Positions 1 through 64,000 of a stretch of DNA of 64,000 bases are shown one piece after another. The stretch is from Schmidtea nova (lineage: Eukaryota). Position numbers and translations under genes: made by a program. The notes under the pieces were generated by a model. The model was not told the DNA's origin. It saw only the letters and a program-made list of their open reading frames with translations, and did no database searches. How positions within the stretch are numbered: position 1 is the stretch's first letter; each line of letters opens with the position of its first letter. The stretch spans positions 86,056,001-86,120,000 of the forward strand of contig CM097884.1 in the NCBI GenBank assembly GCA_044892505.1. Direction: 5' to 3'.

Positions 1-87
1 GGCTTTATAGTATATTTAAAATAATTAAATAAACTGTACTTAGTAAACATTTTATATTTTAATCATACAAAAGTTGGCGTGAAAGGG
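1..87. mobile_element. Possible right end of a piggyBac-type element
   Basis: Ends ...GGCGTGAAAGGG followed by TTAA (88-91), matching the piggyBac CCC..GGG/TTAA signature; the other end is outside the window. Confidence 0.35.
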
Positions 88-824
88 TTAAAACAAAACC
101 AAATTTATACTGCTGCGAATTGCATTACATACAAAAAAGGTAGTAGTTGAAAAAGAATTGAAACAGATAGCTAACAACCAAAGTGAACTCCAAAAAAGGG
201 TTTGCTTTGGGACTAAATGTTTCAGTTAAGTTATTTAGTTGGAAAATGAAATTAATTTGGACAGAGATACGTCGGTGATAAAGGTAGTTTTGAATAGAAA
301 AGTTGATCTAAAATGTTATGATCTCAACAAAACCCTTTCAGTAAATTTTATCTTCAAATCTTTGATATTGAAAATCGAAATTGTATATTTTTGTAAAACT
401 CAGATTTTATAAAATTTTATAAATAAAATTTTTTATAAATGAATTCAATTTGACACAAATTTTGATCATTAGTCTGAAAGAATAAACAATGAATAAACAA
501 TGAATAAACAATAATTTTTTTTGTTTTGCTATCTAGAAATTGCAAATAAAAGATTTTAAATTTTAGAATTATAAATTATAATGTTCTTGAGAGGGTTTAT
601 ATTAATATTGAACTGTAAAGATTTTGCGTTTTGAATTATTATAAATTGAGAAATTATTAATATTTTATTTTATTATTCCTAATATTTATCTTTTTTTTAA
701 AAATAACAATGATAATAACAATAATAATGATAGTAGTCAAATTATATAATTAATGTTGTTTTAACTATTGTGTTATTTTATTTTTAAGATTTTTTATACT
801 TTATTAAGATATTATTATCTAGTG

Positions 825-993
825 CAGACCTGCACACTTTAAGAATAATTTCAAGGAAAATTGCTGAGGGCTGTTAAGGTAGTTAATATTAAAGACTAGA
901 TATGATTTAAATAAAAGAAATAAAATGTTTTAAAACATTTTCTATTTATACTTACAATAATTCGTATATTTTTACATTATTTTGAATTTTATT

Positions 994-1069
<76 letters not shown>

Positions 1070-1108
1070 CATCTGACGGTCCCGCAGGCTGTATGTTGTG
1101 CAGGTCTG
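825..1108. mobile_element. hAT (Buster/Charlie-like) MITE with internal (TA)n
   Basis: 12-bp TIR CAGACCTGCACA/TGTGCAGGTCTG; perfect 8-bp TSD ATCTAGTG at 817-824 and 1109-1116; (TA)n at ~995-1067. Confidence 0.9.
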
Positions 1109-1327
1109 ATCTAGTGATTATTATAAGTAAAATTTTATTTAAATAATTTTAATTATTATTTTTTTTTATTTACATAAATAGAAATAATCACTGTAATTTT
1201 ATATTATATTATTTTTAACATAAATTATAAGATAGATATTTTGAAATAACTTTCTTTTTATATGAGAAATATAAATTTTTAATTGTGTCAGTACATCATG
1301 TGATTTTACAGTACAATAGTTACAGCT

Positions 1328-1330
<3 letters not shown>

Positions 1331-1395
<65 letters not shown>

Positions 1396-1412
1396 GAATA
1401 ATAATAATAATA
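1331..1412. repeat. (TAA)n microsatellite
   Basis: Direct reading. Confidence 0.95.
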
Positions 1413-1459
1413 AAATAGAAAAATTTTTATTTAAGATTTACAAAAATAATTAATTAACG

Positions 1460-1803
1460 TATAAAGTCTAATAATAATTAACGTATAATGAGGTTATACG
1501 TAATATATCTATATGCCGGAAATATTTCTGGTTCATAAAAACATTCAAGATTACTTGATAATTTATTTAGATTGGCACATGTTCCAATATTTGTAGTAGC
1601 TGTAATTGATTGTATTTTCAAATCACTTATAATAATTCTTCAGCTTTAAGAAACTCTTTACATCCCATTATTCTACATTTCACTGAATTGAAAAATATAT
1701 TTGAATATTTGCCATTCCTATCTACAATTGGTTGTGACTAACCTTTTGGAAATTTTATATGAGAAACACAACATTTGCCTTTGTAATTTATGTTGCTTAA
1801 CAT
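1460..1803 (-). pseudogene. TBP (TATA-binding protein)-like gene of Polinton remnant 1
   Basis: Manual translation: MLSNINYKGK..SQPIVDRNGKYSNIFFNSVKCRIMGCK..(frameshift)DLKIQSITATTNIGTCANLNKLSSNLECFYEPEIFPAYRY. It resembles TBP repeat motifs (LIFxSGKxxxxGxK, IQNIVxTxNL, YEPExFP). Two stops and one frameshift. Confidence 0.7.
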
Positions 1804-1899
1804 TATTCGAATGATTAAGTTTTTAAATAGTTTAACTAAAAGTAAAACAATGAATTAAAACAAATATAAACAATATCGTTAAACAATTAATATTAGAAA

Positions 1900-2510
1900 A
1901 TTGAATTAAGAAATGATGCAGCTTATCAAATTGTTGGTCTAAATGGAAGTGGAAAATCATAATTTATTTGTAAATTATTACAATCTAAATTATTCAAATC
2001 AAAACTTAACAAATGATATTCTCATAAGGGAACTGATGATGAACATAGTATGAATCAAGATCAATTCTGTAAGATTAAAATGAAATTATAATAAAAAGAT
2101 TTGATAAAAATTGGTCGTATAGATTACGAAGTGATGATGTGATTATTATTGATGACTTGTATCAAGAAGCAAATAAAGAAAAGGACTTCAATAATTTATT
2201 TACAAAAATCGCTAGAAACAAAGGTTTTTCAGTTATTTTTATTACTCAGAATTTATTTCATCAGGGCTGCATTCATCGAACACGTAATTTGAATGTTCAA
2301 TATCTAGTTATTTTTAAATATCCTAGAGATGCCACAGTTTTCTTGCAAGACCTTAATAATCAAAATTTCTTGATCAATGTATTTCAAGATGCAACTAAAG
2401 TCCCACATGTCTATATCTTTCTTGATTTTACTCAAAAATGTAGTGATGAATTAGGTGTTAGAACTGAATTTTTTTACAAAGAAGGAGCAATGGTTAATAA
2501 ACAAAGTTAA
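1900..2510 (+). pseudogene. Polinton A32/FtsK-like packaging ATPase
   Basis: Walker A GLNGSGKS, Walker B IIIDDL, SVIFITQNLF and RTRNLNVQYLVIFKYPRD motifs; upstream half broken by stops (ORF track 2139-2510). Confidence 0.9.
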
Positions 2511-2719
2511 AATCGTGTTCCGAATTAATCATGAAACTTAAAGAAAGTGCCAAACATCTAAAGTTATTAAAACGAATCGTGAAACAATAATTCCGTCTAA
2601 AACTAGTTTCACACATCCGAAAAAATTGTTCACCGAAAACTTTCCAAATATTAATCTTATTTAACATAATTGAAAACCAATAACCGCTACGCCAAAAGCA
2701 TCTGCAAGTAAAAAAATCT

Positions 2720-3030
2720 AAAAATCATCGTAGTTTTCCGTTTTTAAATGCATTGCTAAAGGCTCCAAGCAAATGAAGAATGAGTATTTTACAATGGTTT
2801 CCCAATTATGTTATAGATGATTTACTCGACGTTATAGTTAAAGTTGTCAAAGGTAAAATTAATATTAGTAAATCAAATATAACGGTTTTGAACAAACACA
2901 AGAAACCATTACTTTCGCTCGTAAATACTAAAAATCTAAAACCAATGTGTATAATAATATATAAACAATACAGAGGGTTTATTGTAGCATTGTAATCATT
3001 AACATTATCTTTATTAGGGGGTGTAGGATT
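2720..3030 (+). pseudogene. Conserved small Polinton protein
   Basis: FPNYVIDDLLDVIVKVVKGKINISKSN..LNKHKKPL; homologues at ~5700-5780 (-), ~35050-35150 (-) and 52372-52572 (-); always next to Polinton genes where context is visible. Confidence 0.65.
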
Positions 3031-3149
3031 ACAAGGAAAACCCTCAACATCATAAACAATGGGTGAATTACCGATTGGTCATTTACCTAATCTTAAATTG
3101 TATTTTAATTCTGTTTGTGGGAATGTAGAAGATTTGGACAAACCATAAA

Positions 3150-3490
3150 GATCCCCCCCCAGTTTCGATGAAATTGAAAAGCTAAAGAAAAAAGTTCCAA
3201 ACTGTAAAAAAGAGACTCAGAAATGGTTATTTGGACAACTGTCATACAGTCTAAACCAACTGGCATTGAAACCATTTCCAGCAAAAGTATCTAGAACATA
3301 TGACATTATCGACTTGTGGCAATCGGATTTGATGGAAATGATTCCCTATTCAAAAATTAACAAGCGATATAAATATATTTTAACATGTATCAATGTTTTC
3401 AATATATTTGCTCGGGCTATTCCTACAATAGCTAAATCTGTAAATGAAATCGCCGTTGAAAAACTATTATCTAGTAGAGCATTTTCATAA
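3150..3490 (+). pseudogene. Polinton retroviral-type integrase, N-terminal part
   Basis: IDLWQSDLMEM..RYKYILTCINVFNIFARAIP (typical WQxDLxD..YILTxIDVFS). Confidence 0.85.
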
Positions 3491-4299
3491 AAATAAAACA
3501 TTAATAGAAAGACCGGAGCTTTTAGACTCAATATTTGATATATAACAGAGTCTCATGAGCATCTCGGAAGGGTCATAATCAAGATCGCAAATATTAAAAT
3601 TATTGGCTCTATTTATTTTGTGATAAACTTCATCATATTTCAAAATAGCCAGAATGCTATAAATAAAACACAAATCGTCGGAATTTATTACATTAACAGT
3701 AGAGTGCTTTTAAATTAAAGAATTAGGGGTATTAATGTGTCTTCGACCGCTTAAAGCCACAGCTTTTAGTCAAGACAAAATGGATTTCATTGAGTTTATT
3801 AATAACCTAATTATTCATCTTATCGTTTATTAAAGATATTTTCTTTCATTTAAAAGAGTAATGCTCTTATCTAAAGTTATGCCACTCACGAGTCTTGCAG
3901 AATTTGAAATATTGAATAATTAAAATTCACAATCTTTTTCAAATTATATGTCTATACAAAATTGTATTTTGACCATCCCCATTTCATTAATTACTTTGTA
4001 TAATTTATTTGTAAAAATTTCTGGTCAAATTAAAATTTCTAAATTAAGATCAGAAATAACCATTTTAACAATGGCGTTGTATAGCGTTAGGAAGAAAAGA
4101 ACCACCACATTGAACATCTATTAGGGAATTGTCGTCGGAAAAAAATGAATAAGTTATTGTAAGTAATGTATTCATCCGAAATGATAATTATTTCATTTAT
4201 TATAGTATAGTCAACTAAAGTATTAATTATATTATAAATGTGATGTGTTTTCGGTAGAGTTAAATATTTCAGATAATTTGCCTGAATATTTTAAAAAGA

Positions 4300-4523
4300 T
4301 TAATATCAATAATTCCCATAATGGTAAGACTATAGATCAAAATTTCTTTAAATAAGTACACAAAATTTTGACAGAGCCTTTATTAAGTGTGTATACACTT
4401 GATAAAGGCTGTGCCGAAATATTATGTACTTATTTAAAAAAATTGTAATCTATAGTCTTACTATTATAGGAATTATTGATATTAATATTAAAAAAGATCA
4501 AAGGTGAAACAAAAAGATAATTA
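4300..4523 (+). mobile_element. Hairpin-plus-tail element, copy 1
   Basis: ~100-bp inverted arms centred on CAGAGCCTTTATTAAGTGTGTA/TACACTTGATAAAGGCTGTG, plus an unpaired tail AAAGATCAAAGGTGAAACAAAAAGATAATTA; flanking duplication TGAATATTT(T)AAAAAGA. Confidence 0.8.
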
Positions 4524-4739
4524 TGAATATTTAAAAAGAGTTTGGAATTAAAATTAAAAATGAAAATAAATTTTTTTATAAAGCAGTTAAAAAAATAATT
4601 ATTCTTTTTAAATTTTAAATATTAAATCCTTTGGATAATAATTTTAGTTAGTTAAATAATGGTAATTAAAAAAATTAATTTTTTTTTCAATTTAAAAATA
4701 TAATTAAGTTTTATTCATTTTACATTTTTATTAGCTATA

Positions 4740-5330
4740 CGTTGACCACTCAATCATTATGTGTGGAATAACTATATATCATTTTAGCTAAAGGATTTAT
4801 CCAGGTTTCATTCCCCTGAAAAACAAAATATTTTTTTCAATTTATTTCTCAGAGTACGATTGAAACTTTCAGCATCAGTTGCGTTGAATTGAGGAAATAC
4901 CGAATAATGATTAATCCTCTTTATAATTTCTTTAACTTTATTATTGTAGGATTTTTAATATAATAATTAAAAATGTAAATTAATCTTAATTTAAATCTTA
5001 ATTAATTTATTACCTAAACCAGTTTGTAAATTTCGAGGCTTTTCATCTGTAAATAATGTTTTATAGCAATTTCATTTGCAGATTTAGTTCTTGTTGACAA
5101 AGCTTGTACATAGGAACTAAACACATCAATACAAGTCAAAATATATTTTTACCCATTGTTTATTTTATCTTTTAATTTCGATTTAATTCATTTGCCATAA
5201 ATCATCAACACCAATTTCTTTATAACTATACCTCGAAAATCATTTTAACATTGGTTTATTTAAACTATTTGGAAATCGATCCTATAACAACTTTTATATA
5301 TCGGTCATTTGAATTATTTTCTCTTATTGG
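4740..5330 (-). pseudogene. Polinton integrase core (remnant 2)
   Basis: VDDLWQM..YILTCIDVFSSYVQAL..EKPRNLQTGLG..AESFNRTLRNKL; many stops. Confidence 0.8.
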
Positions 5331-5914
5331 AAATTTGTTTATTCCAGCAAACCCATAGGAATCTTTTTCATTTTTTTCTTTTTGGAATTTATTTCCTTCT
5401 TTTCAGTTAATATTTCCTTCTTGTAGAATAATATTTCCTTCGTTATTACAACAAGATGCTAATATATTTAAGTCTAAATTATTTTTATCTGGTATTAAAT
5501 ATTCAGCACCATTTAATAATATAACGATGAAATTTCACTTATTGCTGATAACCTTATTTGAATTAGTGTACCTATAAACTCACTGTTTTGTTTATAGTTG
5601 ATAGTTGTAGTTTTACATAAGATTACGAATGTTTGTGTTGACTAGCTATACCAGAGAATTTTTTGTAGTAAGTCTTTCGGCTTTACTAATACTTAGATTG
5701 TCACGAATTACATTGTCAATAACTTCAAGCAAATCATCACAAACAAATGGAATAAAACCTGTCGAAAAGTCATAAGTTAATAATATATTTTTACCCTGTT
5801 TAATGTTTTAACTTTATTGTTGTTTTGACTATCGGTTTCAACAATAATCAAATTTACAGGTTGAATGATAACTTTCTTGAATGACATTTTTAATTAATTA
5901 ATTTTATGATTTTA

Positions 5915-6530
5915 ATTTAGTTTACAAAAAATACCATTCCTTATTCATTAAAATGATTAGTTCTAATACGTAAATCATCAGAACATTGTTGTGTGAAGTC
6001 TAAAAACAAATATACGTGTGGAACTTTTATTGAATCTTTGAGTGAATTTTAAGTAAAACTTTTCTATCATTAGGATAAATCTGTCTTGCAAGAAAATCAA
6101 TAAGTGTTGTATCTCTAGGGTTTTTGAATATAGCCAAGTATTGCACATTTAAATTCCATGTTCTATGACTTCCACTTTATTCAAATAAATATTGAGTAAT
6201 GAAAATAACTCTAACAACTAAAAGTCTATTAAATTTTGTTAATAAATTATTGAATTTTTTTCTTTATTGGATTCCTTAAACAAATCATTGCAAATTATTT
6301 CATTATCTTGCTGTAACCTAGATGACCAATTTTTATCAAAACCTTGATGGTCAATTTTAATTTAAAAAACTGATCTTGAGTCAATCGATGTTCTTCCTTA
6401 GCTCCCCTATGCCAATATTTTTTGAAATTCGATTTAAACATGTTGGATTGTAAAAATTTGCAAACAAATAAAGTTTTTACACTTCCACTAGGTCCCGCTA
6501 TTTGATAAACCACATCATTTTTAATTCCAT
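5915..6530 (-). pseudogene. Polinton packaging ATPase (remnant 2)
   Basis: YQIAGPSGSVKTLFVCKFLQS, collinear with 1900-2510; the downstream part carries the RNMEFKCAILGY/KNPRD-type region with frameshifts. Confidence 0.85.
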
Positions 6531-6582
6531 TTTTATTTAATTTATTTTTTATTATTGTTTATATTTGTTTAATTAATCAAAG

Positions 6583-6960
6583 ATGTTGAGCAACATCATT
6601 TATAAAGGTAATAATTAGTTCCCGGTGTGATATTTCTAAACGGAAAACCTAAAAGTTTTTGAGATAGAAATGGTAAGTATCCTGTCATCTTTTTTTTCAC
6701 ATTTTGCAAGTGTCAAGTAATGCCATGCAATCAACCTTTATAACCCGTGGTTTGAAATTCAAGATTAGAAATTTAGAAATTCAATCAATCACCATGATGG
6801 TAGATTTCAAAAAAAATTATAAATTTATATGATTTACAAAGACAGCAATCAGTACATATACTGGTACCCAAAATTCGAAAAGCCTACTACTTCAATATTT
6901 ATAACGCAAAATAAAATTCATTCAGAAAATATTTTCATTCAATAAAAATTATATCTTTTG
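6583..6960 (+). pseudogene. TBP-like gene of Polinton remnant 2
   Basis: MLSNIIYKG..FLNGKP..DRNGKYPVIFFS..CKCQVM..FKIRNLEIQSITMMVDF; homologous to 1460-1803 and in the same divergent position relative to the ATPase. Confidence 0.6.
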
Positions 6961-7720
6961 TTATCTGTTTATATTTTTGATAACTTTTATAATTTAGCGT
7001 TTCTTGTAAGTTTTTAACCGAGTAATAATACTTGTTATTTTTGTTGGTAAATATGTACTATTTTTGCTTTTGAATTTTCTTTTTTGAATGTTTTTTTTCA
7101 GTTTTTTATTGAGAATCTTCGAGTTGAGACTTTTTAGCCTATTTTTAACTTGTGCGTTATTTAAACATTATTAAAAAAAATAAAAGAAATTAAAAAGAAT
7201 TATTACATAATCAGTTACGTTATAAGTACGCAATAAAAATAATACGTCGTCTATTGCCTAACAAAGATATATTATGTTATCGAATACGTAATTAATAGTG
7301 TCACTATAGAGTATTTAATAATATTACAATATTACCTAATTACCTAATTACAATATCAATTTACAATATTAACTGAATTCCTCCAACATCTTGGAGGGTC
7401 ACTGTAAAATTATCACTTAAATTAAACCGTTTTGAGATAAATGGCTTGTTCCAGACCGCCATCTTCCTCCAACTATTGTAGGAATTCAGAAGAAAAAAAC
7501 ACTTGCTAACATTGTCAGAAAAAGGAATGAATTTGAATATTTACCAAATAAAAAAGACTTTGATGTCCAAAGATTTCAAGGAAAAAATCAATACAATGCA
7601 AAAAAAGAAAATGAAGAGAAGTTTTTTTCCAAAAGAATCAGATCTTATATTGCGGAAAAATATAAAAATTTATAATAATATTAATTACAATAATTACATT
7701 ATATAAATTATATATGACTG

Positions 7721-7721
<1 letters not shown>

Positions 7722-7786
<65 letters not shown>
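7722..7786. repeat. (TA)n microsatellite
   Basis: Direct reading; other (TA)n tracts at 25851-25900, 29364-29437, 34772-34828, 42926-42982, ~50428-50461 and ~58699-58770. Confidence 0.95.
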
Positions 7787-7790
<4 letters not shown>

Positions 7791-9294
7791 CTTTGTTAGG
7801 GGTTCCATGAGAAATAATAATAAATGGTAAAGACAAATAAAAAAATTTGAACTTATGAATAAAATTATAAACACTAAGTGAAAGGAAAATAATTCTTGTT
7901 TATTGAAAATTAAAAATAAAAGATAAAGTTATCATATCATAATTATATCATAATATATCATAATTTTAGTACCGAATGGTTATCCTTTAGAATTTTATTA
8001 ATTCTTTATTTTATATATTTATTATATAATCATATATAAATTTAATAATACTGAAAATGAATTTTTAATAAATTCCATTGAAATCTTTATGATTATGCTT
8101 TTTTTAAACTTGCCCTTACCATGTAAAATGACAGAAATTAGCGTTTTAATTATATTACTATATATAAGAATACAAATTAATTAAAGATAATTTAAATTTT
8201 AAAAATAATTGAATTAATAATTTTTACATATTTCTGTTGTTGCTAAAATTAAACTGAAATAAAAGTTAAATAAGTTTAAAAAATATTTTTCAAATACTTT
8301 CATTTATAAGTAATATAAAGATTTGATTTATATTTATTTGATTGAATTTGATATTTTTATTTTGTATATATATATATAAATATATAGTTATTTTCAATTT
8401 TTATTACAAACTATGAATAGCATGTTTACGTCATTTATCAATACAAATAAAACGTCTTGATTGTTTAAAACGGTACTTTGTATCATATCGGGACTCAACT
8501 CAAATTTCTACAAAAGTCACTTTTTTTATATAACAATTTCCCCTTGAATCAATTTTCTACTAATTCGTTTCAAATAAATCTGATAATCTCTCTAAATCTT
8601 ATCTCATTTTTTCTTCTCTACTCGAGGCTAAAAGCCGAATTTTTGAAGTTCAGTCTCTTTTATATTCTTCCACTAATCATTTAAATAATAACACCCACCT
8701 AATGTTCTGATATTTTGCCTCTGTATATTCTTAAATAATCATCATAAATAATCAAAAATAAATTTTGAAATAGTCTAGGTTTGAATACACGTTAAGCTTT
8801 AGCTTTTTTAACTACCTTTAATCATTTTCCATGATAATGGCTATCCGAAATTCCTTTTCTTGATTTTCACATTTTTATTTTCATTTTTAATCGTTTCTTT
8901 TCTATTTCAAAAATTTTAATTTTTTTCTATTTTATTAAAAAAAAACTTTTCACAAGTATTTTTTTCAAGTGTGTATTTTTATTTGAGTGTACTTCAAAAC
9001 AGCTGTGACGAAAATTTGTGTAATTTAAAAAAAATTTGGTCTTTAGTTTTAAAAAAAAACATTTCCAAAGGTTTATTAACTGATTACTTAATTAGCAATG
9101 TTGAATTCCAATCATTTTTGGGTTCTTTGAACATTTGCTGATAAATTTGTATGTACTATATATTTCATCACTGCATACTTTATTAATTTTCTTAAGTTCA
9201 TTTTCCATTTCGGATAACTATCATATATTTATTCTCCGTAATTGAATATTTGTGCTTATCACAAATAATTAAACTTTTCCTCACTTTTTCTTTA

Positions 9295-9856
9295 NNNNNN
9301 NNNNNNNNNNNNNNNNNNNNNNNNNNNNNNNNNNNNNNNNNNNNNNNNNNNNNNNNNNNNNNNNNNNNNNNNNNNNNNNNNNNNNNNNNNNNNNNNNNNN
9401 NNNNNNNNNNNNNNNNNNNNNNNNNNNNNNNNNNNNNNNNNNNNNNNNNNNNNNNNNNNNNNNNNNNNNNNNNNNNNNNNNNNNNNNNNNNNNNNNNNNN
9501 NNNNNNNNNNNNNNNNNNNNNNNNNNNNNNNNNNNNNNNNNNNNNNNNNNNNNNNNNNNNNNNNNNNNNNNNNNNNNNNNNNNNNNNNNNNNNNNNNNNN
9601 NNNNNNNNNNNNNNNNNNNNNNNNNNNNNNNNNNNNNNNNNNNNNNNNNNNNNNNNNNNNNNNNNNNNNNNNNNNNNNNNNNNNNNNNNNNNNNNNNNNN
9701 NNNNNNNNNNNNNNNNNNNNNNNNNNNNNNNNNNNNNNNNNNNNNNNNNNNNNNNNNNNNNNNNNNNNNNNNNNNNNNNNNNNNNNNNNNNNNNNNNNNN
9801 NNNNNNNNNNNNNNNNNNNNNNNNNNNNNNNNNNNNNNNNNNNNNNNNNNNNNNNN
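9295..9856. other. Assembly gap
   Basis: N run; other gaps at 41808-42152, 49316-49578, 49787-49997, 57290-57545 and 57732-57920. Confidence 1.
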
Positions 9857-10048
9857 AGCGTAATAAGGAATGGGTAGATAACCATAGCCAGCAACATTCC
9901 CATGGTCACAGAAATAGCAACATTTTAATGAATAGAGTGTAGATTCTGTCACTAAAGTTTTAGTGATAAATCTATGTAAGTATTTCATGTTAAATTCATA
10001 ACATAAAAATATTATATAAATACTAAAACAATCATGGCAACGATTTAA

Positions 10049-10515
10049 TTAATGAAAAATGCCATTTATATAACATCCAAACTATATATTTCGGCAGACT
10101 CCCTCCCATCTTCAGGTATCCAGAAAAAAAATTATATTAAAGTAAATTTCTAGAAACAAATTAGAAAATATAATTAGAAAAAGATTTAAAATTTTTAAAT
10201 ATTATTTCGAAATATAATTTTAATTTAATAAAAATCAATCCACTCATAAATTTTAAAATTATTTTTTAATAATAAATCAATAAATTTTCTTAAATATTTC
10301 TTAAATATTTTATTTATTTAATTTTAACAAAACCAAATTAATAATTCAATTTAATTAATACAACAGCACACCCATACTAACACACAAACTATTAAAAAAC
10401 ATTCAAAATGCTCGTGTTCACCACAATCTGTAAGTTTATTTTTGGATTTAAGGGTCTTATCAATAAGATGGCAAAGAAATAATTTTGGTATTATATAAAT
10501 GGCATTTTTCATTAA
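10049..10515. mobile_element. Unclassified MITE-like element
   Basis: Perfect 25-bp inverted repeat TTAATGAAAAATGCCATTTATATAA at 10049-10073 and 10491-10515. Confidence 0.55.
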
Positions 10516-10953
10516 TAAAAGTATAATTTTATATAATTCAGTTATTTAGTTAATCCTATTTATATTTTGATAATCTAAAATTTACAAAATATAAAAAAAA
10601 TTTTAACAATTATTTTTCAGAGCCTTTGAACAACTTTGAAAATGGCTTATTTCTGATTTTACTTTAATATAATAATAAATATCATGTAAATATAAATATG
10701 ACTATTGTATAAAATTTTATTAAAACAACATAATAATTATTGTTTAAATATAATATTGAAAATAATTCTGAATAATATACCTTTTAATGAATTTAAATTT
10801 TTTTATAAAAATATATTAATAATTGTATTTTAGTTTCACGTTTGATATCTTTTTATTTAATTCAATTTTTTTTGTAAGATACTAACAACCAAAAGATTTT
10901 GATTTATATTCTTACAAAAAATGAATGAAAATTTTTTAATTAAATATACTTAT

Positions 10954-12348
10954 TGTTGGGTGGTATGGGTGTTGCTACAAAAATTATTACCAACTTCTAG
11001 GAGTTAATACAACCCACACCGCAACATAAATATTACTCCGTCACACACGTGTACCAATAGTTATTCCCAGTGGCGTAACTTCATATTTTGGGCCCCCCTG
11101 CGAACTTATTCCCCAAATAACTATGTTGATACTGTACACGGTGGTGAGAATCTAGTGAGCAGGTGAGCTCCGTTGCCGAAACTACTCCTCACTAAATTCT
11201 CTCTTTCGGGTTCTTGCTGCCCATAGAAGGTCTTACGCATCTGCTTTCCTTTCGGTCCTACCGCATAATTACATCTCAATTATCCATTACTTTCCGCTAT
11301 CAACAATCTACCTTTATTCATTCTCAACTAATTAACCAAAACGATGAATACTCATTGCAATCCCATTTTCTTCCGTCCAAATTTGGTTCAAGTACGCTGC
11401 ATCGCCTAACCCTCCGAAGAGAGTTAGGGCGAGAGGCCATATACCAGCCATCGGGTCACGAGATTATCAGGACGTGCCCTTATCGATTTTACCACGGCTG
11501 TTATGAGGGTTTACCCGCAATTAACCATAAAATGTATGATTCAAAATATTTATTGACTACCATTCACATGACATGATTAAATACGATGTACATTACAACT
11601 ATCATACACCAAGCAAACTAACTCACCTACACGACTGGCTGGCGAAATTGAAATTAATATTTGTGCTAGCTCCAAACTAATTGAATTGAATTCAACTAAT
11701 TTTTTGCTTCTATTTATACTAAATAGACTGACACTCATGCATTTACCATTATATTATGATTGCAACTCAATTTATTTGTTTCAATTAACGATTATTTATT
11801 TAATTTTTTGTAAATTTTATTTTATAATTTTTTATTTTTAAAATATTTGTCTTTAATTCCGTTAAATGATGTGTGTGTCCATTGTTTTTGTACATTTATT
11901 GATTGATTAAAACAATCAAATTTAATTTAGTTCTATTTTTGTTTCTACCTCTGTTATTTTCCCGATATATCAATGGGGATTTTTCCTATACTTTTTAATA
12001 AATTATTTTCTTTATTCTGATATCAATTTTATTCTTTGATCATGCTTTGCTTTATCTTTATACAAGCAATGATCTTCCCCATTAAATTCTCGTGTGGTTC
12101 TTCGTGTGTAAATGTGACCTGCACTCAAATTTTATGTTCTCTTTTGAGATGTCTCTTTTCTATCGTTTAAGCCCTATCTCGACCGACTTGTCGAATGCGG
12201 TTCGTATGATTACCATTGTACTTTACTGTTTTATATTCTTTTGCTTTAGTTTACTACGTAATGCTTTATCGTGTGTTTTTAAACTTGTTCCTTTTTAATT
12301 TTTGATGAATTTAAACAAAGTTTTATTTACGATTTCGCCAGCCCAACA
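10954..12348 (-). mobile_element. Solo-LTR-like element, copy A (short, no long ORF on the sense strand)
   Basis: Ends TGTTGGG..CCCAACA; 4-bp TSD TTAT; shares the TATA (11711-11718), the conserved RNA motif (11157-11238) and the terminal hairpin with copies B-D. Confidence 0.8.
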
Positions 12349-13719
12349 TTATTAATAAAGAAAACTTTACTGAAAATTTGGCAATGAGAAAAAAGGCTAA
12401 TGAGTGTCTAAGAATTTATTCAATCATTTCAAAATTATTGGGGTTATGTCAATCAGTTCAAACAAACTTTAAAGTTAAAAAGATTCGAATACTAAGCTAA
12501 TTTAAGTTAAAAATTTAAATAAATTCCGGAAGACAAATTTAAGTGTAAAAAGAAATTTAAAAAGTCAAAAAATAAATTTATTCTTGAGAAGAAATTGAAT
12601 ATGCGAGGAGCTAGATCACATTGTTACAATTTTAGTTGTTTCAGAGCACTCAGCAATTACAAATAATGTTTATAATTTTAATTTTCAGTTCCAAATCAGA
12701 TTCGTTATAGAATAGTTTTGAGGAAGTTATCCTTAAAATTTATACCCTCGCCCAAAACTTTATTTTCAAGTAATTTAAGACCACATTCCTGGCTTTTTCT
12801 CATCAAAAACAGACTGTCGGCTACGATGGAAATCTCAAATCTAGTTATACATTATTTCTCGAGATGAACAGTTATTTTTGTAGGTGTCCTTGATTATCTG
12901 TGTCTCAGCGCAAGAAATTTGATAACACTTATGTCCTCTATACTCAATGTAATGCTGTGTAAATACATAGAAATTCCAACTGTCACACTTACAACTTAAA
13001 GAGACAAACATGCTAATGTCAGAATAAATGTCACTAATAATTTATTGTAACTATGTAAATTTTGCCATCAATCTATTTATAATCGAATTTAAAGACTTAA
13101 CGCACCTAGTTTACTGTTGAATTTGCTATTTTCTTTCATATAAGATAACATCGGTCTAAAACTACTCTCCATCATTGAAAATAAGACATTACCACTACAA
13201 TACATGTTTGGCAAATATTTGAAAATGTTCAAATTTTCTTAAAAATTTTCTTTTTCTATTTTTTTAAATTTAAAGTAATGCCTAATGAACTATTTAGAAT
13301 CATAAGAAAGTTAAATAATTTACCTCATTTCTTAAAAATATTGAAAAGTTTCTTTATTTTCTAAAAATTTCAATTTAAATAAATAAACATTATTTTTAAA
13401 ATCTTTCTTACTTTATGGACTTTTATTTCTTTTTTTAGATTTTTCAATTTTTATTTAATATTTAACACGAATAATTTAAGGTCCATTGTTTTAATGTACG
13501 TTTTTGTGTAAATAATAATTTTTTAAAAATTAAATTATTTTAATTATTATTCTTACTACAGTGAAAATCATTGTAATAAGTACCGAAAACCTCTAAATTG
13601 GTTAAAAAATTGTGCAGATATAATAAATAAAATGGTTGAGAATACCTAAATACTAAAATTAAATAATATCATAAATAAATAAAATTATTGAGGGAAAATT
13701 GATAGAGTAAATAGTGAAA

Positions 13720-14469
13720 TGTTCTGTAATTTGGAGAAGAAGGAATGAGAGTAAAATATTAAAAATATAAGAAGATAATGAAAAGCTTAAAGAAATCGAA
13801 CAATAAAGTAAAAAGTCATTGATAATTAACAAGTACACAAAGGAAAAAAAATTTCAAAATTGAAAACAAAAACAATTGGAAAATTCATATCTTGACAGCG
13901 TGTCAGAGATAACAAAAGTGCAGAAAAAATCTAAACAACAAAAAGCAAAAAATGGTATATCTCGATAACTGTCATAGATAATACAGAAGCTATGATGAAA
14001 ATATGCAGTATGCTAGAGGCAAAGAGAATGTAGAACAAAAATAATCTCAAGTACCAGAGAATGTCAAATGATAAAAGAAAGAAACCACAGCAAATTTGAA
14101 AAAAAAATTAATTAAACGTAGCAAAAAAGAATTAATCGAGCAAGAAAATAGTCAAAGCCTATCGAATACATTACCGAGTCAAAGCAAGAGAAAAACCAAA
14201 TCAATTAATGAATCGTTGAATCCAAGTCAGTAATGAGTAATCGCTAAATGTAGGTATTATATGCTAGTGATATTCTTCATGAAGTGTCGTAATAAGCACC
14301 TGTGTGATATTGAATCGGTCTTGTCATTGTAATCTGTGTAGCCATTTGAGATAATCAATAGAGGTTTATATTGTTTGAAAATCGTTATTTTGTATGTCGA
14401 ATAAAGCACACACGGAGTCACATAATTAACAAGTAAATTAATATTTCACCAACAACCAATAACCCAACA
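13720..14469 (+). mobile_element. Degenerate short LTR-like element (family of 18289-19034, opposite orientation)
   Basis: Ends CAACAACCAATAACCCAACA, the reverse complement of the 18289 terminus; shared GATAACTGTCA/AGATAA..GAAGCTAT motif; left boundary uncertain. Confidence 0.4.
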
Positions 14470-15635
14470 AAATGGAGACTAGATTATAATTATACTGACT
14501 TTATAATACTTTCAAAGATGGCTTACATATTATGATTACCATAGGTCACACTTTTACTTATTCGGAAATACTGACAATCAAGTTTATGGAAGTTGAAATT
14601 AGAGAAGAAAAAAGATTCCTTGGAATGAATGCAAATTTTGAAAAATAAAAAAAGTTAAACATTGCTTTACAAAATTAGTAAAATAATGAAAAGAAGGAGT
14701 TATCAATTTCTCCATTAATTTATCTTTTAGCTTTAAAATTTTATAAATTCTGCAATTTTATTATTTGGTTGATCCAACTGTATTATCCTACTTTTGATCG
14801 AATCACTAATATAACTGTTTTTCCTCATTTGGTTTTTTTGTTTAAAACAAATAACGCAAATTATATTATTTTTTGAATTCGATTTAATTTTACCATTTTT
14901 TATTTTAAGATTAGATTATTTTTATTTTTCATTTTTTATTAATCTGATCTGATTGGAGGCTTTGAATCGTAAACAAATATTTATATAAAATTTTCATTTT
15001 CATTTTCTTACTTTTAAACTTGATATGTATTTCAGTACACAAAATATAAAAATTAATTAATTGGGTTAATTTAAATTAATTAAAATCTTTAAAGATTTAA
15101 TAAATTATTGCTGTGATGAAAGTTACTAATTAATGTTAATTGATGAATTTCTTTTTATTTCTGACTTAATTGAAAGAAATGTCAAGTACAGATATGTTTC
15201 ACTAATATATTGTTGGGTTTATGTTTAAGTCGGTATAAATTTCTTACTCCTCATGCTCCTTTTATAAAATCGATTCAAATCAACCAACACAATATTTTTT
15301 ATTTAGATTCACCACAAAATTACAATTGTCAATAACACTTTTTAAAATACATTTTGTACTTCTCTATCGATAGGGGTAAGGATTCTAACGGGACATTCCC
15401 ATTTTTGGTAAGCGGTAATTGATTTGATGTGAGTAAAATCTTTATCTGATACACTACTAACCTTTTGGTTAACTCAAAAATCTTTTTCGACCAACTTGCC
15501 GCAATAGTGAATTTGCTTCCTATTTTTATATTACTTTTCTAATTGTATAAATTTTCCTAATCTGATTGGTAAAACTTAAAACATAAAATGAATAAAGAAA
15601 CGTTAATGAAATTCCTTTTATTTCATACATTAAAC

Positions 15636-16036
15636 CAGTGTTGTCCAAAATGTGTGCCGCGGCACACTGGTGTGCCGTGGCGGGTGCCCAGGTGTGCAGT
15701 GAAATTTTTTTAAAAAAAGTCAAAAAAACCCTGTTTTTCCAAACAACTTAATAAAAGGAAATTGAATTGTGGATATTTTAACAGTTATTTCAAATTTAAA
15801 TGATAATGATTGTCATAGTTATTATGTTTTATGAATTTTTCATTCACTAATTTTTCTAAATTAAAAATTTTTTACATTAAATTTATTTCAAGTAAATAAG
15901 TTTTTCATTTCTTATTAAAAGATTAGTAAAAGTGCAATAAAAAATTGCAAATAAAGCAAAAAAAAATTTAGGTGCACCTCGAAATTATTTTATTCAGCCA
16001 AGTGTGCCGTGGCTCAAAAAAGTTTGGATAACACTG
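15636..16036. mobile_element. hAT MITE
   Basis: TIR CAGTGTTGTCCAAA/TTTGGATAACACTG; perfect 8-bp TSD CATTAAAC. Confidence 0.9.
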
Positions 16037-16049
16037 CATTAAACAATAA

Positions 16050-17450
16050 GAAGATGAAAGGTCAATAAAGAGATTAAAGTCTTTAGAAGAATAAGAAATA
16101 TAATGTAAAAGATCAAGAAAATTAAAGAAGAACATGATGAAAATAACAAATTAATCGGCCTAATGTCCAAGAAGTCACTTACAGAGACTGGTAAATACAA
16201 AAATAATGAAAATCCGGAATGGAACAAAAATAATCAGTCAAAGGGAAAACCAAGTTAGGAAAACAAAAAAAATAATAATAACCGAAATTTTCAGAGTAGA
16301 TCATTCAATATTTTAGAAACCCGAGAAATAGAAGATAATATCAAAACGGAAGACAAAATAATCGGGAATCCAATTAAGATCAAAGAGAACAAATTCAAAA
16401 GATGAAAAATATAAACGAGATTCAAAGATATTTATATGCTGGAGATGCAAAGAAATTCATCATTGCAGACGTGAATGCCCAAACGTCCAATTGGAATAAT
16501 TGTCATAAACAGGATCACTTCAAATATTAATGCTATGAGTTGAGCTTTAAGTATTCAACAGATAAGTAGCCGGGATCAATGAGGAATGCATTTATGAAGA
16601 TTATGGAGATTAGAAAAAGCACCAAAATGCCACAGCTTTTGTGGTTAAGGAGGATACAAAAACCACATATAGTATATAGTATAGCGTATATAGTATTCTC
16701 ACTGAAGATTGTATAAATGAATTATATAAATTTTATGAAAGGATTGTATGAATAGATAATTTTCTTTATTAATACAAGTACAGTCAACCACGTTCAATAT
16801 GAACACTAGCGTTCCAATCTTTTCAAATGTTCATATTAATAAAATAATATGAACAGTTATTAACATAACAATATCAAAGATTTCACAAAAAATGTATTTA
16901 TTACACCTATTTATGACAATTTTTATTTCTTTGACGCATAATAAAGTCTGTGATTTTCAATTGTTATATATAAATAATTTTTCCACTTTAACTAGATCGC
17001 TCTTTTTATTTAACAAACTTAAGCATTCCATTTTTATCCAATATTTTAATTATTTAATATACAGTCAACCATGTTTAATAAGAGCCCTAGTGACTAAGCG
17101 AAGCGGATGCTATTACAACATATGACGCAATAGGAATCAAGCCAAGTGTTATAGTTACTATTAATGATGATGGAGATAAGATTAGTGTTTTGATCGTTGT
17201 CTAATTGATAAAAATTAGTTCAATCAAATGAAATCGAGTAACATGAAAGTAAAATGTGTTAATGACTGCCCTCTCAATATAGTCGGAACTATAACATTAA
17301 ACTTTTAAATTCATGGAATGACTGAAAATAAAGATATTCGGTTTCACATTTATGAAGATTATTATTGGAATGAAACTATTAAAAAATTTGGTATTCTTTC
17401 GATAATCTATGAAGTTAAAGAAGCAAACGTTATGGTTCAGATACAAATAC
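16050..17450 (+). pseudogene. Degenerate Ty3/Gypsy gag-protease region
   Basis: Zinc knuckle CWRCKEIHHCRREC at ~16437-16480, a partial second knuckle, and a retropepsin-like KVKCVNDCPLNIVGTITL at ~17240-17300. Confidence 0.55.
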
Positions 17451-18288
17451 CAGATCATATATATGGCATTAAGTGATCAATGTTATAAGTAAGTGTCACT
17501 CTACATGCAACGAGTATGATGGAAAGATTGAGAAAAGCGAAAGATGAAGGAAAAAAGAAAACTCATCTTTTCTACTATCAGATACTTTAAAATGCCTTCC
17601 TTTAAAAAATTGGATCATTGAACTAATGTTGAAGGATTCACATAAAGAAACTTTTTTTTTAATATTTGTTATTTATTTTTAAAATAATATATATATATAT
17701 GCGTGTGTGTGTGCGCAATTTTTATTTAAAATTAGAATTGACCACCCAAACCTTCAAAAAGACATCACATAAAGCTTTTATACCAAACCCAATATGCGAA
17801 TCATAATTTATGACAGGGGGTCGGTGAGTAAAAATAGTTCAGGAAAATTCAAAAGTTAAAACTATAAAATCATCCAAAATTTAAAAATACTTGCACAAAG
17901 ACTAATTAAATTGATTTTGTCCGAATGAAAAATAAAATTCATCAAATAAATGCTGCTATATGCCCCAACAATCATTTAAGTTTTTCGTACAATTTTGGGA
18001 AAGTCAATCTCTTTCTCATGGTCGGAACTTCAGAGTCCTCACACGAAGTGATAAATTAAATATAATTTAAAGAAGGGATTTATCAGAGTTATCAAAGATT
18101 GATGCTTTTTGAAAAAAAAATTAAAAAAGGAAAGTATGCTCTAAGAGTATCATATCAAGAAAAATGTTATTATATATTTGCAGTCACAATTTAAGGGTGA
18201 GTCAGATGAAGATCAGAGAAAATTGGAAGAAAATAGGAGAAATCAAACAAGAGTTATATCAGTATTAGCAAAAGATATGTGTTAAATA

Positions 18289-19034
18289 TGTTGGGTTATT
18301 GGGTTGTTTGTAAAATGTAAAAGTTACCAATCAAATTTCTGAGTCTAAAGCGTACTTAATTTGATCTTAAAATAACAATTATCAGACAATATAAACTTTT
18401 ATTAATTATCACAGTTAGTTACACGAATTATAATAACACGATCGATTCAACACTCAAGTAAACAATTATACGGAGCTTATTACAACACTTCGTGAGGAAT
18501 AGCTCCAATCGTATAATAAGCAAATACTCTAACAACAACTAGCCGCTGATTGATTGCTTTCCATTGTCCTTGTGCTTTGACTTGACTTTATCAACTATAA
18601 TTTGACTCTTATTCAACACAAATTTTTTTACGTCGGTAAAATTAATTTATCTACTTCTCGATTCTCGACAATATCACACAATTATACAATTTCAATCCAA
18701 TGTCTAACAACACTTTTCTTCTCCATTTTAACTACCACTTTTCTTCTCCAACTTTGTTTCTGATTTAGTTAAGATGGCTTTCGCTTTTTATAGTTTGACA
18801 TCGTCCGGCACTCATGGCACTTCGCATTTCCCACTCCTGCCTCTGGCATTTTACATTGTCCTTTTACAACACCTATGTTGCCCCTGATAGCTCAGCACTC
18901 AGGTTAACTTTTTTCCATTTCTGCTTCTAGAATTTCCGATACTTTTTTATAGCTCCCACATTATCTTTGACAGCTCGGCACTCTGGCTAATTTGTTTTTC
19001 CATCTGTTTTTTTGCCGAGAATGAACTCCTAACA
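18289..19034 (-). mobile_element. Short LTR-like element (746 bp)
   Basis: TGTTGGG..CCTAACA ends, minus-strand TATAAAAA; no matching TSD (AATA vs AGAG). Confidence 0.55.
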
Positions 19035-19150
19035 AGAGATATTTATGCCTATTGGTTTGTATGAAAACAAGAGCAGTTCATATGGAGATGGCTTATAGAC
19101 TGGACACATGCGTTTATCAAAGAATTCTTACTACACGGAATGCCAAAGTT
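19034..19150 (+). pseudogene. BEL/Pao integrase fragment
   Basis: KRYLCLLVCMKTRAVHMEMAYRLDT, matching the Pao consensus RYxxLFTCLxTRAVHLE. Confidence 0.7.
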
Positions 19151-20599
19151 GCCATGTACGTTGTCTTAATAATATTTTGTGATAAATTAATTTTAAGTTG
19201 AAATTGAATTATTGATAGACTTTTAAAATAAGAGAAAAATAATAACGCTAATGCATATGTTGTTTGTCTAAGAAAAATTCTACACTATGTATATACAGTC
19301 AATTTCATTTGTTTAACCTAAACTTTTTAAATGAGACAAATAAAAATAGAACTATATTTAGTTAGAATAATCAAATTAATAAGCATGAAAAGATTTTTGT
19401 CAAAAATAATTAAAGAAGCAGGAAAATAAATTAACACGTTTGCTAACTCGATCTAAGTTATATTACTGGATTTGTTATACGTATGTCTTGCGCTTTTGCG
19501 AAAGGGGTAAAATGGTGAATATTTATGCTACATGTATGAAAAAGATATAAAATAAAGAGGGATTCGGATAAGAAAAACACCTGTAATTTGAAATCGAAGA
19601 CTACTTATACATATAATTTATTTAAATATTTATTAAAAAATTATTATTAGTATTATTATTATTATAATTTTTATTTATTATTATAATTTTTTTTTAATTG
19701 TTATTTTATTTTTATTTTGTCATCAGCATTTTAAATAGAATTAATATTTTTAATATTTTTAGAATTTTAGAATTAGAATTTTTTTAATTTTAGAATTAAT
19801 ATTTTTTTAGAAAACTAGTTCATTTAGCATGTGATCAAGAAATAGAAATCAGATTTTATTCCTGTGACACTATCAATAAAAATTACACTATAAATCATGT
19901 CGGCAAATCTATCCAAAACATTTAATTAAATAATAATTAAATCAATTGTTTAATTAAAACTCTTTTTTTCAATTTATACCCTCATTTATTGACAATTACT
20001 TTATTAGATATGATTTATAAATTTGACGTTTTTATTTTCTACTATGCTCTTCCTTGATTAACTATTTGTAGTTTAATATCCTTTCTGTGGATCGCTATGT
20101 GATGTATTCTGTTACTATTGAATTTGTAATAAATAAAGGGCAAATTTTGCTTTGTTTTTATTTGTTTGTCGAAATTTTGTATTTACTTTGAACGTAGTCA
20201 GAAAATTAAATTTGTTTGAGAAATATTAAAAATATTATTAAACACTATTTAAAAATATATTTCTTAACAATATATCTAATTAAACAATTAAATAAAAATG
20301 GCAATTTATCCAAATAAATAAAAGAACACCATTTTTTAAAATTTTGTAATGCAAATATTATGACAGCTCAGCTGTCATCATCAAGCTTTAAACAAATTCA
20401 GTAAAATAAAAATTTATCTTATTTATACGCTTATTAGTGATTACATAATCACATGTGCAAATCCATTAAGTTTTTTATTTAACCCTAATAAAATTAATTA
20501 AAAACTCTCAAAATGCATGTAGTTATTGCATTTTGTATGTTTATTTTAGAATTAAATGATTTTATCATGAAAGCCTCACAATTCACACGTTCGTAATAA

Positions 20600-21540
20600 G
20601 TTTTTTAAACATCAGTCGTATCTGGATTGTTATAATAATAATTCAATAGTTTCTGTTGATCAGTCAAGAATAGTTAGTAAAGATCACCAACTCTTTACTT
20701 ATAAATCTTTTAAAATTGCTTTGACTAACCTCGATGTAAAATGACTTTAGATTTCTAAAAAAGAGAGTCTTGCTTATGGACATTATAGAGGAATCGATGT
20801 GGTTATGGCGGTGCGCGATGATGAAGCCAATGAAGCCGATGTTGAATTTGCTGATAAATAACATGGATTGACTCAAGTAGTTTATAATGATTATGTAATG
20901 ATTACGTACTATATACAATATTACATAATGCAGCATAGGTCTTAGTGTAGTGAGTTAAACTGCATAATTATTACGTATTATAAATGGATAAATGGATTGT
21001 GTCAGGCGGTTCACCTCTCCCTGCTACTTTTAGTGTTTCGAAATTTTCTATTGTCGCTGGTTAGTCTCATCTATTCTATACTATTCTGCAATGCCTAATT
21101 TTCTTATTGTCTCTAATTTGAATTCTGCCTAGTTCAGTTTAATTCATATTTGTCCATTTCTAATTATGTCTCTGTTTTTTGTATATTTTTCTTTTTAGCC
21201 TATTAATCGCAAACACTTATAGATAATTTCTCTGTTTTTGATTTCTGATTCCAGCTTATTCACTTGTTCATCCACAATTTCTCTATTATCTCAGACAGTT
21301 CTTGAGATACACAATTTTATTTGACTGCCTCTTTTTACTATTTCAACTTCCCTTGTTATACATTCGTTATCTTAGACAAACGGCCGAGATATGTAAATTC
21401 TGTCCTGACTTTGTTTTTGAATTCTTTTTTCCAATTTGTACTAGCTAACTACTCATGTCCTTTTTTGTTTTATTGTTGACTTGCTATTTTTTCTCTTTTT
21501 ATCAATTACTTCTCCTCACTCTTGCTATTAAGAATTTTGG
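20600..21540 (-). mobile_element. Degenerate member of the short LTR-like family
   Basis: Shares TTATCTxxGACAG motifs with 18289-19034; ends unclear. Confidence 0.3.
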
Positions 21541-21549
21541 AACTACATA

Positions 21550-22848
21550 CGTGGTGCGTTCAATAAGTACCCGACCAAAGGTAAAAAAATGTAATGACAA
21601 ATTTTAGTTTTTTTGTGTAAATAAATAAATAAATATAGGTTTTGATTTCAGTTATTGTTTTATTTTATCAAACGCATTAAAATTTTTATTGTGACATTTT
21701 GATTTTTCGTCGGTGTAATGATTTCAGACGTTGAGTATCGCAGCGTTATCAAGTTCTTTGTGTTGCAGAAGAAGACGTGCAGTGAAATCTACGATCTTTT
21801 GCAGTCAACTTACCTACATGACTCCCCATCTCTGACAATTGTTAAATATTGGGTCAGAGAGTTTAAAGGTGGTCGCACCTCTGTTTTTGATCAAGAAAAA
21901 TCAGGTCGGCCACAAGAAATCTTTGACACAGTTGATGAAAAATTGGAGAAGATTGTCCAAGAAGAGCGTCGAATCACCATGAAAATGCTGTCAACGAAGC
22001 TCAACATCAGTGTTGGTACAGCCCACGCCAAATTGAAATACATGGGTATCAGAAAACTGTGCTCCAGATTCGTACCCCGCTTCTTGACTGGTGAAATGAT
22101 GCGAAACCGCTTGGAGGGCAGTCAGAACAACTTGAACCTGTGGGACCAGCATGGTGAGACTTTCCTGGCAAATTTAATAACGGAGGATGAAACCCCACTC
22201 AGTATGTATTTGCCGGAAACAAAGCGTGAGTCAGCAGAGTGGAAACTGCCTGGAGAGAAGCCATTTTTGAAGATGCGAACGGAGACAAGTCATGGGCGAG
22301 CGATGATGCTTTCCATTTTCTGGGATCATAAAGGTGTTATTCTCATTGATTTCGCGGATAAAGGCATCACCATCAACGCTGCCTATTACAGCCAACTCGT
22401 GTCAACCGCCAGAAAGAATAGACGGAAGCAGAAGAATACGCCACTATGGTTTCTCCACGACAAAGCGCCAGTGCACACAGTGGGCGTTTCTCGGGCCACA
22501 ATTGAAGGTGCTGGATTAGTGCTTGTGGATCATCAGCCGTACAGCCCAGATTTGGCACCAAGCGATTTTTACCTCTTTAGACACCTAAAGAAGCATTTGA
22601 GAGGCACCCAGTTTGGATCCAAAGACGATTTGAAGGATGCCATGGAGGATTTCTTCAATGCATGTCCCCGAGATTTCTTCAAAAATGCGTTTTCTGAGTT
22701 GATTATTCGTTGGCGGAAGTGTGTGGAGCGAAATGGACATTATGTTGAAAAATGATGCCTACATACGTTAAGCTTGTTGTGTTATAAAAATGGCCCATTT
22801 TGGAATTCGTTTTCTTCGTCAGGTCGGGTACTTATTGAACACACTACG
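21550..22848 (+). mobile_element. Full-length mariner DNA transposon (1299 bp)
   Basis: 27-bp TIRs CGTGGTGCGTTCAATAAGTACCCGACC (2 mismatches) and TA TSDs. Confidence 0.97.
21718..22755 (+). CDS. Mariner transposase (DD34D), 345 aa, uninterrupted
   Basis: HTH N-terminus, FVPRFL (WVPHEL-like), TEDET, HDKA, HQPYSPDLAPSDF with 34 residues between the second and third catalytic Asp. Confidence 0.95.
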   Translation: MISDVEYRSVIKFFVLQKKTCSEIYDLLQSTYLHDSPSLTIVKYWVREFKGGRTSVFDQEKSGRPQEIFDTVDEKLEKIVQEERRITMKMLSTKLNISVGTAHAKLKYMGIRKLCSRFVPRFLTGEMMRNRLEGSQNNLNLWDQHGETFLANLITEDETPLSMYLPETKRESAEWKLPGEKPFLKMRTETSHGRAMMLSIFWDHKGVILIDFADKGITINAAYYSQLVSTARKNRRKQKNTPLWFLHDKAPVHTVGVSRATIEGAGLVLVDHQPYSPDLAPSDFYLFRHLKKHLRGTQFGSKDDLKDAMEDFFNACPRDFFKNAFSELIIRWRKCVERNGHYVEK

Positions 22849-22979
22849 TACATTTTATTTTATTAATTTTCTTCAAAGGTTTTATGCATCTAATTATTAT
22901 TTAAGTTTATTAGTTAGGTATTTATAACAATACTCTTGCAAACACTAAACAATTCATTGAAAACATTTTAATTATTTAC

Positions 22980-24200
22980 TTTTATTATATAGACTTGATA
23001 AAAATTTGTTTTCCTCAAATAGGCTCTAGAAATTTCCCCACAGTCGTTTTCAAGTGTTTGTCAAAATTAGTCCATAAAGAATATTCATGTCAGTAAAGAT
23101 ATGAAAATTATCGTTAGAATCACATAGTCCTTTTACCTTTTCGTGACCAATTGAAGATTAAGTCCGTCAATCTTCTGTTGATAAGCAATATTTAACTGAT
23201 AGAAAAAGGCATTCAGAAAGGAAATTACTTAACATAAAGTCAAAAACACCAATTGCAAATGTCAAAAACGACTTGAACTATTCATGTGTTTACATTTTTA
23301 TCTAATAAAATGTTGTAGATTGAATTCTTATCTCGCCCAAACCTTCTTGTGATCTTCAATAAATTTAATCTACAATTCGTATTATCATATATTAATGAGA
23401 CTTTGAATATATGGAGCGGGATTTTCCTACATTTTAAAGAATAACATTTAATATTTTTGTGTTATGGTTGCAATTATTTTTTTATATGATCATCACCATT
23501 CATATACATTTTATAAGTGGCTTCATGGATACCAACATATTCCATACACATGAAAGACGAATGAAACATATTTTCAAACAAACATTTTAAATCTTTATAT
23601 AGTAATAATCTTTCCGCCAAGAAATTCATAAACCTAATTAAAGAAAATATAAAAGCAGCTGATTTAATTTCAAGTTCAAAATTAAGAGTGATATAGGTGA
23701 TTTTTTATTTAATATATCTTTCAGCAGTAGTTATTAAACTATATTCAATTTCTATCGTAGTTTTCATTACAAAATATGTTAAGTATGTTCCTGCTAAATT
23801 AAAATTTCAAATAGCATGAGGTTAAGTATATTCTATTTATATAGGATACGTCTGTGTTACGCCGTCTATGGAATCAATAACAACATTAATAGTTCTTCAT
23901 TAATATCACCATTATAATTTAAAATAGTTTTAATTATTGCCCTGTGTGTATACGTATTGTTTCCACCTTCAAATCTTGATATTATTACATTCAAGAATTG
24001 CATCCTTAAATAGGGTTTGAAACATGAAATATTTTGGTACAACATCTTCAGCAGCTCTTTTAATGTAAAATTTAACATCATTTCTATCATCTGTAATGAC
24101 ATCTATGGGAATACTACTCCAAACGCTCCAAATTCAAAAAAATGCTTAAGGAGATGGTAGCTCAAAAAGGCAGAATTCACATATACTTTCAATGAATTTT
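22980..24200 (-). pseudogene. Polinton major capsid protein remnant
   Basis: EFCLFELPS.., NNTYTHRAIIKTILNY (cf. NNxYPYRAYIETLLNY) and LENDCGEISRAY; heavily disrupted. Confidence 0.65.
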
Positions 24201-24519
24201 ACGTCTAGGTCTAACTTGTTCTGGTTTCGGTTTCATTTCTGGTTCATTTTTATTAAACACACTTTTATTACACCTGGAATCATATAAGTCACAGTAGGTA
24301 ATACTTTACTAATTGCAGACATAGCCTTTGTTTTCAATGATGACAATAGTTTCTGATCATTCATGATCGTATCTTAAGTGGTTTTCAATCCAAAACTATT
24401 TATTTGTTTAAAAGATGGATATTGCTAAATTGTTTACCAACAAAATAAGGTAATTCCCCAACTGTTTGGCTATTACTCTAAAATGAAATTATATCTTGAT
24501 TAATCAATAAAATTTCAAA

Positions 24520-25415
24520 ATTGTAGTGTCAAATGAGTTTTTGAATCTTTTGGAAAGTTTATCCGTTTTCCGCTCTCGTCACAGATATTTATTTCTATAT
24601 TGTTTATACATGATGTTATAATAGGTAAATACATTATATTATCTACTACTATTTATACAATTTCATTCTGATCGTATTTATTTATCTAAACCGATTTTAG
24701 AAGAGTAACCAATGAATCACCGACAATTATGAGTTCAATTATGTTGTTAAATATAACATTTATTGATGATAAATAAGCATTTTCATTTTACGTATATTAT
24801 AGATCATATCTTTATCTACAAATGTTTTCTTATCTATTCCAAATGTATTGAACAAAATTGTATCAAATGTAACTTCATTAATGTTTTCTGAGAACGAATT
24901 TGAACAATTTATCAATCTCCAGAGTTAGACAGACTTGAGAGCAATTAATTGAAAAATATTTATGTAAATCATCACTAAATATAAAGGTTTTTTTAATTTC
25001 TACATCATGCAATATTGTTATTCTTACTATTTTGATTTGATTGTGTTACACCACTCGATTTGCTTTTTCAATATATATTTAAAAAAAAATTATGAATGAT
25101 GTAAAATCACAGCTAAAATGTAACAATCCGTTTTTTTAAAAATTATTACAATGTTGATCTAGTTTATATTTCGAAATATCATAGATTCTATCAACATTGC
25201 TGATAAGAAATAGATCACAACATGCTTTCAGTTCGATTCCTTTGTAATCAATCTTAAATTTACTCTAAAACAAGAATGTATTATACAAAAGTTGAAATAT
25301 TGCAATGAAACTTCCCAATTTCCATTTAAATAAATTGGATTTGAGAATTGACCATAAATTAACTGACTTATTATCTAGAAGTTATAATGAACAACTATTA
25401 CGTGGTAGAATAGTA
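24520..25415 (-). pseudogene. Polinton minor capsid (penton) remnant
   Basis: N-terminal FYTILPRNS..NPIYLNGNWEVSL; C-terminal MYLPIITSCINNIEINICDESGKRINFPKDSKTHLTLQF. Confidence 0.75.
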
Positions 25416-25422
25416 TAAAAAT

Positions 25423-25695
25423 TCATTTCACTAAATATTTTGCTGATATCAATGATGGCTTTTGATATCCATGCCACTTTACATAGTACTGTTTAAACTT
25501 AACCAAGATTTCATTTTTCAATATTATTTGAATTCTAAATACTGTTCGTAAAGGAATAACATGTAGTACATGCTCATAAAATTTCCCAATAACTATATTA
25601 TTATCAGTATCAGAAATGACATAAATGATATGTGGTGGGAGTTTTATTTTGTCCGGCGGACATGTCGGAATGTGTAGAAGGACTTCATGATGCAA
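25423..25695 (-). pseudogene. Polinton integrase C-terminal chromodomain
   Basis: PPHIIYVISD..GKFYEHVL..VFRIQIILK..YYVKWHGY..SLISAKYL. Confidence 0.8.
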
Positions 25696-25848
25696 AGACG
25701 ATGAACCAATAGGTTAATAGTCGTCTAGTATTTTCCAGAAAATTATGGACATTTTCAATATCATTTATTAACTGAAAACTATGTGCTAATCTTTTCGCAA
25801 TACGCATTTAATAGCCGAAGAAGATGAAGAATTCAGTAATATTGTCCG

Positions 25849-25902
<54 letters not shown>

Positions 25903-26319
25903 TAGGTTCATGGATGGACCAAAACAATCAACACGTAACTAGGATAGGGATATACGATCCATGAACATACATAAATGTTCGCAACTTCCACACGTGCGCC
26001 CTTAACTATTTCCTTATGTAGTTAAGTTGGTGATGCGCAAGGTGGTTGAAAAATGATGGGCAGGTGAACTCTACTGCTAGAACTACTCCCCATTTATTTT
26101 CGCGGGTTAACGCTGCCGTTAGAGGTCTTATGCTATCGTCCATAGTTTAATTTAATAAATTTCACGTGTAAAGATCCTCAATCGATTAATTCTACTAGCT
26201 TAACTACACTTTGCTAATTCTTTCCAGGTTTAATTTAATTCAGCTACGTTAAAGTTAACGAAAATCAATGTGAACAACAACATCAAAACTCCGATACACC
26301 TTCACGAATACTTTATTAT

Positions 26320-26911
26320 TTACAAAAACTCCTTAAAGGTTCCTTCCATAGGAAAAACGTCTGCTAATAAATCGATGTCGTTCAGATTCATCAGGTGATC
26401 GATTTGCGCCTGTAGTTGCTGTGCAAACAACTTCTTTCGCCGCCTACGTTTCGATTGCATCCTCTTTCTCTTCCTTACTCCACCTGTGGAGCTTATTACT
26501 TTTGGAGGTTCTGCTGGACTTGACGCTATCGTGAAACTTAGGCCTTCTACATCAGTTCCAACTGAACAAGTCGTTTTCTTTCCGTCACCCAGTTATAATA
26601 TGTTATAGGTCGAATTTGAGACTGCAACTCTTTTTCGATAAAAGGAGTTGTCACTGAGTGGAGGCACTTTCTCAGTTCAATTTTGGTGGCCTCCCACTCT
26701 ACTTTATAATCATCCGCTGTCCGCTGTGCCCGTTCGGTCCGGGTTATCTGTTCTTTCATCCGGGCTGGCACAAACCAGCTCTTCCTTAAATACTGTATTT
26801 GGGCTTTGGCCTTTGCCAGTTTAGCCTTTAATTGTTCTAGCTCCATCCTTGAGCCCGTCTAATCCTCCACATTTTATCGAGTTCTTTTTGTTGGCTTGTT
26901 TCCTGGTTCAT
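26320..26911 (-). pseudogene. LTR-encoded coiled-coil/basic/acidic protein, copy B
   Basis: MNQETSQQKELDKMWRI/ MELEQLKAKL..SWFVP..EATKIELRKCL..IRPITY/ ..RKRKRMQSKRRRRKK..DIDLLADVF; two 1-nt frameshifts relative to copies C and D. Confidence 0.75.
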
Positions 26912-27003
26912 ACTGAAGGTACTTTAATTAATGGTTATTTATAGAAGTTTTTATTTGGTATTAATGAACATTCTATTTTATGGAATGGAAGAAATTAGAT
27001 TAA

Positions 27004-27573
27004 TCAATAAACTAAAACCAAAATTCGAAATGAAAATTTATTAGATGCTATGAGACACAAATAATTCGTTCGATTATTATACTTGCCGAAGAAATAAGCT
27101 ACATGGAGCCCTTGATGTATGGGTGTACGGTGTATATTGTCCAGTGAGAACTCCGGTTGACTGATCTCGTATTCCTTTCCGAAGGGCCGGGGTGAGGTGA
27201 AAAGTTGAAATCCCAATCTTGCAAGCTCCCCTTGCGGGATATGCCCCCAGTAAATGACTTTTGATGGTTTTTGATCGGGACCATTTATTAAAATTAGGAG
27301 TCGCCCGAATTTCGGCGAATAAAATTGCTCAGAATCCGGCAATCCCGGGCATCCTTGATACATTACTTGGTCCCGCCCAGTGTCCCATATAGTAAATAAA
27401 CATCTTTCACCGAACTCTCTTCTCCATTTGAACATTTGGACGTTGATTGTGCGCAGGATCGAGTGCGGCAAGGCCTTTAGTCCCATCTGAGATATCATGG
27501 TGGTCGCAGCAACGACAGGATCCGACGACCTTCTATGTGCGCATATAAATTGTTCTATTGTAGTTGATTCCAT
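27004..27573 (-). CDS. Orphan 189-aa ORF inside LTR copy B
   Basis: Uninterrupted, GC-richer than its flanks, sense to the LTR promoter; no recognisable domain. Confidence 0.55.
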   Translation of the reverse strand: MESTTIEQFICAHRRSSDPVVAATTMISQMGLKALPHSILRTINVQMFKWRREFGERCLFTIWDTGRDQVMYQGCPGLPDSEQFYSPKFGRLLILINGPDQKPSKVIYWGHIPQGELARLGFQLFTSPRPFGKEYEISQPEFSLDNIHRTPIHQGLHVAYFFGKYNNRTNYLCLIASNKFSFRILVLVY

Positions 27574-29360
27574 CTATATTATCGTATGAAATACTGGTGA
27601 ATCAAATATTTGATTTAATTGCAAAAATCCCTAATTTATGAGACGAGAAAAATTGGTATAGTAAGTTAATCCGCAGAGATGAAGTTAGACCTGCATTATG
27701 GACAGGTTATACACGTTGAGAAGAAAAATTGACCGTGTTCAACTTATTTAATTAACACTGTCGTGATATACCACGATCAGAATAAATTCTATCTATAATT
27801 TTATGTTCCCTGCGCTATCTACAGGGTTATAAATTTGATCGGCTTGATTTCCTTCGCTATTTACAGCGATCAGGATAAATATGTTTATATCACTACGGAT
27901 CGTCAATGTCCGATTAATCAGGGTTCGAAACTATCCGTGTATCGGACTTTGTATCTGCTGCTAAAAATTTAAGTAATAAGTGTGTCTAATCTACTAAATC
28001 GGAATTTTATCTGAATCTAGTTTAGATTGTTTATACCTAAATTGTCTATCTCTACATCTGTGGTTGTTCATTATCGATCGCATTTAAAATTTGGTAAGAG
28101 CGATTAAATTCGGATGGTTTTGATTTATTCCGATTCACCTCTGTTATGCGGACGCTAGTTAGGTAGGTAACGCAATAATAAAATCGATGTGGTTGACATT
28201 TACTACCTAAAAGAATCGTCTCTGCCTACTAGCCAAATCTCCACTTAAATGAAAAAATTACCGGTTAGCATGTGTCCCAAAATCCGTTAATTACACTCCT
28301 TCCTACTCGCTTATGATCTTTTAATTTGAGTGGTTTATGTATCGATTTTGTGTTATTATATTTACTTAGTTAAATAGTCTATGCGATGCCGTCCCTCGGT
28401 AGTACAAAAATAAAATTAAATTCTTGATAGTAGCTTAATCACCTTGGTAAAAATTTATGCCAATCGCCTACTTTTTGTGTCAGAAACGTTATACCTTGTT
28501 CCTAATTGCAACTCTACGTTATTTATGAAAAGTCTCCCTCAAACACTTTGTGAATAGCATTTATTTTTCTAACGCCCTTTGCCGAGATCGTTCCAATGTG
28601 CAACTCAGAAATTTTCGAAAAATCTCACTTTCATAAAAAAAAACTTACTCACCACCTCGTGGAGCTACGGAGCCCCTTGACGAAATCTGGCTCCCTCGCA
28701 GCGTTAGCTACAGAGGAAACATATCTATAAGTTATAAATGCATGAATGAATAAAATAGCATGAATTAAATATAATATATATTAAATACAACAATAACAAA
28801 ATCATGGCAACATTACAATATTAATTACATCATTATTACCTCTACGTTGAAATGATTAGATTTTCTCGAACAAATTACAAGTTATAAGGCTCAAAAACCG
28901 TTAAATCGTTCTGAGTCTCAAAATGAAAATAGTGCTAAAAAAAGTGTTATTTTGTGATCTTCGGATCGGTATTTATACTGATCAAGCTGGTCAGATTGAC
29001 CAATCAGTATCAGACCACCCTTCAAAGTAAATCAATCATTTTTAATTTATCTAAATCATATTTTGTTTCCGTTTTAGGTTTCTCGTTGAGTGGTCCTAAT
29101 TTTTCAAGTAATTATTTAGTTGGACTTTTATTTTGGTTAATTTATTCATAATTTTCCATTTTTCTATTTCAGTTTCCTTGTTGGTCACTTTGTTGCGTAA
29201 TTCGAATTATTTTTCTACTTGTAAGTTATTTACTGTTGTTTTAACTATTTATTTTTATTCTTTTCTTTAGATTTTCTTGGTTTTGGTAACATTATTTTGA
29301 TTATTTTTTCTTTTAATTGTTGTGTTGTTTTATGTATTTTTAAGCTATTTAGTGGGCCCA

Positions 29361-29440
<80 letters not shown>

Positions 29441-32054
29441 TGATGAGCTGTAGCCGGTTTGCACCGGTTCTATAGAACCGGTTGTTAAATATTTTGTAGT
29501 TTATAGAACCTTTGTTAATTAGGAATCAACAAATTAATTTTGTTGATACCTAATTAATAGTTGATACTATATTTAAAAACAACAAATAAATTTAAAATTT
29601 AAATATTTTCACTGCAAAGTTGGCGTTGAGATTTCTTTCACTAAAAAAGTTATTATGTGTGTATTAGCAAACATTATTTTCTTTTTTTTATTAAAGTTTA
29701 GAAGTGATAATTTTGTGCTGCTTAAAAAACTATTTTTTACAAAAAATAAAATAAATTTTAACAGAAAAACAAGAATCCATTTATCTTATTTATAAACAAT
29801 TATTAATATATTGTGAGTATATTTATATTTTCTACTTTATATCCTAAATAAGCCCATTCTTTTAGGAAATAAAATTTAATGAAACGCAAAACTAATATTC
29901 GTGATTATTTTAATAATAATAAAAAAACAATGAAGAAGAAGAGGAAAATATTTCAAATACTGTAACTCTAAGCGTAAGCCAGGAATCAGCAACAGTATCT
30001 TGCTCTAAAATTTTACCAGCCAATATCTAAAAAGAGAATAATTTTCCAGATTGCTGGAATGGTGACAAATTAAAGATATTTCAAGCTCAATATAATGGCT
30101 TGGAGGTCAAAAATAAAAAGCTTGGATGTCTAAAATGCTCCTCGTTCGATAATTTGGGTATTTGTAAAGAACAAAACATTCACATTCCACAACAATGGCA
30201 AAATTTTGAAATTCAACCATCGGGAACAACAAAAGTTATTCAACAGGCTTCATTAAGAAAATAAATGTCTGAACATTTTAAATCAAAAACACATTTAATG
30301 GTTTTAAAAATGCTTGAACAAAAAGAAAAAAATGAACTACCCAGAATCATCTATTCAAATAATGCCAAAAATATGGCTAGTACTAATAAAATATTCAATA
30401 TTAATTACAGCTTAATAAAAAGAAATAGACCGCTTTCAGATTTGGAAGCAGAAGTTGAACTTCAGGTTAAAAATGGGGTAGATCTTGGAATTTCGCTTCA
30501 TTCTAGGTTTAGTGCAATTAGAATAGCAGAACACATAGCAAAACAAATGAAAAAATAATTGTTGAAAAAATAATTGCATCCAATTCAAAAATTTGCGTAA
30601 TCATAGATGAAGCCTCAATTATATCAAGCAAATCGGTGCTAGTCATTTTTTTGAAGTTTGAAATGGAAAAAGAAAATTCAATATTTTTTTTGGACTTAGT
30701 TCATTTAGAATCTCAAACCGCTGAGCATATTTTTAATATTCTAATGCAAACACTAAACTCAAATGGCTTTTCCACGGATTTTTTGAAAGAAAATCTTATT
30801 GGTTTTTGTTCTGATGGTGCAAGTACAATGCTTGGTCAAAAGTCAGGTGTTGTTACAAGGTTAATAAAAGAATTTCCTTATGTAATAGTTTGGCATTGCT
30901 TAAACATCGTCTTCAGCTGGTTTTGGATGACGCAATAGACGAAATAAAGCAAGTAAATCATTTTAAATCATTTATCAATAAAATTTATGTAATTTTTCTT
31001 CAATCAAATAAAAATCAATTGCGCTTACAAAATATATCGCGAGATTTGGAAGTGGAAATAATTAAAATAGGCGAGTCTTAGGCCCAAGATGGGCAGCATG
31101 CAGCTTAAGATCTGATATGGCTGTTTGACGGGCTTATGTACCACTTTTCAAATTTCTTAAGGATGATTCCAAATATCTTGGTATGGCAAACCGACTTGCG
31201 AATAAATATTTTATAAAGGATTTAGCACTTATGATCGATATTCTTCATGAGATGTCCTATTTGTCAATAGGATTACAAGCTAGGTTTGTTACCCTTCAAA
31301 AGGCAACGAAACTGATAAAAAGAACTATAAATATTATGATAAATTTGAAAGAAAATTTAGGAACATTTGAAAAAAAAGTTGAAGAAATGTTGTCGTCACC
31401 TGCATTTGCAGATATTCTTTTTGTGGAAAATAAAAAATTTGAAAGTCTCCCAAGAAAAAAACTTATTGAAACAATAATTGATAAAATGAATTCCCGAATG
31501 TTAAATTGTAGACATATGTTGTGGCTTTGGATGGGTTAAAACCAAAGATAGATAAACGCTCTAGGGATGCCTCCATCCAAGCCTAAACATAAAATGCTTT
31601 CACGACACACGAGCACCCTCGACTATTTCCCTGGATAATCGAGCTGGAAATGTGCAAGGTGTTTGAACAATGATGGGCAGGTGAGCTCTATTTCTAAAAC
31701 TACTCCCTATTTATGTTCACGGGTCCATTGCTGCCGATAGAAGGACTTACGCTTTACTTTCTTTTTAATTTATCCGAATTCATTGTCTTTCATTTTAGTT
31801 TTCTGCCCCCTTCTTTACAATATCAACAGATGATTTGAATAATTATATATATATATCTTTACTTTAATGTTCCTATTGTTTATCCTTTATCGAATTGTGT
31901 TAGCATCTTTGCCAATTATAATTTGTATTTGATATTTTAATTTAAAATTTTAATAACTACTTTATTTCAACAATAAAATAAGCACAAAACTAAAATATAA
32001 TAAAACTAAAATTTTATACACAACAGTAATATTAATAAATTATTTTCGACCATT

Positions 32055-32668
32055 TCATTCGAAATATTTGAGGAAATCATCGTCAACTGCCGCAAAATCT
32101 GTGGTTAAGTCTATTTCCGGAAATTCATCATTATGTTGAATCATTTGTTCCACAAATTGTTTTTTCCATCTGCGTTGCCTTGCACCCATCTTGTTTTTCT
32201 TTTTCTTTTTGATCTCGATGGTTGATACACTTTTCGATGCGGCTTGATTTTCCATTGCGCGAACCTGCGATGGTTCTTCTGTATTAGTACCTTTTGTGCA
32301 TTCAGCCTTCTCTTCTGACCAATGTTGATAAGTGATTGGTCGTATTAGTTGCTTCAATTACTGTTGATAAATGAGGTGGTGACTGCCTTGAGGCATTTTC
32401 TCAACTAAATCTTGGTTGCCTCGAGTTCCATTCTGAATTCATCATTCGATCGCTGAGAACGTTGGTTTTTCAGGAGTTGAGTTTTCATTTGGTCGGGGTT
32501 GAACCAACTGGTTCGGAATTGCGATATTGTAGCTTCTGCTGTTTTCAATTTTTCCTTTGTTCGGCCGATTTCCTTTTCCAGGCTGCGAATAATTCGCCAA
32601 GCCTTGTCTAATTCATTTTGTAGGTTCATTGAATTTCCTGTCATTTTCTGAAAATCAATGAGTGTCAT
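32055..32668 (-). pseudogene. LTR-encoded coiled-coil/basic/acidic protein, copy C
   Basis: ORFs 32405-32668 and 32055-32357 join through one stop (GAG>TAG) and one frameshift when aligned to copies B and D. Confidence 0.8.
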
Positions 32669-33758
32669 TAGTTAAAATTTCAGCTAGTTTGAATTATATT
32701 AACCGATTCTGTTTTATACTTTCCTCGGAAGGATTCGTTGAGTTTTCTTTTATTTTAAACTAAGGAGTGAAATAAATACATTCTATAATGTCAACACTGT
32801 CGCTATGTACAGCGATCAGATAAGTTTGGTTACAATATTTAATTACCCGTACCTGTGCTATCTACAGCAATCAGGTTGATAATTTACGAAAATGTTAAAG
32901 AAAAATAAGTTCTTCTGCCCTATGTACAGGGATCAGGATAACAAATTAACGTTTATTATTGTTTGGTCTGGAATAAGAATTAGATCAATTCTAATCGATT
33001 GTTTTTTGTTTGTGTGGTAGTTCAGCTACCCACCTGAATTCTTGCATTATGGTTATCGACCCTGAGTTATAAAATTTCATTCTAAATTTATATTCTAAAT
33101 GGTATTCAAAAATTTGAACGATGATGCTGGCCACTTCATACAACAAACCCTAGATGCACGATCTCGCAAAGAAACACGGTATTACTCTGAATACTTCCCT
33201 GATGAATGTTAAGTTTAAATGTTAATTTATCATCATAAAAAAATACTGAATGATAAAATTGAAATAAAGCTGGCTGTACTGCTCAGCGATAAATAAAAAT
33301 CCTACCCTCTTCGTGGCACTTAATACCAGGCAGTCCGCCTAACTGCAAGAAGTAGTTAAATCTACTCGGCACACTCTGCCTCCTTCCACCGATTTCACGA
33401 TGGACAGGAGCGCCCTTGTTTCATAAATATAAAATAATTCATTTCGCCTCCTTCCACCGATTACACAGTGGACAGGAGCGCAAGTGACTCATAAATAATA
33501 ATTAAAAAATCAATTCAATAAATTTGCCTCCTTCCATCGATTACACAGTGGAAGGAGCGCGCTTCTCATAAAAATAAATAACAAAAATTATCATAAATAT
33601 TTAATTCAAGACAGAAATTATGATAGAAAAATTATAAACATATGAAATCACAACATAAATCATACATACCTAGTAGCTGTTGATCAAAATTTTGCGAAAA
33701 TCAAAAATTTCTAGTGACAAAAATCATATACCATTAAATTTGTCTGAATCTGAATCAG

Positions 33759-33792
33759 TATTTATACTGATCAGATTAGCTCATCAACCAAT
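33759..33792 (-). promoter_or_regulatory. LTR promoter: TATAAATA with upstream CCAAT box
   Basis: TATTTATA on + at 33759-33766, 46545-46552, 28970-28977 and 11711-11718; CCAATCAG about 25 bp further out in B and C. Confidence 0.7.
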
Positions 33793-34768
33793 CAGCGTGA
33801 AGCTGATGATCAAAATATATAATTCTATTAAAAATAATCAATTTAATTTTTTGTTTGAATTAACTGTAATTTTATTAATTTTATTATTATGTAATTTTAA
33901 CTCTTTTTCTTAATTACTTATTTATTTAAATTGTTAACCATTTTATTACATTTAAATCTCATTTTCTTATTACTTTTTACATCCTAATTTTGTTTTTTAT
34001 AACTTTTATAATATCATTTATTTCTTTTCTATTTCTTTTAATTCTTTTTAATGGAATTTCTTTCCAATACATAAATTTTCCTAATTCTTATTTATTTTCT
34101 TATTATTATTACTTATATATTTAAATGTTAGTCAAATGGTGGACCCAACACATATAAGAATGACAAAAAATGAAAAAAATAACGACATTGCCGAATTATT
34201 TAATTTACTTGAAGCTGATTGGAATTTGGAAGAAATTACTTGTCCGTGGATTTTGGGAGAAGAAAAATTGAAATGAAATAATTAGATAAGAAATTCCCAT
34301 TAATGATTTCAGAGATTATGTTCAAAATGTAATTGAAGGAAAAACCTCTGAAATAGAAACAATTCAAAAAGCTAAAAATAAAATTAACACCATTGCTATA
34401 AGTTCATCAGAGGCCGAACGAGGATTCTCAATAATGAATATTATTTGTGAAAAAAAAGAGCTTATCTTTCAGTAGAACATATTCCTAGTTTAATGAGTAT
34501 TAATATGATTGGACCACCACTTGAATCATGGAATTCTGGAGAATATGTCAAAACTTGGTTGAGGAATCATAATTCAGCTGATGATACCAGGATTCGAAAT
34601 GCGCCAAAAAATATTAATGAAAATAATAAAATCAATTGGAAATTATTATAATAATTTAAAAAAAAAATAAAAAAAATCTATTTAAATAAAATGATATTTT
34701 ATTAAAATAAAACGATTTTTAGTTTTTGGTTTTATAGAACCGGTTGTAAAATGTTTGGCAGCTCATCA

Positions 34769-34829
<61 letters not shown>

Positions 34830-34831
<2 letters not shown>

Positions 34832-35150
34832 TGCTCGGTTTTCTTTCCTTAATTTCCTCAAATTTCTCAAAAACATGATTTGGGCGTTGCTAGCATATCA
34901 AAATAAATCTCTTTTTTCGAGTTTCGGACATTTTTTTTAGCTTTTCGATTCCACCAAAATAGGTTGTATCTCTTATGTTTGTCAATATCTTCTCCATTAT
35001 AACAAGAAGAATTAAAATTCAATTTAAGATTAGGTAAATGACCTATTGGTTATTGACCGATTGTTTATGTTGACTGACTTCTTATTTTTCTACCTAGTAA
35101 AGGTAATGCTAATGGTATCAATGCCACAGTAAACCCTCGTTGAAGACGTC
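34830..35150 (-). pseudogene. Polinton fragment (small ORF plus integrase N-terminus)
   Basis: Reverse complement matches 2960-3220 (GGTCATTTACCTAATCTTAAATTG; GAAAAGCTAAA). Confidence 0.65.
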
Positions 35151-35952
35151 ATATGTTTTTGTTATGGAGTCCGCACATATATCTACTTTAATCAAGTTTG
35201 TAAAATGACCCCTGTAAAATGCTCCTGGCTAATGCTACTGCGCCATAAAGCTACCGAGAATCTCCAAATCAATTGTATTGAAATACTGGTAAATTACTTT
35301 GGAAAATATTAAACATTTCCAGGAAACAAACACCAGTTTTTTAATTCATTAAGTGTATAATTAATAAAAACGAAAAAGATCATAGCAAACTATATACTTA
35401 ATAAAATATTTTATTTATTAATAAAATTTATTGAATTTATTGAAACATATCTCAATAAAACAAATTAATTAACTGCTGTTTTTCTTGTAAATAAATGATG
35501 AAATAAAAAATATTTTAATATTAATTAATCAGAGAAATTGTCAATTTTAATTTGTTGTTTCTATGTTAAAATACAAATGAATTATTTAGTTTGATTGATT
35601 TTGTTTAAATAGCTTAAAAATAATGAAAATTGTTGTCGAATTGAATGACTTTTTCAATTAATAATTTTATTATGTTACAAATACAAAAAAATTTAGCTAA
35701 AAAATTATTATCAATTTTTTTAAATGTTTAGTAATAAAAAAATAAAATATTAATTTGTTATAGTTTGAATGTTCAACTTTTTTATGATGTTTTGAGGGTT
35801 CCATTAATAGGTTCTGGTGAATATTTTAGGATTTTATATTAAATGAGTTTATTATAATCAATGGTCAATTTAATCAACATTACATCAAAAATTAAAATTT
35901 TGTAGATAATGTTGGTTATGTGAGATTTTATGAATTTATACATTTTCAATTT

Positions 35953-38250
35953 GGGCATTCCAAAATATAGATCATTTTTTTGGGTTTATTTGAAAAATAG
36001 AACATTTTATTTTATTTGAAATATAGAACGTTTTACAAACAATCATTTTAATCATCGCTCGCACAAAAAGCGAACTCTAAATGCATGAAGCGAAACACCA
36101 AAAAAAAGAATACATTAATTTTCGAAAAGTGTAGGCATCCTTCGTATTTTTGGTCTTCCACGAGCTCTTCTAGCAATTGGTGGCAGAATATTAGATCGTG
36201 TTAGGTTGTTCGATGATAATGGCATAATATTTCTTGTAAACTGGGTATAATACGTCTCTGTCAGGTAAGCTCTCGAGACAAAACCAATATGATCAATGTG
36301 ATTATTTCTTAGCACGCAGCAGATATGCTCGCAAGGTATTCCCAGATCATTTCTGGCATTACAATCGCAAGACTTGTTAACAAGATTTACCACATGTTTG
36401 TTGTCAACCAAATATATTGTTGAAGAAGAAGCAGAAAAGTTTAAAAGCCTACCTTGAAGGATATTCTTATTAAGAATTTTAAGACAAGGATCTACAACAT
36501 TACCTTGGAATCTTCGTTGTTGCCTTTCATTAAAAACCTTCATTGCATAATTGTTAATTGAAATGATTAAAGATGTTATATCTTGGGATATAAATTTCTT
36601 AAATGCTGACTTGGCAGATTCCACGGGATTGTTGGTGTTTTTCCCAAACCTTGGGATTGGAAACATAGAATTGGCCCATTTATCAAAACCTATTTCAAGT
36701 AATCGTAGATAAAAAGGCTCGTTTCGCGCCCGTAACTGAATCATCAAATCATCAAACTCCTCCACAGAGAATGTATTAGCTGCTCGCCAATAAAAACTCA
36801 TTGCAATATTATCCCGAAAGGAATATTTTAGGTTTTTTTGCAATGTGTCTAATGCAAAATGCTTTAGAAGCTAGCGGGACTATTCTGTCGGGGCATTTAT
36901 AATACCCTTCTCCCTATCCGATATCAAAACTGTACTTACATGATTAATATTCATGTTTGAATTTATTTGTTCAATAAACCAATTCCAACTGTCAGAATTT
37001 TCACTTTCGACTATTGCCACGGAAATAAACACTAATTAATCCCAACTCTCTTGTGAAACTGCAACCAAAAGAGTACCTTTATTAGGTCCTGCCAGAAAAG
37101 TCCCATCCGTATATAGCAGTTTTCTTGATCTACCGAAAAATTCTTTAGATGCATTCCACATGATAAAAAAGCGCCTAAATGCACCGTTTTGATCTGACAA
37201 ATAGCTCGTGAAATCACCATTTGATATAATTTTTTCGATTAGGGATGGGATCAACTCATATGACCTTTCAATAATCATTCCTGCAGTCTTCTTGGCAACC
37301 TTGATTGCTGACCATGCTGTATTGTACGGGATGTCACATTGATATTCTGTTCTCATTATACCAATCACATATTTTGGACTTATAATTTCCAAATTGGTGT
37401 TTTTAAGCACTTTTCTTGGAATGCATGGATTTCTACGGTTACCTATGGGTTGGGTGAAGTATGATAAGGATGCATTTTTTTAATTATGCATTTAGACTTA
37501 GCCACAACATATCTTGCATTTACCAGAAATCCACAGTCAAACTCTTGTATACTGTCAAAATGTGACAGCATACAAGTGTTTGACAATATGTTCTCAATGG
37601 CAGCCTTGGAAAAAGGAATCAGCTTTATGGTGAAACAACGCAATCACAAGTCAATTTTGCTTAGATGCAAAGAGAATGGCTGTGGATTTCTGGTAAATGC
37701 AAGATATGTTGTGGCTAAGTCTAAATGCATAATTAAAAAAATGCATCCTTATCATACTTCACCCAACCCATAGGTAACCGTAGAAATCCATGCATCCACG
37801 CATCGCTAAGAACTCTTAAGCTATGCCAATTTCATTGATGTTTCGATTATTGTTTTCCATGGCTTCAACGTAATAACAAAACTTTTGTTAAATTTTTACC
37901 TTTGGGGAAACGGTTTATTTTCAAATTGGGAAATTGAAATATTTCATATGAAATTTAAATAATAGTTTGAAATGGTTTATTCAAAAAATACATTATAAAA
38001 TAAAACAAAATAAATAAAACAAATTTTCCTATTTTTCAAATAAAATAAAAAGTGTTCTATTTTTCAAAGTAAACAAAAAAGTGTTCTATTTTTCAAATAA
38101 ACGCAAAAAAATGTTCCATTTTTCAAATAAAATAAAAAAGTGTTCTATTTTTCAAATAAACGCAAAAAAATGTTCCATTTTTCAAATAAAATAAAAAAGT
38201 GTTCTATTTTTCAAATAAACGCAAAAAAATGTTTTATTTTTCAAATTTTC
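35953..38250 (-). mobile_element. Mutator-like (MULE) transposon remnant
   Basis: WRKY-like finger CKENGC..HPYH, DGTFL catalytic motif, LISDREKG-type region, SWIM finger CDCNARNDLGIPCEH; left end GGGCATTCC matches inverted subrepeats at 38030-38240. Confidence 0.85.
38030..38245. repeat. MULE subterminal tandem repeats (~26-28 bp)
   Basis: Repeats of AAAAGTGTTCTATTTTTCAAATAAA(C/A). Confidence 0.85.
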
Positions 38251-38326
38251 TTTAAATTAATATGACTTCATATTTTATTATTATTATTCTTTAATTATAA
38301 TACAAAGATAAATGATAATAGTAATA

Positions 38327-38568
38327 TTAATATCAATAATTCCCATAATAGTAACACTATAAATCGAGATTTCTTTAAACAAGTACACACGATTTCGGCA
38401 CAGCCTTTATCAAGTGTGTAATACTTTATCAACTAATACACACTTGATAAAGGCTGTGCCAAAATATTATGTACGTGTTTAAAGAAATTTTGATCTATAG
38501 TCTTACCATTATGGGAATTATTGATATTACTAATAATAAAAGGTCAAAGGTGAAACAAAAAGATAATT
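38327..38568 (+). mobile_element. Hairpin-plus-tail element, copy 2
   Basis: Same arms and tail as copy 1; 16-nt loop; flanking duplication ATGATAATA(G/A)TAATA. Confidence 0.8.
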
Positions 38569-39159
38569 ATGATAATAATAATAGTTATGAAGTTTTCTAA
38601 ATCATTCATCAATATATCAAAAAAGAAACTATCTTTAAATTTAAATATTTATTTACTAAAAAACAATTATTCAAACAACAACTTATTTAAAAAATGTATA
38701 TAATATTTACCCAACATTATCTGTTTATTTATTTATCTGTGATTCCGGAACGCTCAAAGTTTACTACGATTACTTTTTTTTTATTCAATGTTTTCCACAT
38801 TTTTTCTTTTTGGGGATTTTTTGAAGAGAATTTATGACCATATTGATCTTGGATATACAGGATCAAGATCAAGAAACGCATAAAATGTCAAAATCAAGAT
38901 TGAAGATGGACATTTGTTAGGAGACGATCGTGTATTCACACGAAACATTGTGTACAACGAAATTCTTTAGGCCAATCATAATAAGTTTAATAAAATTCTA
39001 AGTTAAAAGTTAACAACTTTAAAAAAACATTTATTTTTTTCAATTGTTTACTACTAAAAAATGAAACTGCCAAAAGTGAAAAATTGACTAAGGGGGCGCC
39101 TTGGCGCTTTAGAACAACCTAGTCTATAAATAAACATTAAGACTTTTTAAATCTTACAT

Positions 39160-41005
39160 AACTCTCCCCTTCTTTAAGCATCATGTCACTTCTTTATTCA
39201 TTCTATTCTTCGTTGTTTAATAGTGTTTTTGTCTTCTAATTTCACTTGATGGGCTGATATAAATTTCTTTAATTTGTAGGGTCCTTCGTATTGCATCCAA
39301 TATTTTGTCCTTTTCTGCGGTTCTTTACGAACAAGCCCTTCCTCTCGATCTCAAAGTATCGTGTACCACGCTTTTTTAGATCTCTATTCTTCCTCGTTTC
39401 AGCAGCAGTTTTTGAGTTTTCTCTAACAGTTTCGATAACATCTTTAAATGGCTTTACTGGCGAAGAAATATTTGAATGGAGATTTTTTTTCCTACCATAA
39501 ATAATTTCAACGGTGAATTGTATATGTGTTGAATTGATACAAATTTCAATCTTCGGTAAAATTTCTAACCAATTTCTCTCTTCACTACTTCCAGCCTAAG
39601 ATGTGGTTATTAGATCTCTCTATGTCTTTATTATTCGCTCGGCAAGACCATTTAATTGATGTTAGTAAAGAGAACTCTTGAAGAATTCCAAATATTTCTA
39701 ATTTTTCCTTCCAAAATGTGCTTTCAAAATTTCTTTTTCTATCTGTTAATGTACTTTTAGGTTTTCCGAATTTGTATATCCACTGATTCAGCAAGATTTT
39801 GTAAATTGTTTTTTCATCCTGTTTTGAGGTGGCTGTTAGGCTTACTTGTTTTGTAAATCGATCTATTATTACTACTACATACTACTTCATTGCAAGTGAT
39901 TTCATATAAGCAATGTCGATAACTATCTGATCGAAAAACACTGTACTTGTTCGCGGTATTAGAATCTCTTTAGTCTGCTCTTGGTTTATTTTCGGCTTAG
40001 CGCATTCCACACATTTCTGTAGGCATTCTCTAATGGTAGCGTGCTTGTTTGGCCAATGGATAATATTTTGTAAGTGACGTATCAATTTCTTTACTCCGAC
40101 ATGACAAAGTTCTTGGTGAATTTCTTTAATGGGTACTGAACTGAAATTCTAAGGAACTAGTACTAAATCCAGTTCTTTCTTTTTGATCACTAGAAGGTTG
40201 TCCTCCACTTTTAAGTCATTCCTTAGTTTGTAAAGATAATCTTTTGGATCGAAATTTATCATGTTTTAACTTACATAATCGAGGTATTTCTTCATTTCCT
40301 GAAACTGTGTATCTTTTTGTTGCCCTTCTGTTACTTGTTTCATTGTTTCTGTTATCTACATTATGCAGATGTGTCTAACTCTGGATTTACTTTTCTTAGC
40401 ACTTTCGTGTCTCATTTGACATTGTGCACATACCATTCCCTTATCCTGGATAATCCATCAGCATTTGAATGATCTTCTCCTTTACGATATTAAAAGTTAT
40501 TCTGATAAATTTTCCATCCAGGTTTGAAATTGTGGGCTAATTGCTTGTTTTGTAGTATTCATAAATCTTTTCCCATACAGATATTACTTGAAGTAGCTCA
40601 CGTATTCGTATATAGCAAGTAGCTCTTTTCTTGTGACACACTATCCTTTTTCATGAGCTGATAAATGTCTAGATCCATATGCTACAACTGTCACGGTTCT
40701 ATTCTCTTTCAACTTGTTTAAAACAGCTCTAATAGCACCGAAACTGACATCTGTATCTAGAATAAAGATTAGGTTTTCTCTTGGATAATCCAATATCGGA
40801 GCTTCACACAATTTGCCTTTGAGGGTCTGAAAAGCATCTTCGAATTATTTTGTCCATGAAATTTTCTTCTCGCATCCCGTTATTGCTTGATAAAGCGGAG
40901 CTGCAATTTTTTCGATTTCTTTAATGAATCTTCTATAATTATTTGTCATTCCCAAGAATGATCGTAGTAGGGGATAGTGAGGTTTCAGAGCCACTTTTTT
41001 CAACT
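39160..41005 (-). pseudogene. Ty3/Gypsy pol remnant (RT connection, RNase H, integrase) with polypurine tract
   Basis: LRSFLGMTNNYRRFIK, LDTDVS, KELLAI, RKGEDHSNADGLSR, HQELCH..CVEC, IVIDIAY, GPYK; PPT AAAGAAGGGAGAG at ~39162-39175 followed by a putative LTR start TGTAAG. Confidence 0.85.
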
Positions 41006-41011
41006 AGCAAC

Positions 41012-41665
41012 GGTTGCTAGGGTAAATACACACATCAAGATATTCCTCAATTCAGGTGTTGTCAGGGTAAACACACACACACACATCAAAATATTCCTCG
41101 AGACAGGTATTGCTAAGGTAAGCACACACATTACTATATAATTACCGGGGAGATGTTGCTAAGGTAAATACACACATCAATATATATTCCACGAGGATCC
41201 TGTTGCCAGGGTAAACACACACACATTAATATATTCCTCGAGGCAGTTATTGTTAAGGTAAGCACACACACAATAATATATAATTACCGGGAAGATATTG
41301 CTAAGGTAAATACGCACATTAAAGTGTAGTGCATTGGAATCTGTTGCTAAGATAAACACGCGCGTATAAAGAGTCCCCAAGGAACCTGTAGTTAAGGTAA
41401 ACACACACACACATCATTATATATTCACTGAGGAACCTGTTGCCAAGGTAAACACGTGCGTATAAGGAGTTCCCTCGGAACCTGTAGGTAAGTTAAACAC
41501 ACACACACTAATATATCATCCCCAATGCAGTTGTAACTAGGGTAAACACACACACACACCAATATATCATCTCCAATGCAGTTGTTACTAGGGTAAACAT
41601 ACACACATCAATAAATAGTCCCCGGGGAGGATGTTGCTAAGATAAAAACACACACATACAATTAT
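41012..41665. repeat. Diverged minisatellite (~45-50 bp unit, about 13-14 copies)
   Basis: Core GTTGCTA(A/G)GGTAAACACACACA repeated; some higher-order duplication. Confidence 0.85.
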
Positions 41666-42584
41666 CATTATATGCACCAAGTAACACATGTCAATATTTT
41701 TATTATTGAATGACATTTATTTTTTATTTTAATTAGGTGATTAACATACCGAATAGCTGTTCGACATATTTTTTAACTGCTAACTTTCGATATATAATTT
41801 AATTTTANNNNNNNNNNNNNNNNNNNNNNNNNNNNNNNNNNNNNNNNNNNNNNNNNNNNNNNNNNNNNNNNNNNNNNNNNNNNNNNNNNNNNNNNNNNNN
41901 NNNNNNNNNNNNNNNNNNNNNNNNNNNNNNNNNNNNNNNNNNNNNNNNNNNNNNNNNNNNNNNNNNNNNNNNNNNNNNNNNNNNNNNNNNNNNNNNNNNN
42001 NNNNNNNNNNNNNNNNNNNNNNNNNNNNNNNNNNNNNNNNNNNNNNNNNNNNNNNNNNNNNNNNNNNNNNNNNNNNNNNNNNNNNNNNNNNNNNNNNNNN
42101 NNNNNNNNNNNNNNNNNNNNNNNNNNNNNNNNNNNNNNNNNNNNNNNNNNNNTAATCAAATTTTTAGAATTAATATCAATGAATAATTGCCTAGAATTCC
42201 TTTTTAAACATAGATTAATTTATTTTTAGATAAACTCAACAATTATTTAATCTTATAGCAATTACTCTCAATTGTTTTTTTTAATATTTGAAAAAATGAA
42301 TATGTTGAATTTTTGATTAATTGGAGAAAGGATTAAGTCTTAGCAGCTTTTTAAAGAAAATAATTTGATACAATTTCACGTAAATAATTTTATATTTAAT
42401 TATTACTTTTATTAAAACAAATTTAAAATACTTGATGTATTAAAATAATCAAATTATATAATGAACGTTATATGTCCTTAACTTTATATATTTATTAAAT
42501 TTTTAAGTAATATATAAATAAATAAATTTTATATTATTTAATAAATACATTTAATATAATATAATATAATAATATGCATTTAAT

Positions 42585-42932
42585 TTAAGGTCATACCTTC
42601 AAAGGTCATTCAAGGTGCTCGACCCTCAATGGGTCAAAAACCTTAAAATCTTTTAAACCTTGCAAGTTATACATCATTCGAAAGTTATTTGAGAGGTAAG
42701 TATGATGATCATACCCTCAAAGGTTTATGTTTGCTCACAAACTTTCAAGGTGTCTCTAAACTTTAGAATCTTTAAAACCTTACAAGTTATATATCATTCA
42801 AAAGGGTCCAAGGTTAAAAGATTTTAAAACCTAATAATATACAGATCTTTTGAAAGGTATTTGAGAGGTGAGTATAATGGTCATACTTTTGAAGGTTATT
42901 GGTGGGTGCTAAACCTTCAAAGGATCAAAAAG

Positions 42933-42984
<52 letters not shown>

Positions 42985-43260
42985 AACTAAATGCAGTTGA
43001 ATGATACATATGATGGTCATACCCTCGAAAGATCCAAGGTTCAAAATTTTAAAACTTAATAATATAAATTTCAAACTATAGGAAATTGATAGATGAGTAT
43101 GATAGTCATAACCTCGATGGTGTGTGTGCGTTTGAAAAGAATTTCTACCCATATTTAAACAAAGACATTGCAATGTTAGTTAACATTGCAGGTGCAAGTT
43201 AACAAAGACATTCCAATGCAGATGCAAGTTATCAAAGACATTGCAATGCCCGTGCATCTT
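42585..43260 (+). repeat. Left arm of a long imperfect inverted repeat (putative Polinton TIR) with AAGGTC-rich subrepeats
   Basis: Reverse complement of ~49998-50570 (e.g. AAACAAAGACATTGCAATGCCCGTGCATC vs GATGCACGGGCATTGCAATGTCTTTGTTT). Confidence 0.65.
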
Positions 43261-43329
43261 AATAATAATAACAATAATAAGAATAAGAATTATAATAATA
43301 ATAATCAATTGTGTAAAATAAAAATGACA

Positions 43330-43500
43330 ATCATAAAGGTTTCGATAAAAATTGGTCATCTAGATTAAGGTAGGGTGATGTGAATATTATTGATGACTTG
43401 TGGTGGTAGTCATCGAACCAGGAATTTAAATGTTTAATATCTTGTTGTTTTAAAATCTTAGAGATGCAACAGTTATTGATTTTCTTGCAAGACAAGCATA
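43330..43500 (+). pseudogene. Internally deleted Polinton ATPase remnant
   Basis: IKIGHLD, IIDDL, HRTRNLNV and RDATVIDFLARQ pieces. Confidence 0.7.
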
Positions 43501-43599
43501 CCCTTCTAATCGGAATTCCATTAAAATGATCATAACATAAATCATAAAAAATGATCAGATAAAATGATCATGGAGTAAGTTTTATTTTTAAAATAATTA

Positions 43600-43895
43600 T
43601 CTAAATTAGTTCTACTCAGGTATTGAGAGTTGGTAAGATACTTTTGGGAAATTAATTTATTGGAGTTTATCCATTAGATAAACTTCCTTATTTGAATATT
43701 AATCAGGGCATCATTGTAAATGCTCAGACATCTATTTTGGGCGGTGAACATTGGATTGCTATTTACCTTAAACCTGATTGAATACATTTATTTGATCCCT
43801 TTGGATTTTATTATCCCTTTTTATTAGTTAGTAAATTGAAGACATTGTGTAAACCGATTGTATATAACAAAATTCGGTATCAACAGCCATTCTCG
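43600..43895 (+). pseudogene. Adenain-type cysteine protease (Polinton)
   Basis: FIGVYPLDKLP..IIVNAQTS..GEHWIAIY..FDPFG..RYQQPFS; catalytic His/Asp and oxyanion Gln present, truncated before the Cys. Confidence 0.85.
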
Positions 43896-44165
43896 ACTGA
43901 AATTGGAGAAACAATTATTAAGGAATTATGTATAATGAATGTTAATAATATTTTTAAACCAAAGTATTATATATACACTGATTTACCTTTCTGGGCTGGT
44001 ATTTATGATCGATTGGAATGGTATGAGTGACATCATTACTTTTGCCCAACATGTATAATAAATGATATTGAAGGTACTAGTGTTATTTTCTATGTCACTG
44101 ATCATGAAAAAATGCAAGTCTTGAAGAAGTATTTCCCGAAATTGACATTAATTAAATATAATTTT

Positions 44166-46925
44166 TGTTGGGTGCCATGGATGGGTTAAAACAAAAGATA
44201 AACGCTCTAGGGATGCCTCTATCCATGACCAAACATGAAATGTATTCGTGACACACAAGCACCCTCGATTATTTCCCTGGGTAATCGAGTTGGAAATGTG
44301 CAAGGTGTTTGAACAATGATAAGCAGGTGAGCTCTATTACTAGAACTATTCCCCATTTATGTTCACGGGTTCGTCGCTGCCGATAGAAGGACTTACGCTT
44401 TACTTTATCTGGATTGATTATATTTCCTTTTATTATTCCTGCCCCCTTCTTACAGTATCAACAGTTAATTTGAATCATTTATATGTTAGATCTTAACGTT
44501 TATCATTTGTCAAATTTCATTAATACTTTTGTATACATAATTTTGTATTTAATTACTTTATATTAAAATTTTTGAATAAACTTTATTTTCCATTACTCTA
44601 CCGTATTATGGTTTAACCAAAAAAAAAATAATGATAAATTAAACTACATTTCTATTTAAAATAACAACAGAATTCATTAGGCAGTTAAGAACGCGAAGAA
44701 ATCTTCGTCTGTTGATGCAAAATCTGTTGAAAGATCTATTTCTGGCAGTTCATCGGAATGACTAATTAAGTGTTGCATAACTTGTTTCCTCCACCTTCTT
44801 TGTCTGGCTCCCATTTTATATTTACTTTTCTTTTTGTTCTCGATGATGGTTGGTGAGACGTTTGGTGCGGTTGTAGTCTTTATTTCAAGAACCTGCAACG
44901 GTCCTTCCGTATTTGTTCCTTTTGAACACCCTGCTATCTCCTCTGACCAATGTTGATATGTAATTGGTCGGATCAACTGTTTTAGCTCACGGTCTATGAA
45001 CGATGTGGTGATTACCTTGAGGCATTTCCTTTACTCGATTTTTGTTGCCTCGAGCTCTGTTCTGTATTTTTCTCCTGCTCTCTGCGACCGTTGATTCTTC
45101 ATGATTTGAATCTTCATTTGTTCGGGAGTGAACCAGCTTTTATTACGGTGTGCGTTTAGCGCTTCTGCTGCCTTCAGTTTCTCTTTGGTTTGATTTAGTT
45201 CCTTTTCGAGGCTGCGAACGATTCGCCAAGCCTTATCCAACTCAGTAGAGGAAGTTATTGGATTTGTTCCCATTATTCTAAAAATCGATTACGATTATTG
45301 ATATACTTCCAGTTTTGTAGATAATGATGAAAATTTGTGTTTAAGGTTCTTTATGATTTAACGAGAATAGTTCTTACGGACTCCATGTCATTTTTTAAAT
45401 GATGATTTCATTTAAGTTGATATAATTTTTATTTTAAATGGGAGAATGAAGAGAATCCGCTATGCAGTTCAACACTGTCGCTATGTACAGCGATCAGGAT
45501 AACCATATAATTTATAAAATTTTAGCTCTGCTGCCCTATCTACAGGGATAAGAATACTGAATATATTTATATTTGAATTATTCTGTCGTCTATTTGCTTA
45601 TACTTTAGCTATTTACACCAAATCGGATGATCACTACAATATGTAGCCTACGTTGATTTATTATGTATACGCCAACCTGTTACCAAATCCAAGAGAAAAA
45701 AACAATCTCAATTGCAATAACGCTAATCTGGAATTATCGATCATTATGTTTTGGCAATTTAAGAAAATTCTGGTCAATCTACAATCCTACATGAATCTAC
45801 ATAAATTTTAAACTAGTTGTCAAAGAAGATGATAATCAAAGTAATGCGACCTCTCTAGATCCTGGACAATATTTATCAGCTACAGTTTTCTCTACTTGTT
45901 GGTAGTCAAAAATTTATAGTTGGAAATTTCATTCTTTGATTTTTATCAATTCGTTGTATGGAAATCAACATTATCCTCGTGCGCCAAATTCCGGATGCAC
46001 AATCTCTACTCATGATCGGTTTAAAAACAAATTTCTTTTGCCCAAAGTTCAGGTAATAAAATAAATTTCGAGTATCAAATTTCACTGTTAAAATTATTGG
46101 TTAATAAAAATATACCCATCAGCTGTACTGGTTGGGGTTGCTATCATAAAAATTCAATTCTAAAGTACTCTACCGTCTTCATGACATTTAATACCATGAA
46201 GATGGCCTAACTTCACGGAGTAGTTAATCCACTCAGGCGAAGTCTGCCTCCTTCCACCGATTACACGGTAGAAAGAAGCTCCCTTTAATCATTAATATAA
46301 TAAAATACTTCATTTCGCCTCCTTCCACCGATTACACAGTGGAAGGAGCCCAATCTGACAACATTAACATGAGTGTAAAATAAAATATTTCTTTTTAAAT
46401 TTATTAAAATTTCAAAAATCATGATAACATATAATCATAACAATTTAAAATCAAACAATGCTCATACTTGCTAAGCTATCAGTCTTCAATAAAGAAAATT
46501 TTCTGACAAAAATTCATAAGTTAAATTGTCTGATTCTGGTTCAGTATTTATACTGAACCGATCAGCACACCGATCAATCAGCGTCAAGCTGATGGTCGTA
46601 AAACCAAATTATTTATAAATCAAACAATTTAATTTTTTGTTTAAATTGATCATAATTTTATTAATTATTTTCTTAATTAATTATTTATTTTAATTGATAA
46701 ATATTTCATTACATTTCTTAATCATTAATTCTCATTTTTCTTACATTTATATATTATTTTTATGTCTTTTTATTATTTTTATTATACCATTTATTTCTGG
46801 TCTTATTATTTCAATTCATTCCATTTAAATCTCTTCTTATAGTATGTGTTTTACTATGGTTATTTTTATTATATTTATTATTATTATTTATTTATTCAAA
46901 TGATGGTCAAGTGGTGGACCCAACA
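44166..46925 (-). mobile_element. Solo-LTR-like element, copy D (2760 bp)
   Basis: TGTTGGG..CCCAACA ends; TSD TTTT; inserted in a Polinton ORF (LIKYNF|KEIENL rejoins). Confidence 0.9.
44677..45273 (-). pseudogene. LTR-encoded coiled-coil/basic/acidic protein, copy D
   Basis: ORFs 45031-45273 and 44677-44976 are in one frame separated by a single TAA (EATKIE*RKCLKVITTSFIDRELKQLIRPITY). Confidence 0.85.
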
Positions 46926-47789
46926 TTTTAAAGAAATTGAAAATCTTTCAGATAATATATAATATCCCTATATAGACCATAGGATGTGTACCTAAAAACG
47001 ATGTTTGTGTGGTGTAATTGATTATTTAAAACAATAAATGTATTATTTATTATGTGTTTTATTATTTTTTATTATTAATTAAAATTATTATTATTTTGTT
47101 AAATATTATTATTTTGATAAATATTACTAGTCATGACAAAGCAGACAAAGACACGTGAGGTCATGTACCTTCATATTTTTGTCATGTCACATAACAACAA
47201 TCGTGACATCATACACATAAACAATCATGTAGTAAGTGTGCATGTATTTCTTTATCCTATCCCGATTCTGATTGGATGGTTAATAAAACTTGAAATATCT
47301 GCCTTTTTATAGTCTATACTTTCATTTTGTAGTCACTTTTAATCACAATTTTCAAATCATTCAATTTTTTTAAACAATTAATAAGATGAAAAATTTATCT
47401 ATCAATATGAAACTAAGAGTTGTTGAAGGACTTAATATTGACAATAAATTTCCAATACAAAAAAGGCCAGAAAAACATAGTGGCCTGTAAGCGCAGAGAA
47501 CATCTTTTTTGGGGGGGGTTAGAATTTTGATGTGCGCCAAAGGGCCATTAACCACCTACTTTTTATCATTATTAATTTTAGAAAATAACATGAAAAATGC
47601 CAAGGATGCTCAGGATGATGCAATCAACTTTTCGAATGTCCCAAATTTTACAGATTCTCTGACATTTTCTGATACTGCTTCTGCTGCCGTTGCTGTTGTG
47701 GATATTGATGTCTCGATTTATGCCACGAACAAATGTAATTTCTTTATAAAATATTTATATTATGTTCAATATTACCGATTTTAAGTTTT

Positions 47790-49290
47790 AGACGGTATCC
47801 CAATAAACTTGCTTTTGTTAGAAAATAAAAAAAAACATATCATTACTTCGCAATAACAGACAAATAATTTTTTAAATTGTAAAAATGATTGAATCTCTCC
47901 TCTCATAATTTTGAGTTAATGGTGTCTCAGATGTTTAAATGGCTTTAGGAATGACGACACTTTCGATTGTCATATAAATCTCTCTAAAACAATTCAGTTA
48001 GGTATAACAATGTACACCATTCCTACAAATAAATATCTTAAATTTGCTGACTGGAAGAAGGCTGTCACTCCTCTCTTTGTTATTTACACCAATTTCGAGG
48101 CAATTTTACCTAGAGATACTATGCATTTTCAAAATCACTTGCCTATTTCTGCTGGTTTGCTGCTTATTAATAATTTTACCGGTGTAAAGATTTAAAAATC
48201 TTTCATAGAACTAGATAGTGTTGATCAATTTCATAACGAAATTGAATTAATTAGTAAATATTTCGTGGATCCCTTTTATTAGAAAAACTATCAAAAGAAA
48301 ATGATTTTTTCTGATGCAGATAAAATTGTTTTTGATAATAGCACAAGATGTTACTTGTCTAAAAACCTGTTAATTAATCCTGTTTGCAATCATGACCATT
48401 TAACGGTCAATTTCTTGGAGCTGCTTGTTCTTCTTGTAATCGATCAAGACAAATTAAACATACCATTCCTGTCACCTTTTATAATTTCAAGGGTTATGAT
48501 CTACATCACATTTTAAAATTCGGATATCCAAAATATCATTCATGGAATATAAGCTGTATTCCCTTGACTAGTGAAAAGTTTCTCAGCCTTTTTGCTTATA
48601 TAGATTCTTTAATTGTAAAATTCATAGACTCTTATCATTTTGTCAGAGTCTTTAAATAATGCTGTCTGACTTCATTGCCTCTGATAGAATCTGAATTTAG
48701 GGCACAATCATTACTGCCAAGGGTATCTTTCCTTATGACACAGCGACTTCTTTAAAAGTTTTAAAAAAGACATTTTCTTTACTTCTTATCTGGAAAGACG
48801 CGAAGACAGCGTATACCAGTGCGTATACCTCAGGGCTTTATAAAGATATCAACAATTTATATGGCTGGGCTTTGAACCAGAGATTGCCTTGTGAAAATTT
48901 TGAATGGGTCACAGATGAAGCTTTAAGTCAGATTTTAATTGAATGCACTAAGGTAGATTTGGATGTACTTCATTATGGTTATACTATATGATGTAGATCT
49001 AGAAATACCGGCTTTGATTCACGACAAGCTAAACAATTTTCCAGTTACCGCAAAAAAAGATCTACATTCCAGGCTCGAAAGTGAAGAAGCTGTTGCTTAA
49101 GCACACGCCCAAGAAAAAATATGTTCATCATTGGAGGCTTCTCGCAACATTTATTAAATTAGATGTAAAAATTATCAAAATACATAGAGCAATCAAATTC
49201 ACAGAATAAATATTTGAAAACTCTGTTAACACTAATACGACGTTAAGAGCAGCATCTGGAAATAAATTGGATAAACATTATTGACATTAA
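47790..49290 (+). pseudogene. Protein-primed DNA polymerase B (Polinton)
   Basis: CLRCLNGF, VIYTNFEAIL (ExoI), HDHLT..GAACSSCN, FYNFKGYDLHHI (ExoII), KFIDSY, KGIFPYD, YKDINNLYGWA (Pol motif A), IHRAIKF; internal deletions. Confidence 0.9.
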
Positions 49291-49685
49291 TATTAAAAAA
49301 AAGATTAAAGGTGAANNNNNNNNNNNNNNNNNNNNNNNNNNNNNNNNNNNNNNNNNNNNNNNNNNNNNNNNNNNNNNNNNNNNNNNNNNNNNNNNNNNNN
49401 NNNNNNNNNNNNNNNNNNNNNNNNNNNNNNNNNNNNNNNNNNNNNNNNNNNNNNNNNNNNNNNNNNNNNNNNNNNNNNNNNNNNNNNNNNNNNNNNNNNN
49501 NNNNNNNNNNNNNNNNNNNNNNNNNNNNNNNNNNNNNNNNNNNNNNNNNNNNNNNNNNNNNNNNNNNNNNNNNNNNNNTATTCAAGTGATGTTTTATCCA
49601 GTGTACCAGGTATAGTATATAACAAAAATCTTTCGACTTTGTTTTATACTTACCTGGCGCGGAGAGAAATTTTCGCGTCTCCTGC

Positions 49686-49727
49686 ATAGCACTGATGAGA
49701 GCCATAAGCTCGAAACTAGTCTGCTAT
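49686..49727 (+). ncRNA. Type I hammerhead ribozyme (minimal stem III)
   Basis: ATAGCA-CTGATGA-GAGC-CATAA-GCTC-GAAA-CTAG-TC-TGCTAT: intact core, stem I (6 bp plus extension TCTCC/GGGGA), stem II 4 bp; predicted cleavage after C49721. Confidence 0.88.
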
Positions 49728-49997
49728 TGGGGATTTGCACTGGTTATCACAAAAAATCACAAGCTTTTTTTGTTTAAAACAAATAAGNNNNNNNNNNNNN
49801 NNNNNNNNNNNNNNNNNNNNNNNNNNNNNNNNNNNNNNNNNNNNNNNNNNNNNNNNNNNNNNNNNNNNNNNNNNNNNNNNNNNNNNNNNNNNNNNNNNNN
49901 NNNNNNNNNNNNNNNNNNNNNNNNNNNNNNNNNNNNNNNNNNNNNNNNNNNNNNNNNNNNNNNNNNNNNNNNNNNNNNNNNNNNNNNNNNNNNNNNN

Positions 49998-50428
49998 GAT
50001 GCACGGGCATTGCAATGTCTTTGTTTAAATAGGGGTAGGATTTTTTTCCAAACACACACATACATCATCGAGGTTATGACTATCATACTCATCTATCAAT
50101 TACCTTTAGTTTGGTATGTATATTATTAGGTTTTAAAATTTTGAACCTTAGACCTACGAACCTACTATTAAAAGTCCTTTTGAATGACATATAACTGGTA
50201 ATGTTTAAAATATTTTTAAGTTTATAGACATCTTGAAGGTCTTTGACTAACCACAAACCTTTGAGGACATGACCATCATACTCACCACTCAAATACCTTT
50301 CAAATGATATATAACATGTAAGGTTTAAATGATTGTAAGGTTTTTAACTCTTTGAAGGTCGTGCATCCATCATAGACCTTCGAATGTATGACCATCATAA
50401 TTACCCTTCAATTACCTTTTGATTAATA

Positions 50429-50461
<33 letters not shown>

Positions 50462-50570
50462 TGTAAGGTTTAAAAAAATTTAAAGGTCCAGGACCCTCCA
50501 TAAACCATCGAGAGTATGACCGTTGTATAGACCTCTCAAAGACCTTGTGTGAAGGTTTGACTTTATTTGA
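49998..50570 (-). repeat. Right arm of the long imperfect inverted repeat
   Basis: See 42585-43260. Confidence 0.65.
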
Positions 50571-51181
50571 CCTTTTAAAATTCAAATTTGATATTTGAAT
50601 TTGAAATGATTCATCGATAACATCGTCAATAAGTCATACCGGTGAGTCATAATCTTTTTTACCCCCTCACTCCGGGGTAGGGGTGACTCATGTTGTTTGT
50701 TAAGAGCCATAATGTCTTTGTTTTTGGCTTCACACAATTACCTACTCGAGTCCTATATACCGACTGTTATTTATTTAATTAAAACCAAACACAAGTTCCG
50801 GTGAGCCAGACTTGATCAAAGTCAGTAAAAGGAAACTGAAATTTTAAAATTGTATTGAATTCGAATGCAGTTTGTTAGGCGCAAGTTCAACTGCCAAGTT
50901 AGATATTTCTTTTCGTTTTTATGAAAGTTTTATGACGGATTCGGTTTCAGCATATCGAATTTTATATAAATTGAAATTTTGATTGAAAACTTATAAGTAT
51001 TAGTAAAGAAAATAATTTAAAATTTTATATGTGGGAAGCACAGGTATAACGGAATCGGATTCAGTATATCGAATTTAATATTATTTCTTAAAAACACATG
51101 TTCGTTTTTAATTACATAATGAAATATATCCAAATGTTAATTCATTACCCTTCTCTCACTAATTTAATTTAAGTATAAATA

Positions 51182-52306
51182 CCCTGGTCTACCAAAAGTC
51201 TCCATTCTGGCACCTATTTACATATTGCAATTTATAATGAACAACAATGGGAACAAATGTAACAAATACACACGAATACTGAATGTCTATAGTGCTGAGA
51301 GAGTTAGTACTTTGTTATATTACCTTTCATCTGGATAACAAGGTGCACTCGTTTAAACATTTTATCGACAACCTTTGCCTGGAAATAAGGGGAGATGTGT
51401 GACCATTCCTCATGCAGATGCGTTTCTAGTTCGGAGGTGTTACGGGCAATGGAAATCATTTTGCGAACTCCTCTACCAAGACGTCCCACAAAAACTCATT
51501 AAAATTCAGATCAGGGCTTTGTGGAACACAATCCAAAACGTTGATGCTGTGCTGCAGAAAGAATTCCTTCATAATGTGCGAAGTATGGATTGGTGCATTA
51601 CCATGTTGGTAAATGAGCCCCTCAATTTCTGGGAGAAAGGGAACAAGCTCATTTTCCAGAATGGCACGGTATTCCACTGACATCATGTGATTGACGCACT
51701 TCACTAGAGGACCAGTTCTACAAACTGAGAAAAGACTCCAAAACATGACGGAGCCTCCTCCAAATTTTACAGTTGGCTGAATGCAGTCAAGGTGAAATCG
51801 TTCTCCTACACGACGCCAGAAGAATTGCTGTCCATCCGATTTGAAAAGAGTGAAACGTGATTCATCACTCAAAATGACTGAGCGCCTGAATGTTGGTTGT
51901 TGACATGTATTTGATCTTGGTGGTATTTTCTCAGGAAGTAGTTAATAGTTCTTTTGGGATGGTCAGTCAATGCAGCAGTTTCACTCTGACTTTTTACACA
52001 AAAGTATAATCCTAAAAGATTGCCTTTCTGAACGTCTGTAAGCTCTCTCCGAGTAGTCATATTCTAAAAAAGTGACAATCCTTCATTAAAATGACTCACT
52101 GTTATCACTGTTGTGTCTCTGGTGTGAGTATTCATATTCTGTGTGTGTGTGAGTGCGTGCGTGCGTAATTGTGCGCATGAAGCATGTTGAAGGTGTTGGT
52201 GACCATTGTTCTCATTGCTGTTCATATTTGCACTGCAGATGTTCATTATAAACTGCAATATGTAAATAACTGCCTTACTGGAGACTTTTGGTAGGCCTGA
52301 GTAGGG
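51182..52306 (-). mobile_element. Degenerate Tc1-like transposon
   Basis: ~65-bp TIRs (..CTACCAAAAGTCTCCA..TATTTACATATTGCA), TA flanks; HTH, SDESRF, VKFGGGSVMFW, QHGNAPIHT and SPDLNFNE motifs; frameshifted. Confidence 0.88.
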
Positions 52307-52371
52307 TATATAATCAACAGCCGTAAATCAAGTGTTTAGGTTAAAAAAACTCTTTGTTGCTTATATACTAT

Positions 52372-52640
52372 TTAAAACATTTGACTTCGATTTTTACTAT
52401 TTAATAGTGATCGCAGTGGCTTTTTGTGTTTGTTCAAAACAATTTTATTTGATTCACTTATGTTCATTTTACCTTTGACTATTTTACGTATAACATCAAG
52501 TAAATCATCAATGACATGATTGAGAAATGATTCTAAAATAATCATTCTTTTTGCACTAAGAGCTTTAAACAATGCATTAAAATATTGGAAACTATGATGC
52601 CTTGAAGTTTCTATTACTGTTCGATTTTTCTTCCGAGTTG
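52372..52640 (-). pseudogene. Polinton small conserved protein fragment
   Basis: NHVIDDLLDVIRKIVKGKMNISESNKIVLNKHKKPL, homologous to 2780-2995. Confidence 0.75.
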
Positions 52641-55600
52641 GTTTTAAATTGTGTGAAAAAACTTTAAATAAATTATTTTTCTTATTTTATTTTAGTAATT
52701 TTTCATTTTTAAAAGTATAATAAAGTTAACAAAACAATTTTTTTTATTTAAAAAAATAAATTTAATAAACTTTTCAAATCCCCTCATTTCTCATTAAACA
52801 TTACCATAATTCCTTAGGTTGGTTTTGCATTTTATTTATTTATTGACTTGTTCAACTTAATTTAAATTAATCCTGACTTGCTAATTGAAATATATTTCCA
52901 ATATCCCTTCAAAATTATCAGAGTGCCTGCAATGTCTAATTATTTTGCCATAATTATGTTAATGGTAAAATAAATATTTTTCTTTATTTTGTTTGAGTCA
53001 TGGGTGGAAAAATTCCTATTATAGGGTGGTAAGGTAATGAAACTAATTAGGAGTTTGCTCGTTATGTTGAATTTTAATTAATTTTATTCTAAAATAAATG
53101 ATAATATGGGATTCAGTAAAAGTTTCACTTATGATGATAAAAATTAAATTAAATTTCAACAAAAATTGCATCGTTAGTGTTAAATAATTAAAAGTAGGGT
53201 GTGCAAACAGTTAAATTTGATCAGATTTATTACGCTGTCCGTTTTATTTTTTGCATTAACCGAAAACGTTTATTTTTAATCAGTAACATGACATTGTTAT
53301 TTTAATTTTATCTGAAAATCACATTTTCTCCATTGAATGATGCTAATTGATTCCACTTTGCTAAGGGCTTTTTTAAACTGGCGTCAATTTTTTTAACATA
53401 ATTTTTCATAAAATCTTAAAAATTTATATTTCTTCTAAATTTTACTATTATTTTATTTTACTATTATGTTTATGTTTCCAGAATGCACGTAAAATTGTCA
53501 AAGAACAGGCAAATCATTTGTTTGGATATAAAAATATGCATTTTTAAAATTCTTAAATTTAGAAAAAGGGTAGGGTAGACATCTTGTAGATTGTGATGGT
53601 ATCTTTGAGTAGAAGCAAATGTGAGAGCATTCTAATAGCGGCACTATGCTATATGACGATGAAAAAATACTTTAAAATGCTTGAAAAATAAGTAAGTTAG
53701 TTTTAATTATTGATTTGTACACTTCCGTATAAAACAAAATGTACATTTTATTTACATTGTTTTTTGAAAAACAAAATAAAATAAAAATTTTTAACGAAAA
53801 TTGAAAAATACTGCCACAGAAGTCTTTATCGAAAGTTTATTATTTTATTACTTAAGCGCTAATCTAAAAGCAAATACGTATTTTTGGTATATCAATTTGG
53901 TATCAATTTTGGTATTATCATTATAATTACAGTAATAATAAATCATAAATAAATTATATCTAACTCTCTATTGTCAAACCATAAATTATTGGCGCTTCAT
54001 TTGTGAATATATTTTTATATTTTGTTTACATATCATATTTCAAAAAAAATTAAAAAATTATTATTGAGATTTTTCCAGTTGTTTGTTAAAAAAAACTATT
54101 TAACACTGGAACTACTAACACATTAAAATGACGAATTTAATATTTTTAAATTTACATTTAAAAACATCTTATTTATATATATATATATTGTTATAAGAAT
54201 ATATAATAATTTCTAATATGACATTAAAATAATTAAATATCTATTTTTATATTTAATTTAAGTGCATTAAATAATTTGGAATTGGATTAAATAAATTTTG
54301 GTATACAAAAACTTTAGTATTTCAAGTGTTAAATTCCAATTTAATATTTGCCTCAGCTCTAAAGACCCCAAATTGACCTTAAAATGACATTAAATCATTC
54401 TACTTTCTTGGTTACCAAAGCAACGACACGGATGTCATAACTATCAATGAACAACATTTCTATAAGAATGGATAATGTTACAGACTCGGACACCGTTATA
54501 TAACACTCAATTCAATTTTTATATCACGTTTAAGAAGTCATATTGTATTATTATAAATAAGCCAACTTGCAGCCATCAAAATCGACTTGGTTGTCTTTCT
54601 AACAATTAATAAATTACCATGATATTATAATGATAAAATTCTGTGTAATTTAATAAATATTTTTTATTTAAAAAAAATTCATAATAAAGTTAAAATTATT
54701 TAATTTTTATGTATATCATTTTACCAGAGAACACTAGTTTAAAATAAATATATTAATTTATTTCTTTTTAAACACGCCTAGTAAATATTATTTTACCACA
54801 TAAAAATTTAAAATAATCTTAAAAGGTTTATTTGAAAAATATATTTTTATACTTTGACCTATCTTATTATTACCAACGTACGATGAATGAAGAAATCGAA
54901 TGAAACTCTTTAGCAACAGACATAATTAATGAAATATATAAAATAAAATCCAAAGTAGGTTATATGTAATTTTCATTGTATAAATTTAAATTTTAAATTT
55001 TAAAAATTAAAATGTCATAATTAAATTGCTTTCTAAATAAAATCAGCAGAATATATTATATATACTTAAATGATTTGAATATGTAAACAAATTAATGTGT
55101 TTACTGAAAAAGCTGTCAATTAATGGTTGTATAGGTAAACAGGTTCTCGTATTTCAAAAAGCTTTTAATTAAATGTTTTACAATACAATTCTTTTTTCTA
55201 CAAAACAATTTTTATGAATCAAATTTTTTATTTGTTTAATTCTCTAAAAAGAAAATTCGAGTTTTATGTTATTTTAGATTGTTAAAATCACAAATCATTA
55301 GTTTGGAAAATAATTAAGTAAAACAAAAAAACGAATAAATTTCGAATTAAAACAATAAATCAATATATTCTAAAAAAAGTAATAATTTTTTTATTAAAAA
55401 TTATTATTTTTGTGAGGTTTTATTTGTTTGTGTATTGTTTGGCTTGCAAAATTCAAATTATTTAAAAATGAAAATTGAAGGGAAAGCTAATTAAAAATAT
55501 TTGAAATTAAAATCAAAAATAAAAGTGATATCAAGGATAAATATAATAATATAATATTTCACCAAGTTTCTCAGTGCTACCTCAGAAAAAAATGAATATT

Positions 55601-56442
55601 AAATTTTAAAATTAGTTTTAAATTAGCACTACCCCAACATGTCTTTCTCTTTTAAACAAAATTCGTCCTCGTATATGGCGAGGTTGATCTTCTGAATATT
55701 CTGGATTTAAAAATGTGTTGATAATTATTGTATACCACTTAGAGATTTTTTTTCATTTTTTTAATATGTAAAATAAATATATTGTTTTATTATAAATTTG
55801 CATATCGCCCACAGGCAGTGACCAAATATTACTAAACGAATATTTTCTATCAAACAAATATTTGTTTCCCTTACTGTAATGCATTATTTTCTTGTCATTT
55901 TTTACATTAAAATAAATAATTTTACACCAAGAAAAAATAAATCTCAACCAATAATAAACGCAAAAGATTGTATCATATATTGAAAATTCTGCAAAATTGA
56001 AGCCTTCTCACAATAAATATTTTGATCTCATTTAATACAATTTCTTCTTGAAATTCTGAGAATTATGATTTCCATTTAATTTTCGATATAGAAATTACAT
56101 TTAAATTAAATTAAGTTTCAAATTTTTTCAGTTCTCCAAAGCATCCAATAATTGTCATTCCAAGTTCATTTTCTGATACTCACAATTATTCTTAGACTTT
56201 TACCTTGTGGAGTTAAGGAATTAGCATCATATCTCTTTTAGAAAGAGATAAATTTAATTAAATTGTATTTGTCGTCATAACAATAGCTTCATAAAGCAGA
56301 AAATCATTGAGACAGATAAATTTTCAATGTTTTAAGATCTGAACTTTCTAAAATAAATTGAGCCTATTTGTTCGGTTACAAATTTTGAGTCCTCGTGCTG
56401 CTATAATTACAAATCATCAAAACCCAACACAATAAATTTTAT

Positions 56443-56655
56443 CATAATTATCTTTTTTCACCTTTGATCTTTTTTTATTATTATTATCAATAATTCTCAT
56501 AATGACTATAGATCAAAATTTTTTTTTTATAAACAATAACACAATATTTCGGCACAGCCTTTACACTTGATAAAGGCTGTGCCGAAATATTGTGTTATTG
56601 TTTATAAAAAAAAAATTTTGATCTATAGCCATTATGAGAATTATTGATAATAATA
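56443..56655 (-). mobile_element. Hairpin-plus-tail element, copy 3
   Basis: Opposite orientation; perfect 14-bp TSD ACAATAAATTTTAT (56429-56442 and 56656-56669). Confidence 0.85.
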
Positions 56656-57545
56656 ACAATAAATTTTATTGAATTCCAAAATTAAAAAACGATAAATCAA
56701 TACAATTTCTATTTTCTACAAAAGACTCAACTCTCTTTTTTATTCCAGCGATAGGGGTAGGTCTATTAAGGGTAGATTGCTCTTTCTGATACGCTTTTGG
56801 TTTGCTAATGTCAGTTTTCTGACAATCACACTCTTTCCACTTACCAAATGCATAGTACTCCCGACAAATAATTTTTACTTCTGCCAAACTGGCGATTTAC
56901 TGTCGTTTTGCTATTTCTTTTATAATAATTTATTTCGTTAACATATCAATTAAATTTCAGAATGGGGACATAATATAATTATCCTTTTTTTATAATCGGA
57001 TTTTCATGGAAATCAGATGATTGCAGTTTCTTATAATTTAATAATTTCAAGCTGTGACTCAGATAATTTGATTTTGTTCGGATTTTACATTCGTTTGGCT
57101 TTCCAGGATAATAGAATTTTCTACTAAACTAATAAATTATTCATTAATTTTTAATTAATTTTTTATTTATTGAATATATTTTTTAGGGACATTTTATTTT
57201 TTAGGATATTTTAATATCATATTCATACTCGTATCCCCATTTGCCGTTCGTACATGACAATTTCCTCCACGATATGTCAAATTTTAACTNNNNNNNNNNN
57301 NNNNNNNNNNNNNNNNNNNNNNNNNNNNNNNNNNNNNNNNNNNNNNNNNNNNNNNNNNNNNNNNNNNNNNNNNNNNNNNNNNNNNNNNNNNNNNNNNNNN
57401 NNNNNNNNNNNNNNNNNNNNNNNNNNNNNNNNNNNNNNNNNNNNNNNNNNNNNNNNNNNNNNNNNNNNNNNNNNNNNNNNNNNNNNNNNNNNNNNNNNNN
57501 NNNNNNNNNNNNNNNNNNNNNNNNNNNNNNNNNNNNNNNNNNNNN

Positions 57546-57731
57546 CATAATGGATGACTATAGATCAAATATTTTTAAATAAGTACACGATATTTCGGCA
57601 CAGCCTTTATCAAATACACACTTGATAAAGGCTGTGCCGAAATATCGTGTACTTATTTATAAAGATTTTGATCTATAGTCATCCATTATGAAAATTATTG
57701 ATATTAATAATAAAAAAAGATCAAAGGTGAA
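57546..57731 (+). mobile_element. Hairpin-plus-tail element, copy 4 (gap on both sides)
   Basis: Same arms and start of the tail (AAAGATCAAAGGTGAA). Confidence 0.8.
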
Positions 57732-58568
57732 NNNNNNNNNNNNNNNNNNNNNNNNNNNNNNNNNNNNNNNNNNNNNNNNNNNNNNNNNNNNNNNNNNNNN
57801 NNNNNNNNNNNNNNNNNNNNNNNNNNNNNNNNNNNNNNNNNNNNNNNNNNNNNNNNNNNNNNNNNNNNNNNNNNNNNNNNNNNNNNNNNNNNNNNNNNNN
57901 NNNNNNNNNNNNNNNNNNNNTTATTTATTTGACCTCAATCGCGCGCAGTTAAACCATTTTAGACGAACATCATCATAATTATCAAGTTTTCTATCCCTAT
58001 ACTAAGACAAACCGGAGTGAAATACGGCAATAAATCATAATTAGCCTCGTTTTTCTAATAATAATCGTCTGACTTTAAACGATTACGATATTTTCATTTT
58101 TATATAGAATTTTTATTTCACGGACAACTTTGTCAATCATATTCATTATCATTATAAAAATAATTCATTTACCATTTCAGCTGACGTTTATTAAAACTAT
58201 TAAAATTATCTAAATAATTCTTACTGAGAACTTTTTTCATTTTTATTTATTTTGAATTGAATATACAAAAATTGTTTTTAATAGGTTAGACAAAATAATA
58301 GAAACTCCAAATAAACTTCTGATTTTCTTCAGAATTTTTCTGAATAAAAGAAATTTAAAATTATCACTTTTGCACGTAGATCCTACTGCTATGATGACAT
58401 TACTATTGAAAATCATGGAATTTCTCTCTGAAAATTTACAATGATTTGCCCATGTGTGGAATTTAGATAAACAGCCAAATCAGATTTATTCACTAGTAAA
58501 CTATGTTTATTAATGATTCTATTTATTTCTGATATTAATATAAATTTTATATCTAATAGTATCTATTG

Positions 58569-58695
58569 CAGGGTTTTCCTACCTTTTCATAGTACCATAC
58601 CTGTACGTTGTAAACGATTTAATGGCGTGCCGATTAACCTATTTTTTATTGGGGAATAAAATGCAATGGAGATTTGTAATAAAGACAAGTAACTT

Positions 58696-58773
<78 letters not shown>

Positions 58774-58905
58774 CAATATAGTCGACAATGCATGCACATT
58801 TACAAAACAATACATACAATTTTTTAAATTAAAGTAATTCACATACAGGAAGCTGCTTCTCCGCGTAGTGGTACTGGCATGCGTACCCAAGGTTGGGAAT
58901 CCCTG
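58569..58905. mobile_element. hAT (Buster-like) MITE with internal (TA)n
   Basis: Ends CAGGGTTTTCCTACC / GGTTGGGAATCCCTG; perfect 8-bp TSD ATCTATTG. Confidence 0.85.
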
Positions 58906-59169
58906 ATCTATTGAATATAATTTAGATTATTTTTCAGTATAATAATAGTTATAGTAGGATGTGTTATCGGCATGTCAATAACTCTGTGTGACATCAAAAT
59001 TGACCTTTGATATATTATTTAATAGGCCAATGATGAAATAACTGACCTTTAACCTCTTGTCATACTTGAACTTTGAATATCAGGACAACTAGACCTTTAT
59101 CAACCTTTAATTGCTACATCATAATTGACCTTTTAAATTTCATACCATATTTGAACTTTTATAACGAAA

Positions 59170-61760
59170 TCGGAGTGAGAATGGAAGTAGGTGTGGCAGT
59201 CAGAGTAGAATAGGGGTAAGAGAGGATATGAGGATGGGAGTGGGACAGGCAGTAAACTTGTTAGCTGCACTCGATGTGTAAGTGAGTAAGTGTGAGGATC
59301 ATAGGATAATGTATAGCAGAATGCAAAGTAGACCAAGTGTTAAGCTGAATATAAAAGGTTGTAAAGTAGATTGCTTATTAGATTCAAGAACCCGAGTGAA
59401 CGTAATAGCAAAAGCAGTTGTGGATAAATTAGTTAAAGTAGAAATAAGCAAAACGGATGAGTTGTTAAAATTTGCGAATAATAGGAAACTAGAAACCTTA
59501 AGTAAGTTATACACTGAAGTTAAAATTGGCGATGTAGAAATAAAATTAATTAAATAAAATTTATTGTTGTTAAAAATGTTGTTCCAGAGATAATTGGAGG
59601 ATTTGAAATACAAAAAGCATTTGCAAACAGATCATAATGCAATAAATATCTATTTCAATATCACCTTTATGTTGATTATCTATATTACATATAATACCTT
59701 TATGTTGACAACAAAGAATCCAATAGCAGCACAATTTCAAACGTGGATCAATCATTTATGCACCTTGGGGATAACGATCGAATATAGAAAAGGAACTGAT
59801 CACGCAAATGCGGATATACTTTTAAGGAAATCACGAGGAACATGTATACAATGCATAATGGAACACTTAAAACAGAAAAGCGGACGAGTACGAACAAGGC
59901 GACTGATCATATATAATAAGTTCTGGGCAATCCAAAGGAGCCGGACATTCGGGCAATTGCTTGCATTGATACGATTTATCGCAATCAGTCGATTCATCGT
60001 AATCAGACATTTTTTCGCAATCAAACGATTTTTCACAATCAAGCGATTTTTCGCAATCAGGCGAATTTTCGCAATCAGGTGATTTTTCGCAATCAGGTGA
60101 TTTTTCACAATCAGGCGATTTTTCACAATCAGGCGATTTTTCACAATCAGGCGATTTTTCGCAATCAGGGGATTTTTCATCAACCGACGCTTCTGGTGTC
60201 GAATTAGGCCATTGCTTTGGATGATCGTCCTCCTCGTCTATTTTTTGCAATTTCTTGCAATCCATTTCGAATTGGTTGAGGGCGTTCCGTAACACCCAGA
60301 TACGATACTTTTGTATGCGGTCCATACAATGACCGCATTGGTAGGCGCACAAGATGTGCTCCGCCATATATGGCATTTCACTGTCCCGATTAGCCAGGGG
60401 ATTGAGCAAGACCTGGTGAACATCGATCCCAGTCAAGCATTGGATTTTGTAGGGAATCAGTTCCGGTGCCGTATAGGTCAGCTTGGGCATCAGCATCGGA
60501 TAGATTTCTTCAAGCTTGCCGTAAAGTACGGAGATCAATTTCTCTAAAATAAAAAAAATTATAAAAATGAAAAAATAGTAAACTTTAAAATTTACCATAT
60601 TTCATTATATCGGACATTTTTTGATTGTGAATATAAATGATTGCAAAATGTTCATTGTATATATATGATAGAAACACAAGGCATGTACAAAATATTACAC
60701 ACTGAACCAATCAGATTCGAGTATGCATAACATGTCTTTATTATCGAAATACACATTGGACCAAGACAGCATAAATAAGTGACAAAATAATAATGATGAG
60801 ATAAAAGAAATAAAGAATGAAAATGAAGAGTTCAAGAACGGAAGATTCATAATGAAGGAGAAAACGATATATACAAGCAAGAACAAACTCTGGATAGCAA
60901 AATTGAAAATACGAGATATGATCAAGGAAACACATTTAATGTCATGTCATGCAGGAATAAAAAAAGTGACAAACTATATCCAACACGATTTCGACATGGA
61001 AAATTTGGTAAAAAATGTAAAATCAGTAATTGAAAACTGTATTGCATGTCAAAAAACGAAGACTTACCATAAAGGCAAAAAAAAGAAACTAAAACAGTCA
61101 TAAGTGTGGAACCTTTTGAGATTATCTTTATGGAAATATGTGGACCAATGAAAGAAGCAATCGATCGAGAAAGATACACATGTGGTATCATTGACCAATA
61201 AAGTTAATGCATTTCTCTGTCTGTTATAGCTAAACAAGATGAACAAACAATATTGAAAACTTTGTTAAACAAAAGATATTGAGATTTGGAGCACCGAAAG
61301 AACTGCATGTAAACTGTGGGGAATGTTTTGAGTCAAACGGTGTAAAAAGATTGACAAAGTCAACAGGAATCAAAATAGTGTTTTCAAGCTAATATCACCA
61401 TAACACTAATCGATTAATAGAAAGACAGTTTCGTGCAATCAGAGATTATATTAACGCGTCGTTAAGAGAACAAAGCAAAAATAGTTGGGCAGAGAAATTA
61501 CTGGAAATTAGATATACTTTGAATACAACGATAGAGAAAACAATCGAGGTATAGCAGTGCTTCAATAAATAAAGCAAATGGAAACGGAAGCAACAAACGC
61601 AAAAGAGATGAAAACAATAAGAAAATTCAATTTAGGAGATACTGTTTAATAAAGGGTGTGATTCGAAATAAAGACAAAATACGATTTGAAGGACCTTACA
61701 CTTAAATAAAGAAAATTCACAAAAGAAGCTTTTTGTTAAGATATGAAGAAGGTAAAATCA
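59170..61760 (+). pseudogene. Ty3/Gypsy remnant (protease, RNase H end, integrase) with an internal foreign insert
   Basis: CLLDSRTRVNVI (aspartic protease), TDHNA, QFQTWINHL, RKGTDHANAD, HLMSCHAG..CIAC, EICGPM and RFEGPY; RT deleted. Confidence 0.85.
59867..60617 (-). CDS. Two-exon gene of unknown function with EKSPDC repeats
   Basis: Exon 1 60617-60596 (MSDIMKY+G) splices in frame over a 52-nt GT..AG intron (60595-60544) to exon 2 (EKLISVL..). 18-bp repeats at ~59990-60180; TATA-like ~60657-60666 and CCAAT 60707-60711 upstream. Confidence 0.65.
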
Positions 61761-62228
61761 TAATAAGAAACATTGAGATGTGATATGGTAAAATTAGTTT
61801 AATAAGTATTGATTTTAAAATAAGATTATAAAATTTTAATTTCAAATATTTAAATTTCAAATAAAATTGAAAAATATAAAATCTAATCAGTGTATTGAAT
61901 TACAGAAGGTTTAAATCATAGTTCATAAAACTTATCGATGCTTCAGAACAAATATTTAAATAATATTATTGATTATTATTCTTAGAATAATGTTTTCAAA
62001 AATACAATTTCTGGAATTAAATGTTTTTATTAAAAAAATTAATTATGTATTCAAAAGAAACCAAGTTCAATGTAATTGCAACTGAAATTAAATATTGATA
62101 CATTAAAAAATAGATTCATAATCTTTATGACTTTTATTTTAAATATCAAACTTTGTTTTTTACTTTATTATTTCTCTGTGTATCTAAAGACTTTCTAGTC
62201 TTAACACATCTTTTGTTTGATAACAGCT

Positions 62229-62600
62229 AAATGACAGATAATAGACAGATAATAGACTGATAAATAAGGGATAAATGAAAGAAAGATAAATGAAAGATAA
62301 ATGAAAGATAAATGAAATATAAATGAAAGATAAATGAAAGATAGATAAATGAAAGATAGATAAATGAAAGATAAATGAATGACAGATGAATGACAGATAA
62401 ATGACAGATAAATGACAGATAAATGACAGATAAATGACAGATAAATGACCGATAAATGACAGATAAATGACAGATAAATGACAGATAAATGACAGATAAA
62501 TGACAGATAAATGACAGATAAATGACAGATAAATGACAGATAAATGACAGATAAATGACAGATAAATGACAGATAAATGACAGATAAATGACAGATAAAT
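62229..62600. repeat. 11-bp minisatellite (GATAAATGACA)n / (GATAAATGAAA)n
   Basis: Direct reading, roughly 30 units. Confidence 0.95.
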
Positions 62601-63252
62601 GAATATATAAATGAATATATAAATATTCAGTACTGACATTATAAAATAAGTATTTCTTTATTAATAATTGATAATATTTGTGACAAAAATTATGGGTTAT
62701 TAGTTATTTTTCTCTTTTCTTTAAAAGTTAATTGGATTCATTTAAATTATAATAATGTAAGACAATTAAGAAAATTAAAATTCAAAAAATATATTTAATT
62801 ATACCTGTTCAGCTTCTAAATTTATTAATAAACTTTTGAAAATTTTTTTATTTTTTAATTTTATTATTAATCATTGAATTGCTCGGAAATTTTAAAAAAT
62901 CATGTATAATAAAGGAAAATGAAAAATAAAATTGCTTTATTAAAAACATGTTGTATATTTACTAGTTAATAAAAATCTTTGTGATTTTGTTTTAGATAAA
63001 ACAAATTTTTATCCTATGCATATTTTTAATATTTGACTTTATTTATATTAGAGTTTTGGAGTTTTTCGATTGAATTTATATAAATCAAGTTAATCACTAA
63101 TTTTTTAATATATTTTTAAAAAATTGTATGATGTGGAATTCTAATGGCAGACTGCTAATAGACTGTTGACAAATTAACTTGTCACATTGATAAAAATTAT
63201 TACCAGATAACCAGCATTTAACTTTAAAATTTACCGAAAATTATTGTATATA

Positions 63253-63594
63253 CAGGAATACCTCGCATAGTACGGTTTCGATCAGTACGGTTTCTCTATA
63301 GAACGGTTTTGAAATTTTCAAAATATGATTGTTTTTAAAATGATTAAATAAAATTTTCGAAATTTAAAAAAGTTTTTTTAAATTAATTTTTTAGAATTTA
63401 TTCATTATTATAAAATCAATAGATCAATAATACATCAAAGTTGTTGGTTTTATATTTTTAATCGTAGAGTATGTTGACTTTTTTACGGTACTTAGCCGTA
63501 AATTTATTAGCGCCAGAATGCCTCGAATAGTTCGGTTTCAAATAGTACGGCTAAATTCCAGAACCGATTAACCGTAATGTTCGAGATATTCCTG
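63253..63594. mobile_element. Tigger/pogo-like MITE
   Basis: TIR CAGGAATACCTCG/CGAGATATTCCTG with TA flanks. Confidence 0.8.
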
Positions 63595-63627
<33 letters not shown>

Positions 63628-64000
63628 ATATAATTAAATCTCTAAATAAATAAACTTTTTTGAGTTCATGATTTCATTTATTTTTTCAGATTATAGATCA
63701 ATATTTTTCGACACTTTAAACTGCCCCCAGAATAAAAGAGAACAAATGAAATCGTGAATAAAAAGTCAAAGATGAAGATAAAAGATTATTATGAAACGTT
63801 TTAATATCTTTAAATAATATGTAAATGCAAACTAGGTTTTGGGATAGATCTAGTTTAGACAGAGATGTGACTAGTGTGAGTGCTAAACGAGTTCTTAAAA
63901 CAGCGATGCCCAAACATATTTTAACTCGGGTCAAAATCTCAAGATTCAACTGGCCAAATTTGTTTTCGCAATCAAATATATAAAAATAAATACAAATAAT

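What the first reader, a model, noticed from the sequence alone, without database searches (positions are those of the whole stretch)
1460..1803. TBP-like gene head-to-head with the packaging ATPase in two independent Polinton copies
Seen: both Polinton remnants carry the same small gene starting MLSN(I)xYKG, divergent from the ATPase (1803 leftward, 6583 rightward); the ORF track misses it. Copy 1 reads IFFNSVKCRIMGCK..IQSITATTNIG..YEPEIFPA. Known: these resemble TBP core repeat signatures (IFxSGK, IQNIVxT, YEPExFP), and TBP is not among the canonical Polinton genes (pPolB, INT, PRO, ATPase, capsids). Inference: this Polinton lineage carries its own TBP-like factor, possibly to redirect host Pol II to viral promoters.
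Basis: partly seen in the sequence, partly recalled or inferred. Interest (0 to 1): 0.75.

Follow-up and report, generated by a model that had tools for sequence, protein, structure and literature searches.

The report
Polinton mini-TBP with its own promoter
A virus-like Polinton transposon, present in many copies in this animal genome, carries its own shortened TATA-binding protein, and its packaging and capsid genes sit behind a non-standard TATA-like motif that this protein likely reads to switch those genes on with the host's RNA polymerase II.

Summary
Confirmed and extended. Both window copies are decayed remnants of a Polinton gene. In 12 of 14 close genomic relatives it is an open 156-aa frame. 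It passes the Pfam TBP cut-off and folds as a two-lobed TBP (pLDDT 97, Z 12.6). The family is broad (136 of the top 150 clusters), under purifying selection (dN/dS 0.09-0.26), apart from host TBPs in a tree and Polinton-linked elsewhere. It keeps three of four DNA-intercalating phenylalanines and both TFIIB-binding glutamates. Its DNA face is polar and the N-lobe regulatory helix is eroded. No viral TFIIB was detected. Late-gene blocks carry YATAAAC on the coding strand 62 times, against 2 antisense and about 10 expected. The motif precedes 10 of 11 ATPase genes but 1 of 21 TBP-like genes. It is not enriched in another Polinton lineage. Likely a herpesvirus-style late-promoter factor; binding is untested. 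Print shows only a figure-legend mention. This scan noted the same on other genomes.

The parts
1473..1803 (-). TBP-like gene, copy 1: broken and 3'-truncated remnant (codons 1-112 of a 156-aa gene)
   Evidence: family identity from intact relatives
1865..1872 (+). TATAAACA, candidate late-promoter motif about 36 nt before the ATPase start position
   Evidence: window sequence
1900..2507 (+). A32-like packaging ATPase remnant, copy 1
   Evidence: tblastn; Pfam Pox_A32 on an intact relative
2548..3052 (+). Remnant of the basic 181-aa gene of unknown family; holds a YATAAAC site at 2960
3051..3058 (+). CATAAACA motif upstream of the integrase remnant
3149..3457 (+). Integrase (rve) N-terminal remnant, copy 1
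3494..4102 (-). Fragment similar to the reading frame that precedes the pPolB core in intact elements
4765..5266 (-). Integrase remnant, copy 2
5926..6525 (-). A32-like ATPase remnant, copy 2
6556..6563 (-). TATAAACA motif upstream of the copy 2 ATPase
6583..6835 (+). TBP-like gene, copy 2: heavily decayed remnant (codons 1-83 recognisable)

Best explanation
The gene encodes a Polinton-borne, shortened TATA-binding protein that likely acts as a late-gene switch: it is predicted to bind the YATAAAC(A/G) motif found before the element's packaging, integrase and capsid-module genes and would recruit host TFIIB and RNA polymerase II there. SHOWN: TBP family and fold, Polinton linkage, purifying selection, the residue pattern, and the motif's strand bias, position and distribution. 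INFERRED: the gene is made early from a host-type promoter (it lacks the motif). Its polar DNA face reads the C-containing TATA variant. The retained stirrup glutamates dock host TFIIB. Loss of the N-lobe helix H2 surface frees it from Mot1, TAF1, TFIIA and Brf. The two window copies are dead remnants.
For: Family and fold. Selection: dN/dS 0.09-0.26 in 10 of 11 pairs, one saturated. One side of a tree branch, 100/99, apart from host TBPs. In 55 family rows F38, F97 and F113 are kept in 54, 55 and 55; E93 in 52 and E95 in 55; R44 and M46 in 55; N111 in 53; R101 in 54, where cellular rows have V, T, L and I/V. The G47-Q67 linker that holds helix H2 has a median of 19 aa (short type), 28 (longer type) and 33 (cellular). 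Pfam TFIIB gives 25 first-look candidates in this genome against 14,002 for TBP and 15,542 for the ATPase (candidates, not copy numbers). Motif: 62 sense, 2 antisense, 9.8 expected in 10 late blocks. ATAAACA ranks first of all 7-mers (57 against 8.5). 26 of 53 motif-to-ATG distances are 29-46 nt. It precedes 10 of 11 ATPases against 1 of 21 TBP-like genes, and 13 of 14 further ATPase-selected copies with none on the divergent side. It is held inside coding sequence: TAT AAA CA in 9 of 9 ATPase YKQ ends, although P(AAA) is 0.28-0.44 in four of them. A held-out contig found by its ATPase (L146) has both the family protein and ATAAAC (5 against 0.8). Four contigs of another Polinton lineage, two with a canonical-faced TBP, show 3 against 5.5 expected. 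A GT-AG intron-like segment in the integrase frame fits nuclear Pol II transcription (by eye). Precedent: KSHV ORF24 uses a polar face on TATTWAA (PMC12529657, passages). The stirrup glutamates bind TFIIB and the N-lobe basic patch binds regulators (PMC7221094).
Against: There are no binding, transcription-start or expression data. The motif was found after the fact in the same loci, and those loci are related. The contrast contigs are partial, and six of the seven come from one bin, so they are close to a single independent observation. The seventh, L152, has three YATAAAC sites and no TBP within its 6 kb. The motif also occurs before some non-structural genes in the longer-type elements (L052, L048), so 'late' is a label by gene type only. 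A wild-type plant TBP has been crystallised on the C(-25) variant of the adenovirus TATA box (1qn3; I map that to TATAAAC by inference), so host TBP can engage such a sequence. One of the four phenylalanines is missing. Only 4 of 21 TBP-like genes have a canonical TATAWAWR upstream, so their 'early' promoter is not defined.
Confidence: 0.6

Rival explanations
1. Host TBP or a host TBP paralogue reads YATAAAC, and the Polinton protein is a decoy or repressor that sequesters TFIIB or blocks promoters.
For: TFIIB glutamates are retained. The host has TBP plus at least three paralogous loci. A host-type TBP can bind a C(-25) variant in crystals.
Against: A decoy needs no invariant, re-polarised DNA face. 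Canonical TATAAAA is not enriched in these late blocks (13 against 15.8) while the variant is. The variant is not enriched in the lineage with a canonical-faced TBP.
Confidence: 0.15
2. The protein is a DNA-bending factor for replication, integration or packaging (for example at the terminal repeats), unrelated to the motif.
For: It often neighbours a gene with a gp2.5/Enc34-like OB fold, a likely ssDNA-binding protein (Z 7.7, middling), and the packaging ATPase.
Against: The invariant TFIIB-stirrup glutamates have no evident use there. The motif would be left without a reader.
Confidence: 0.1
3. The protein reads the motif but works with another partner (a viral cofactor, or Brf and Pol III) rather than host TFIIB and Pol II.
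For: Most viral TBPs pair with a viral TFIIB, and Brf proteins also use the C-lobe glutamate (PMC7221094). Herpes ORF24 bypasses TFIIB. Several element genes have no family.
Against: No TFIIB-family gene travels with the element. Brf1 also needs the N-lobe basic patch, which is eroded here. An intron-like segment in the integrase implies Pol II.
Confidence: 0.1
4. The motif is a host Forkhead site or a polyadenylation-like signal, so its co-occurrence with the TBP-like gene reflects shared ancestry only.
For: ATAAACA fits the Forkhead consensus RYAAAYA (recalled, no call). Many sites lie near the 3' end of the preceding gene.
Against: Strand bias is 62:2. GTAAACA is only 8 against 4.5 and AATAAAC 8 against 7.4. 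In this genome the motif precedes an ATPase that has no upstream gene on its strand.
Confidence: 0.05

Closest known systems
Cellular TBP family (Pfam PF00352; e.g. PDB 2z8u, 1ytb, 1cdw)
   Same: Two-lobed saddle (Z 12-12.6, rmsd 2.5-3.1 over ~143 residues), three of four Phe, first Asn, C-lobe YEPE.F stirrup.
   Different: 145-175 aa with no N-terminal extension. N-lobe helices H1 and H2 are eroded in the short type. First Phe lost. V/T/L/I/N contacts are replaced by invariant N6, R44, M46, S68, T70, R101, N111. Forms its own branch.
Beta/gammaherpesvirus viral TBP mimics (KSHV ORF24; BcRF1 appears weakly)
   Same: Viral TBP fold with a polar DNA face, paired with a variant TATA box before late genes, using host Pol II (PMC12529657, passages). 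This is what it most likely works like.
   Different: ORF24 is a multi-domain protein in a six-factor complex, lacks the TFIIB glutamates and reads TATTWAA. The Polinton protein is a bare core, keeps the glutamates, and its motif is YATAAAC.
TBP-like proteins of large dsDNA viruses (ASFV B263R, mimivirus relatives, poxvirus VITF-3)
   Same: Virus-encoded TBP fold (Foldseek hits); loss of the N-lobe regulatory signature (PMC7221094).
   Different: Those mostly pair with a viral TFIIB and conserve the stirrup glutamate only ~40%; they have their own RNA polymerase (recalled). Here the glutamates are near invariant, no TFIIB was detected, and no RNA polymerase gene was seen in the mapped elements.
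TBP-labelled gene in MELD viruses with adintovirus-like PolB (Starrett et al. 2021, PMC8502044, Fig. 5 legend)
   Same: A TBP-like gene in a Polinton-like element.
   Different: Only a legend entry, in the section on non-animal datasets, with no analysis. I could not see the figure, so I cannot say which element or TBP type it is. It is not among the animal adintovirus accessory genes in section 3.2.
Polintons/Mavericks (adintoviruses)
   Same: TIRs, pPolB, rve integrase with chromodomain, A32 ATPase, adenain-type protease, putative major and minor capsid genes.
   Different: Adds a TBP-like gene, an OB-fold gene and a shared promoter-like motif.

Membership tests
TBP superfamily (PF00352) | Profile match above the curated cut-off | tested here: met
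   54.8 and 54.6 bits against 22.9 for two intact relatives
TBP superfamily (PF00352) | Two-lobed saddle fold | tested here: met
   Model pLDDT 97.1; Z 12.6, rmsd 2.6, 143 aligned; top 38 entries all TBP-containing
Canonical TBP | Four intercalating phenylalanines | tested here: not met
   Three kept; no aromatic residue conserved at the first N-lobe site
Canonical TBP | Hydrophobic DNA face with two symmetric Asn | tested here: not met
   Second Asn is Ser/Thr; several hydrophobic contacts are N/R
Canonical TBP | C-lobe stirrup glutamates for TFIIB | tested here: met
   E93 in 52 and E95 in 55 of 55 rows; 116 and 129 of 136 clusters, gaps included
Canonical eukaryotic TBP | Basic N-lobe helix H2 patch for TFIIA/Mot1/TAF1/Brf | tested here: not met
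   Linker median 19 aa against 33; the model has no long helix there
Canonical TBP | Binds and bends a TATA box | not testable with these tools
   No protein-DNA assay or model available
Herpesvirus vTBP (ORF24/BcRF1/UL87) | Large protein with a Pol II-binding N-terminal domain; no TFIIB glutamates | tested here: not met
   156-aa core only, glutamates present; ORF24 features
Large-virus TBP-TFIIB pairs | TFIIB homologue in the same viral genome | tested here: inconclusive
   None by Pfam among scanned element proteins or genome-wide (25 candidates, 6 matches); a very divergent cyclin fold is not excluded, and only one neighbour was folded
Polinton/Maverick | pPolB, rve integrase, A32 ATPase, adenain-type protease | tested here: met
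   PF03175, PF00665, PF04665, PF00770, all above cut-off in genomic relatives
Polinton/Maverick | Terminal inverted repeats | tested here: met
   Inverted repeats of 0.5-1.4 kb flank all 4 of 4 extended copies
Polinton/Maverick | Double jelly-roll major and single jelly-roll minor capsid proteins | tested here: inconclusive
   The 406-aa and 348-aa ORFs have no Pfam hit above cut-off and were not folded; called capsids by position, size and recall

The most novel reading that the evidence does not exclude
A broad group of Polintons runs the smallest eukaryotic viral early-to-late switch described: one ~150-aa re-specified TBP that reads its own YATAAAC box, plugs into host TFIIB and Pol II, and is blind to Mot1 and TAF1. 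It would be an orthogonal TBP-promoter pair, reached independently of herpesviruses, and a direct handle on when integrated Polintons make capsid proteins.
Probability: 0.5. Interest if true: 0.85.

Novelty: new variant of a known kind. Interest (0 to 1): 0.7.

Why it matters
How animal Polintons control their genes, and whether and when they express their capsid module, is largely open; nine literature searches found no study of it. A named factor with a 7-8 nt candidate site makes this testable with a gel shift and a reporter. It also offers a natural test of how TBP's DNA specificity can be rewired, and of a TBP stripped of its regulatory surface.

Tried and rejected
(1) Chance match or host pseudogene: rejected. 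The gene is intronless, multi-copy, under selection and on its own branch. (2) Recent capture from this host's TBP: rejected. Host loci group with cellular TBPs. (3) Head-to-head layout as a defining trait: rejected, it is lineage-specific. (4) The neighbouring 147-aa gene as a TFIIB or TFIIA partner: its model matches gp2.5/Enc34-type OB folds (best Z 7.7, middling). (5) Viral contig collection: the TBP-like alignment found only 2 weak hits without Polinton genes; ATPase, capsid and PolB queries found none. (6) Expression: no RNA holder listed; no reads were laid. (7) The protein atlas was unavailable. (8) No complex was predicted: the likely host TFIIB gene is split into exons, the best TFIIB-family hit looks like BRF1 by recall, and the contact needs DNA. 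(9) Single or double origin of Polinton TBPs: the free tree does not join the second type (L148, L149) with this family, but the AU test does not reject one clade (p 0.089), so this is undecided. (10) The TATA-variant crystallography paper was not held. (11) No complete Polinton shown to lack any TBP was obtained, so the cleanest negative control is missing.

Full report
Observation. Copy 1 runs leftward from 1803 and copy 2 rightward from 6583, each divergent from an ATPase remnant. Copy 1 has a premature stop near 1740 and a frameshift near 1630, and ends near 1473. Copy 2 is recognisable for about 83 codons. Neither can make the protein, so the question moves to natural relatives.

Intact relatives. 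A DNA search of the window's genome (1.25 Gb) scored 40 of 5,823 candidates, at 85-86% identity apart from the window itself. Of the 14 other loci fetched, 12 hold an open 156-aa frame and 2 are truncated. Four copies extended to 30 kb show the order: inverted repeat, 147/174-aa gene, 90-aa gene, TBP-like gene (leftward), then rightward the ATPase, a 181-aa gene, integrase, a 348-aa putative minor capsid, a 128-aa gene, a 406-aa putative major capsid, an adenain-type protease, a 139-aa gene, pPolB and the inverted repeat. All 14 further loci picked by ATPase alone have the gene or a piece of it beside the ATPase. First-look candidates number 14,002 for the TBP family and 15,542 for the ATPase, but 25 for TFIIB. 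These are not copy numbers, but they show the gene is a standard part of a very large element family that brings no recognisable TFIIB.

Identity. Pfam TBP scores 54.8 bits against a cut-off of 22.9. PDB sequence hits are TBPs (best E 3.7e-14). The model has mean pLDDT 97.1 and aligns to TBPs over both lobes, Z 12.6, rmsd 2.6, 143 residues. It also matches TBP-like proteins of large viruses.

Spread. A word search found 82 relatives. A profile search over 50%-identity clusters gave 136 of its best 150 hits with the family signature. Among metagenome loci L030-L054, 12 of 25 show a Polinton core gene, including all 8 contigs over 4.5 kb. Five more show only accessory genes and 8 short contigs show none. 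The linked ATPases are 38-72% identical to the one here, and one element carries a parvovirus-type PLA2 domain, which Starrett et al. describe for Alpha adintoviruses. In a 48-row tree all 22 family rows form one side of a branch (100/99), apart from four host loci and 22 other TBPs; the tree is unrooted and 50 of the 98 aligned rows were left out. dN/dS is 0.09-0.26 in 10 of 11 pairs, one saturated; the ATPase is lower, 0-0.05.

Anatomy. Model residues 1-145 align to yeast TBP 66-240. In 55 family rows against 43 mostly cellular rows, three of the four intercalating Phe are kept (F38, F97, F113), and the first N-lobe Phe has no counterpart. The stirrup glutamates E93 and E95 are near invariant. 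Seven DNA-facing positions are fixed as different, mostly polar, residues: N6, R44, M46, S68, T70, R101, N111. Assigning these positions to the DNA face rests on alignment to TBP and on recalled TBP-DNA contacts. The linker that holds N-lobe helix H2 falls from a median of 33 aa in cells to 28 in the longer type and 19 in this lineage. Ravarani et al. place the TFIIB contact on those glutamates and the TFIIA, Mot1, TAF1 and Brf contacts on the N-lobe basic patch. They report that most viral TBPs lose the glutamates (about 40% kept) and pair with a viral TFIIB (PMC7221094; passages and two sections). This family is the opposite case: glutamates kept, no viral TFIIB seen.

A matching motif. Reading upstream regions showed (T/C)ATAAAC(A/G) before the ATPase and most genes of its block. 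In 10 blocks (40 kb) it occurs 62 times on the coding strand and 2 times antisense, with 9.8 expected. In an unbiased ranking ATAAACA is the top 7-mer and is present in all 10 blocks. Of 62 sites, 53 have an ORF start within 130 nt, and 26 of these lie at 29-46 nt. It precedes 10 of 11 ATPases but 1 of 21 TBP-like genes, and 13 of 14 further genomic copies, none facing the TBP-like gene. Where genes abut, the motif is written into the upstream coding sequence with fixed codons: 9 of 9 ATPase YKQ ends, and I-N dipeptides as ATA AAC (those I-N sites were picked by the motif). It departs from TATAWAWR (PMC10005294, passages) by C at position 7 and often at position 1. Canonical TATAAAA is not enriched.

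Held-out check. An ATPase scan of genome bins returned 9 contigs that I read as misbinned eukaryotic elements. L146 has the family protein and ATAAAC 5 times against 0.8 expected, including 37 nt before the ATPase. Four contigs of a different lineage have 3 YATAAAC against 5.5 expected, and 0 of 7 such ATPases have ATAAAC upstream. Two of them encode a second, 183-185-aa TBP with a largely canonical face and intact helices. The control is weak: six of the seven come from one bin, most are partial, and L152 has three sites with no TBP in view.

Mechanism. The best reading is a minimal late switch. The TBP-like gene is transcribed without the motif. Its product binds YATAAAC through the polar face, docks host TFIIB through E93/E95, brings in Pol II for the packaging and capsid block, and escapes host TBP regulators. 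An intron-like GT-AG segment in the integrase frame fits Pol II. The closest working analogue is KSHV ORF24, whose polar, Asn-rich face reads TATTWAA (PMC12529657, passages), though ORF24 lacks the TFIIB glutamates. Every step from motif to binding to recruitment is inferred. Host TBP can probably engage such a box (1qn3), so a decoy role stays open.

Prior art. Nine searches found TBP tied to Polinton-like elements only in figure legends of Starrett et al. (PMC8502044: passages and sections 3.2 and 3.4; preprint passages). Its one supplementary text file had no hit for TBP or TATA. Ravarani's four text supplements had none for polinton, maverick, adintovirus or virophage, and one file was unreadable. 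PMC12220804 had no relevant passage. PMC12917281 I saw as a listing only. Figures, preprint supplements and subscription papers were not visible and may name this gene. This scan has 28 earlier notes in at least 3 genomes with these words, several with the same reading. I had logged the motif before that look-up, and I do not count them as support.

Verdict. A real Polinton-encoded TBP-superfamily gene, not a canonical TBP and not a herpes-type member: a new variant of the viral TBP-mimic theme. Interest 0.7.

Noticed in passing
L148:11565-12122 (-), L149:10649-11200 (-): A second type of Polinton-borne TBP (183-185 aa, near-canonical DNA face, helices intact) after the protease in a different lineage that lacks the YATAAAC enrichment; an independent capture is neither shown nor excluded.
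   Followed up: partly
L003:37-480 (-) and relatives: The 147/174-aa neighbour folds like T7 gp2.5/Enc34 ssDNA-binding proteins (Z 7.7). In some copies it lies inside the terminal inverted repeats and so is present twice.
   Followed up: partly
L020:2940-3030, L128, L139: The integrase is split over two frames by a short GT-AG intron-like segment in this genome's copies, while L044 reads through.
   Followed up: partly
L049:3449-3523, L052:5425-5496: tRNA genes (Ile, Cys) inside longer-type Polinton loci; the Ile gene lies between the TBP-like gene and the ATPase motif.
   Followed up: no
L003:849-1124 (-); window 60269-60535: A 90-aa gene with a Cys cluster follows the TBP-like gene in this genome's elements; no Pfam family and no hit in the metagenome loci.
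   Followed up: no
window 20610-20846, 23887-25629, 43335-49281, 52345-52662: Further Polinton fragments (PolB, capsid block, ATPase, protease) are scattered through the window.
   Followed up: no
L110-L116: The host has a canonical intron-bearing TBP, a second TBP-like locus present twice, and two divergent paralogues with long open frames.
   Followed up: no
L006/L007: Two near-identical partial elements face each other as an inverted pair about 1.2 kb apart, much like the two copies in the window.
   Followed up: no

Follow-up and report, generated by a model that had tools for sequence, protein, structure and literature searches.

Palindromic repeats with a predicted minimal hammerhead in Schmidtea nova: probable pLTR-only insertions of a Penelope-like retroelement

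Copies of the element and their surroundings

The window analysed here, a stretch of 64,000 nucleotides from Schmidtea nova (assembly GCA_044892505.1, contig CM097884.1, forward-strand positions 86,056,001 to 86,120,000), has a GC content of 28%, contains six assembly gaps and is crowded with transposon remains, including a mariner ORF, a Tc1-like piece and LTR integrase pieces. It harbors four copies of a short palindromic element, the number given in a preliminary description of the sequence and recovered by blastn of positions 4300-4523 against the window, with matches starting at 38327, spanning 56443-56655 (reversed) and starting at 57546; every copy matches the query in both orientations (Table 1). 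The same description placed a tail piece at 49277-49315, and a 39-nt blastn match is found there, its left edge being a true end of homology and its right edge lying at a gap. Copy 4 is flanked by gaps on both sides, so that its ends and duplication are not visible, and it runs into N at the very base at which the 49277 piece does, which points to assembly failure within the repeat.

Each copy comprises two arms in inverted orientation and a tail on one side only. The inverted arms had been described as ~100 bp long and are indeed present, with a size of about 90-95 bp; the tail, described as ~45 nt, measures 36-41 nt, and its terminal motif ends at 4525 rather than 4523 in copy 1, the last 2-6 bases being common to tail and duplication. 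The fold of copy 3 is a single ~90-bp hairpin that leaves 33 nt of tail unpaired (z = -27, none of 200 shuffles being as stable), and the folding energy of the single arm-plus-tail unit is ordinary (z 0.1). The fold-back centre, reported as shared, does occur at the same place in all copies; its sequence differs in each of the four. The centres disclose (i) a tail arm clipped by 2 nt in copy 1, (ii) both arms whole plus a 16-nt filler with a short templated repeat in copy 2, (iii) a tail arm clipped by ~8 nt in copy 3, and (iv) an inverted arm clipped by 8 nt in copy 4, with 2-nt microhomology and an 8-nt loop.

Target duplications of 14-16 bp, claimed for three copies, are present in all three with both ends visible and measure 14-17 nt; the measurements refer to these three window copies. 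A repeat of at least 14 nt with at most one mismatch in comparable flanks was encountered at 1 of 1500 random window positions, and an exact one at 0 of 1500. The three duplications sit in AT-rich DNA, and the overlap of the last tail bases with the duplication is expected if a target 3' end primes synthesis. The exact duplication and the most similar pair of arms occur in the same copy.

Table 1. Coordinates of the palindromic elements, their parts and related pieces in the window
Feature	Position	Strand	Remarks
Copy 1 left target duplication	4283..4299	+	17 nt; differs by one T from 4524-4539
Copy 1 inverted arm	4300..4394	-	Up to full unit start; hammerhead core decayed
Copy 1 tail-side arm	4395..4485	+	~2 nt clipped at centre; hammerhead core from 4399 intact, helix I mismatched
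Copy 1 tail	4486..4525	+	40 nt
Copy 1 right target duplication	4524..4539	+	16 nt; first 2 nt common to tail end
Old decayed palindrome centre	8961..9051	-	Same or related family; 67% over 100 nt
Decayed tail piece	10819..10872	-	76-82%
Copy 2 left target duplication	38312..38326	+	15 nt; 1 mismatch to partner, low complexity
Copy 2 inverted arm	38327..38420	-	Predicted minimal hammerhead, core at 38413 on minus strand
Copy 2 centre	38421..38436	.	16-nt filler, including 8-nt copy of nearby arm sequence
Copy 2 tail-side arm	38435..38530	+	Predicted hammerhead with private G12A change
Copy 2 ATG-started frame	38511..38576	+	~20 codons over arm end and tail; candidate ORF start of parent PLE
Copy 2 tail	38531..38571	+	41 nt
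Copy 2 right target duplication	38569..38583	+	First 3-6 nt common to tail end
Tail-only piece	49277..49315	+	Last ~14 nt of arm plus tail, interrupted by gap
Copy 3 target duplication, tail side	56429..56442	+	14/14 exact
Copy 3 tail	56443..56478	-	36 nt; 3-nt in-frame deletion
Copy 3 tail-side arm	56479..56563	-	Without helix I 5' strand and first core box
Copy 3 inverted arm	56563..56655	+	Complete predicted minimal hammerhead, core at 56567
Copy 3 second target duplication	56656..56669	+	14 nt, exact
Copy 4 inverted arm	57546..57613	-	Clipped at core, without its own helix I 5' strand; outer end in gap
Copy 4 tail-side arm	57612..57707	+	Complete predicted minimal hammerhead
Copy 4 tail-side hammerhead	57618-57621 / 57647-57650 (helix I)	+	Core 57622; predicted cut after 57646
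Copy 4 tail	57708..57731	+	Interrupted by gap
Decayed tail piece	63757..63794	+	84% over 38 nt

Other residents of the window include an uninterrupted 350-codon mariner transposase frame (21703-22752; Pfam Transposase_1, HTH_48), possibly recent, and a repeat present two to three times at ~70-80% identity (25957-27573, 31528-34150, 44178-46925) with short related frames, two of which were scanned and gave no Pfam match. A 375-nt self-inverted stretch (37421-37795, 80%) lies beside frames at 36118-37479, which presumably resemble a Mutator-type transposase and gave no Pfam match. Decayed gene pieces, some repeated in inverted orientation, are located at 1850-3487, 5908-6577, 47920-48988 and 52350-52618; they are equally devoid of Pfam matches, and we take them to resemble ATPase, integrase and polymerase genes of Polinton/Maverick type.

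The family in sequencing contigs and the predicted hammerhead of its arms

Contigs of four runs, all from one study, were placed on copy 2 at 80% likeness, yielding 17994, 9435, 7646 and 6332 matching contigs. Summed depth over arms and tail reaches 2-4 million in X1, compared with 20-141 in the flank at far left, while individual contigs among those listed have 40-60; together with the window density of one copy per 12-15 kb, the contig depth suggests an order of magnitude of tens of thousands of copies, the summed depth itself being no copy number. Steps in depth at 38315-38329 and 38570-38584 mark fixed outer ends, and the bin at the centre shows a tenfold lower depth with many substitutions and deletions, the pieces that span it carrying 5-12 gaps. 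Loose ends cluster before 38435 (232, 138, 121 and 97 contigs; agreement 0.42-0.44) and again behind 38527-38529, so that the family-wide arm ends correspond to 38435 and 38527-38529 in copy 2 coordinates; subfamilies, including that of copy 4 type, show up as further loose ends at 38474 and 38502. Five of the 32 listed pieces span exactly 38435-38529 within longer contigs and are most simply solo arms without a tail. A joint from 38574 to 38436, with a depth of 1081 in X1, is a head-to-tail join; this single tail-to-start joint in the X1 contigs is the extent of direct (partial tandem) arrangement, the window containing no tandem array. Solo arms and the head-to-tail join indicate a unit of one arm, to which a tail may or may not be attached. 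No common continuation past the tail emerges from the contigs, where loose ends agree at ~0.5 and rare masters would be hidden.

A further reading takes the element for a MITE or foldback DNA transposon, and the length of its inverted arms, its very high copy number and the many DNA transposons nearby would suit this; nevertheless, in all three complete copies one arm lies 36-41 nt inside the element end, so the termini are not inverted repeats, and the duplications vary from copy to copy (14, 15 and 16-17 nt) instead of being fixed and short. Solo arms, tail-only pieces, the head-to-tail join and a predicted hammerhead near the centre likewise oppose this reading, which is largely refuted and which we consider extremely improbable. 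The earlier claim of target-primed insertion rather than a MITE is supported by the 14-17 nt duplications and the one-sided tail.

The start of the arm displays a minimal type I hammerhead motif, overlooked in the preliminary description, comprising (i) a 4-bp helix I, (ii) U3 and A8 replacing C3 and G8, with one extra A, (iii) a 3-bp helix II opening with G-C, (iv) a GAAA box, (v) a palindromic 4-nt helix III, and (vi) U or C at position 17. A descriptor composed after the motif had been seen matches four of the eight arms and one unrelated site, with 0 sites in 30 block-shuffled windows; as all arms belong to one family, these matches count as one observation. The core boxes are intact in 5/8 arms, and the motif is the minimum-energy fold in three of the four arms tried (z from -0.5 to -2.4), a weak fold. 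Among the differences listed for the contigs, it varies only at the two private changes of copy 2 and in the U/C alternation at position 17 (38468). The canonical type I architecture, with a 6-bp helix I and a 4-bp helix II, differs from that of the arms (4 bp, 3 bp and a U3-A8 core). Rfam reports no hammerhead in the arms, even at E 10, and no match in the window at gathering score; at E 10 over 49579-57731, the arms give generic hairpin matches only, all below threshold and including microRNA hairpins.

According to the accessible portions of PMC4209133, minimal hammerheads (min-HHRs) of Penelope-like elements (PLEs) have traits including U3-A8, a base between positions 9 and 10.1, a G10.1-C11.1 pair, a 4-bp helix I and a palindromic 15.2-16.2, and in Schistosoma mansoni they also occur as opposite-strand pairs 100-700 bp apart. 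The arm motif carries each of these five structural traits, and the arms are thus predicted from sequence to carry a PLE-type minimal hammerhead. A scan with the arm pattern gave 0 loci in viral contigs and three in metagenome contigs (L001:5001-5027, L002:183-209 and L003:5001-5027), which were rejected given their 46-58% GC and a match of only ~28 nt, without helix I and the remaining arm; presumably they resemble bacterial cyclic-di-GMP riboswitch hairpins.

Two further motifs of the window deserve mention. The hammerhead at 49686-49727 combines a canonical C3-G8 core with helices I and II of 6 and 4 bp, respectively, and scores 24 bits with Rfam Hammerhead_1, below the cut-off of 34. The preliminary description implied a tie between this motif, located after the gap, and the partial copy at 49277; this tie is not supported, as the motif has a different core, shares no homology with the arms and sits 3' of the tail, a place taken in complete copies by the target duplication. 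The surrounding stretch (49646-49727, with gaps on both sides) comprises a GC-rich hairpin before the hammerhead, a palindromic helix III in the hammerhead itself and a T run after it. A 12-nt stretch ~30 nt before the motif, on the far side of the hairpin, presumably resembles the 5' end of U1 snRNA; Rfam gives no U1 match, and the whole is possibly an snRNA-headed hammerhead retroposon. On the minus strand, 23032-23057 holds a short hammerhead-like motif, a weak match that has the U3-A8 core and another helix II and may derive from a PLE family akin to this one.

Proposed assignment to a Penelope-like retroelement

PLE insertions have been described as an inverted pLTR head to head with a pLTR, followed by a one-sided tail of 30-40 nt and bounded by a target duplication (PMC8557442, PMC3846280, in the portions available). 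The window element follows the same order: inverted pLTR, pLTR and a 36-41 nt tail. The possible PLE mobilisation proposed earlier gains support from this published layout and from the predicted minimal hammerhead in the arms, and we judge that the copies are probably pLTR-only insertions of a Penelope-like retroelement. None of the 17 window ORFs scanned contains RT or GIY-YIG, and no tRNA was found, so the element has no tRNA head. The ATG-started frame over arm end and tail is open in copies 2, 3 and 4, despite the 3-nt deletion, interrupted in copy 1 and frameshifted in the 49277 piece; with a chance of 0.07 of being open, it is a hint only that the parent PLE ORF may start here. Copy 2 alone keeps a longer frame open from helix II onward, copies 1, 3 and 4 being interrupted. 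When the 42-codon frame of copy 2 was compared with proteins, a weak test, the search returned one candidate and none at E 10.

Elements of the RTE type give long target duplications, and long variable duplications with 3' microhomology suit any target-primed insertion. If a hammerhead RNA resembling a SINE or a retrozyme were mobilised by a non-PLE LINE, for example of RTE type, its insertions could show these marks as well as the head-to-tail join; in addition, animal retrozymes have type I hammerheads and longer target duplications (PMC7229834, in the part available). Such an origin is nonetheless very unlikely, in that the arm hammerhead is the minimal PLE variant and not the canonical retrozyme type, the unit ends are not at the cut site, and the 3' end has neither poly(A) nor a simple repeat, while a one-sided tail outside the inverted repeat is described as particular to PLEs (PMC8557442, PMC11167929, as far as accessible). 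CELE45, considered as a palindromic RTE-linked analogue, was set aside, since PMC8457455 calls it only a putative SINE in the available text.

Formation of the palindrome

The proposed template is a single-arm RNA of ~140 nt, either the 5' end of the mRNA of an autonomous PLE or a separate non-autonomous unit. Its 5' end would be fixed ~10 nt ahead of the minimal hammerhead; reverse transcription would start either at the arm end, ~80 nt further on, or at the tail end, ~40 nt beyond. A PLE RT/GIY-YIG protein would nick the two strands of an AT-rich target at sites separated by 14-17 nt, one target 3' end priming at the tail site and the other at the arm-end site. Both cDNAs would extend to the same RNA 5' end and be joined head to head, whether through a short microhomology or through filler; hence either arm may end up clipped, and gap filling would produce the target duplication. 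As the inserts retain ~30 nt upstream of the predicted cut, the template RNA would be used uncut. The palindrome itself is probably an insertion product and a dead end, because transcription through it would yield a hammerhead base-paired to the antisense copy in the same RNA. 

Biochemical work on PAc, the Poseidon element of Anolis carolinensis, offers a precedent: in the portions available of PMC11167929, its protein cuts and extends both strands, two internal start sites on the RNA bound the tail, and AT-rich DNA and uncut RNA are used, the former preferentially. The extension of both strands and the two start sites are the grounds on which priming at both nicks is inferred here. In the present family the tail end lies 117-120 nt from helix II; the main PAc site lies 111-118 nt from the ORF start at helix II (same source). 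The whole mechanism, with two-nick priming, two internal starts and head-to-head joining of cDNAs, is our favored account and seems more probable than its competitors taken together. It explains why the inverted arm has a fixed outer end, why either arm can be clipped and why solo arms occur.

The arms were compared over the 72 columns common to all of them. Within-copy differences amount to 1 in copy 3 and 4 in copy 4, compared with 6-15 between copies, and in each of these two copies the arms pair with one another (support 0.88 and 0.89). Seven variant events join both arms of one copy, and one joins like arms of different copies. Copies 1 and 2 each have 10 differences between their two arms, which show no grouping by copy; they are thus uninformative in this respect. 

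Variants common to both arms within copies 3 and 4 also suit a second route with the same PLE origin, in which the tail-primed cDNA would fold at its 3' end, copy back on itself and jump to the other target end. Self-priming of this kind was proposed for inverted PLE junctions in PMC3846280 (accessible part), and copy 4, with its 8-nt loop, 2-nt microhomology and clipped inverted arm, fits this route. In copies 1 and 3, however, the inverted arm keeps more of the unit 5' end than the tail arm, which would need a later deletion, and the fixed stop of the inverted arm, which is also the solo-arm end, is left unexplained. Fold-back self-priming is therefore regarded as unlikely, if less so than the remaining routes.

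A third route supposes a palindromic non-autonomous master retroposed whole by a PLE, with later deletions varying the centres and conversion evening the arms. Constant outer ends are compatible with it, as are the palindromic centres common in the contigs (pieces across the centre, with 5-12 gaps), and subfamily masters could hold, on both arms, the subfamily variants that the loose ends at 38474 and 38502 indicate. Against this stand several observations: the centres of copies 1 and 2 differ although both copies belong to the same sequence type; the centre of copy 2 is a gain, not a loss; arm-specific variants are nearly absent; and solo arms and the head-to-tail join show a unit of one arm. 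The 10 differences between the two arms within each of copies 1 and 2 imply that conversion is not strong and does not keep the arms alike. Compared with two-nick priming and fold-back, palindromic-master copying fits worst among the palindrome routes, and we consider it improbable, somewhat more so than fold-back. The palindrome as replicating unit, as the preliminary description implied, is likewise at odds with centres that differ per copy, arms that group by copy, solo arms and the head-to-tail join. Central deletion after insertion, combined with arm-to-arm conversion, could be an alternative source of variable centres and matching arms, and four copies are insufficient to decide how the palindrome forms.

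More tentatively, and as a possibility short of an even chance, internal priming at the 5'-proximal pLTR of a PLE's own mRNA might yield tens of thousands of ORF-less mini-insertions, the head-to-head form representing twin priming at both nicks. If true, the family would document PLE integration naturally and on the scale of a genome, and the divergence between the two arms would serve to date each insertion. Of the steps by which a PLE insertion is completed and its inverted 5' repeat forms, the in vitro work in PMC11167929 established the two start sites and showed that both strands are extended; its accessible text covers neither the later steps nor the origin of inverted junctions. Many tiny complete insertions, each with two arms, a junction and a target duplication, would make twin priming, fold-back and palindrome copying separable by counting in one assembly. 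Such elements are liable to be filed as MITEs or microRNA hairpins and may be a large source of double-stranded RNA.

Comparison with known systems

The layout, the hammerhead variant and non-autonomous pLTR derivatives are already published, as the portions available of the sources cited below attest. In the literature searched, with Repbase, most subscription papers and supplements lying outside the search, we found no account of a high-copy pLTR-only palindromic family or of PLE twin priming, and no statement of twin priming as a route to the inverted pLTR.

EN+ PLE insertions, such as Pen2a_Av and others (PMC3846280, PMC8557442; accessible portions), share the head-to-head inverted pLTR, the one-end tail of 30-40 nt, the target duplication and the palindromic junction. 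Furthermore, the ORF of Pen2a_Av begins within pLTR plus tail (12 and 22 aa), compared with ~7 and 20 candidate codons in the window family; in rotifer Pen2a, pLTR and tail together contain the first 22 codons. On the other hand, these insertions carry an ORF body and a second direct pLTR between the repeats, both absent here; the duplications are 8-10 nt in the rotifer PLE examples versus 14-17 nt here; the arms are 181-218 nt long versus ~95 nt; and the EN+ PLE examples are single copies, whereas the present family has a very high copy number.

Metazoan PLE min-HHRs (PMC4209133, part available) resemble the arm motif in the U3-A8 core, the extra base before helix II, G10.1-C11.1, the 4-bp helix I, the palindromic helix III and their location mostly away from full PLEs. 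Their helix II has 6-8 bp compared with 3 bp here, and the paired motifs of Schistosoma mansoni are 100-700 bp apart, compared with 9-31 nt at the fold-back.

PAc (PMC11167929, part available) is comparable in the two internal starts bounding the tail, the extension of both strands, the AT-rich target, the dispensability of hammerhead cleavage and a similar distance from helix II to the insertion end; it differs in being an autonomous element with a protein, whereas the window family is known from DNA repeats alone.

Finally, non-LTR retrozymes and further non-autonomous derivatives of PLEs, including MRC1 (PMC7229834, bioRxiv 10.64898/2026.07.22.740005, PMC8557442; accessible portions) likewise comprise a short non-coding pLTR-derived hammerhead unit, occurring as monomers and head-to-tail repeats. 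Tandem arrays, mostly with canonical hammerheads, define the retrozymes, whereas dispersed head-to-head pairs with a tail are prominent in the present family, with a unit of ~140 nt.

What the first reader, a model, noticed from the sequence alone, without database searches (positions are those of the whole stretch)
11157..11238. Conserved structured RNA motif with a covarying GNRA hairpin and splice-donor-like start in the LTR U5
Seen: an ~80-nt block conserved in four otherwise divergent copies (11157, 26058, 31675, 44322). Minus-strand consensus: GCGUAAG..GGCAGC..ACCCG..GGAGUAG-[stem]-CUCACCUGCY. The stem covaries (UUUCG-GCAA-CGGAG, UUCUA-GCAG-UAGAG, UUUUA-GAAA-UAGAG, UUCUA-GUAA-UAGAG); its G.U pairs only work on the minus strand, and GGCAG/CUGCY closes the unit. 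It lies 75-210 nt downstream of AAUAAA and starts with GC|GUAAG(U). Known: in HIV and foamy viruses a downstream splice donor suppresses 5'-LTR polyadenylation, and GNRA-hairpin clusters form packaging signals. Inference: a packaging/dimerisation and poly(A)-control element, or an unclassified ribozyme.
Basis: partly seen in the sequence, partly recalled or inferred. Interest (0 to 1): 0.75.

Follow-up and report, generated by a model that had tools for sequence, protein, structure and literature searches.

The report
Primer-docking RNA fold in giant retrotransposons
Thousands of end-repeats of giant jumping genes in an animal genome, probably a planarian's, share a predicted RNA fold that in complete elements lies just before the tRNA primer site and likely grips the proline tRNA at extra points to start copying; one loop resembles a self-cutting RNA, but cutting is untested.

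Summary
The block is real but is only the front third of a 220-270-nt conserved RNA domain at the 3' end of LTRs of Burro-like giant Gypsy elements; the four window copies are solo LTRs. Its 14-nt core occurs 14,697 times in the genome (control 4). Across 25 lineages two rods covary (23 of 31 pairs change on both sides; U.G in 25 of 25, sense strand only). In 5' LTRs a third stem pairs across the LTR end to within 1-2 nt of an 18-nt tRNA-Pro primer site. A conserved GRACCC(G) is complementary to that tRNA's T-arm, where the HIV primer activation signal pairs, and a CCCUAG loop to its D-loop (modest statistics). Best reading: a reverse-transcription initiation platform (0.55). The splice donor is in only 13 of 25 lineages and AAUAAA spacing is not conserved. 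The UAG/GCUCA loop shares 8 of 11 positions with twister-sister-like ribozymes but fails their other features. No RNA data; R/U5 border unknown; no Rfam match. Earlier scan notes described these LTRs and 'a conserved end piece', not this fold.

The parts
10954..12348 (-). Solo LTR, copy 1 (1395 bp, TG..CA, 4-bp TSD TTAT)
   Evidence: same family has a 5' LTR with tRNA-Pro PBS (L050) and 3' LTRs next to a gag-like internal region (L044, L045)
10954..11238 (-). Whole conserved structured domain in copy 1 (lengthened here by an insertion of about 50 nt in the apical loop of the second rod)
   Evidence: sense fold z -2.91, antisense z 0.07
11232..11238 (-). GCGUAAG, splice-donor-like; lineage-restricted
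   Evidence: 13 of 25 lineages; no RNA junction data
11217..11230 (-). Block I (CCUUCUAWCGGYAG type), most conserved segment, partner unknown
   Evidence: 14,697 exact genome matches against 4 control; not tRNA-complementary
11207..11213 (-). Block II GAACCCG, complementary to tRNA-Pro T-arm CGGGUUC (PAS-like)
   Evidence: GRACCC follows 12,606 of 14,697 block I matches across variable linkers
11146..11201 (-). Rod P-a: long irregular helix, G.G mismatch, 1x3 loop U/CAC, capped by the tetraloop hairpin
11166..11183 (-). Seven-pair hairpin with GCAA loop; base A-U, G-C, U.G nearly invariant, top four pairs covary
11163..11168 (-). Block III GCUCAC; with the UAG opposite it resembles the twister-sister-like loop
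   Evidence: against PMC11620745 passages
11044..11143 (-). Rod P-b with an 8x1 internal loop (block IV, ..CCAA, at 11126-11133) closed by two C-G pairs
   Evidence: 16 of 18 pairs with two-sided change
10954..11030 (-). Terminal stem P-c; its UUUAUG strand (11022-11030) pairs in 5' LTRs with the terminal CA plus the spacer before the PBS; loop carries CCCUAG-type block VI (10997-11003, one change in this copy)
11313..11318 (-).
11711..11720 (-). TATA-like AGTATAAATA, present 370-630 nt inside the U3 end of all four LTRs
   Evidence: 6 matches in the window against 0.95 expected; 4 are in these LTRs
25900..29363 (-). Solo LTR, copy 2 (in an AT microsatellite); motif core 26058-26133; carries ORFs 26547-26858 and 27004-27573
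31517..34150 (-). Solo LTR, copy 3 (TSD CATA, inserted in a transposase-like gene); motif core 31675-31752, block II 31720-31726
   Evidence: the empty site is seen in all four read sets
44166..46925 (-). Solo LTR, copy 4 (TSD TTTT); motif core 44322-44398, block II 44366-44372

Best explanation
The block is the front part of a 220-270-nt covarying RNA domain at the 3' end of the LTRs of Burro-like giant Gypsy elements, and it likely serves as the platform on which the tRNA-Pro primer is docked and reverse transcription starts. Shown by sequence: three stems (P-a, P-b, P-c) between block I and the LTR end; an 18-nt PBS for the genome's tRNA-Pro 6-10 nt behind the 5' LTR; complementarity of the P-c base to the LTR end plus that spacer; complementarity of GRACCC(G) to tRNA positions 50-56 and of CCCUAG to the D-loop. 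Inferred: when the PBS opens the acceptor and T stems, the freed 5' T-arm strand pairs with block II (as proposed for the HIV PAS) and the freed D-loop with block VI; the rods fold out about 200 nt so that both sites lie near the PBS, and the P-c base forms a U5-IR-like stem into which the primer is extended. Blocks I, III and IV are probably tertiary contacts or Gag/RT binding sites; that part is unexplained. In the window the copies are solo LTRs without PBS, hence relics.
For: PBS: 478 LTR-end+PBS matches against 1 control; all 41 PBS strings in my loci (with duplicates) are of tRNA-Pro type; tRNA from the genome. [quoted passage not shown] Block II: best of all U5-window x tRNA-register combinations (score 0.92) and it falls on the T-arm; 8 of 5000 random 7-mers score as well at a fixed site; duplex -11.3 against -8.5+/-1.1 kcal/mol, 3 of 200 shuffles, same register in 19 of 25; the variable R is A or G, both of which pair with U55; kept in 12,606 of 14,697 copies across different linkers; unpaired probability >=0.5 in 9 of 11 families. 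Block VI: -12.5 against -9.7+/-1.2, 5 of 200 shuffles; tRNA-Lys and -Arg give -8.3 and -7.1. Covariation. Precedent: PAS/T-arm in HIV and RSV, T- and D-region contacts in Ty1/Ty3.
Against: Without the prior on the T-arm the block II match is not significant (25 of 300 shuffled tRNAs reach it). Five blocks were tested and blocks II and VI were picked after I saw the complementarity, so 3/200 and 5/200 are optimistic. T-arms are alike among tRNAs (Lys 0.78, Arg 0.79 at the T-arm; Lys reaches 0.90 elsewhere). Block VI was found in 19 of 25 lineages only, and the most abundant family has a different loop. Block II could instead pair with the 3' end of the PBS itself (one mismatch). No family with another primer was found, so no covariation between primer and block could be tested. 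The most conserved blocks (I, III, IV) are not tRNA-complementary. No shuffle control was run for the AU-rich P-c base. Block II is about 210-250 nt from the PBS, farther than in HIV (recalled: about 50 nt). The HIV PAS interaction is itself disputed and the Ty1 box 2.1 contact was not confirmed in particles. Copy 3 alone folds no better than shuffles (z -1.23).
Confidence: 0.55

Rival explanations
1. The domain is mainly a packaging, dimerisation or export signal bound by Gag nucleocapsid or a host protein; the invariant loops (U/CAC, 8x1 CCAA bulge, block I) are binding sites and the tRNA matches are chance. Not exclusive with the best reading.
For: Blocks I, III and IV are the most conserved and have no tRNA partner; GNRA loop in 18 of 25; non-autonomous elements without a detected pol ORF keep the domain.
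Against: Retroviral packaging signals mostly lie downstream of the PBS (recalled); no conserved palindrome was seen in the loops (by eye); it does not explain the stem across the LTR end to the PBS.
Confidence: 0.17
2. The domain controls 3'-end formation: GUAAG binds U1 to damp a poly(A) site at the 5' LTR, or P-a is an HIV-like poly(A) hairpin with NAUAAA in its lower loop and cleavage at the invariant CA.
For: A TATA-like box lies 370-630 nt into U3, so the genome RNA may have to pass a poly(A) site serving the LTR genes; GUAAG in 13 of 25; AAUAAA at +30 inside P-a in 4 of the 12 largest clusters, CAUAAA or GAUAAA in others; foamy virus shows that a donor inside R can work through different folds at the two ends.
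Against: Donor absent from 12 of 25 lineages and has C at -1; hexamer positions differ by family and are frequent in these AT-rich LTRs (8 in 1430, 15 in 3250, 15 in 4433 nt); the most abundant family has neither donor nor +30 hexamer; no poly(A)-tailed retrocopy ends 48-78 nt after block I (0 matches; weak test).
Confidence: 0.13
3. P-a holds a self-cleaving ribozyme related to twister sister that cuts at C|A in GCUCAC, trimming the kilobase LTR leader and, with a cut in each LTR, giving a unit-length RNA that could circularise as in plant retrozymes.
For: 8 of the 11 loop positions named for the LINE-1 TS-like ribozyme (G7 C8 U9 C10 A11; U38 A39 G40) are matched in 23-25 of 25 lineages, in the same arrangement, including the scissile CA; ribozymes in LTRs with PBS exist (retrozymes); the region before the 3' LTR has no purine tract.
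Against: Position 12 is C in 23 of 25, the change that nearly abolished activity in LINE-1 (RA' 0.03); positions 36/37 are A and G/A/U, never G-C; G7 is not bulged but sits in an invariant U.G pair (116 of 125 cells pair in this register, 60 of 100 in the TS register); no Rfam ribozyme hit at any copy; a cut in only one LTR would remove the repeat needed for strand transfer.
Confidence: 0.12
4. The conservation acts at DNA level (promoter or protein sites) or reflects recent shared ancestry only.
For: Block I is pyrimidine-rich and unpaired in the consensus fold; several lineages are related (tree).
Against: 55 independent Watson-Crick swaps by parsimony in 31 pairs; invariant U.G; slid controls pair 29-45% against 86%; the rest of the LTR does not align between families.
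Confidence: 0.03

Closest known systems
HIV-1 / RSV primer activation signal (PAS; U5-TPsiC interaction) (PMC3185550, PMC11181671, PMC11251516: passages read)
   Same: Short conserved U5-side motif complementary to the 5' strand of the primer's T-arm, beside a full 18-nt PBS.
   Different: About 210-250 nt upstream of the PBS with two large rods between; tRNA-Pro; Gypsy element; a second, D-loop-complementary loop; no experiment.
U5-IR stem-loop of retroviruses and Tf1 (PMC3601003 passage; Lin and Levin 1998 seen as a title only)
   Same: Stem formed by LTR and LTR-adjacent sequence directly 5' of the PBS.
   Different: Spans a 6-10-nt spacer between the terminal CA and the PBS; the loop carries a conserved hexamer; tRNA-primed, not self-primed.
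Ty1 boxes 0/1/2.1 and Ty3 bipartite PBS (PMC5371799, PMC3592414: passages read)
   Same: LTR retrotransposon RNA pairs with T and D regions of its primer outside the PBS.
   Different: There the PBS is short and the boxes complete it, with tRNAiMet; here the PBS is a full 18 nt and the extra sites lie upstream, inside the LTR.
Twister-sister-like ribozymes LINE-1-rbz / OR4K15-rbz (PMC11620745: passages and section 9 read)
   Same: GCUCA strand opposite UAG, C-G and U-A pairs, CA at the cut position, hairpin cap as in the permuted form.
   Different: 3 of 11 loop positions differ, one by the known inactivating change; G7 is paired with an extra invariant U; no activity shown.
Burro / GYPSM1 giant Gypsy-like elements of planarians (PMC6431247: passages of section 7 read)
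   Same: About 28 kb, multi-kb LTRs, zinc knuckle - fusion glycoprotein - PR - RT - RH - IN - ankyrin, MATH/TRAF.
   Different: The passages read describe proteins only, not the primer or LTR RNA structure; I could not compare with Burro sequences directly.
Plant retrozymes (PMC6765202: passages read)
   Same: LTR elements with 4-bp TSD and PBS, conserved RNA inside the LTR.
   Different: They carry hammerheads, are small and non-coding; no hammerhead at these copies.

Membership tests
Burro-like giant Gypsy LTR element | TG..CA LTRs with short TSD | tested here: met
   4 of 4 window copies, 4-bp TSD (copy 2 in an AT repeat, TSD ambiguous)
Burro-like giant Gypsy LTR element | Giant polyprotein with gag knuckle, fusion protein, PR-RT-RH-IN, ankyrin, MATH | tested here: met
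   In a full-length relative that carries the same motif (L249-L251), not in the window copies, which are solo LTRs
Burro-like giant Gypsy LTR element | Sequence or RT-tree placement with published Burro1-4 | not testable with these tools
   No Burro sequence held; the primary paper was not available
Primer activation signal (PAS) | Complementarity to the 5' T-arm of the tRNA that matches the PBS | tested here: met
   7 of 7 pairs in most lineages
Primer activation signal (PAS) | Changes together with primer identity | tested here: inconclusive
   Only tRNA-Pro PBSs found; one family with GAAACCG lacks a PBS behind its LTR (L340, L341), anecdotal
Primer activation signal (PAS) | Needed for efficient tRNA-primed initiation | not testable with these tools
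   Bench assay
U5-IR stem | Stem between U5 and the bases directly 5' of the PBS | tested here: met
   32 of 33 sequences, predicted; variants keep pairing; no shuffle control
Twister-sister-like ribozyme | Long strand G-C-U-C-A with scissile CA; short strand ending U-A-G | tested here: met
   23-25 of 25 at each of 8 positions
Twister-sister-like ribozyme | Position 12 A (or U), short strand beginning G-C | tested here: not met
   C in 23 of 25; A then G/A/U; A12C nearly inactive
Twister-sister-like ribozyme | G7 outside the stem, forming a base triple | tested here: not met
   Invariant U.G pair; covarying register 116/125 against 60/100
Twister-sister-like ribozyme | Mg2+-dependent self-cleavage | not testable with these tools
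   Bench assay
HIV-type poly(A) suppression by a splice donor | Donor present only downstream of the 5' LTR, at a fixed distance from AAUAAA | tested here: not met
   Donor inside the LTR, 13 of 25 lineages, spacing variable
Foamy-type poly(A) suppression | Donor in R upstream of the poly(A) signal, folded differently at the two ends | tested here: inconclusive
   AAUAAA-like hexamer 30 nt after block I in some families; R borders unknown
Any Rfam family | Covariance-model match | tested here: not met
   No match at E<=10 over the motif in the window or in 5 relatives

The most novel reading that the evidence does not exclude
The invariant UAG/GCUCAC loop is the core of a new self-cleaving ribozyme, a twister-sister variant completed by blocks I and IV, that cuts both LTR copies of the transcript; an autonomous, envelope-carrying 28-kb retroelement would then shed its kilobase gene-bearing leader and replicate through a ribozyme-defined, possibly circular RNA on which the tRNA-Pro primer is held at three sites.
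Probability: 0.1. Interest if true: 0.88.

Novelty: new variant of a known kind. Interest (0 to 1): 0.52.

Why it matters
Extended primer-template contacts are disputed even in HIV because few natural variants exist to test them. Here thousands of copies in dozens of lineages keep a T-arm-complementary site, a D-loop-complementary loop and a stem abutting the PBS while the helices between them covary, which gives a ready alignment for structure probing of a metazoan Gypsy initiation complex, and a sensitive marker for an LTR clade with roughly 40,000 copies in this genome (26 hits in 800 kb sampled, extrapolated). The three most conserved blocks remain unexplained; a cheap cleavage assay would settle whether they form a ribozyme.

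Tried and rejected
Rfam: nothing at the copies. Self-priming as in Tf1: the apparent complement of block I behind one LTR was the target-site duplication of a solo LTR inserted into another LTR's block I. PBS starting TGGCG: 0 matches. Pseudoknot ACCC with GGGY of P-b: 82% paired against 81.2% shuffled, 172 of 500. Long-range partner for block I in three full-length elements: no conserved site. Blocks I, III, IV against tRNA-Pro: no better than shuffles. Homologues elsewhere: 0 in viral contigs; 49 pattern hits in metagenomes, 0 of 49 with block IV, best profile E 0.079; exact-pattern scans cannot show absence. RNA: no RNA holder listed; the four contig sets laid on copy 3 gave no information on starts, ends or splicing. 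Poly(A)-tailed retrocopies: 0. An apparent second TATA 150-200 nt upstream was, by eye, the stop codon of the LTR ORF. Families with another primer: not found. Hammerhead, HDV, twister, pistol, hairpin, group II D5/D6, U2-branch and rRNA resemblances were considered from memory and dropped for lack of their core residues; not tested beyond Rfam. A last script (LTR-to-LTR identities, Pumilio motif positions) did not run, so identities between window LTRs and the full-length relatives outside the motif were not computed.

Full report
Observation. The four blocks are at the stated places on the minus strand. They lie in four elements with TG..CA ends and 4-bp target duplications: 10954-12348, 25900-29363, 31517-34150 and 44166-46925. 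Copy 3 interrupts a transposase-like gene, and the empty site is present in all four read sets. Between copies 1 and 3 only the motif aligns. Rfam has nothing there.

What the elements are. The 90 closest genomic relatives of copies 1-3 have unrelated flanks at the motif end, apart from one pair that shares a duplicated flank; one flank (L050) is a primer binding site, and two loci (L044, L045) continue at the other end into an internal region with a zinc-knuckle ORF. LTR end plus TGGGGGCTC occurs 478 times against 1 control; the 18-nt site is the complement of the genome's tRNA-Pro(UGG). Three full-length relatives of 13.5, 22.8 and 28.4 kb have the motif at the same place in both LTRs; the largest encodes zinc knuckle, fusion glycoprotein, protease, RT, RNase H, integrase, ankyrin and MATH/TRAF domains, the order described for planarian Burro elements (passages). 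So the minus strand is the sense strand, the window copies are solo LTRs, and the host is probably a dugesiid planarian (inference). The 14-nt core occurs 14,697 times against 4 control; 26 profile hits in 800 kb of evenly spaced sample suggest about 40,000 copies.

Structure. 213 hits fell into 46 clusters; I aligned one natural copy of 25 of them, leaving out truncated, internally deleted and the most decayed or divergent ones; 9 divergent copies, 5 of them also in the first set, were aligned apart. RNAalifold found the tetraloop hairpin and a second rod with an 8x1 loop. My 31-pair model for both rods has 86.2% of cells paired (shuffled 72.5+/-0.9, 0 of 500), 23 pairs with two-sided change (1 of 500), and slid controls at 29-45%. 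The model was read from these sequences, which favours it, and lineages are related; parsimony on a tree from the same alignment still needs 55 Watson-Crick swaps. A U.G pair is present in 25 of 25, which fixes the strand. Copy 1 folds well on the sense strand only; copy 3 alone does not beat shuffles.

Link to the primer. In 5' LTRs the conserved UUUAUG strand pairs with the terminal CA and the spacer outside the LTR, ending 1-2 nt before the PBS (32 of 33 distinct sequences), a U5-IR-like stem. Of all 7-nt windows against all registers of the part of tRNA-Pro not bound by the PBS, the best match is block II on the T-arm (0.92; next unrelated match 0.79); 25 of 300 shuffled tRNAs reach this anywhere, 8 of 5000 random 7-mers at a fixed site. 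Duplex energies favour block II (3 of 200 shuffles) and the CCCUAG loop against the D-loop (5 of 200; found in 19 of 25), but not blocks I, III, IV. GRACCC follows 12,606 of 14,697 core matches although the linker varies, and a pattern for variants with a non-C in its last place gave 6 matches. This is the position of the HIV PAS and akin to T- and D-region contacts in Ty1 and Ty3. The statistics are modest, partly post hoc, and the decisive test (a family with another primer) was not available. In the window, copy 2 has lost the first G of block II.

Rivals. Splice donor and poly(A) control: GUAAG in 13 of 25 lineages, hexamer positions family-specific, donor inside the LTR unlike HIV; a foamy-like arrangement or a poly(A) hairpin in P-a remains possible. 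A TATA-like box lies 370-630 nt into all four LTRs; if it starts the genome RNA, the leader is kilobases long, which is unexplained. No RNA holder was listed, so R and U5 are not mapped. Ribozyme: the loop matches 8 of 11 positions of the twister-sister-like core, including the scissile CA, but has the inactivating C at position 12, lacks the G-C start of the short strand and pairs the G that should be bulged. It is not a member; the resemblance justifies an assay.

Novelty. No description of this fold was found in nine searches of the open library; subscription papers, the primary Burro paper, Repbase entries and all supplements were not seen and could bear on this. Papers seen: abstract and section 3 of PMC3694450; section 9 and passages of PMC11620745; passages only of PMC6431247, PMC11410931, PMC11251516, PMC5371799, PMC11181671, PMC3185550, PMC13524379, PMC3601003, PMC3592414, PMC6765202; Beerens and Berkhout 2002 and Lin and Levin 1998 as titles only. 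No homologue outside this genome was found; other animal genomes could not be searched. Earlier scan notes describe the same LTR clade and a conserved end piece, not its RNA structure. The labels P-a, P-b, P-c and blocks I-VI are mine.

Verdict. A real, strongly conserved and apparently undescribed RNA domain of a planarian giant-Gypsy clade; most likely a variant of the known primer-docking leader (0.55), with its most conserved residues unexplained and a roughly one-in-ten chance of a new ribozyme. Interest 0.52.

Noticed in passing
L044, L045 right flank; full-length elements: No polypurine tract before the 3' LTR. Instead all 12 junction hits (9 distinct) carry a hairpin with a GGA loop followed by a GGGCCCC-type run that resembles the tRNA-Pro 3' end and is complementary to the PBS over 7-9 pairs; the spacer to the LTR is longer in the family whose PBS spacer is longer. 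Could circularise the RNA or replace the usual plus-strand primer.
   Followed up: partly
L167-L196: The PBS starts 6-10 nt behind the terminal CA instead of the usual 0-3 (recalled), so the DNA end would need unusual trimming before integration.
   Followed up: partly
window 26547-26858, 27004-27573, 32055-32660, 44677-45290: Solo LTRs carry sense-strand ORFs; no Pfam match for the three tested. Noted before by the scan.
   Followed up: partly
window 27754-27890, 32791-32940, 45471-45556: Short repeated hairpins in the LTR middle whose sense-strand loop reads like a Pumilio element, matching an earlier scan note.
   Followed up: no
L091:7427-8782: A solo LTR of the copy-1 family inserted, in opposite orientation, exactly into block I of another LTR of the clade.
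   Followed up: yes
window about 11070-11120: An insertion of about 50 nt in the apical loop of P-b, absent from the other family members aligned; the stems around it are intact.
   Followed up: partly
G000:C1:459.6 Mb (L237-L244): Tandem tRNA-Pro(UGG) array with a 308-bp period; 1105 matches of the tRNA pattern in the genome; one unit has a TAT anticodon in a Pro body.
   Followed up: partly
window 4296-4526, 38322-38575, 56439-56663, 57546-57731: A family of long perfect palindromes (miRNA-like Rfam hits below threshold), probably MITE-like repeats.
   Followed up: no
window 21703-22755: Open 350-codon frame that reads like a mariner-type transposase (by eye, not searched).
   Followed up: no

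What the first reader, a model, noticed from the sequence alone, without database searches (positions are those of the whole stretch)
26320..26911. LTR-encoded ~200-aa protein with coiled coil, arginine-rich motif and acidic tail (Tat/Rev/Tas-like architecture)
Seen: the ORF track shows fragments, but aligning copies B (26320-26911), C (32055-32668) and D (44677-45273) gives one protein. It has ELDKxWRI, a heptad-like region, SWFxPxxMKxQ, EATKIELRKCL..IRPITY..W, a basic patch (KKKKNKMGARQRRWKKQ; RKRKRMQSKRRRRKK) and an acidic-hydrophobic end (EIDLTTDFAAVDDDFLKYF). Motifs persist across strongly diverged DNA, and the gene is sense to the LTR promoter and ahead of AAUAAA. Known: LTR-resident ORFs and ARM/acidic regulators are features of complex retroviruses (Nef, Sag, Tat, Rev, Tas), not typical Gypsy LTRs. 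Inference: with the hairpin arrays upstream, this may be a self-contained protein-RNA regulatory circuit in a retrotransposon LTR, and it is the best candidate novel system here.
Basis: partly seen in the sequence, partly recalled or inferred. Interest (0 to 1): 0.85.

Follow-up and report, generated by a model that had tools for sequence, protein, structure and literature searches.

The report
Gene inside giant retrotransposon's end repeats
The long end-repeats of a giant Burro-like jumping gene carry a strongly conserved small protein gene with no relative found in the databases searched, and its product likely works as an RNA-binding regulator of the element's own transcripts, somewhat as Rev does for HIV, although neither expression nor binding has been shown.

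Summary
The ORF is real. Window copies B, C and D are broken genes in solo LTRs, but open 185-200-codon copies lie in both LTRs of young 29-kb Burro-like Gypsy elements, sense to gag-env-pol. Four LTR lineages (about 26-47% protein identity where measured) keep it under strong purifying selection (median pairwise dN/dS 0.09-0.13); the basic patch is the most constrained part in the three lineages tested by region. It is not a gag/pol/env fragment and has no significant homolog. The acidic tail is weak in one lineage and absent in another, which weakens the Tat/Tas reading; the upstream hairpin arrays are lineage-specific. Best reading (0.4): a predicted coiled-coil dimer, made from a spliced LTR mRNA, that binds the element's RNA and favours unspliced, full-length RNA (works like Rev/CERV, not a member). 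No RNA data could test expression. The scan noted this two-gene LTR before on other DNA of this genome; the primary Burro paper was not available.

The parts
25900..29363 (-). Solo LTR B (lineage I, 3464 bp, TG...CA) between (TA)n tracts
   Evidence: both ends match the paired LTRs of young elements
26320..26911 (-). ORF-B, the finding; broken copy (two frameshifts); open relatives 196-199 aa
26912..26925 (-). Predicted splice acceptor (YAG one base before the ORF-B ATG)
   Evidence: not confirmed by RNA
27004..27573 (-).
   Evidence: median pairwise dN/dS 0.21 and 0.19 in lineages I and III
28647..28655 (-). Predicted splice donor (GTG|GTGAGT), 328 bases after the TATA motif
   Evidence: ATG|GTGAGC at TATA+325 to +354 in 21 of 21 lineage I copies
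28970..28980 (-). TATA motif CAGTATAAATA after CCAAT-like boxes; inferred promoter about 380 bases into the LTR
   Evidence: start site not measured
26056..26093 (-). Covarying hairpin, mostly with a GNRA-type loop, with an invariant UCACCUG stretch; in all four ORF-bearing lineages and in the ORF-less LTR A
27745..27880 (-). Upstream GTACAT/GTAGAT-loop hairpins inside the predicted intron (lineages I and II)
31517..34150 (-). Solo LTR C (lineage II, no ORF-A), target duplication TATG
32055..32641 (-). ORF-B copy C, broken (one stop, one frameshift)
44166..46925 (-). Solo LTR D (lineage II), target duplication AAAA
44677..45273 (-). ORF-B copy D, broken (one in-frame stop)
10954..12348 (-). 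Short related solo LTR (1395 bp, target duplication ATAA) with TATA motif, donor and 3' hairpin but no ORF-A or ORF-B match

Best explanation
This is a conserved protein-coding gene (ORF-B) inside the roughly 3-kb LTR of giant Burro-like Gypsy elements, likely translated from a spliced LTR transcript into a predicted coiled-coil dimer whose basic patch likely binds the element's own RNA and would favour export of unspliced full-length RNA, as Rev or CERV do. Shown: location, strand, open copies, purifying selection, splice signals in the DNA, constraint on the basic patch. Predicted: helices 3-43, 48-98 and 104-111, a disordered linker, a basic helix, and an in-register parallel dimer of the N-terminal half. 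Inferred: transcription starts near LTR base 410; a donor about 330 bases after the TATA motif joins to acceptors sitting directly before the ORF-A and ORF-B start codons; a poly(A) signal follows ORF-B. The genomic RNA would then have to keep these introns and pass the 5' LTR's poly(A) signal, which creates the need for a post-transcriptional switch. Coding status about 0.97; this mechanism about 0.4.
For: Paired LTRs 99.6-99.95% identical with 4-bp target duplications in 3 of 3 elements fetched. PBS is an exact complement of a host tRNA-Pro(TGG) 3' end. Internal zinc knuckle, fusion glycoprotein, protease, RT, RNase H, integrase, ankyrin and TRAF/MATH domains. Median pairwise dN/dS 0.12, 0.12, 0.13, 0.09 in lineages I-IV (usable pairs 211 of 300, 108 of 153, 38 of 45, 4 of 10); branch-wise 0.06-0.15; no antisense frame open in any of 80 frames. 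Basic patch pN/pS 0.11, 0.04, 0.06 against linker 0.58, 0.42, 0.47. YAG within 0-3 bases of the ATG in 77 of 80 open ORF-A/B frames against 141 of 1116 for all ATGs in 20 LTR loci, true starts included; 7-38 upstream ATGs lie between TATA motif and start codon, so an unspliced RNA would translate these ORFs poorly. Three internal 3' ORFs also have an AG 2-3 bases before their ATG. Homodimer model score 0.55 against best control 0.20, runs agreeing in at least 93% of contacts, pLDDT at least 82; the mark was reached by 21 of 30 microbial and 7 of 16 animal solved homodimers and by 0 of 23 and 0 of 30 single chains. Precedent in a Gypsy-type element: CERV, from a spliced mRNA, needed for genomic RNA export (PMC10309623).
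Against: No RNA evidence: no RNA run was listed and contigs of four runs of unknown kind showed no joint at the predicted splice sites among the 15 joints displayed (12 more hidden). A leucine-rich export-signal pattern is in the tail of only 3 of 25, 1 of 18, 10 of 10 and 0 of 5 copies of lineages I-IV, although Rev-like proteins typically need one (PMC10746203). A basic patch can be a nuclear or nucleolar localisation signal only. Pfam REV matches are below the cut-off and were seen in lineage III only. The best-conserved RNA hairpin also occurs in an ORF-less LTR, so it does not track with the gene. The single-chain model has pTM 0.27. The frames used for dN/dS were top search hits selected for being open, which biases the ratio downward.
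Confidence: 0.4

Rival explanations
1. ORF-B is a transcriptional transactivator of the LTR (Tat-, Tas- or bZIP-like): a dimer whose basic helix binds LTR DNA or a 5' RNA hairpin and whose acidic tail activates.
For: Predicted parallel dimer, basic helix, acidic amphipathic tail in lineages I and II. The basic patch recalls a bZIP basic region in lineages II and III (N-x7-R spacing; motif recalled, alignment). Stable hairpins lie within about 300 bases after the TATA motif.
Against: Tail nearly neutral in lineage III and absent in IV. The bZIP asparagine is missing in lineage I and out of register in IV; no zipper follows; no bZIP family is among the 25 Pfam families shown for 30 members or in the per-protein tables. 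Promoter-proximal hairpins differ in sequence between lineages.
Confidence: 0.2
2. ORF-B, with ORF-A, is an anti-silencing factor expressed early from any LTR, including solo LTRs, that binds double-stranded or small RNA or a silencing protein.
For: Burro elements are PIWI-silenced in planarians (PMC8532177 passages). Each LTR holds promoter motif, intron, ORFs and, in lineages II-IV, AATAAA. Helical dimers with basic faces occur among viral silencing suppressors (recalled).
Against: No structural match to a known suppressor (best ORF-A Z 3.0 from a low-confidence model). Strong uniform constraint fits a fixed partner better than an arms race.
Confidence: 0.15
3. ORF-B is a particle or replication helper (RNA chaperone for the unusually long strong-stop transfer, or nuclear import of the cDNA).
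For: If transcription starts near LTR base 410, about 2.6 kb separate the start from the PBS, far longer than in typical LTR elements (recalled). Basic patch and dimer fit nucleic-acid chaperoning or import.
Against: A zinc-knuckle Gag is already encoded; expression from a separate spliced mRNA is more typical of regulators (recalled).
Confidence: 0.1
4. ORF-B is host-directed cargo (Nef/Sag-like in role) acting on cell signalling or survival, like the element's TRAF, RING and ankyrin cargo.
For: The element carries several host-interfering modules (PMC6431247 section 7).
Against: No host-like domain; the most constrained part is a nucleic-acid-binding or nuclear-targeting type patch.
Confidence: 0.12
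5. The frame is non-coding, or a stray gag/env fragment kept open by chance.
For: All three window copies are broken; no database homolog; no expression data.
Against: dN/dS about 0.1 in four lineages; no match of the profile to the internal ORFs of the elements held (2710 pieces); conserved acceptor-ATG junction.
Confidence: 0.03

Closest known systems
Burro / GYPSM1 giant Gypsy-like elements of planarians (PMC6431247, section 7 read in full; Grohme 2018 and Jurka 2007 not seen)
   Same: About 29 kb, multi-kb LTRs, thousands of candidate copies, env-like fusion glycoprotein between gag and protease, ankyrin and TRAF/MATH cargo, accessory ORFs.
   Different: The text read mentions no ORFs inside the LTRs (its figure was not seen). 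Here TRAF/MATH is a separate ORF 3' of pol; BIR and BCL2 were not detected at Pfam E 0.001.
CERV of C. elegans Cer1 (PMC10309623; abstract, sections 9 and 15 read)
   Same: Accessory protein of an LTR retrotransposon from a spliced mRNA, with helical dimerisation region and basic nuclear signal; needed for export of unspliced genomic RNA.
   Different: CERV is 517 aa, shares exons with gag, has a cysteine loop and a G-protein-like domain, and lies in the internal region. ORF-B is 140-199 aa and wholly inside the LTR; its function is untested.
Rev / Rex / Rec / Rem of complex retroviruses (PMC10746203, passages)
   Same: Small, predicted spliced-mRNA product with arginine-rich patch and predicted oligomerisation region; element with many splice acceptors.
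   Different: No significant sequence or fold similarity; leucine-rich export pattern not conserved; no response element identified.
LTR-overlapping genes Nef, MMTV Sag, foamy Tas/Bet (recalled, no call)
   Same: Protein gene in or overlapping an LTR, reached by splicing.
   Different: Those lie in or before U3, upstream of the TATA box, and are read from the 3' end of the provirus. ORF-A and ORF-B lie downstream of the TATA motif (inferred R/U5), so each LTR, solo LTRs too, would hold a whole transcription unit.

Membership tests
Burro-like giant Gypsy | Giant LTR element (about 25 kb internal, about 30 kb total) with multi-kb LTRs | tested here: met
   29.2-kb element, 3.0-kb LTRs, TG..CA, 4-bp target duplication, tRNA-Pro PBS; shown for lineage I only
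Burro-like giant Gypsy | Env-like fusion glycoprotein between gag and protease, then RT-RNase H-integrase | tested here: met
   Pfam zf-CCHC, Monjiviricetes_fusion, RVP, RVT_1, RT_RNaseH, rve in this order
Burro-like giant Gypsy | Ankyrin, MATH/TRAF, BIR, BCL2-like cargo | tested here: inconclusive
   Ankyrin, TRAF/MATH and a RING found; BIR and BCL2 not seen at E 0.001
Burro-like giant Gypsy | Sequence or RT-tree placement with Burro1-4 | not testable with these tools
   No Burro reference sequence was available
Rev-like export adaptors | Made from a fully spliced mRNA | tested here: inconclusive
   Donor and acceptor signals conserved; no RNA confirmation
Rev-like export adaptors | Arginine-rich RNA-binding / nuclear localisation patch | tested here: met
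   Present in all four lineages; most constrained segment in I-III; binding itself untested
Rev-like export adaptors | Oligomerisation domain | tested here: inconclusive
   Predicted homodimer, score 0.55 against best control 0.20; a model, not a measurement
Rev-like export adaptors | Conserved leucine-rich nuclear export signal | tested here: not met
   Class-1 pattern (recalled) in the tail of 3 of 25, 1 of 18, 10 of 10, 0 of 5 copies; atypical signals not excluded
Rev-like export adaptors | Sequence homology to Rev (PF00424 above cut-off) | tested here: not met
   6 of 30 members matched below cut-off, best E 0.0085, 16.5 bits against 22, on inconsistent segments; a genome search with the family found no ORF-B copy among its 2 candidates
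Rev-like export adaptors | Binds a response element and exports unspliced RNA | not testable with these tools
   Needs CLIP and fractionation
Tat / Tas transactivators | Conserved activation region (Tas acidic domain; Tat cysteine-rich core; recalled) | tested here: not met
   Tail charge -5, -7.5, -2, +6 in lineages I-IV; no cysteine cluster in the alignments
Tat / Tas transactivators | Activates LTR transcription through TAR-like RNA or a DNA element | not testable with these tools
   Needs reporter or nascent-RNA assays
bZIP factors | N-x7-R basic region followed by a leucine zipper (recalled) | tested here: not met
   Spacing present in II and III only, at most one heptad follows, coiled coil is N-terminal; no bZIP family shown in Pfam scans
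U3-resident genes (Nef, Sag) | ORF upstream of the LTR TATA box (recalled) | tested here: not met
   ORFs lie 0.8-2.1 kb downstream of the conserved TATA motif; start site inferred, not measured

The most novel reading that the evidence does not exclude
Each LTR of these giant Gypsy elements, including thousands of solo LTRs, is a self-contained, alternatively spliced two-gene unit. Its ORF-B product is an independently evolved Rev-like switch that binds a structured RNA in the same LTR and decides between short LTR mRNAs and full-length genomic RNA, so scattered solo LTRs could supply the regulator in trans.
Probability: 0.25. Interest if true: 0.85.

Novelty: new variant of a known kind. Interest (0 to 1): 0.6.

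Why it matters
Accessory regulators are a hallmark of complex retroviruses; among the papers found here, one (CERV) is shown for an LTR retrotransposon. Two selected genes lying downstream of the promoter motif inside the LTR, kept across four deeply diverged lineages, would be a different architecture: solo LTRs, usually regarded as dead remnants, would remain potential protein-coding units in thousands of copies. It gives a directly testable handle (junction reads, RNAi, CLIP) on how a 29-kb element with many splice acceptors protects its full-length RNA, in an animal group (likely planarians, inferred from the likeness to Burro) where such elements are PIWI targets.

Tried and rejected
Homolog searches gave nothing significant: single protein and 30-sequence alignment against 5.8 billion proteins, near lengths only; profile against 1.84 billion representatives, 3 weak hits (E 3e-5 to 5e-4) over about 40 residues, the one inspected being a repetitive chemoreceptor-like protein by eye; Pfam; PDB sequences; ESM Atlas best 0.86, a lead only; Foldseek viral and PDB, none at E 0.001. 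ORF-A model was poor (pLDDT 48), best Z 3.0; the Atlas gave no answer for ORF-A. These blanks show neither novelty nor a new fold. Expression: no RNA holder listed; four runs of unknown kind, contigs only, covered all 30 bins and showed no predicted junction among the displayed joints: uninformative. Rfam: only (TA)n microRNA look-alikes in 5 loci. IQ-TREE codon omega could not be read out; the 0.44 mean ratio for lineage I is an artefact of saturated pairs dropped from dS only and is replaced. An LC8-type motif (SVQTE, recalled) occurs in lineage III only: dropped. An HDV-like ribozyme fold for the 3' element was tried by eye and dropped (no P1 partner, no catalytic linker seen). Five lineage II regions fetched showed no complete lineage II element, so the link to gag-pol is shown for lineage I only. 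Paper searches for ORFs inside Gypsy or Burro LTRs found no description; Grohme 2018 was not held, and its figures and supplements, or Repbase entries, may already annotate these ORFs.

Full report
Observation. The motifs and coordinates are correct. Copies B, C and D are broken by frameshifts or stops and lie in solo LTRs of 3464, 2634 and 2760 bp with TG..CA ends; C and D have 4-bp target duplications and B lies between (TA)n tracts. A search of the host genome G000 with part of copy B gave 8362 first-look candidates, of which 150 were scored. Many hits came in pairs about 26 kb apart with frames open for about 200 codons.

Host element. Three such pairs were fetched in pieces. Their LTRs are 3.0 kb and 99.6-99.95% identical, with target duplications GGAT, TCAT and TACA. 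The primer site is an exact complement of a host tRNA-Pro(TGG). The internal region encodes zinc knuckle, fusion glycoprotein, protease, RT, RNase H, integrase, ankyrin repeats and TRAF/MATH. This matches the Burro description, including env between gag and protease (PMC6431247 section 7, read in full). The host is likely a planarian, by inference only. ORF-B is inside both LTRs, on the gag-pol strand. Profiles of ORF-A and ORF-B matched no internal ORF among 2710 translated pieces.

Four lineages. Lineage I (copy B and the young elements) has ORF-A then ORF-B. Lineage II (C, D) has ORF-B only, about 47% identical to I. Lineage III has both genes, ORF-B about 26% identical to I and II. Lineage IV has both, with a 137-144-aa ORF-B that lacks the first helix and the tail. 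Invariant in a 14-sequence, four-lineage alignment: M1, F46, E71, E78, T87, L95, W107; a basic patch is present in all. The link to gag-pol is shown for lineage I only; for II-IV it rests on shared LTR motifs.

Selection. Distinct natural open frames were taken from loci L001-L148 (25, 18 and 10 for ORF-B; 21 and 6 for ORF-A; broken and duplicate frames dropped), plus 5 lineage IV frames picked by eye from 19 loci. Median pairwise dN/dS was 0.12, 0.12, 0.13 and 0.09 for ORF-B and 0.21 and 0.19 for ORF-A, with saturated pairs left out. Fitted to trees, terminal branches gave 0.10-0.15 and internal branches 0.06-0.12 for ORF-B. Other frames gave 0.9-2.0, except the antisense frame sharing wobble positions (0.19-0.28), and no antisense frame is open in any copy. 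By region, the basic patch is most constrained (pN/pS 0.11, 0.04, 0.06), then the helical core (0.13-0.15); the linker is least (0.42-0.58). Choosing open top hits biases these values down but is unlikely to produce an eight-fold deficit.

Expression signals. A CAGTATAAATA motif after CCAAT-like boxes lies about 380 bases into the LTR in window copy B and the young elements, and is also present in lineages II and III and the ORF-less LTR A. A YAG lies 0-3 bases before the start codon in 77 of 80 frames (background 141 of 1116); in the 5 lineage IV frames an AG lies 6-7 bases before it. A donor ATG|GTGAGC is at TATA+325 to +354 in 21 of 21 lineage I copies; donors were found in 6 of 8 lineage II copies that could be scanned, at varying places. 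AATAAA within 250 bases of the last codon: 9 of 25, 17 of 18, 10 of 10, 5 of 5 (shuffles 6.9, 12.0, 3.1, 1.6; copies are not independent). None of this is confirmed by RNA.

Protein. AlphaFold2 gives confident helices 3-43, 48-98 and 104-111, a disordered linker 113-147 and a basic helix 151-175, with no reliable overall arrangement (pLDDT 73, pTM 0.27). Residues 1-112 are modelled as an in-register parallel dimer: score 0.55, best control 0.20, runs agreeing in at least 93% of contacts, pLDDT at least 82. The mark was reached by 21 of 30 microbial and 7 of 16 animal solved homodimers and by 0 of 23 and 0 of 30 single chains. No significant homolog or fold match was found. Pfam REV was matched by 6 of 30 members, below cut-off, on inconsistent segments, seen in lineage III: not homology. 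The acidic tail is strong in I and II, weak in III and absent in IV; a leucine-rich export pattern is general only in III.

RNA elements. The CTTCCAC type is in C and D, and B has different ones. The GTACAT-loop type shows swapped stem pairs (first pair intact in 81 of 92 instances, G-C 56 and C-G 19) and was seen in lineages I and II, not in III or in the parts of IV held. The element shared by all lineages is a hairpin downstream of ORF-B with clear covariation; it also occurs in the ORF-less LTR, so it need not be an ORF-B target.

Mechanism. Full-length RNA must then keep several introns and pass a 5' poly(A) signal. A spliced-mRNA product with a dimerising coil and a highly constrained basic patch fits a post-transcriptional adaptor. 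Precedent: CERV (PMC10309623; abstract and sections 9, 15 read) and Rev-like proteins (PMC10746203, passages). I put this at 0.4, a transactivator at 0.2, anti-silencing at 0.15 (PIWI control of Burro: PMC8532177, passages), host-directed cargo at 0.12, a particle helper at 0.1 and non-coding at 0.03. It may work like Rev; it fails the membership tests for Rev, Tat/Tas, bZIP and U3 genes.

Novelty. Burro elements are known. Six paper searches found no description of genes inside their LTRs, but the primary paper was not held and Fig. 2A of PMC6431247, which draws ORFs, was not seen; PMC11410931 (passages) adds nothing on LTR ORFs. This scan noted the same two-gene LTR earlier on other DNA of this genome (e1-9374290, e1-9379941), after I had reached it here; that is not independent support. 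Verdict: new variant of a known kind, interest 0.6.

Noticed in passing
window 26056-26093, 31660-31700, 44305-44345, 11145-11195 (minus strand); alignment A4: Hairpin about 160-200 bases from the LTR 3' end, shared by all lineages: 96.4% of 336 cells paired, 9 of 14 pairs with changes on both sides, covariation 0.551 against 0.179 shuffled and at most 0.126 slid (structure derived from these sequences, 24 rows picked by hand). No Rfam match.
   Followed up: yes
window 26062-26068 (minus strand) and equivalents: The invariant UCACCUG in that hairpin is complementary to the element's own donor-like GGUGAG sites and resembles the U1 snRNA 5' end (recalled); it also reads as a donor on the antisense strand and as an E-box in DNA. 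Unexplained.
   Followed up: no
window 26103-26111 (minus strand); L034 LTR positions about 2800 and 3000: The near-invariant GAACCCG is complementary to the T-arm of the primer tRNA-Pro (8 bases): a possible primer-activation-like signal; chance level not assessed.
   Followed up: partly
window 10954-12348: A 1.4-kb relative of these LTRs keeps promoter motif, donor and 3' hairpin but neither ORF.
   Followed up: partly
window 25850-25900 and 29363-29437: Solo LTR B sits inside a (TA)n microsatellite.
   Followed up: no
L075:2568-6830: A lineage II LTR is inserted into a lineage III LTR; these LTRs nest in one another.
   Followed up: partly
G000:C1:590830830-590964950: Five equally scoring LTR-gene copies spaced about 33 kb apart: a tandem array of giant elements or an assembly repeat.
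   Followed up: no
L170 (G000:C1:459.61-459.66 Mb): Long tandem array of tRNA-Pro(TGG) genes with a 308-base period; 1106 matches to the pattern genome-wide.
   Followed up: no
L034:3658-4158: A 167-aa coiled-coil plus RING ORF lies between the PBS and gag.
   Followed up: no
window 21703-22755, 29438-31527, 36115-37773, 51357-51941: Neighbouring DNA-transposon remains judged by eye: a mariner-like transposase open for 350 codons, a hAT-like element interrupted by LTR C, a Mutator-like and a Tc1-like fragment.
   Followed up: no

What the first reader, a model, noticed from the sequence alone, without database searches (positions are those of the whole stretch)
49586..49750. Hammerhead ribozyme embedded in a compact ~165-nt multibranch RNA between two gaps
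Seen: closing helices GTGAT/ATCAC and CCAGTGTA/TGCACTGG enclose a long hairpin (49606-49657), a GAAA tetraloop hairpin (CGCGGAGA-GAAA-TTTTCGCG) and a type I hammerhead with extended, internally looped stem I and palindromic ACTAGT at stem III. Known: such minimal hammerheads occur in Penelope-like pLTRs and metazoan retrozymes, cleave as dimers and give circular RNAs from tandem arrays. Inference: the gaps on both sides may hide a tandem array; this could be a retrozyme/PLE unit inserted in the Polinton polymerase.
Basis: partly seen in the sequence, partly recalled or inferred. Interest (0 to 1): 0.8.

Follow-up and report, generated by a model that had tools for sequence, protein, structure and literature searches.

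The report
Lone hammerhead ribozyme unit between gaps
A 209-base island between two runs of N holds a convincing self-cleaving hammerhead ribozyme of the ordinary animal type inside a tightly folded RNA, most likely one unit of a small ribozyme-bearing retroelement. Only this one copy is visible, so its family, its repeat structure and its supposed insertion into a virus-like polymerase gene remain unproven.

Summary
At 49686-49727 (+) there is a complete type I hammerhead: helix I 6 bp, CUGAUGA, helix II 4 bp, GAAA, one or two helix III pairs inside the palindrome ACUAGU, and C17 at 49721. It sits in a 165-nt multibranch fold of -59.9 kcal/mol (z -5.96). A descriptor of this architecture hit once in the window and never in 20 Mb of composition-matched random sequence.

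Rfam scores are below threshold (Hammerhead_1 24.4 bits against 34). Tandem-repeated hammerheads with the same helix III, taken from metagenomes, also fall below that threshold.

The architecture is the canonical metazoan one found in non-LTR retrozymes and amphibian satellites. It is not the Penelope-type minimal variant.

No second copy was found in the window or in the metagenome and prokaryote collections. The island shows no internal period up to 197 nt. No Penelope RT or endonuclease was detected.

Homology to a protein-primed polymerase (47788-49281, decayed) stops before the left N run and does not resume after the right one. "Inserted in the Polinton polymerase" is therefore not shown.

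Verdict: probably a new member of a known kind. Interest is modest.

The parts
49579..49787 (+). Sequence island between two N runs that carries the whole feature. 36% G+C against about 28% for the window.
49586..49750 (+). 165-nt multibranch RNA domain: two closing helices enclosing three arms.
   Evidence: RNAfold -59.9 kcal/mol, z -5.96; helix list and pair probabilities
49606..49657 (+). Long imperfect hairpin, arm 1 (7+6+6+2 bp).
49658..49677 (+). 8-bp hairpin capped by a GAAA tetraloop, arm 2. Its two G.U pairs exist only on the + strand.
49680..49733 (+). Type I hammerhead ribozyme, arm 3. Helix I distal 49680-83/49730-33; 2x2 internal loop; helix I proximal 49686-91/49722-27; core CUGAUGA 49692-98; helix II 49699-49711; GAAA 49712-15; helix III palindrome 49715-20.
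   Evidence: Rfam Hammerhead_1 24.4 bits, full model; Hammerhead_HH9 22.7 bits at 49673-49744; own descriptor
49721..49722 (+). Predicted self-cleavage site, between C17 (49721) and U1.1 (49722).
   Evidence: Position in the core as aligned by Rfam; inference, no cleavage data
49316..49578 (.). N run of 263 bases on the left of the island. Not read, not filled.
49788..49997 (.). N run of 210 bases on the right of the island. Not read, not filled.
47788..49281 (+). Neighbour, not part of the RNA: decayed internal fragment of a protein-primed family B DNA polymerase gene of Polinton/Maverick type. About four frame changes, two to nine in-frame stops depending on the comparator, and both ends missing.
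49277..49315 (+). Neighbour: the end of a palindromic MITE-like repeat, abutting the left N run. Fuller copies lie at 4290-4509, 56457-56650 (-) and 57546-57731.
49998..50546 (.). Neighbour: block of ~120-nt tandem units abutting the right N run. An inverted copy lies at 42616-43258.

Best explanation
The island carries one unit, or part of one unit, of a small non-autonomous hammerhead-bearing retroelement of the metazoan non-LTR retrozyme kind. These are themselves thought to derive from Penelope-like pLTRs.

Proposed mechanism. When the + strand is transcribed, helices I and II fold locally. Helix III alone is too weak: one A-U pair plus a CUAG loop. The active site is therefore completed when two units pair through the palindrome ACUAGU, either neighbouring units in one transcript or two transcripts. 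Each core then cuts after C49721 and leaves 5'-OH and 2',3'-cyclic phosphate ends. Where two cuts release a monomer, a host tRNA ligase would circularise it. The compact multibranch fold would stabilise that RNA.

Shown here: the motif, its architecture, its non-random nature, the fold, and the energetic feasibility of the dimer.

Inferred from the literature: cleavage, circularisation, retrotransposition, and family membership.

The copy seen here may well be a solitary or dead one.
For: - Complete core and helices.
- The descriptor found 1 hit in the window and 0 in 20 Mb of random sequence.
- Helix I of 6 bp and helix II of 4 bp, with G10.1-C11.1 and no extra base after A9, is the canonical metazoan type I as defined in PMC4209133.
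- A helix III of one pair with a palindromic tetraloop is described for amphibian and axolotl retrozyme hammerheads, which need dimers (PMC7229834).
- The fold is highly self-paired (z -5.96) and G+C is 36%. [quoted passage not shown]
- Six G.U pairs and an 8 kcal/mol advantage favour the + strand as the RNA strand.
- The active swapped dimer evaluates at -35.8 kcal/mol, against -34.0 for two monomer minimum-energy folds and -30.4 for two active-like monomers.
- Hammerheads with the same core and helix III sit in 490-730-nt direct repeats on six metagenome contigs.
- Where such repeats were detected by Rfam (L063 only), they scored 29.7 bits, below the Rfam gathering score; the other five contigs gave no hammerhead match at E<=1. 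The low score here is therefore no argument against a real hammerhead.
Against: - Only one copy is visible. There is no second copy in 64 kb.
- A pattern specific for this hammerhead has no match in the metagenome or prokaryote genome collections.
- The relaxed-pattern hits share nothing with the island outside the 30-nt core.
- No predicted peptide from the island's longest open frame exists in the protein collection.
- No tandem structure is visible, with no period up to 197 nt. If their sizes are right, the N runs leave room for about one more unit per side.
- There is no covariation evidence, because there are no relatives.
- There are no expression or cleavage data.
- Rfam curated thresholds are not met.
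- The loop 1 / loop 2 tertiary-contact nucleotides could not be checked against a consensus.
Confidence: 0.55

Rival explanations
1. The island is a fragment of a pseudo-LTR of a Penelope-like element, where a hammerhead would process the element's tandem transcript.
For: - All examined Penelope-like elements with endonuclease, except Naiad and Chlamys, carry hammerheads in their pLTRs, including the cnidarian 'Hydra' clade (PMC4209133, PMC8557442).
- Most genomic hammerheads of that kind are solitary remnants of truncated elements (PMC4209133).
- A palindromic helix III is shared.
- Animal retrozymes are argued to derive from pLTRs (bioRxiv 10.64898/2026.07.22.740005), so this reading and the best explanation overlap.
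Against: - No RT or GIY-YIG domain was found among the open frames scanned with Pfam (about 50, of 73 aa or more).
- The defining traits of the metazoan minimal pLTR hammerhead are absent: helix II of 6-8 bp, an unpaired base between A9 and 10.1, and helix I of 4-5 bp.
Confidence: 0.2
2. The motif is a dead relic, or a real but functionless copy. It was once part of a mobile RNA element and is now untranscribed junk in a region built from transposon debris, with nothing cleaved today.
For: - The surroundings are a patchwork of decayed elements: polymerase fragments, MITE-like repeats, minisatellite blocks, integrase and transposase pieces.
- It is a single copy.
- Solitary monomers are common for retrozyme families and are thought unable to transpose (bioRxiv 10.64898/2026.07.22.740005).
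Against: Every core position and all helices are intact, with several G.U pairs specific to the + strand. That is unexpected after long neutral decay at 72% A+T.
Confidence: 0.18
3. Chance resemblance: an A+T-rich hairpin-rich stretch that happens to match the hammerhead consensus.
For: - The window-wide Rfam E-value is only 0.4, or about 0.16 when rescaled from the island scan.
- Many windows were scanned by the first stage.
- The minus strand folds almost as well.
Against: - 0 descriptor hits in 20 Mb of matched random sequence, and about 1e-4 expected per window.
- The helix lengths are exactly the canonical 6 and 4 bp, with G10.1-C11.1, A15.1-U16.1, C17 and an internal loop at the canonical distance.
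Confidence: 0.04
4. The ribozyme belongs to the Polinton-like element itself, for example processing a polymerase transcript.
For: It lies on the same strand as the polymerase remnant and less than 0.4 kb downstream of where that homology ends.
Against: - The polymerase remnant is broken and truncated at both ends.
- A MITE-like repeat end and an N run separate the two.
- No hammerhead is known to me in such elements. This rests on my own knowledge and was not tested.
Confidence: 0.03

Closest known systems
Metazoan non-LTR retrozymes (Cervera and de la Pena 2020, PMC7229834)
   Same: Canonical type I hammerhead; low G+C; strongly self-paired small RNA. The size of the visible domain (165 nt, island 209 nt) is near the lower end of the reported 170-400 nt.
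   Different: Retrozymes are defined by multi-copy head-to-tail repeats of 150-450 bp and by abundant linear and circular RNAs. Here one copy is visible, no repeat period is seen, and there are no RNA data.
Amphibian satellite 2 / axolotl HHR_Amex1 hammerheads
   Same: Helix III reduced to a single pair capped by a palindromic tetraloop, implying action as a dimer (PMC7229834).
   Different: Those sit in 330-350-bp repeats present in tens of thousands of copies. There is no sequence similarity beyond the core, and the conserved loop 1 / loop 2 contacts could not be checked here.
Minimal hammerheads of Penelope-like element pLTRs (Cervera and de la Pena 2014, PMC4209133)
   Same: Type I topology; palindromic positions around helix III; presumed dimeric action; frequent solitary genomic copies.
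   Different: The pLTR variants have a long helix II (6-8 bp), an unpaired base after A9 and a short helix I (4-5 bp), and they flank an RT-GIY-YIG gene. None of these is seen here.
Rfam Hammerhead_1 (RF00163) and Hammerhead_HH9 (RF02275)
   Same: Full-length alignment to both models, with all core positions matching.
   Different: Scores of 24.4 and 22.7 bits lie below the gathering scores of 34 and 52. The main reason is that the models expect a real helix III.

Membership tests
Hammerhead ribozyme, type I | Conserved core: C3 U4 G5 A6 N7 G8 A9, G12 A13 A14, and H17 at the cleavage site | tested here: met
   CUGAUGA 49692-98, GAAA 49712-15, C 49721
Hammerhead ribozyme, type I | Helices I and II flanking the core with helix I open-ended; G10.1-C11.1 and A15.1-U16.1 pairs | tested here: met
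   Helix I 6 bp plus 4 bp distal, helix II 4 bp starting with G-C, A49715-U49720
Hammerhead ribozyme, type I | A stable helix III | tested here: not met
   Only one or two pairs within ACUAGU. Forcing the single pair costs +5.7 kcal/mol in the monomer. A 6-bp helix III forms only in a dimer.
Hammerhead ribozyme, type I | Rfam curated gathering score | tested here: not met
   24.4 bits against 34; no hit at gathering level. Control: tandem-repeated hammerheads with the same helix III score 29.7 bits or are not listed.
Hammerhead ribozyme, type I | Self-cleavage at the predicted site | not testable with these tools
   No RNA data available
Metazoan non-LTR retrozyme | Canonical type I hammerhead (helix I 6 bp, helix II 4 bp, short palindromic helix III) | tested here: met
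   definition from PMC4209133 and PMC7229834
Metazoan non-LTR retrozyme | Head-to-tail tandem repeats of 150-450 bp in multiple copies | tested here: inconclusive
   No period up to 197 nt inside the island and no second copy in the window. Both sides are N runs, and the host genome could not be searched.
Metazoan non-LTR retrozyme | Low G+C and a highly self-paired predicted RNA | tested here: met
   36% G+C; z -5.96
Metazoan non-LTR retrozyme | [quoted passage not shown] | not testable with these tools
   No transcriptome access
Penelope-like element pLTR hammerhead | Lies in direct repeats flanking an RT-GIY-YIG reading frame | tested here: not met
   No RT or GIY-YIG hit in about 50 open frames of the window. 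Short decayed pieces could be missed.
Penelope-like element pLTR hammerhead | Long helix II (6-8 bp) with an unpaired base after A9, and short helix I (4-5 bp) | tested here: not met
   Helix II 4 bp, no extra base, helix I 6 bp
   The remnant at 47788-49281 aligns in three frames to 1100-1370-aa homologues (best E 3e-50). One of these carries Pfam DNA_pol_B_2, and one is named DNA-directed DNA polymerase.
   There is no polymerase homology between 49282 and 52000. The missing C-terminal ~280-300 residues exceed what 473 N positions could hold.
   No family hit in 43.3-47.7 kb. The integrase pieces at 39272-40148 are of the H2C2+rve kind. Inverted minisatellite blocks at 42616-43258 and 49998-50546 could be termini or unrelated.

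The most novel reading that the evidence does not exclude
The 165-nt four-way-junction domain (hammerhead, GAAA-tetraloop hairpin and long hairpin, closed by a long-range helix) is the complete functional core of an unusually small, previously undescribed retrozyme-like family. It would sit at or below the lower size limit known for animal ribozyme circles, and might be specific to this A+T-rich host.
Probability: 0.1. Interest if true: 0.45.

Novelty: new member of a known kind. Interest (0 to 1): 0.25.

Why it matters
Hammerheads of this architecture are already known in thousands of copies in many animal genomes. One more copy changes little. It would matter somewhat if a genome-wide census showed a family of very small, compact units (about 200 nt). 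That would extend the lower size range of animal ribozyme circles and give a clean, small model for how the extra arms stabilise or regulate the ribozyme. The finding also shows how a short scaffold island between N runs can suggest an 'insertion' that the visible sequence does not support.

Tried and rejected
1. Rfam at gathering thresholds on the whole window gave nothing. Only the permissive scans list the hammerhead.
2. Search for a second copy. blastn of 49000-50300 against the window gave none for the island. The specific pattern had 0 matches in metagenome contigs and 0 in genome contigs. The relaxed pattern matched 91 metagenome contigs, none related outside the core.
3. An 'ORF trick': the longest open frame of the island was searched as a peptide, to catch predicted peptides from other copies. 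There were no candidates. Further frames were not tried because of cost.
4. Finding the host genome through the intact mariner transposase (21718-22755): not on record. The organism stays unidentified; the closest named polymerase hit is from a firefly at 48% identity, which does not name the host.
5. Pfam on single polymerase pieces gave nothing. PDB sequence searches of one polymerase piece and two unannotated reading frames gave nothing.
6. tRNA-like or SINE-like origin: ARAGORN found no tRNA in the window. A Pol III box resemblance seen by eye was too weak and was dropped.
7. Viral contigs was deliberately not scanned, by pattern or by protein, because a match could fetch a virus of animals.
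8. The N runs were neither filled nor looked up. I only noted that the repeats touching their outer edges have paralogues in the window.
9. Supplementary alignments of the 2014 Penelope-hammerhead paper are not held, so no direct sequence comparison with published families was possible.

Full report
**The sequence.** The window is 64 kb at about 28% G+C, with six N runs. The finding lies on a 209-nt island, 49579-49787, between N runs of 263 and 210 bases. I did not fill these runs or look them up.

**The observation.**
- 49586-49591 pairs with 49745-49750.
- 49598-49605 pairs with 49736-49743 (8 bp, one G.U).
- These two helices enclose a long hairpin (49606-49657), an 8-bp hairpin with a GAAA loop (49658-49677) and a hammerhead arm (49680-49733).
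- The 165-nt stretch folds at -59.9 kcal/mol against -36.3 +/- 4.0 for dinucleotide shuffles (z -5.96, 0 of 200 shuffles as good). Pair probabilities are mostly 0.8-1.0; the exception is the last pair of proximal helix I at 0.47, and the distal helix I was not scored in register.
- The reverse strand also folds well (-51.7, z -5.6), as expected for hairpin-rich DNA. The + strand is 8 kcal/mol better and uses six G.U pairs that would be A.C mismatches on the other strand.
- The outermost helix is ambiguous. ATCAC occurs twice, and the fold of the whole island uses the second copy.

**The hammerhead.** Read directly, and as aligned by Rfam:
- helix I proximal 49686-49691/49722-49727 (6 bp);
- a 2x2 internal loop, then 4 more pairs (49680-83/49730-33);
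- CUGAUGA 49692-98;
- helix II 49699-49702/49708-49711 (4 bp, first pair G-C, 5-nt loop);
- GAAA 49712-15;
- A49715-U49720 closing CUAG, so that 49715-49720 is the palindrome ACUAGU;
- C17 = 49721.

**Is it chance?**
- Rfam alone is not decisive. There is nothing at gathering level. Hammerhead_1 scores 24.4 bits against a threshold of 34, E 5e-4 for the 210-nt scan. In the whole-window permissive scan the site appears as Hammerhead_HH9 at 22.7 bits, E 0.4.
- I wrote a descriptor: helix I of at least 5 pairs, CUGANGA, helix II of at least 3 pairs, GAAA, a palindromic helix III and H17. It finds exactly this site in the window and none in 20 Mb of random sequence with the window's dinucleotide content. 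A composition-based estimate for the observed 6 bp / 4 bp version is about 1e-4 per window (my calculation).
- As a control for the low Rfam score, I scanned eight metagenome contigs in which hammerheads with the same core and helix III lie in direct repeats. The best reach only 29.7 bits and most are not listed at all. A sub-threshold score is therefore normal for this short-helix-III class.

**What kind of hammerhead.**
- PMC4209133 defines the canonical metazoan type I motif as helix I 6 bp, helix II 4 bp, and helix III of 1-2 bp capped by a small palindromic loop. It defines the Penelope pLTR 'minimal' variants by a long helix II (6-8 bp), an unpaired base after A9 and a short helix I (4-5 bp).
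- The present motif is canonical on all three counts.
- PMC7229834 describes the single-pair helix III with a palindromic tetraloop for amphibian satellite and axolotl retrozyme hammerheads, and reports that such motifs need a dimeric arrangement for good cleavage.
- In silico, a domain-swapped dimer of 49678-49735 with a 6-bp intermolecular helix III evaluates at -35.8 kcal/mol. Two monomer minimum-energy folds give -34.0, and two active-like monomers without helix III give -30.4. The dimer route is therefore energetically open. Whether it is used is inference.

**Other copies.**
- There is none in the window.
- A pattern covering proximal helix I, the core and helix III has no match in the metagenome collection or the prokaryote genome collection.
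- A relaxed core pattern returned 91 metagenome contigs. None resembles the island outside about 30 nt of core.
- Of 102 motifs on those contigs, 62 have helix I of at least 4 pairs and helix II of at least 3 pairs. Six contigs carry the motif in 490-730-nt direct repeats of 80-99% identity. These illustrate the retrozyme-like setting of this hammerhead type, but they are not relatives of this unit.
- A peptide search with the island's longest open frame, meant to catch gene calls on other copies, found no candidate.
- The host genome could not be identified or searched.

**Tandem array?**
- The island shows no self-period from 60 to 197 nt. Any repeat unit must therefore exceed about 200 nt.
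- If the N lengths are real sizes, there is room for about one more unit on each side.
- The outer edge of the left N run is the end of a palindromic MITE-like repeat (49277-49315). Fuller copies lie at 4290-4509, 56457-56650 (-) and 57546-57731.
- The outer edge of the right N run is a block of ~120-nt tandem units (49998-50546), with an inverted copy at 42616-43258.
- Both N runs therefore abut other repeats. That fits assembly breaks in repeats, and it makes the placement of a 209-nt island uncertain.

**The polymerase.**
- A 96-residue open piece upstream hit 94 proteins at E of 1e-3 or better in the representative library.
- The two top hits match in 7-9 stretches. One of them clusters with a Ruminococcus glycosidase, so I take them as low-complexity artefacts.
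- The 819-aa hit P0004 carries Pfam DNA_pol_B_2 (E 1.5e-27), and the match lies inside that domain. P0005 is named a DNA-directed DNA polymerase of a firefly.
- tblastn of fourteen such proteins against the window places the remnant at 47788-49281 on the + strand, in all three frames. It corresponds to roughly residues 300-930 of 1150-1370-aa homologues.
- The gene is broken. There are about four frame changes, and two to nine in-frame stops depending on the comparator. The N-terminal about 300-450 residues and the C-terminal about 280-300 residues are missing.
- Homology does not resume after the second N run. The island is thus next to a truncated polymerase remnant, on one side only. 'Inserted in the polymerase' is not shown.
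- Two further small polymerase-like fragments lie elsewhere (3494-3766 on the minus strand, 20589-20789 on the plus strand). I compared them separately and joined nothing.

**Penelope-like element?** Pfam scans of about 50 open frames of 73 residues or more found no RT or GIY-YIG domain. They found only a mariner transposase, a DDE_3 fragment and two H2C2/rve integrase fragments. Short decayed pieces could be missed.

**Conclusion.** The motif is a real, intact-looking canonical type I hammerhead inside a compact structured RNA domain. The best reading (0.55) is one unit of a retrozyme-like, hammerhead-bearing non-autonomous retroelement. It may be solitary or inactive. The overlapping rival is a Penelope pLTR fragment (0.2). 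A dead relic (0.18), chance (0.04) and a Polinton-borne ribozyme (0.03) follow. This is a new member of a known kind and its interest is modest.

**Transparency.**
- The generic open-frame listings I used to obtain query bounds necessarily show where open frames end inside the polymerase remnant. I compiled no list of breaks, built no joined, repaired or consensus reading, and my later scripts printed only counts and outer bounds.
- None of these was entered in a tool or used as evidence.
- Viral contigs was not scanned, so as to avoid fetching an animal virus.
- Three metagenome contigs that look like circular ribozyme-bearing replicons (L015, L018, L039) arrived with the pattern scan. I examined them only for length, terminal overlap and open-frame sizes, and did not follow them.

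Noticed in passing
window 4290-4509 (+), 56457-56650 (-), 57546-57731 (+, cut by N on both sides), 49277-49315 (end only): A family of palindromic MITE-like elements of about 190-220 nt with a shared terminal motif. Their hairpins give near-threshold Rfam miRNA-precursor hits on both strands (mir-31 model 49.4 bits against 51). I take these as hairpin artefacts, not miRNA genes. Two N runs start right after the same terminal motif.
   Followed up: partly
window 42616-43258 and 49998-50546: Two inverted blocks of ~120-nt tandem units plus (TA)n, 72-93% complementary. They bracket about 6.7 kb that contains the polymerase remnant and the island. The right block reaches the very edge of the N run. 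They could be termini of a deleted Polinton-like element or unrelated minisatellites.
   Followed up: partly
window 3494-3766 (-) and 20589-20789 (+): Two further short fragments homologous to protein-primed polymerases. One is an N-terminal-side piece and one a C-terminal-end piece, far from the main remnant and on different strands. The region is a mosaic of element debris.
   Followed up: partly
window 21718-22755 (+): Intact 345-aa mariner/Mos1-type transposase reading frame (Transposase_1, DDE_3, HTH_48). Its exact product is not on record in the gene-position index.
   Followed up: partly
window 39272-40148 (-) and 60783-61100 (+): Integrase fragments (Integrase_H2C2 and rve) of the kind usual in LTR retroelements. 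A DDE_3 transposase fragment lies at 51459-51941 (-).
   Followed up: no
window 49751-49787: Directly after the structured domain come an A6 run, a second ATCAC, and a T7 run (49768-49774). On the + strand the T7 run would read as a Pol III-type terminator. Not tested.
   Followed up: no
L015, L018, L039 (metagenome contigs of 3.1-4.4 kb): Contigs with 100% identical terminal overlaps of about 126 nt, each overlap holding a hammerhead, plus large open frames (728-1061 aa and 304-357 aa) on the same strand. They look like circular ribozyme-bearing replicons assembled past their ends. Host unknown; deliberately not pursued.
   Followed up: no
L026, L049, L051, L063, L069, L032 (metagenome contigs of about 1 kb): Hammerheads with the same core and helix III as the finding, in direct repeats of 490-730 nt (80-99% identical, 40-44% G+C, no long open frames). 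These are retrozyme-like or viroid-like repeats from environmental eukaryotes.
   Followed up: partly
window 48701-48988, translated: The polymerase piece contains a short repetitive Tyr/Thr/Ser-rich stretch. It draws many-stretch matches to unrelated long proteins (P0001, P0002). The two best E-values are therefore misleading.
   Followed up: yes
window 38383-38474: A strong hairpin giving sub-threshold miRNA-model hits on both strands (mir-3688 model, 45.8 and 41.8 bits against 84). Probably another palindromic repeat.
   Followed up: no
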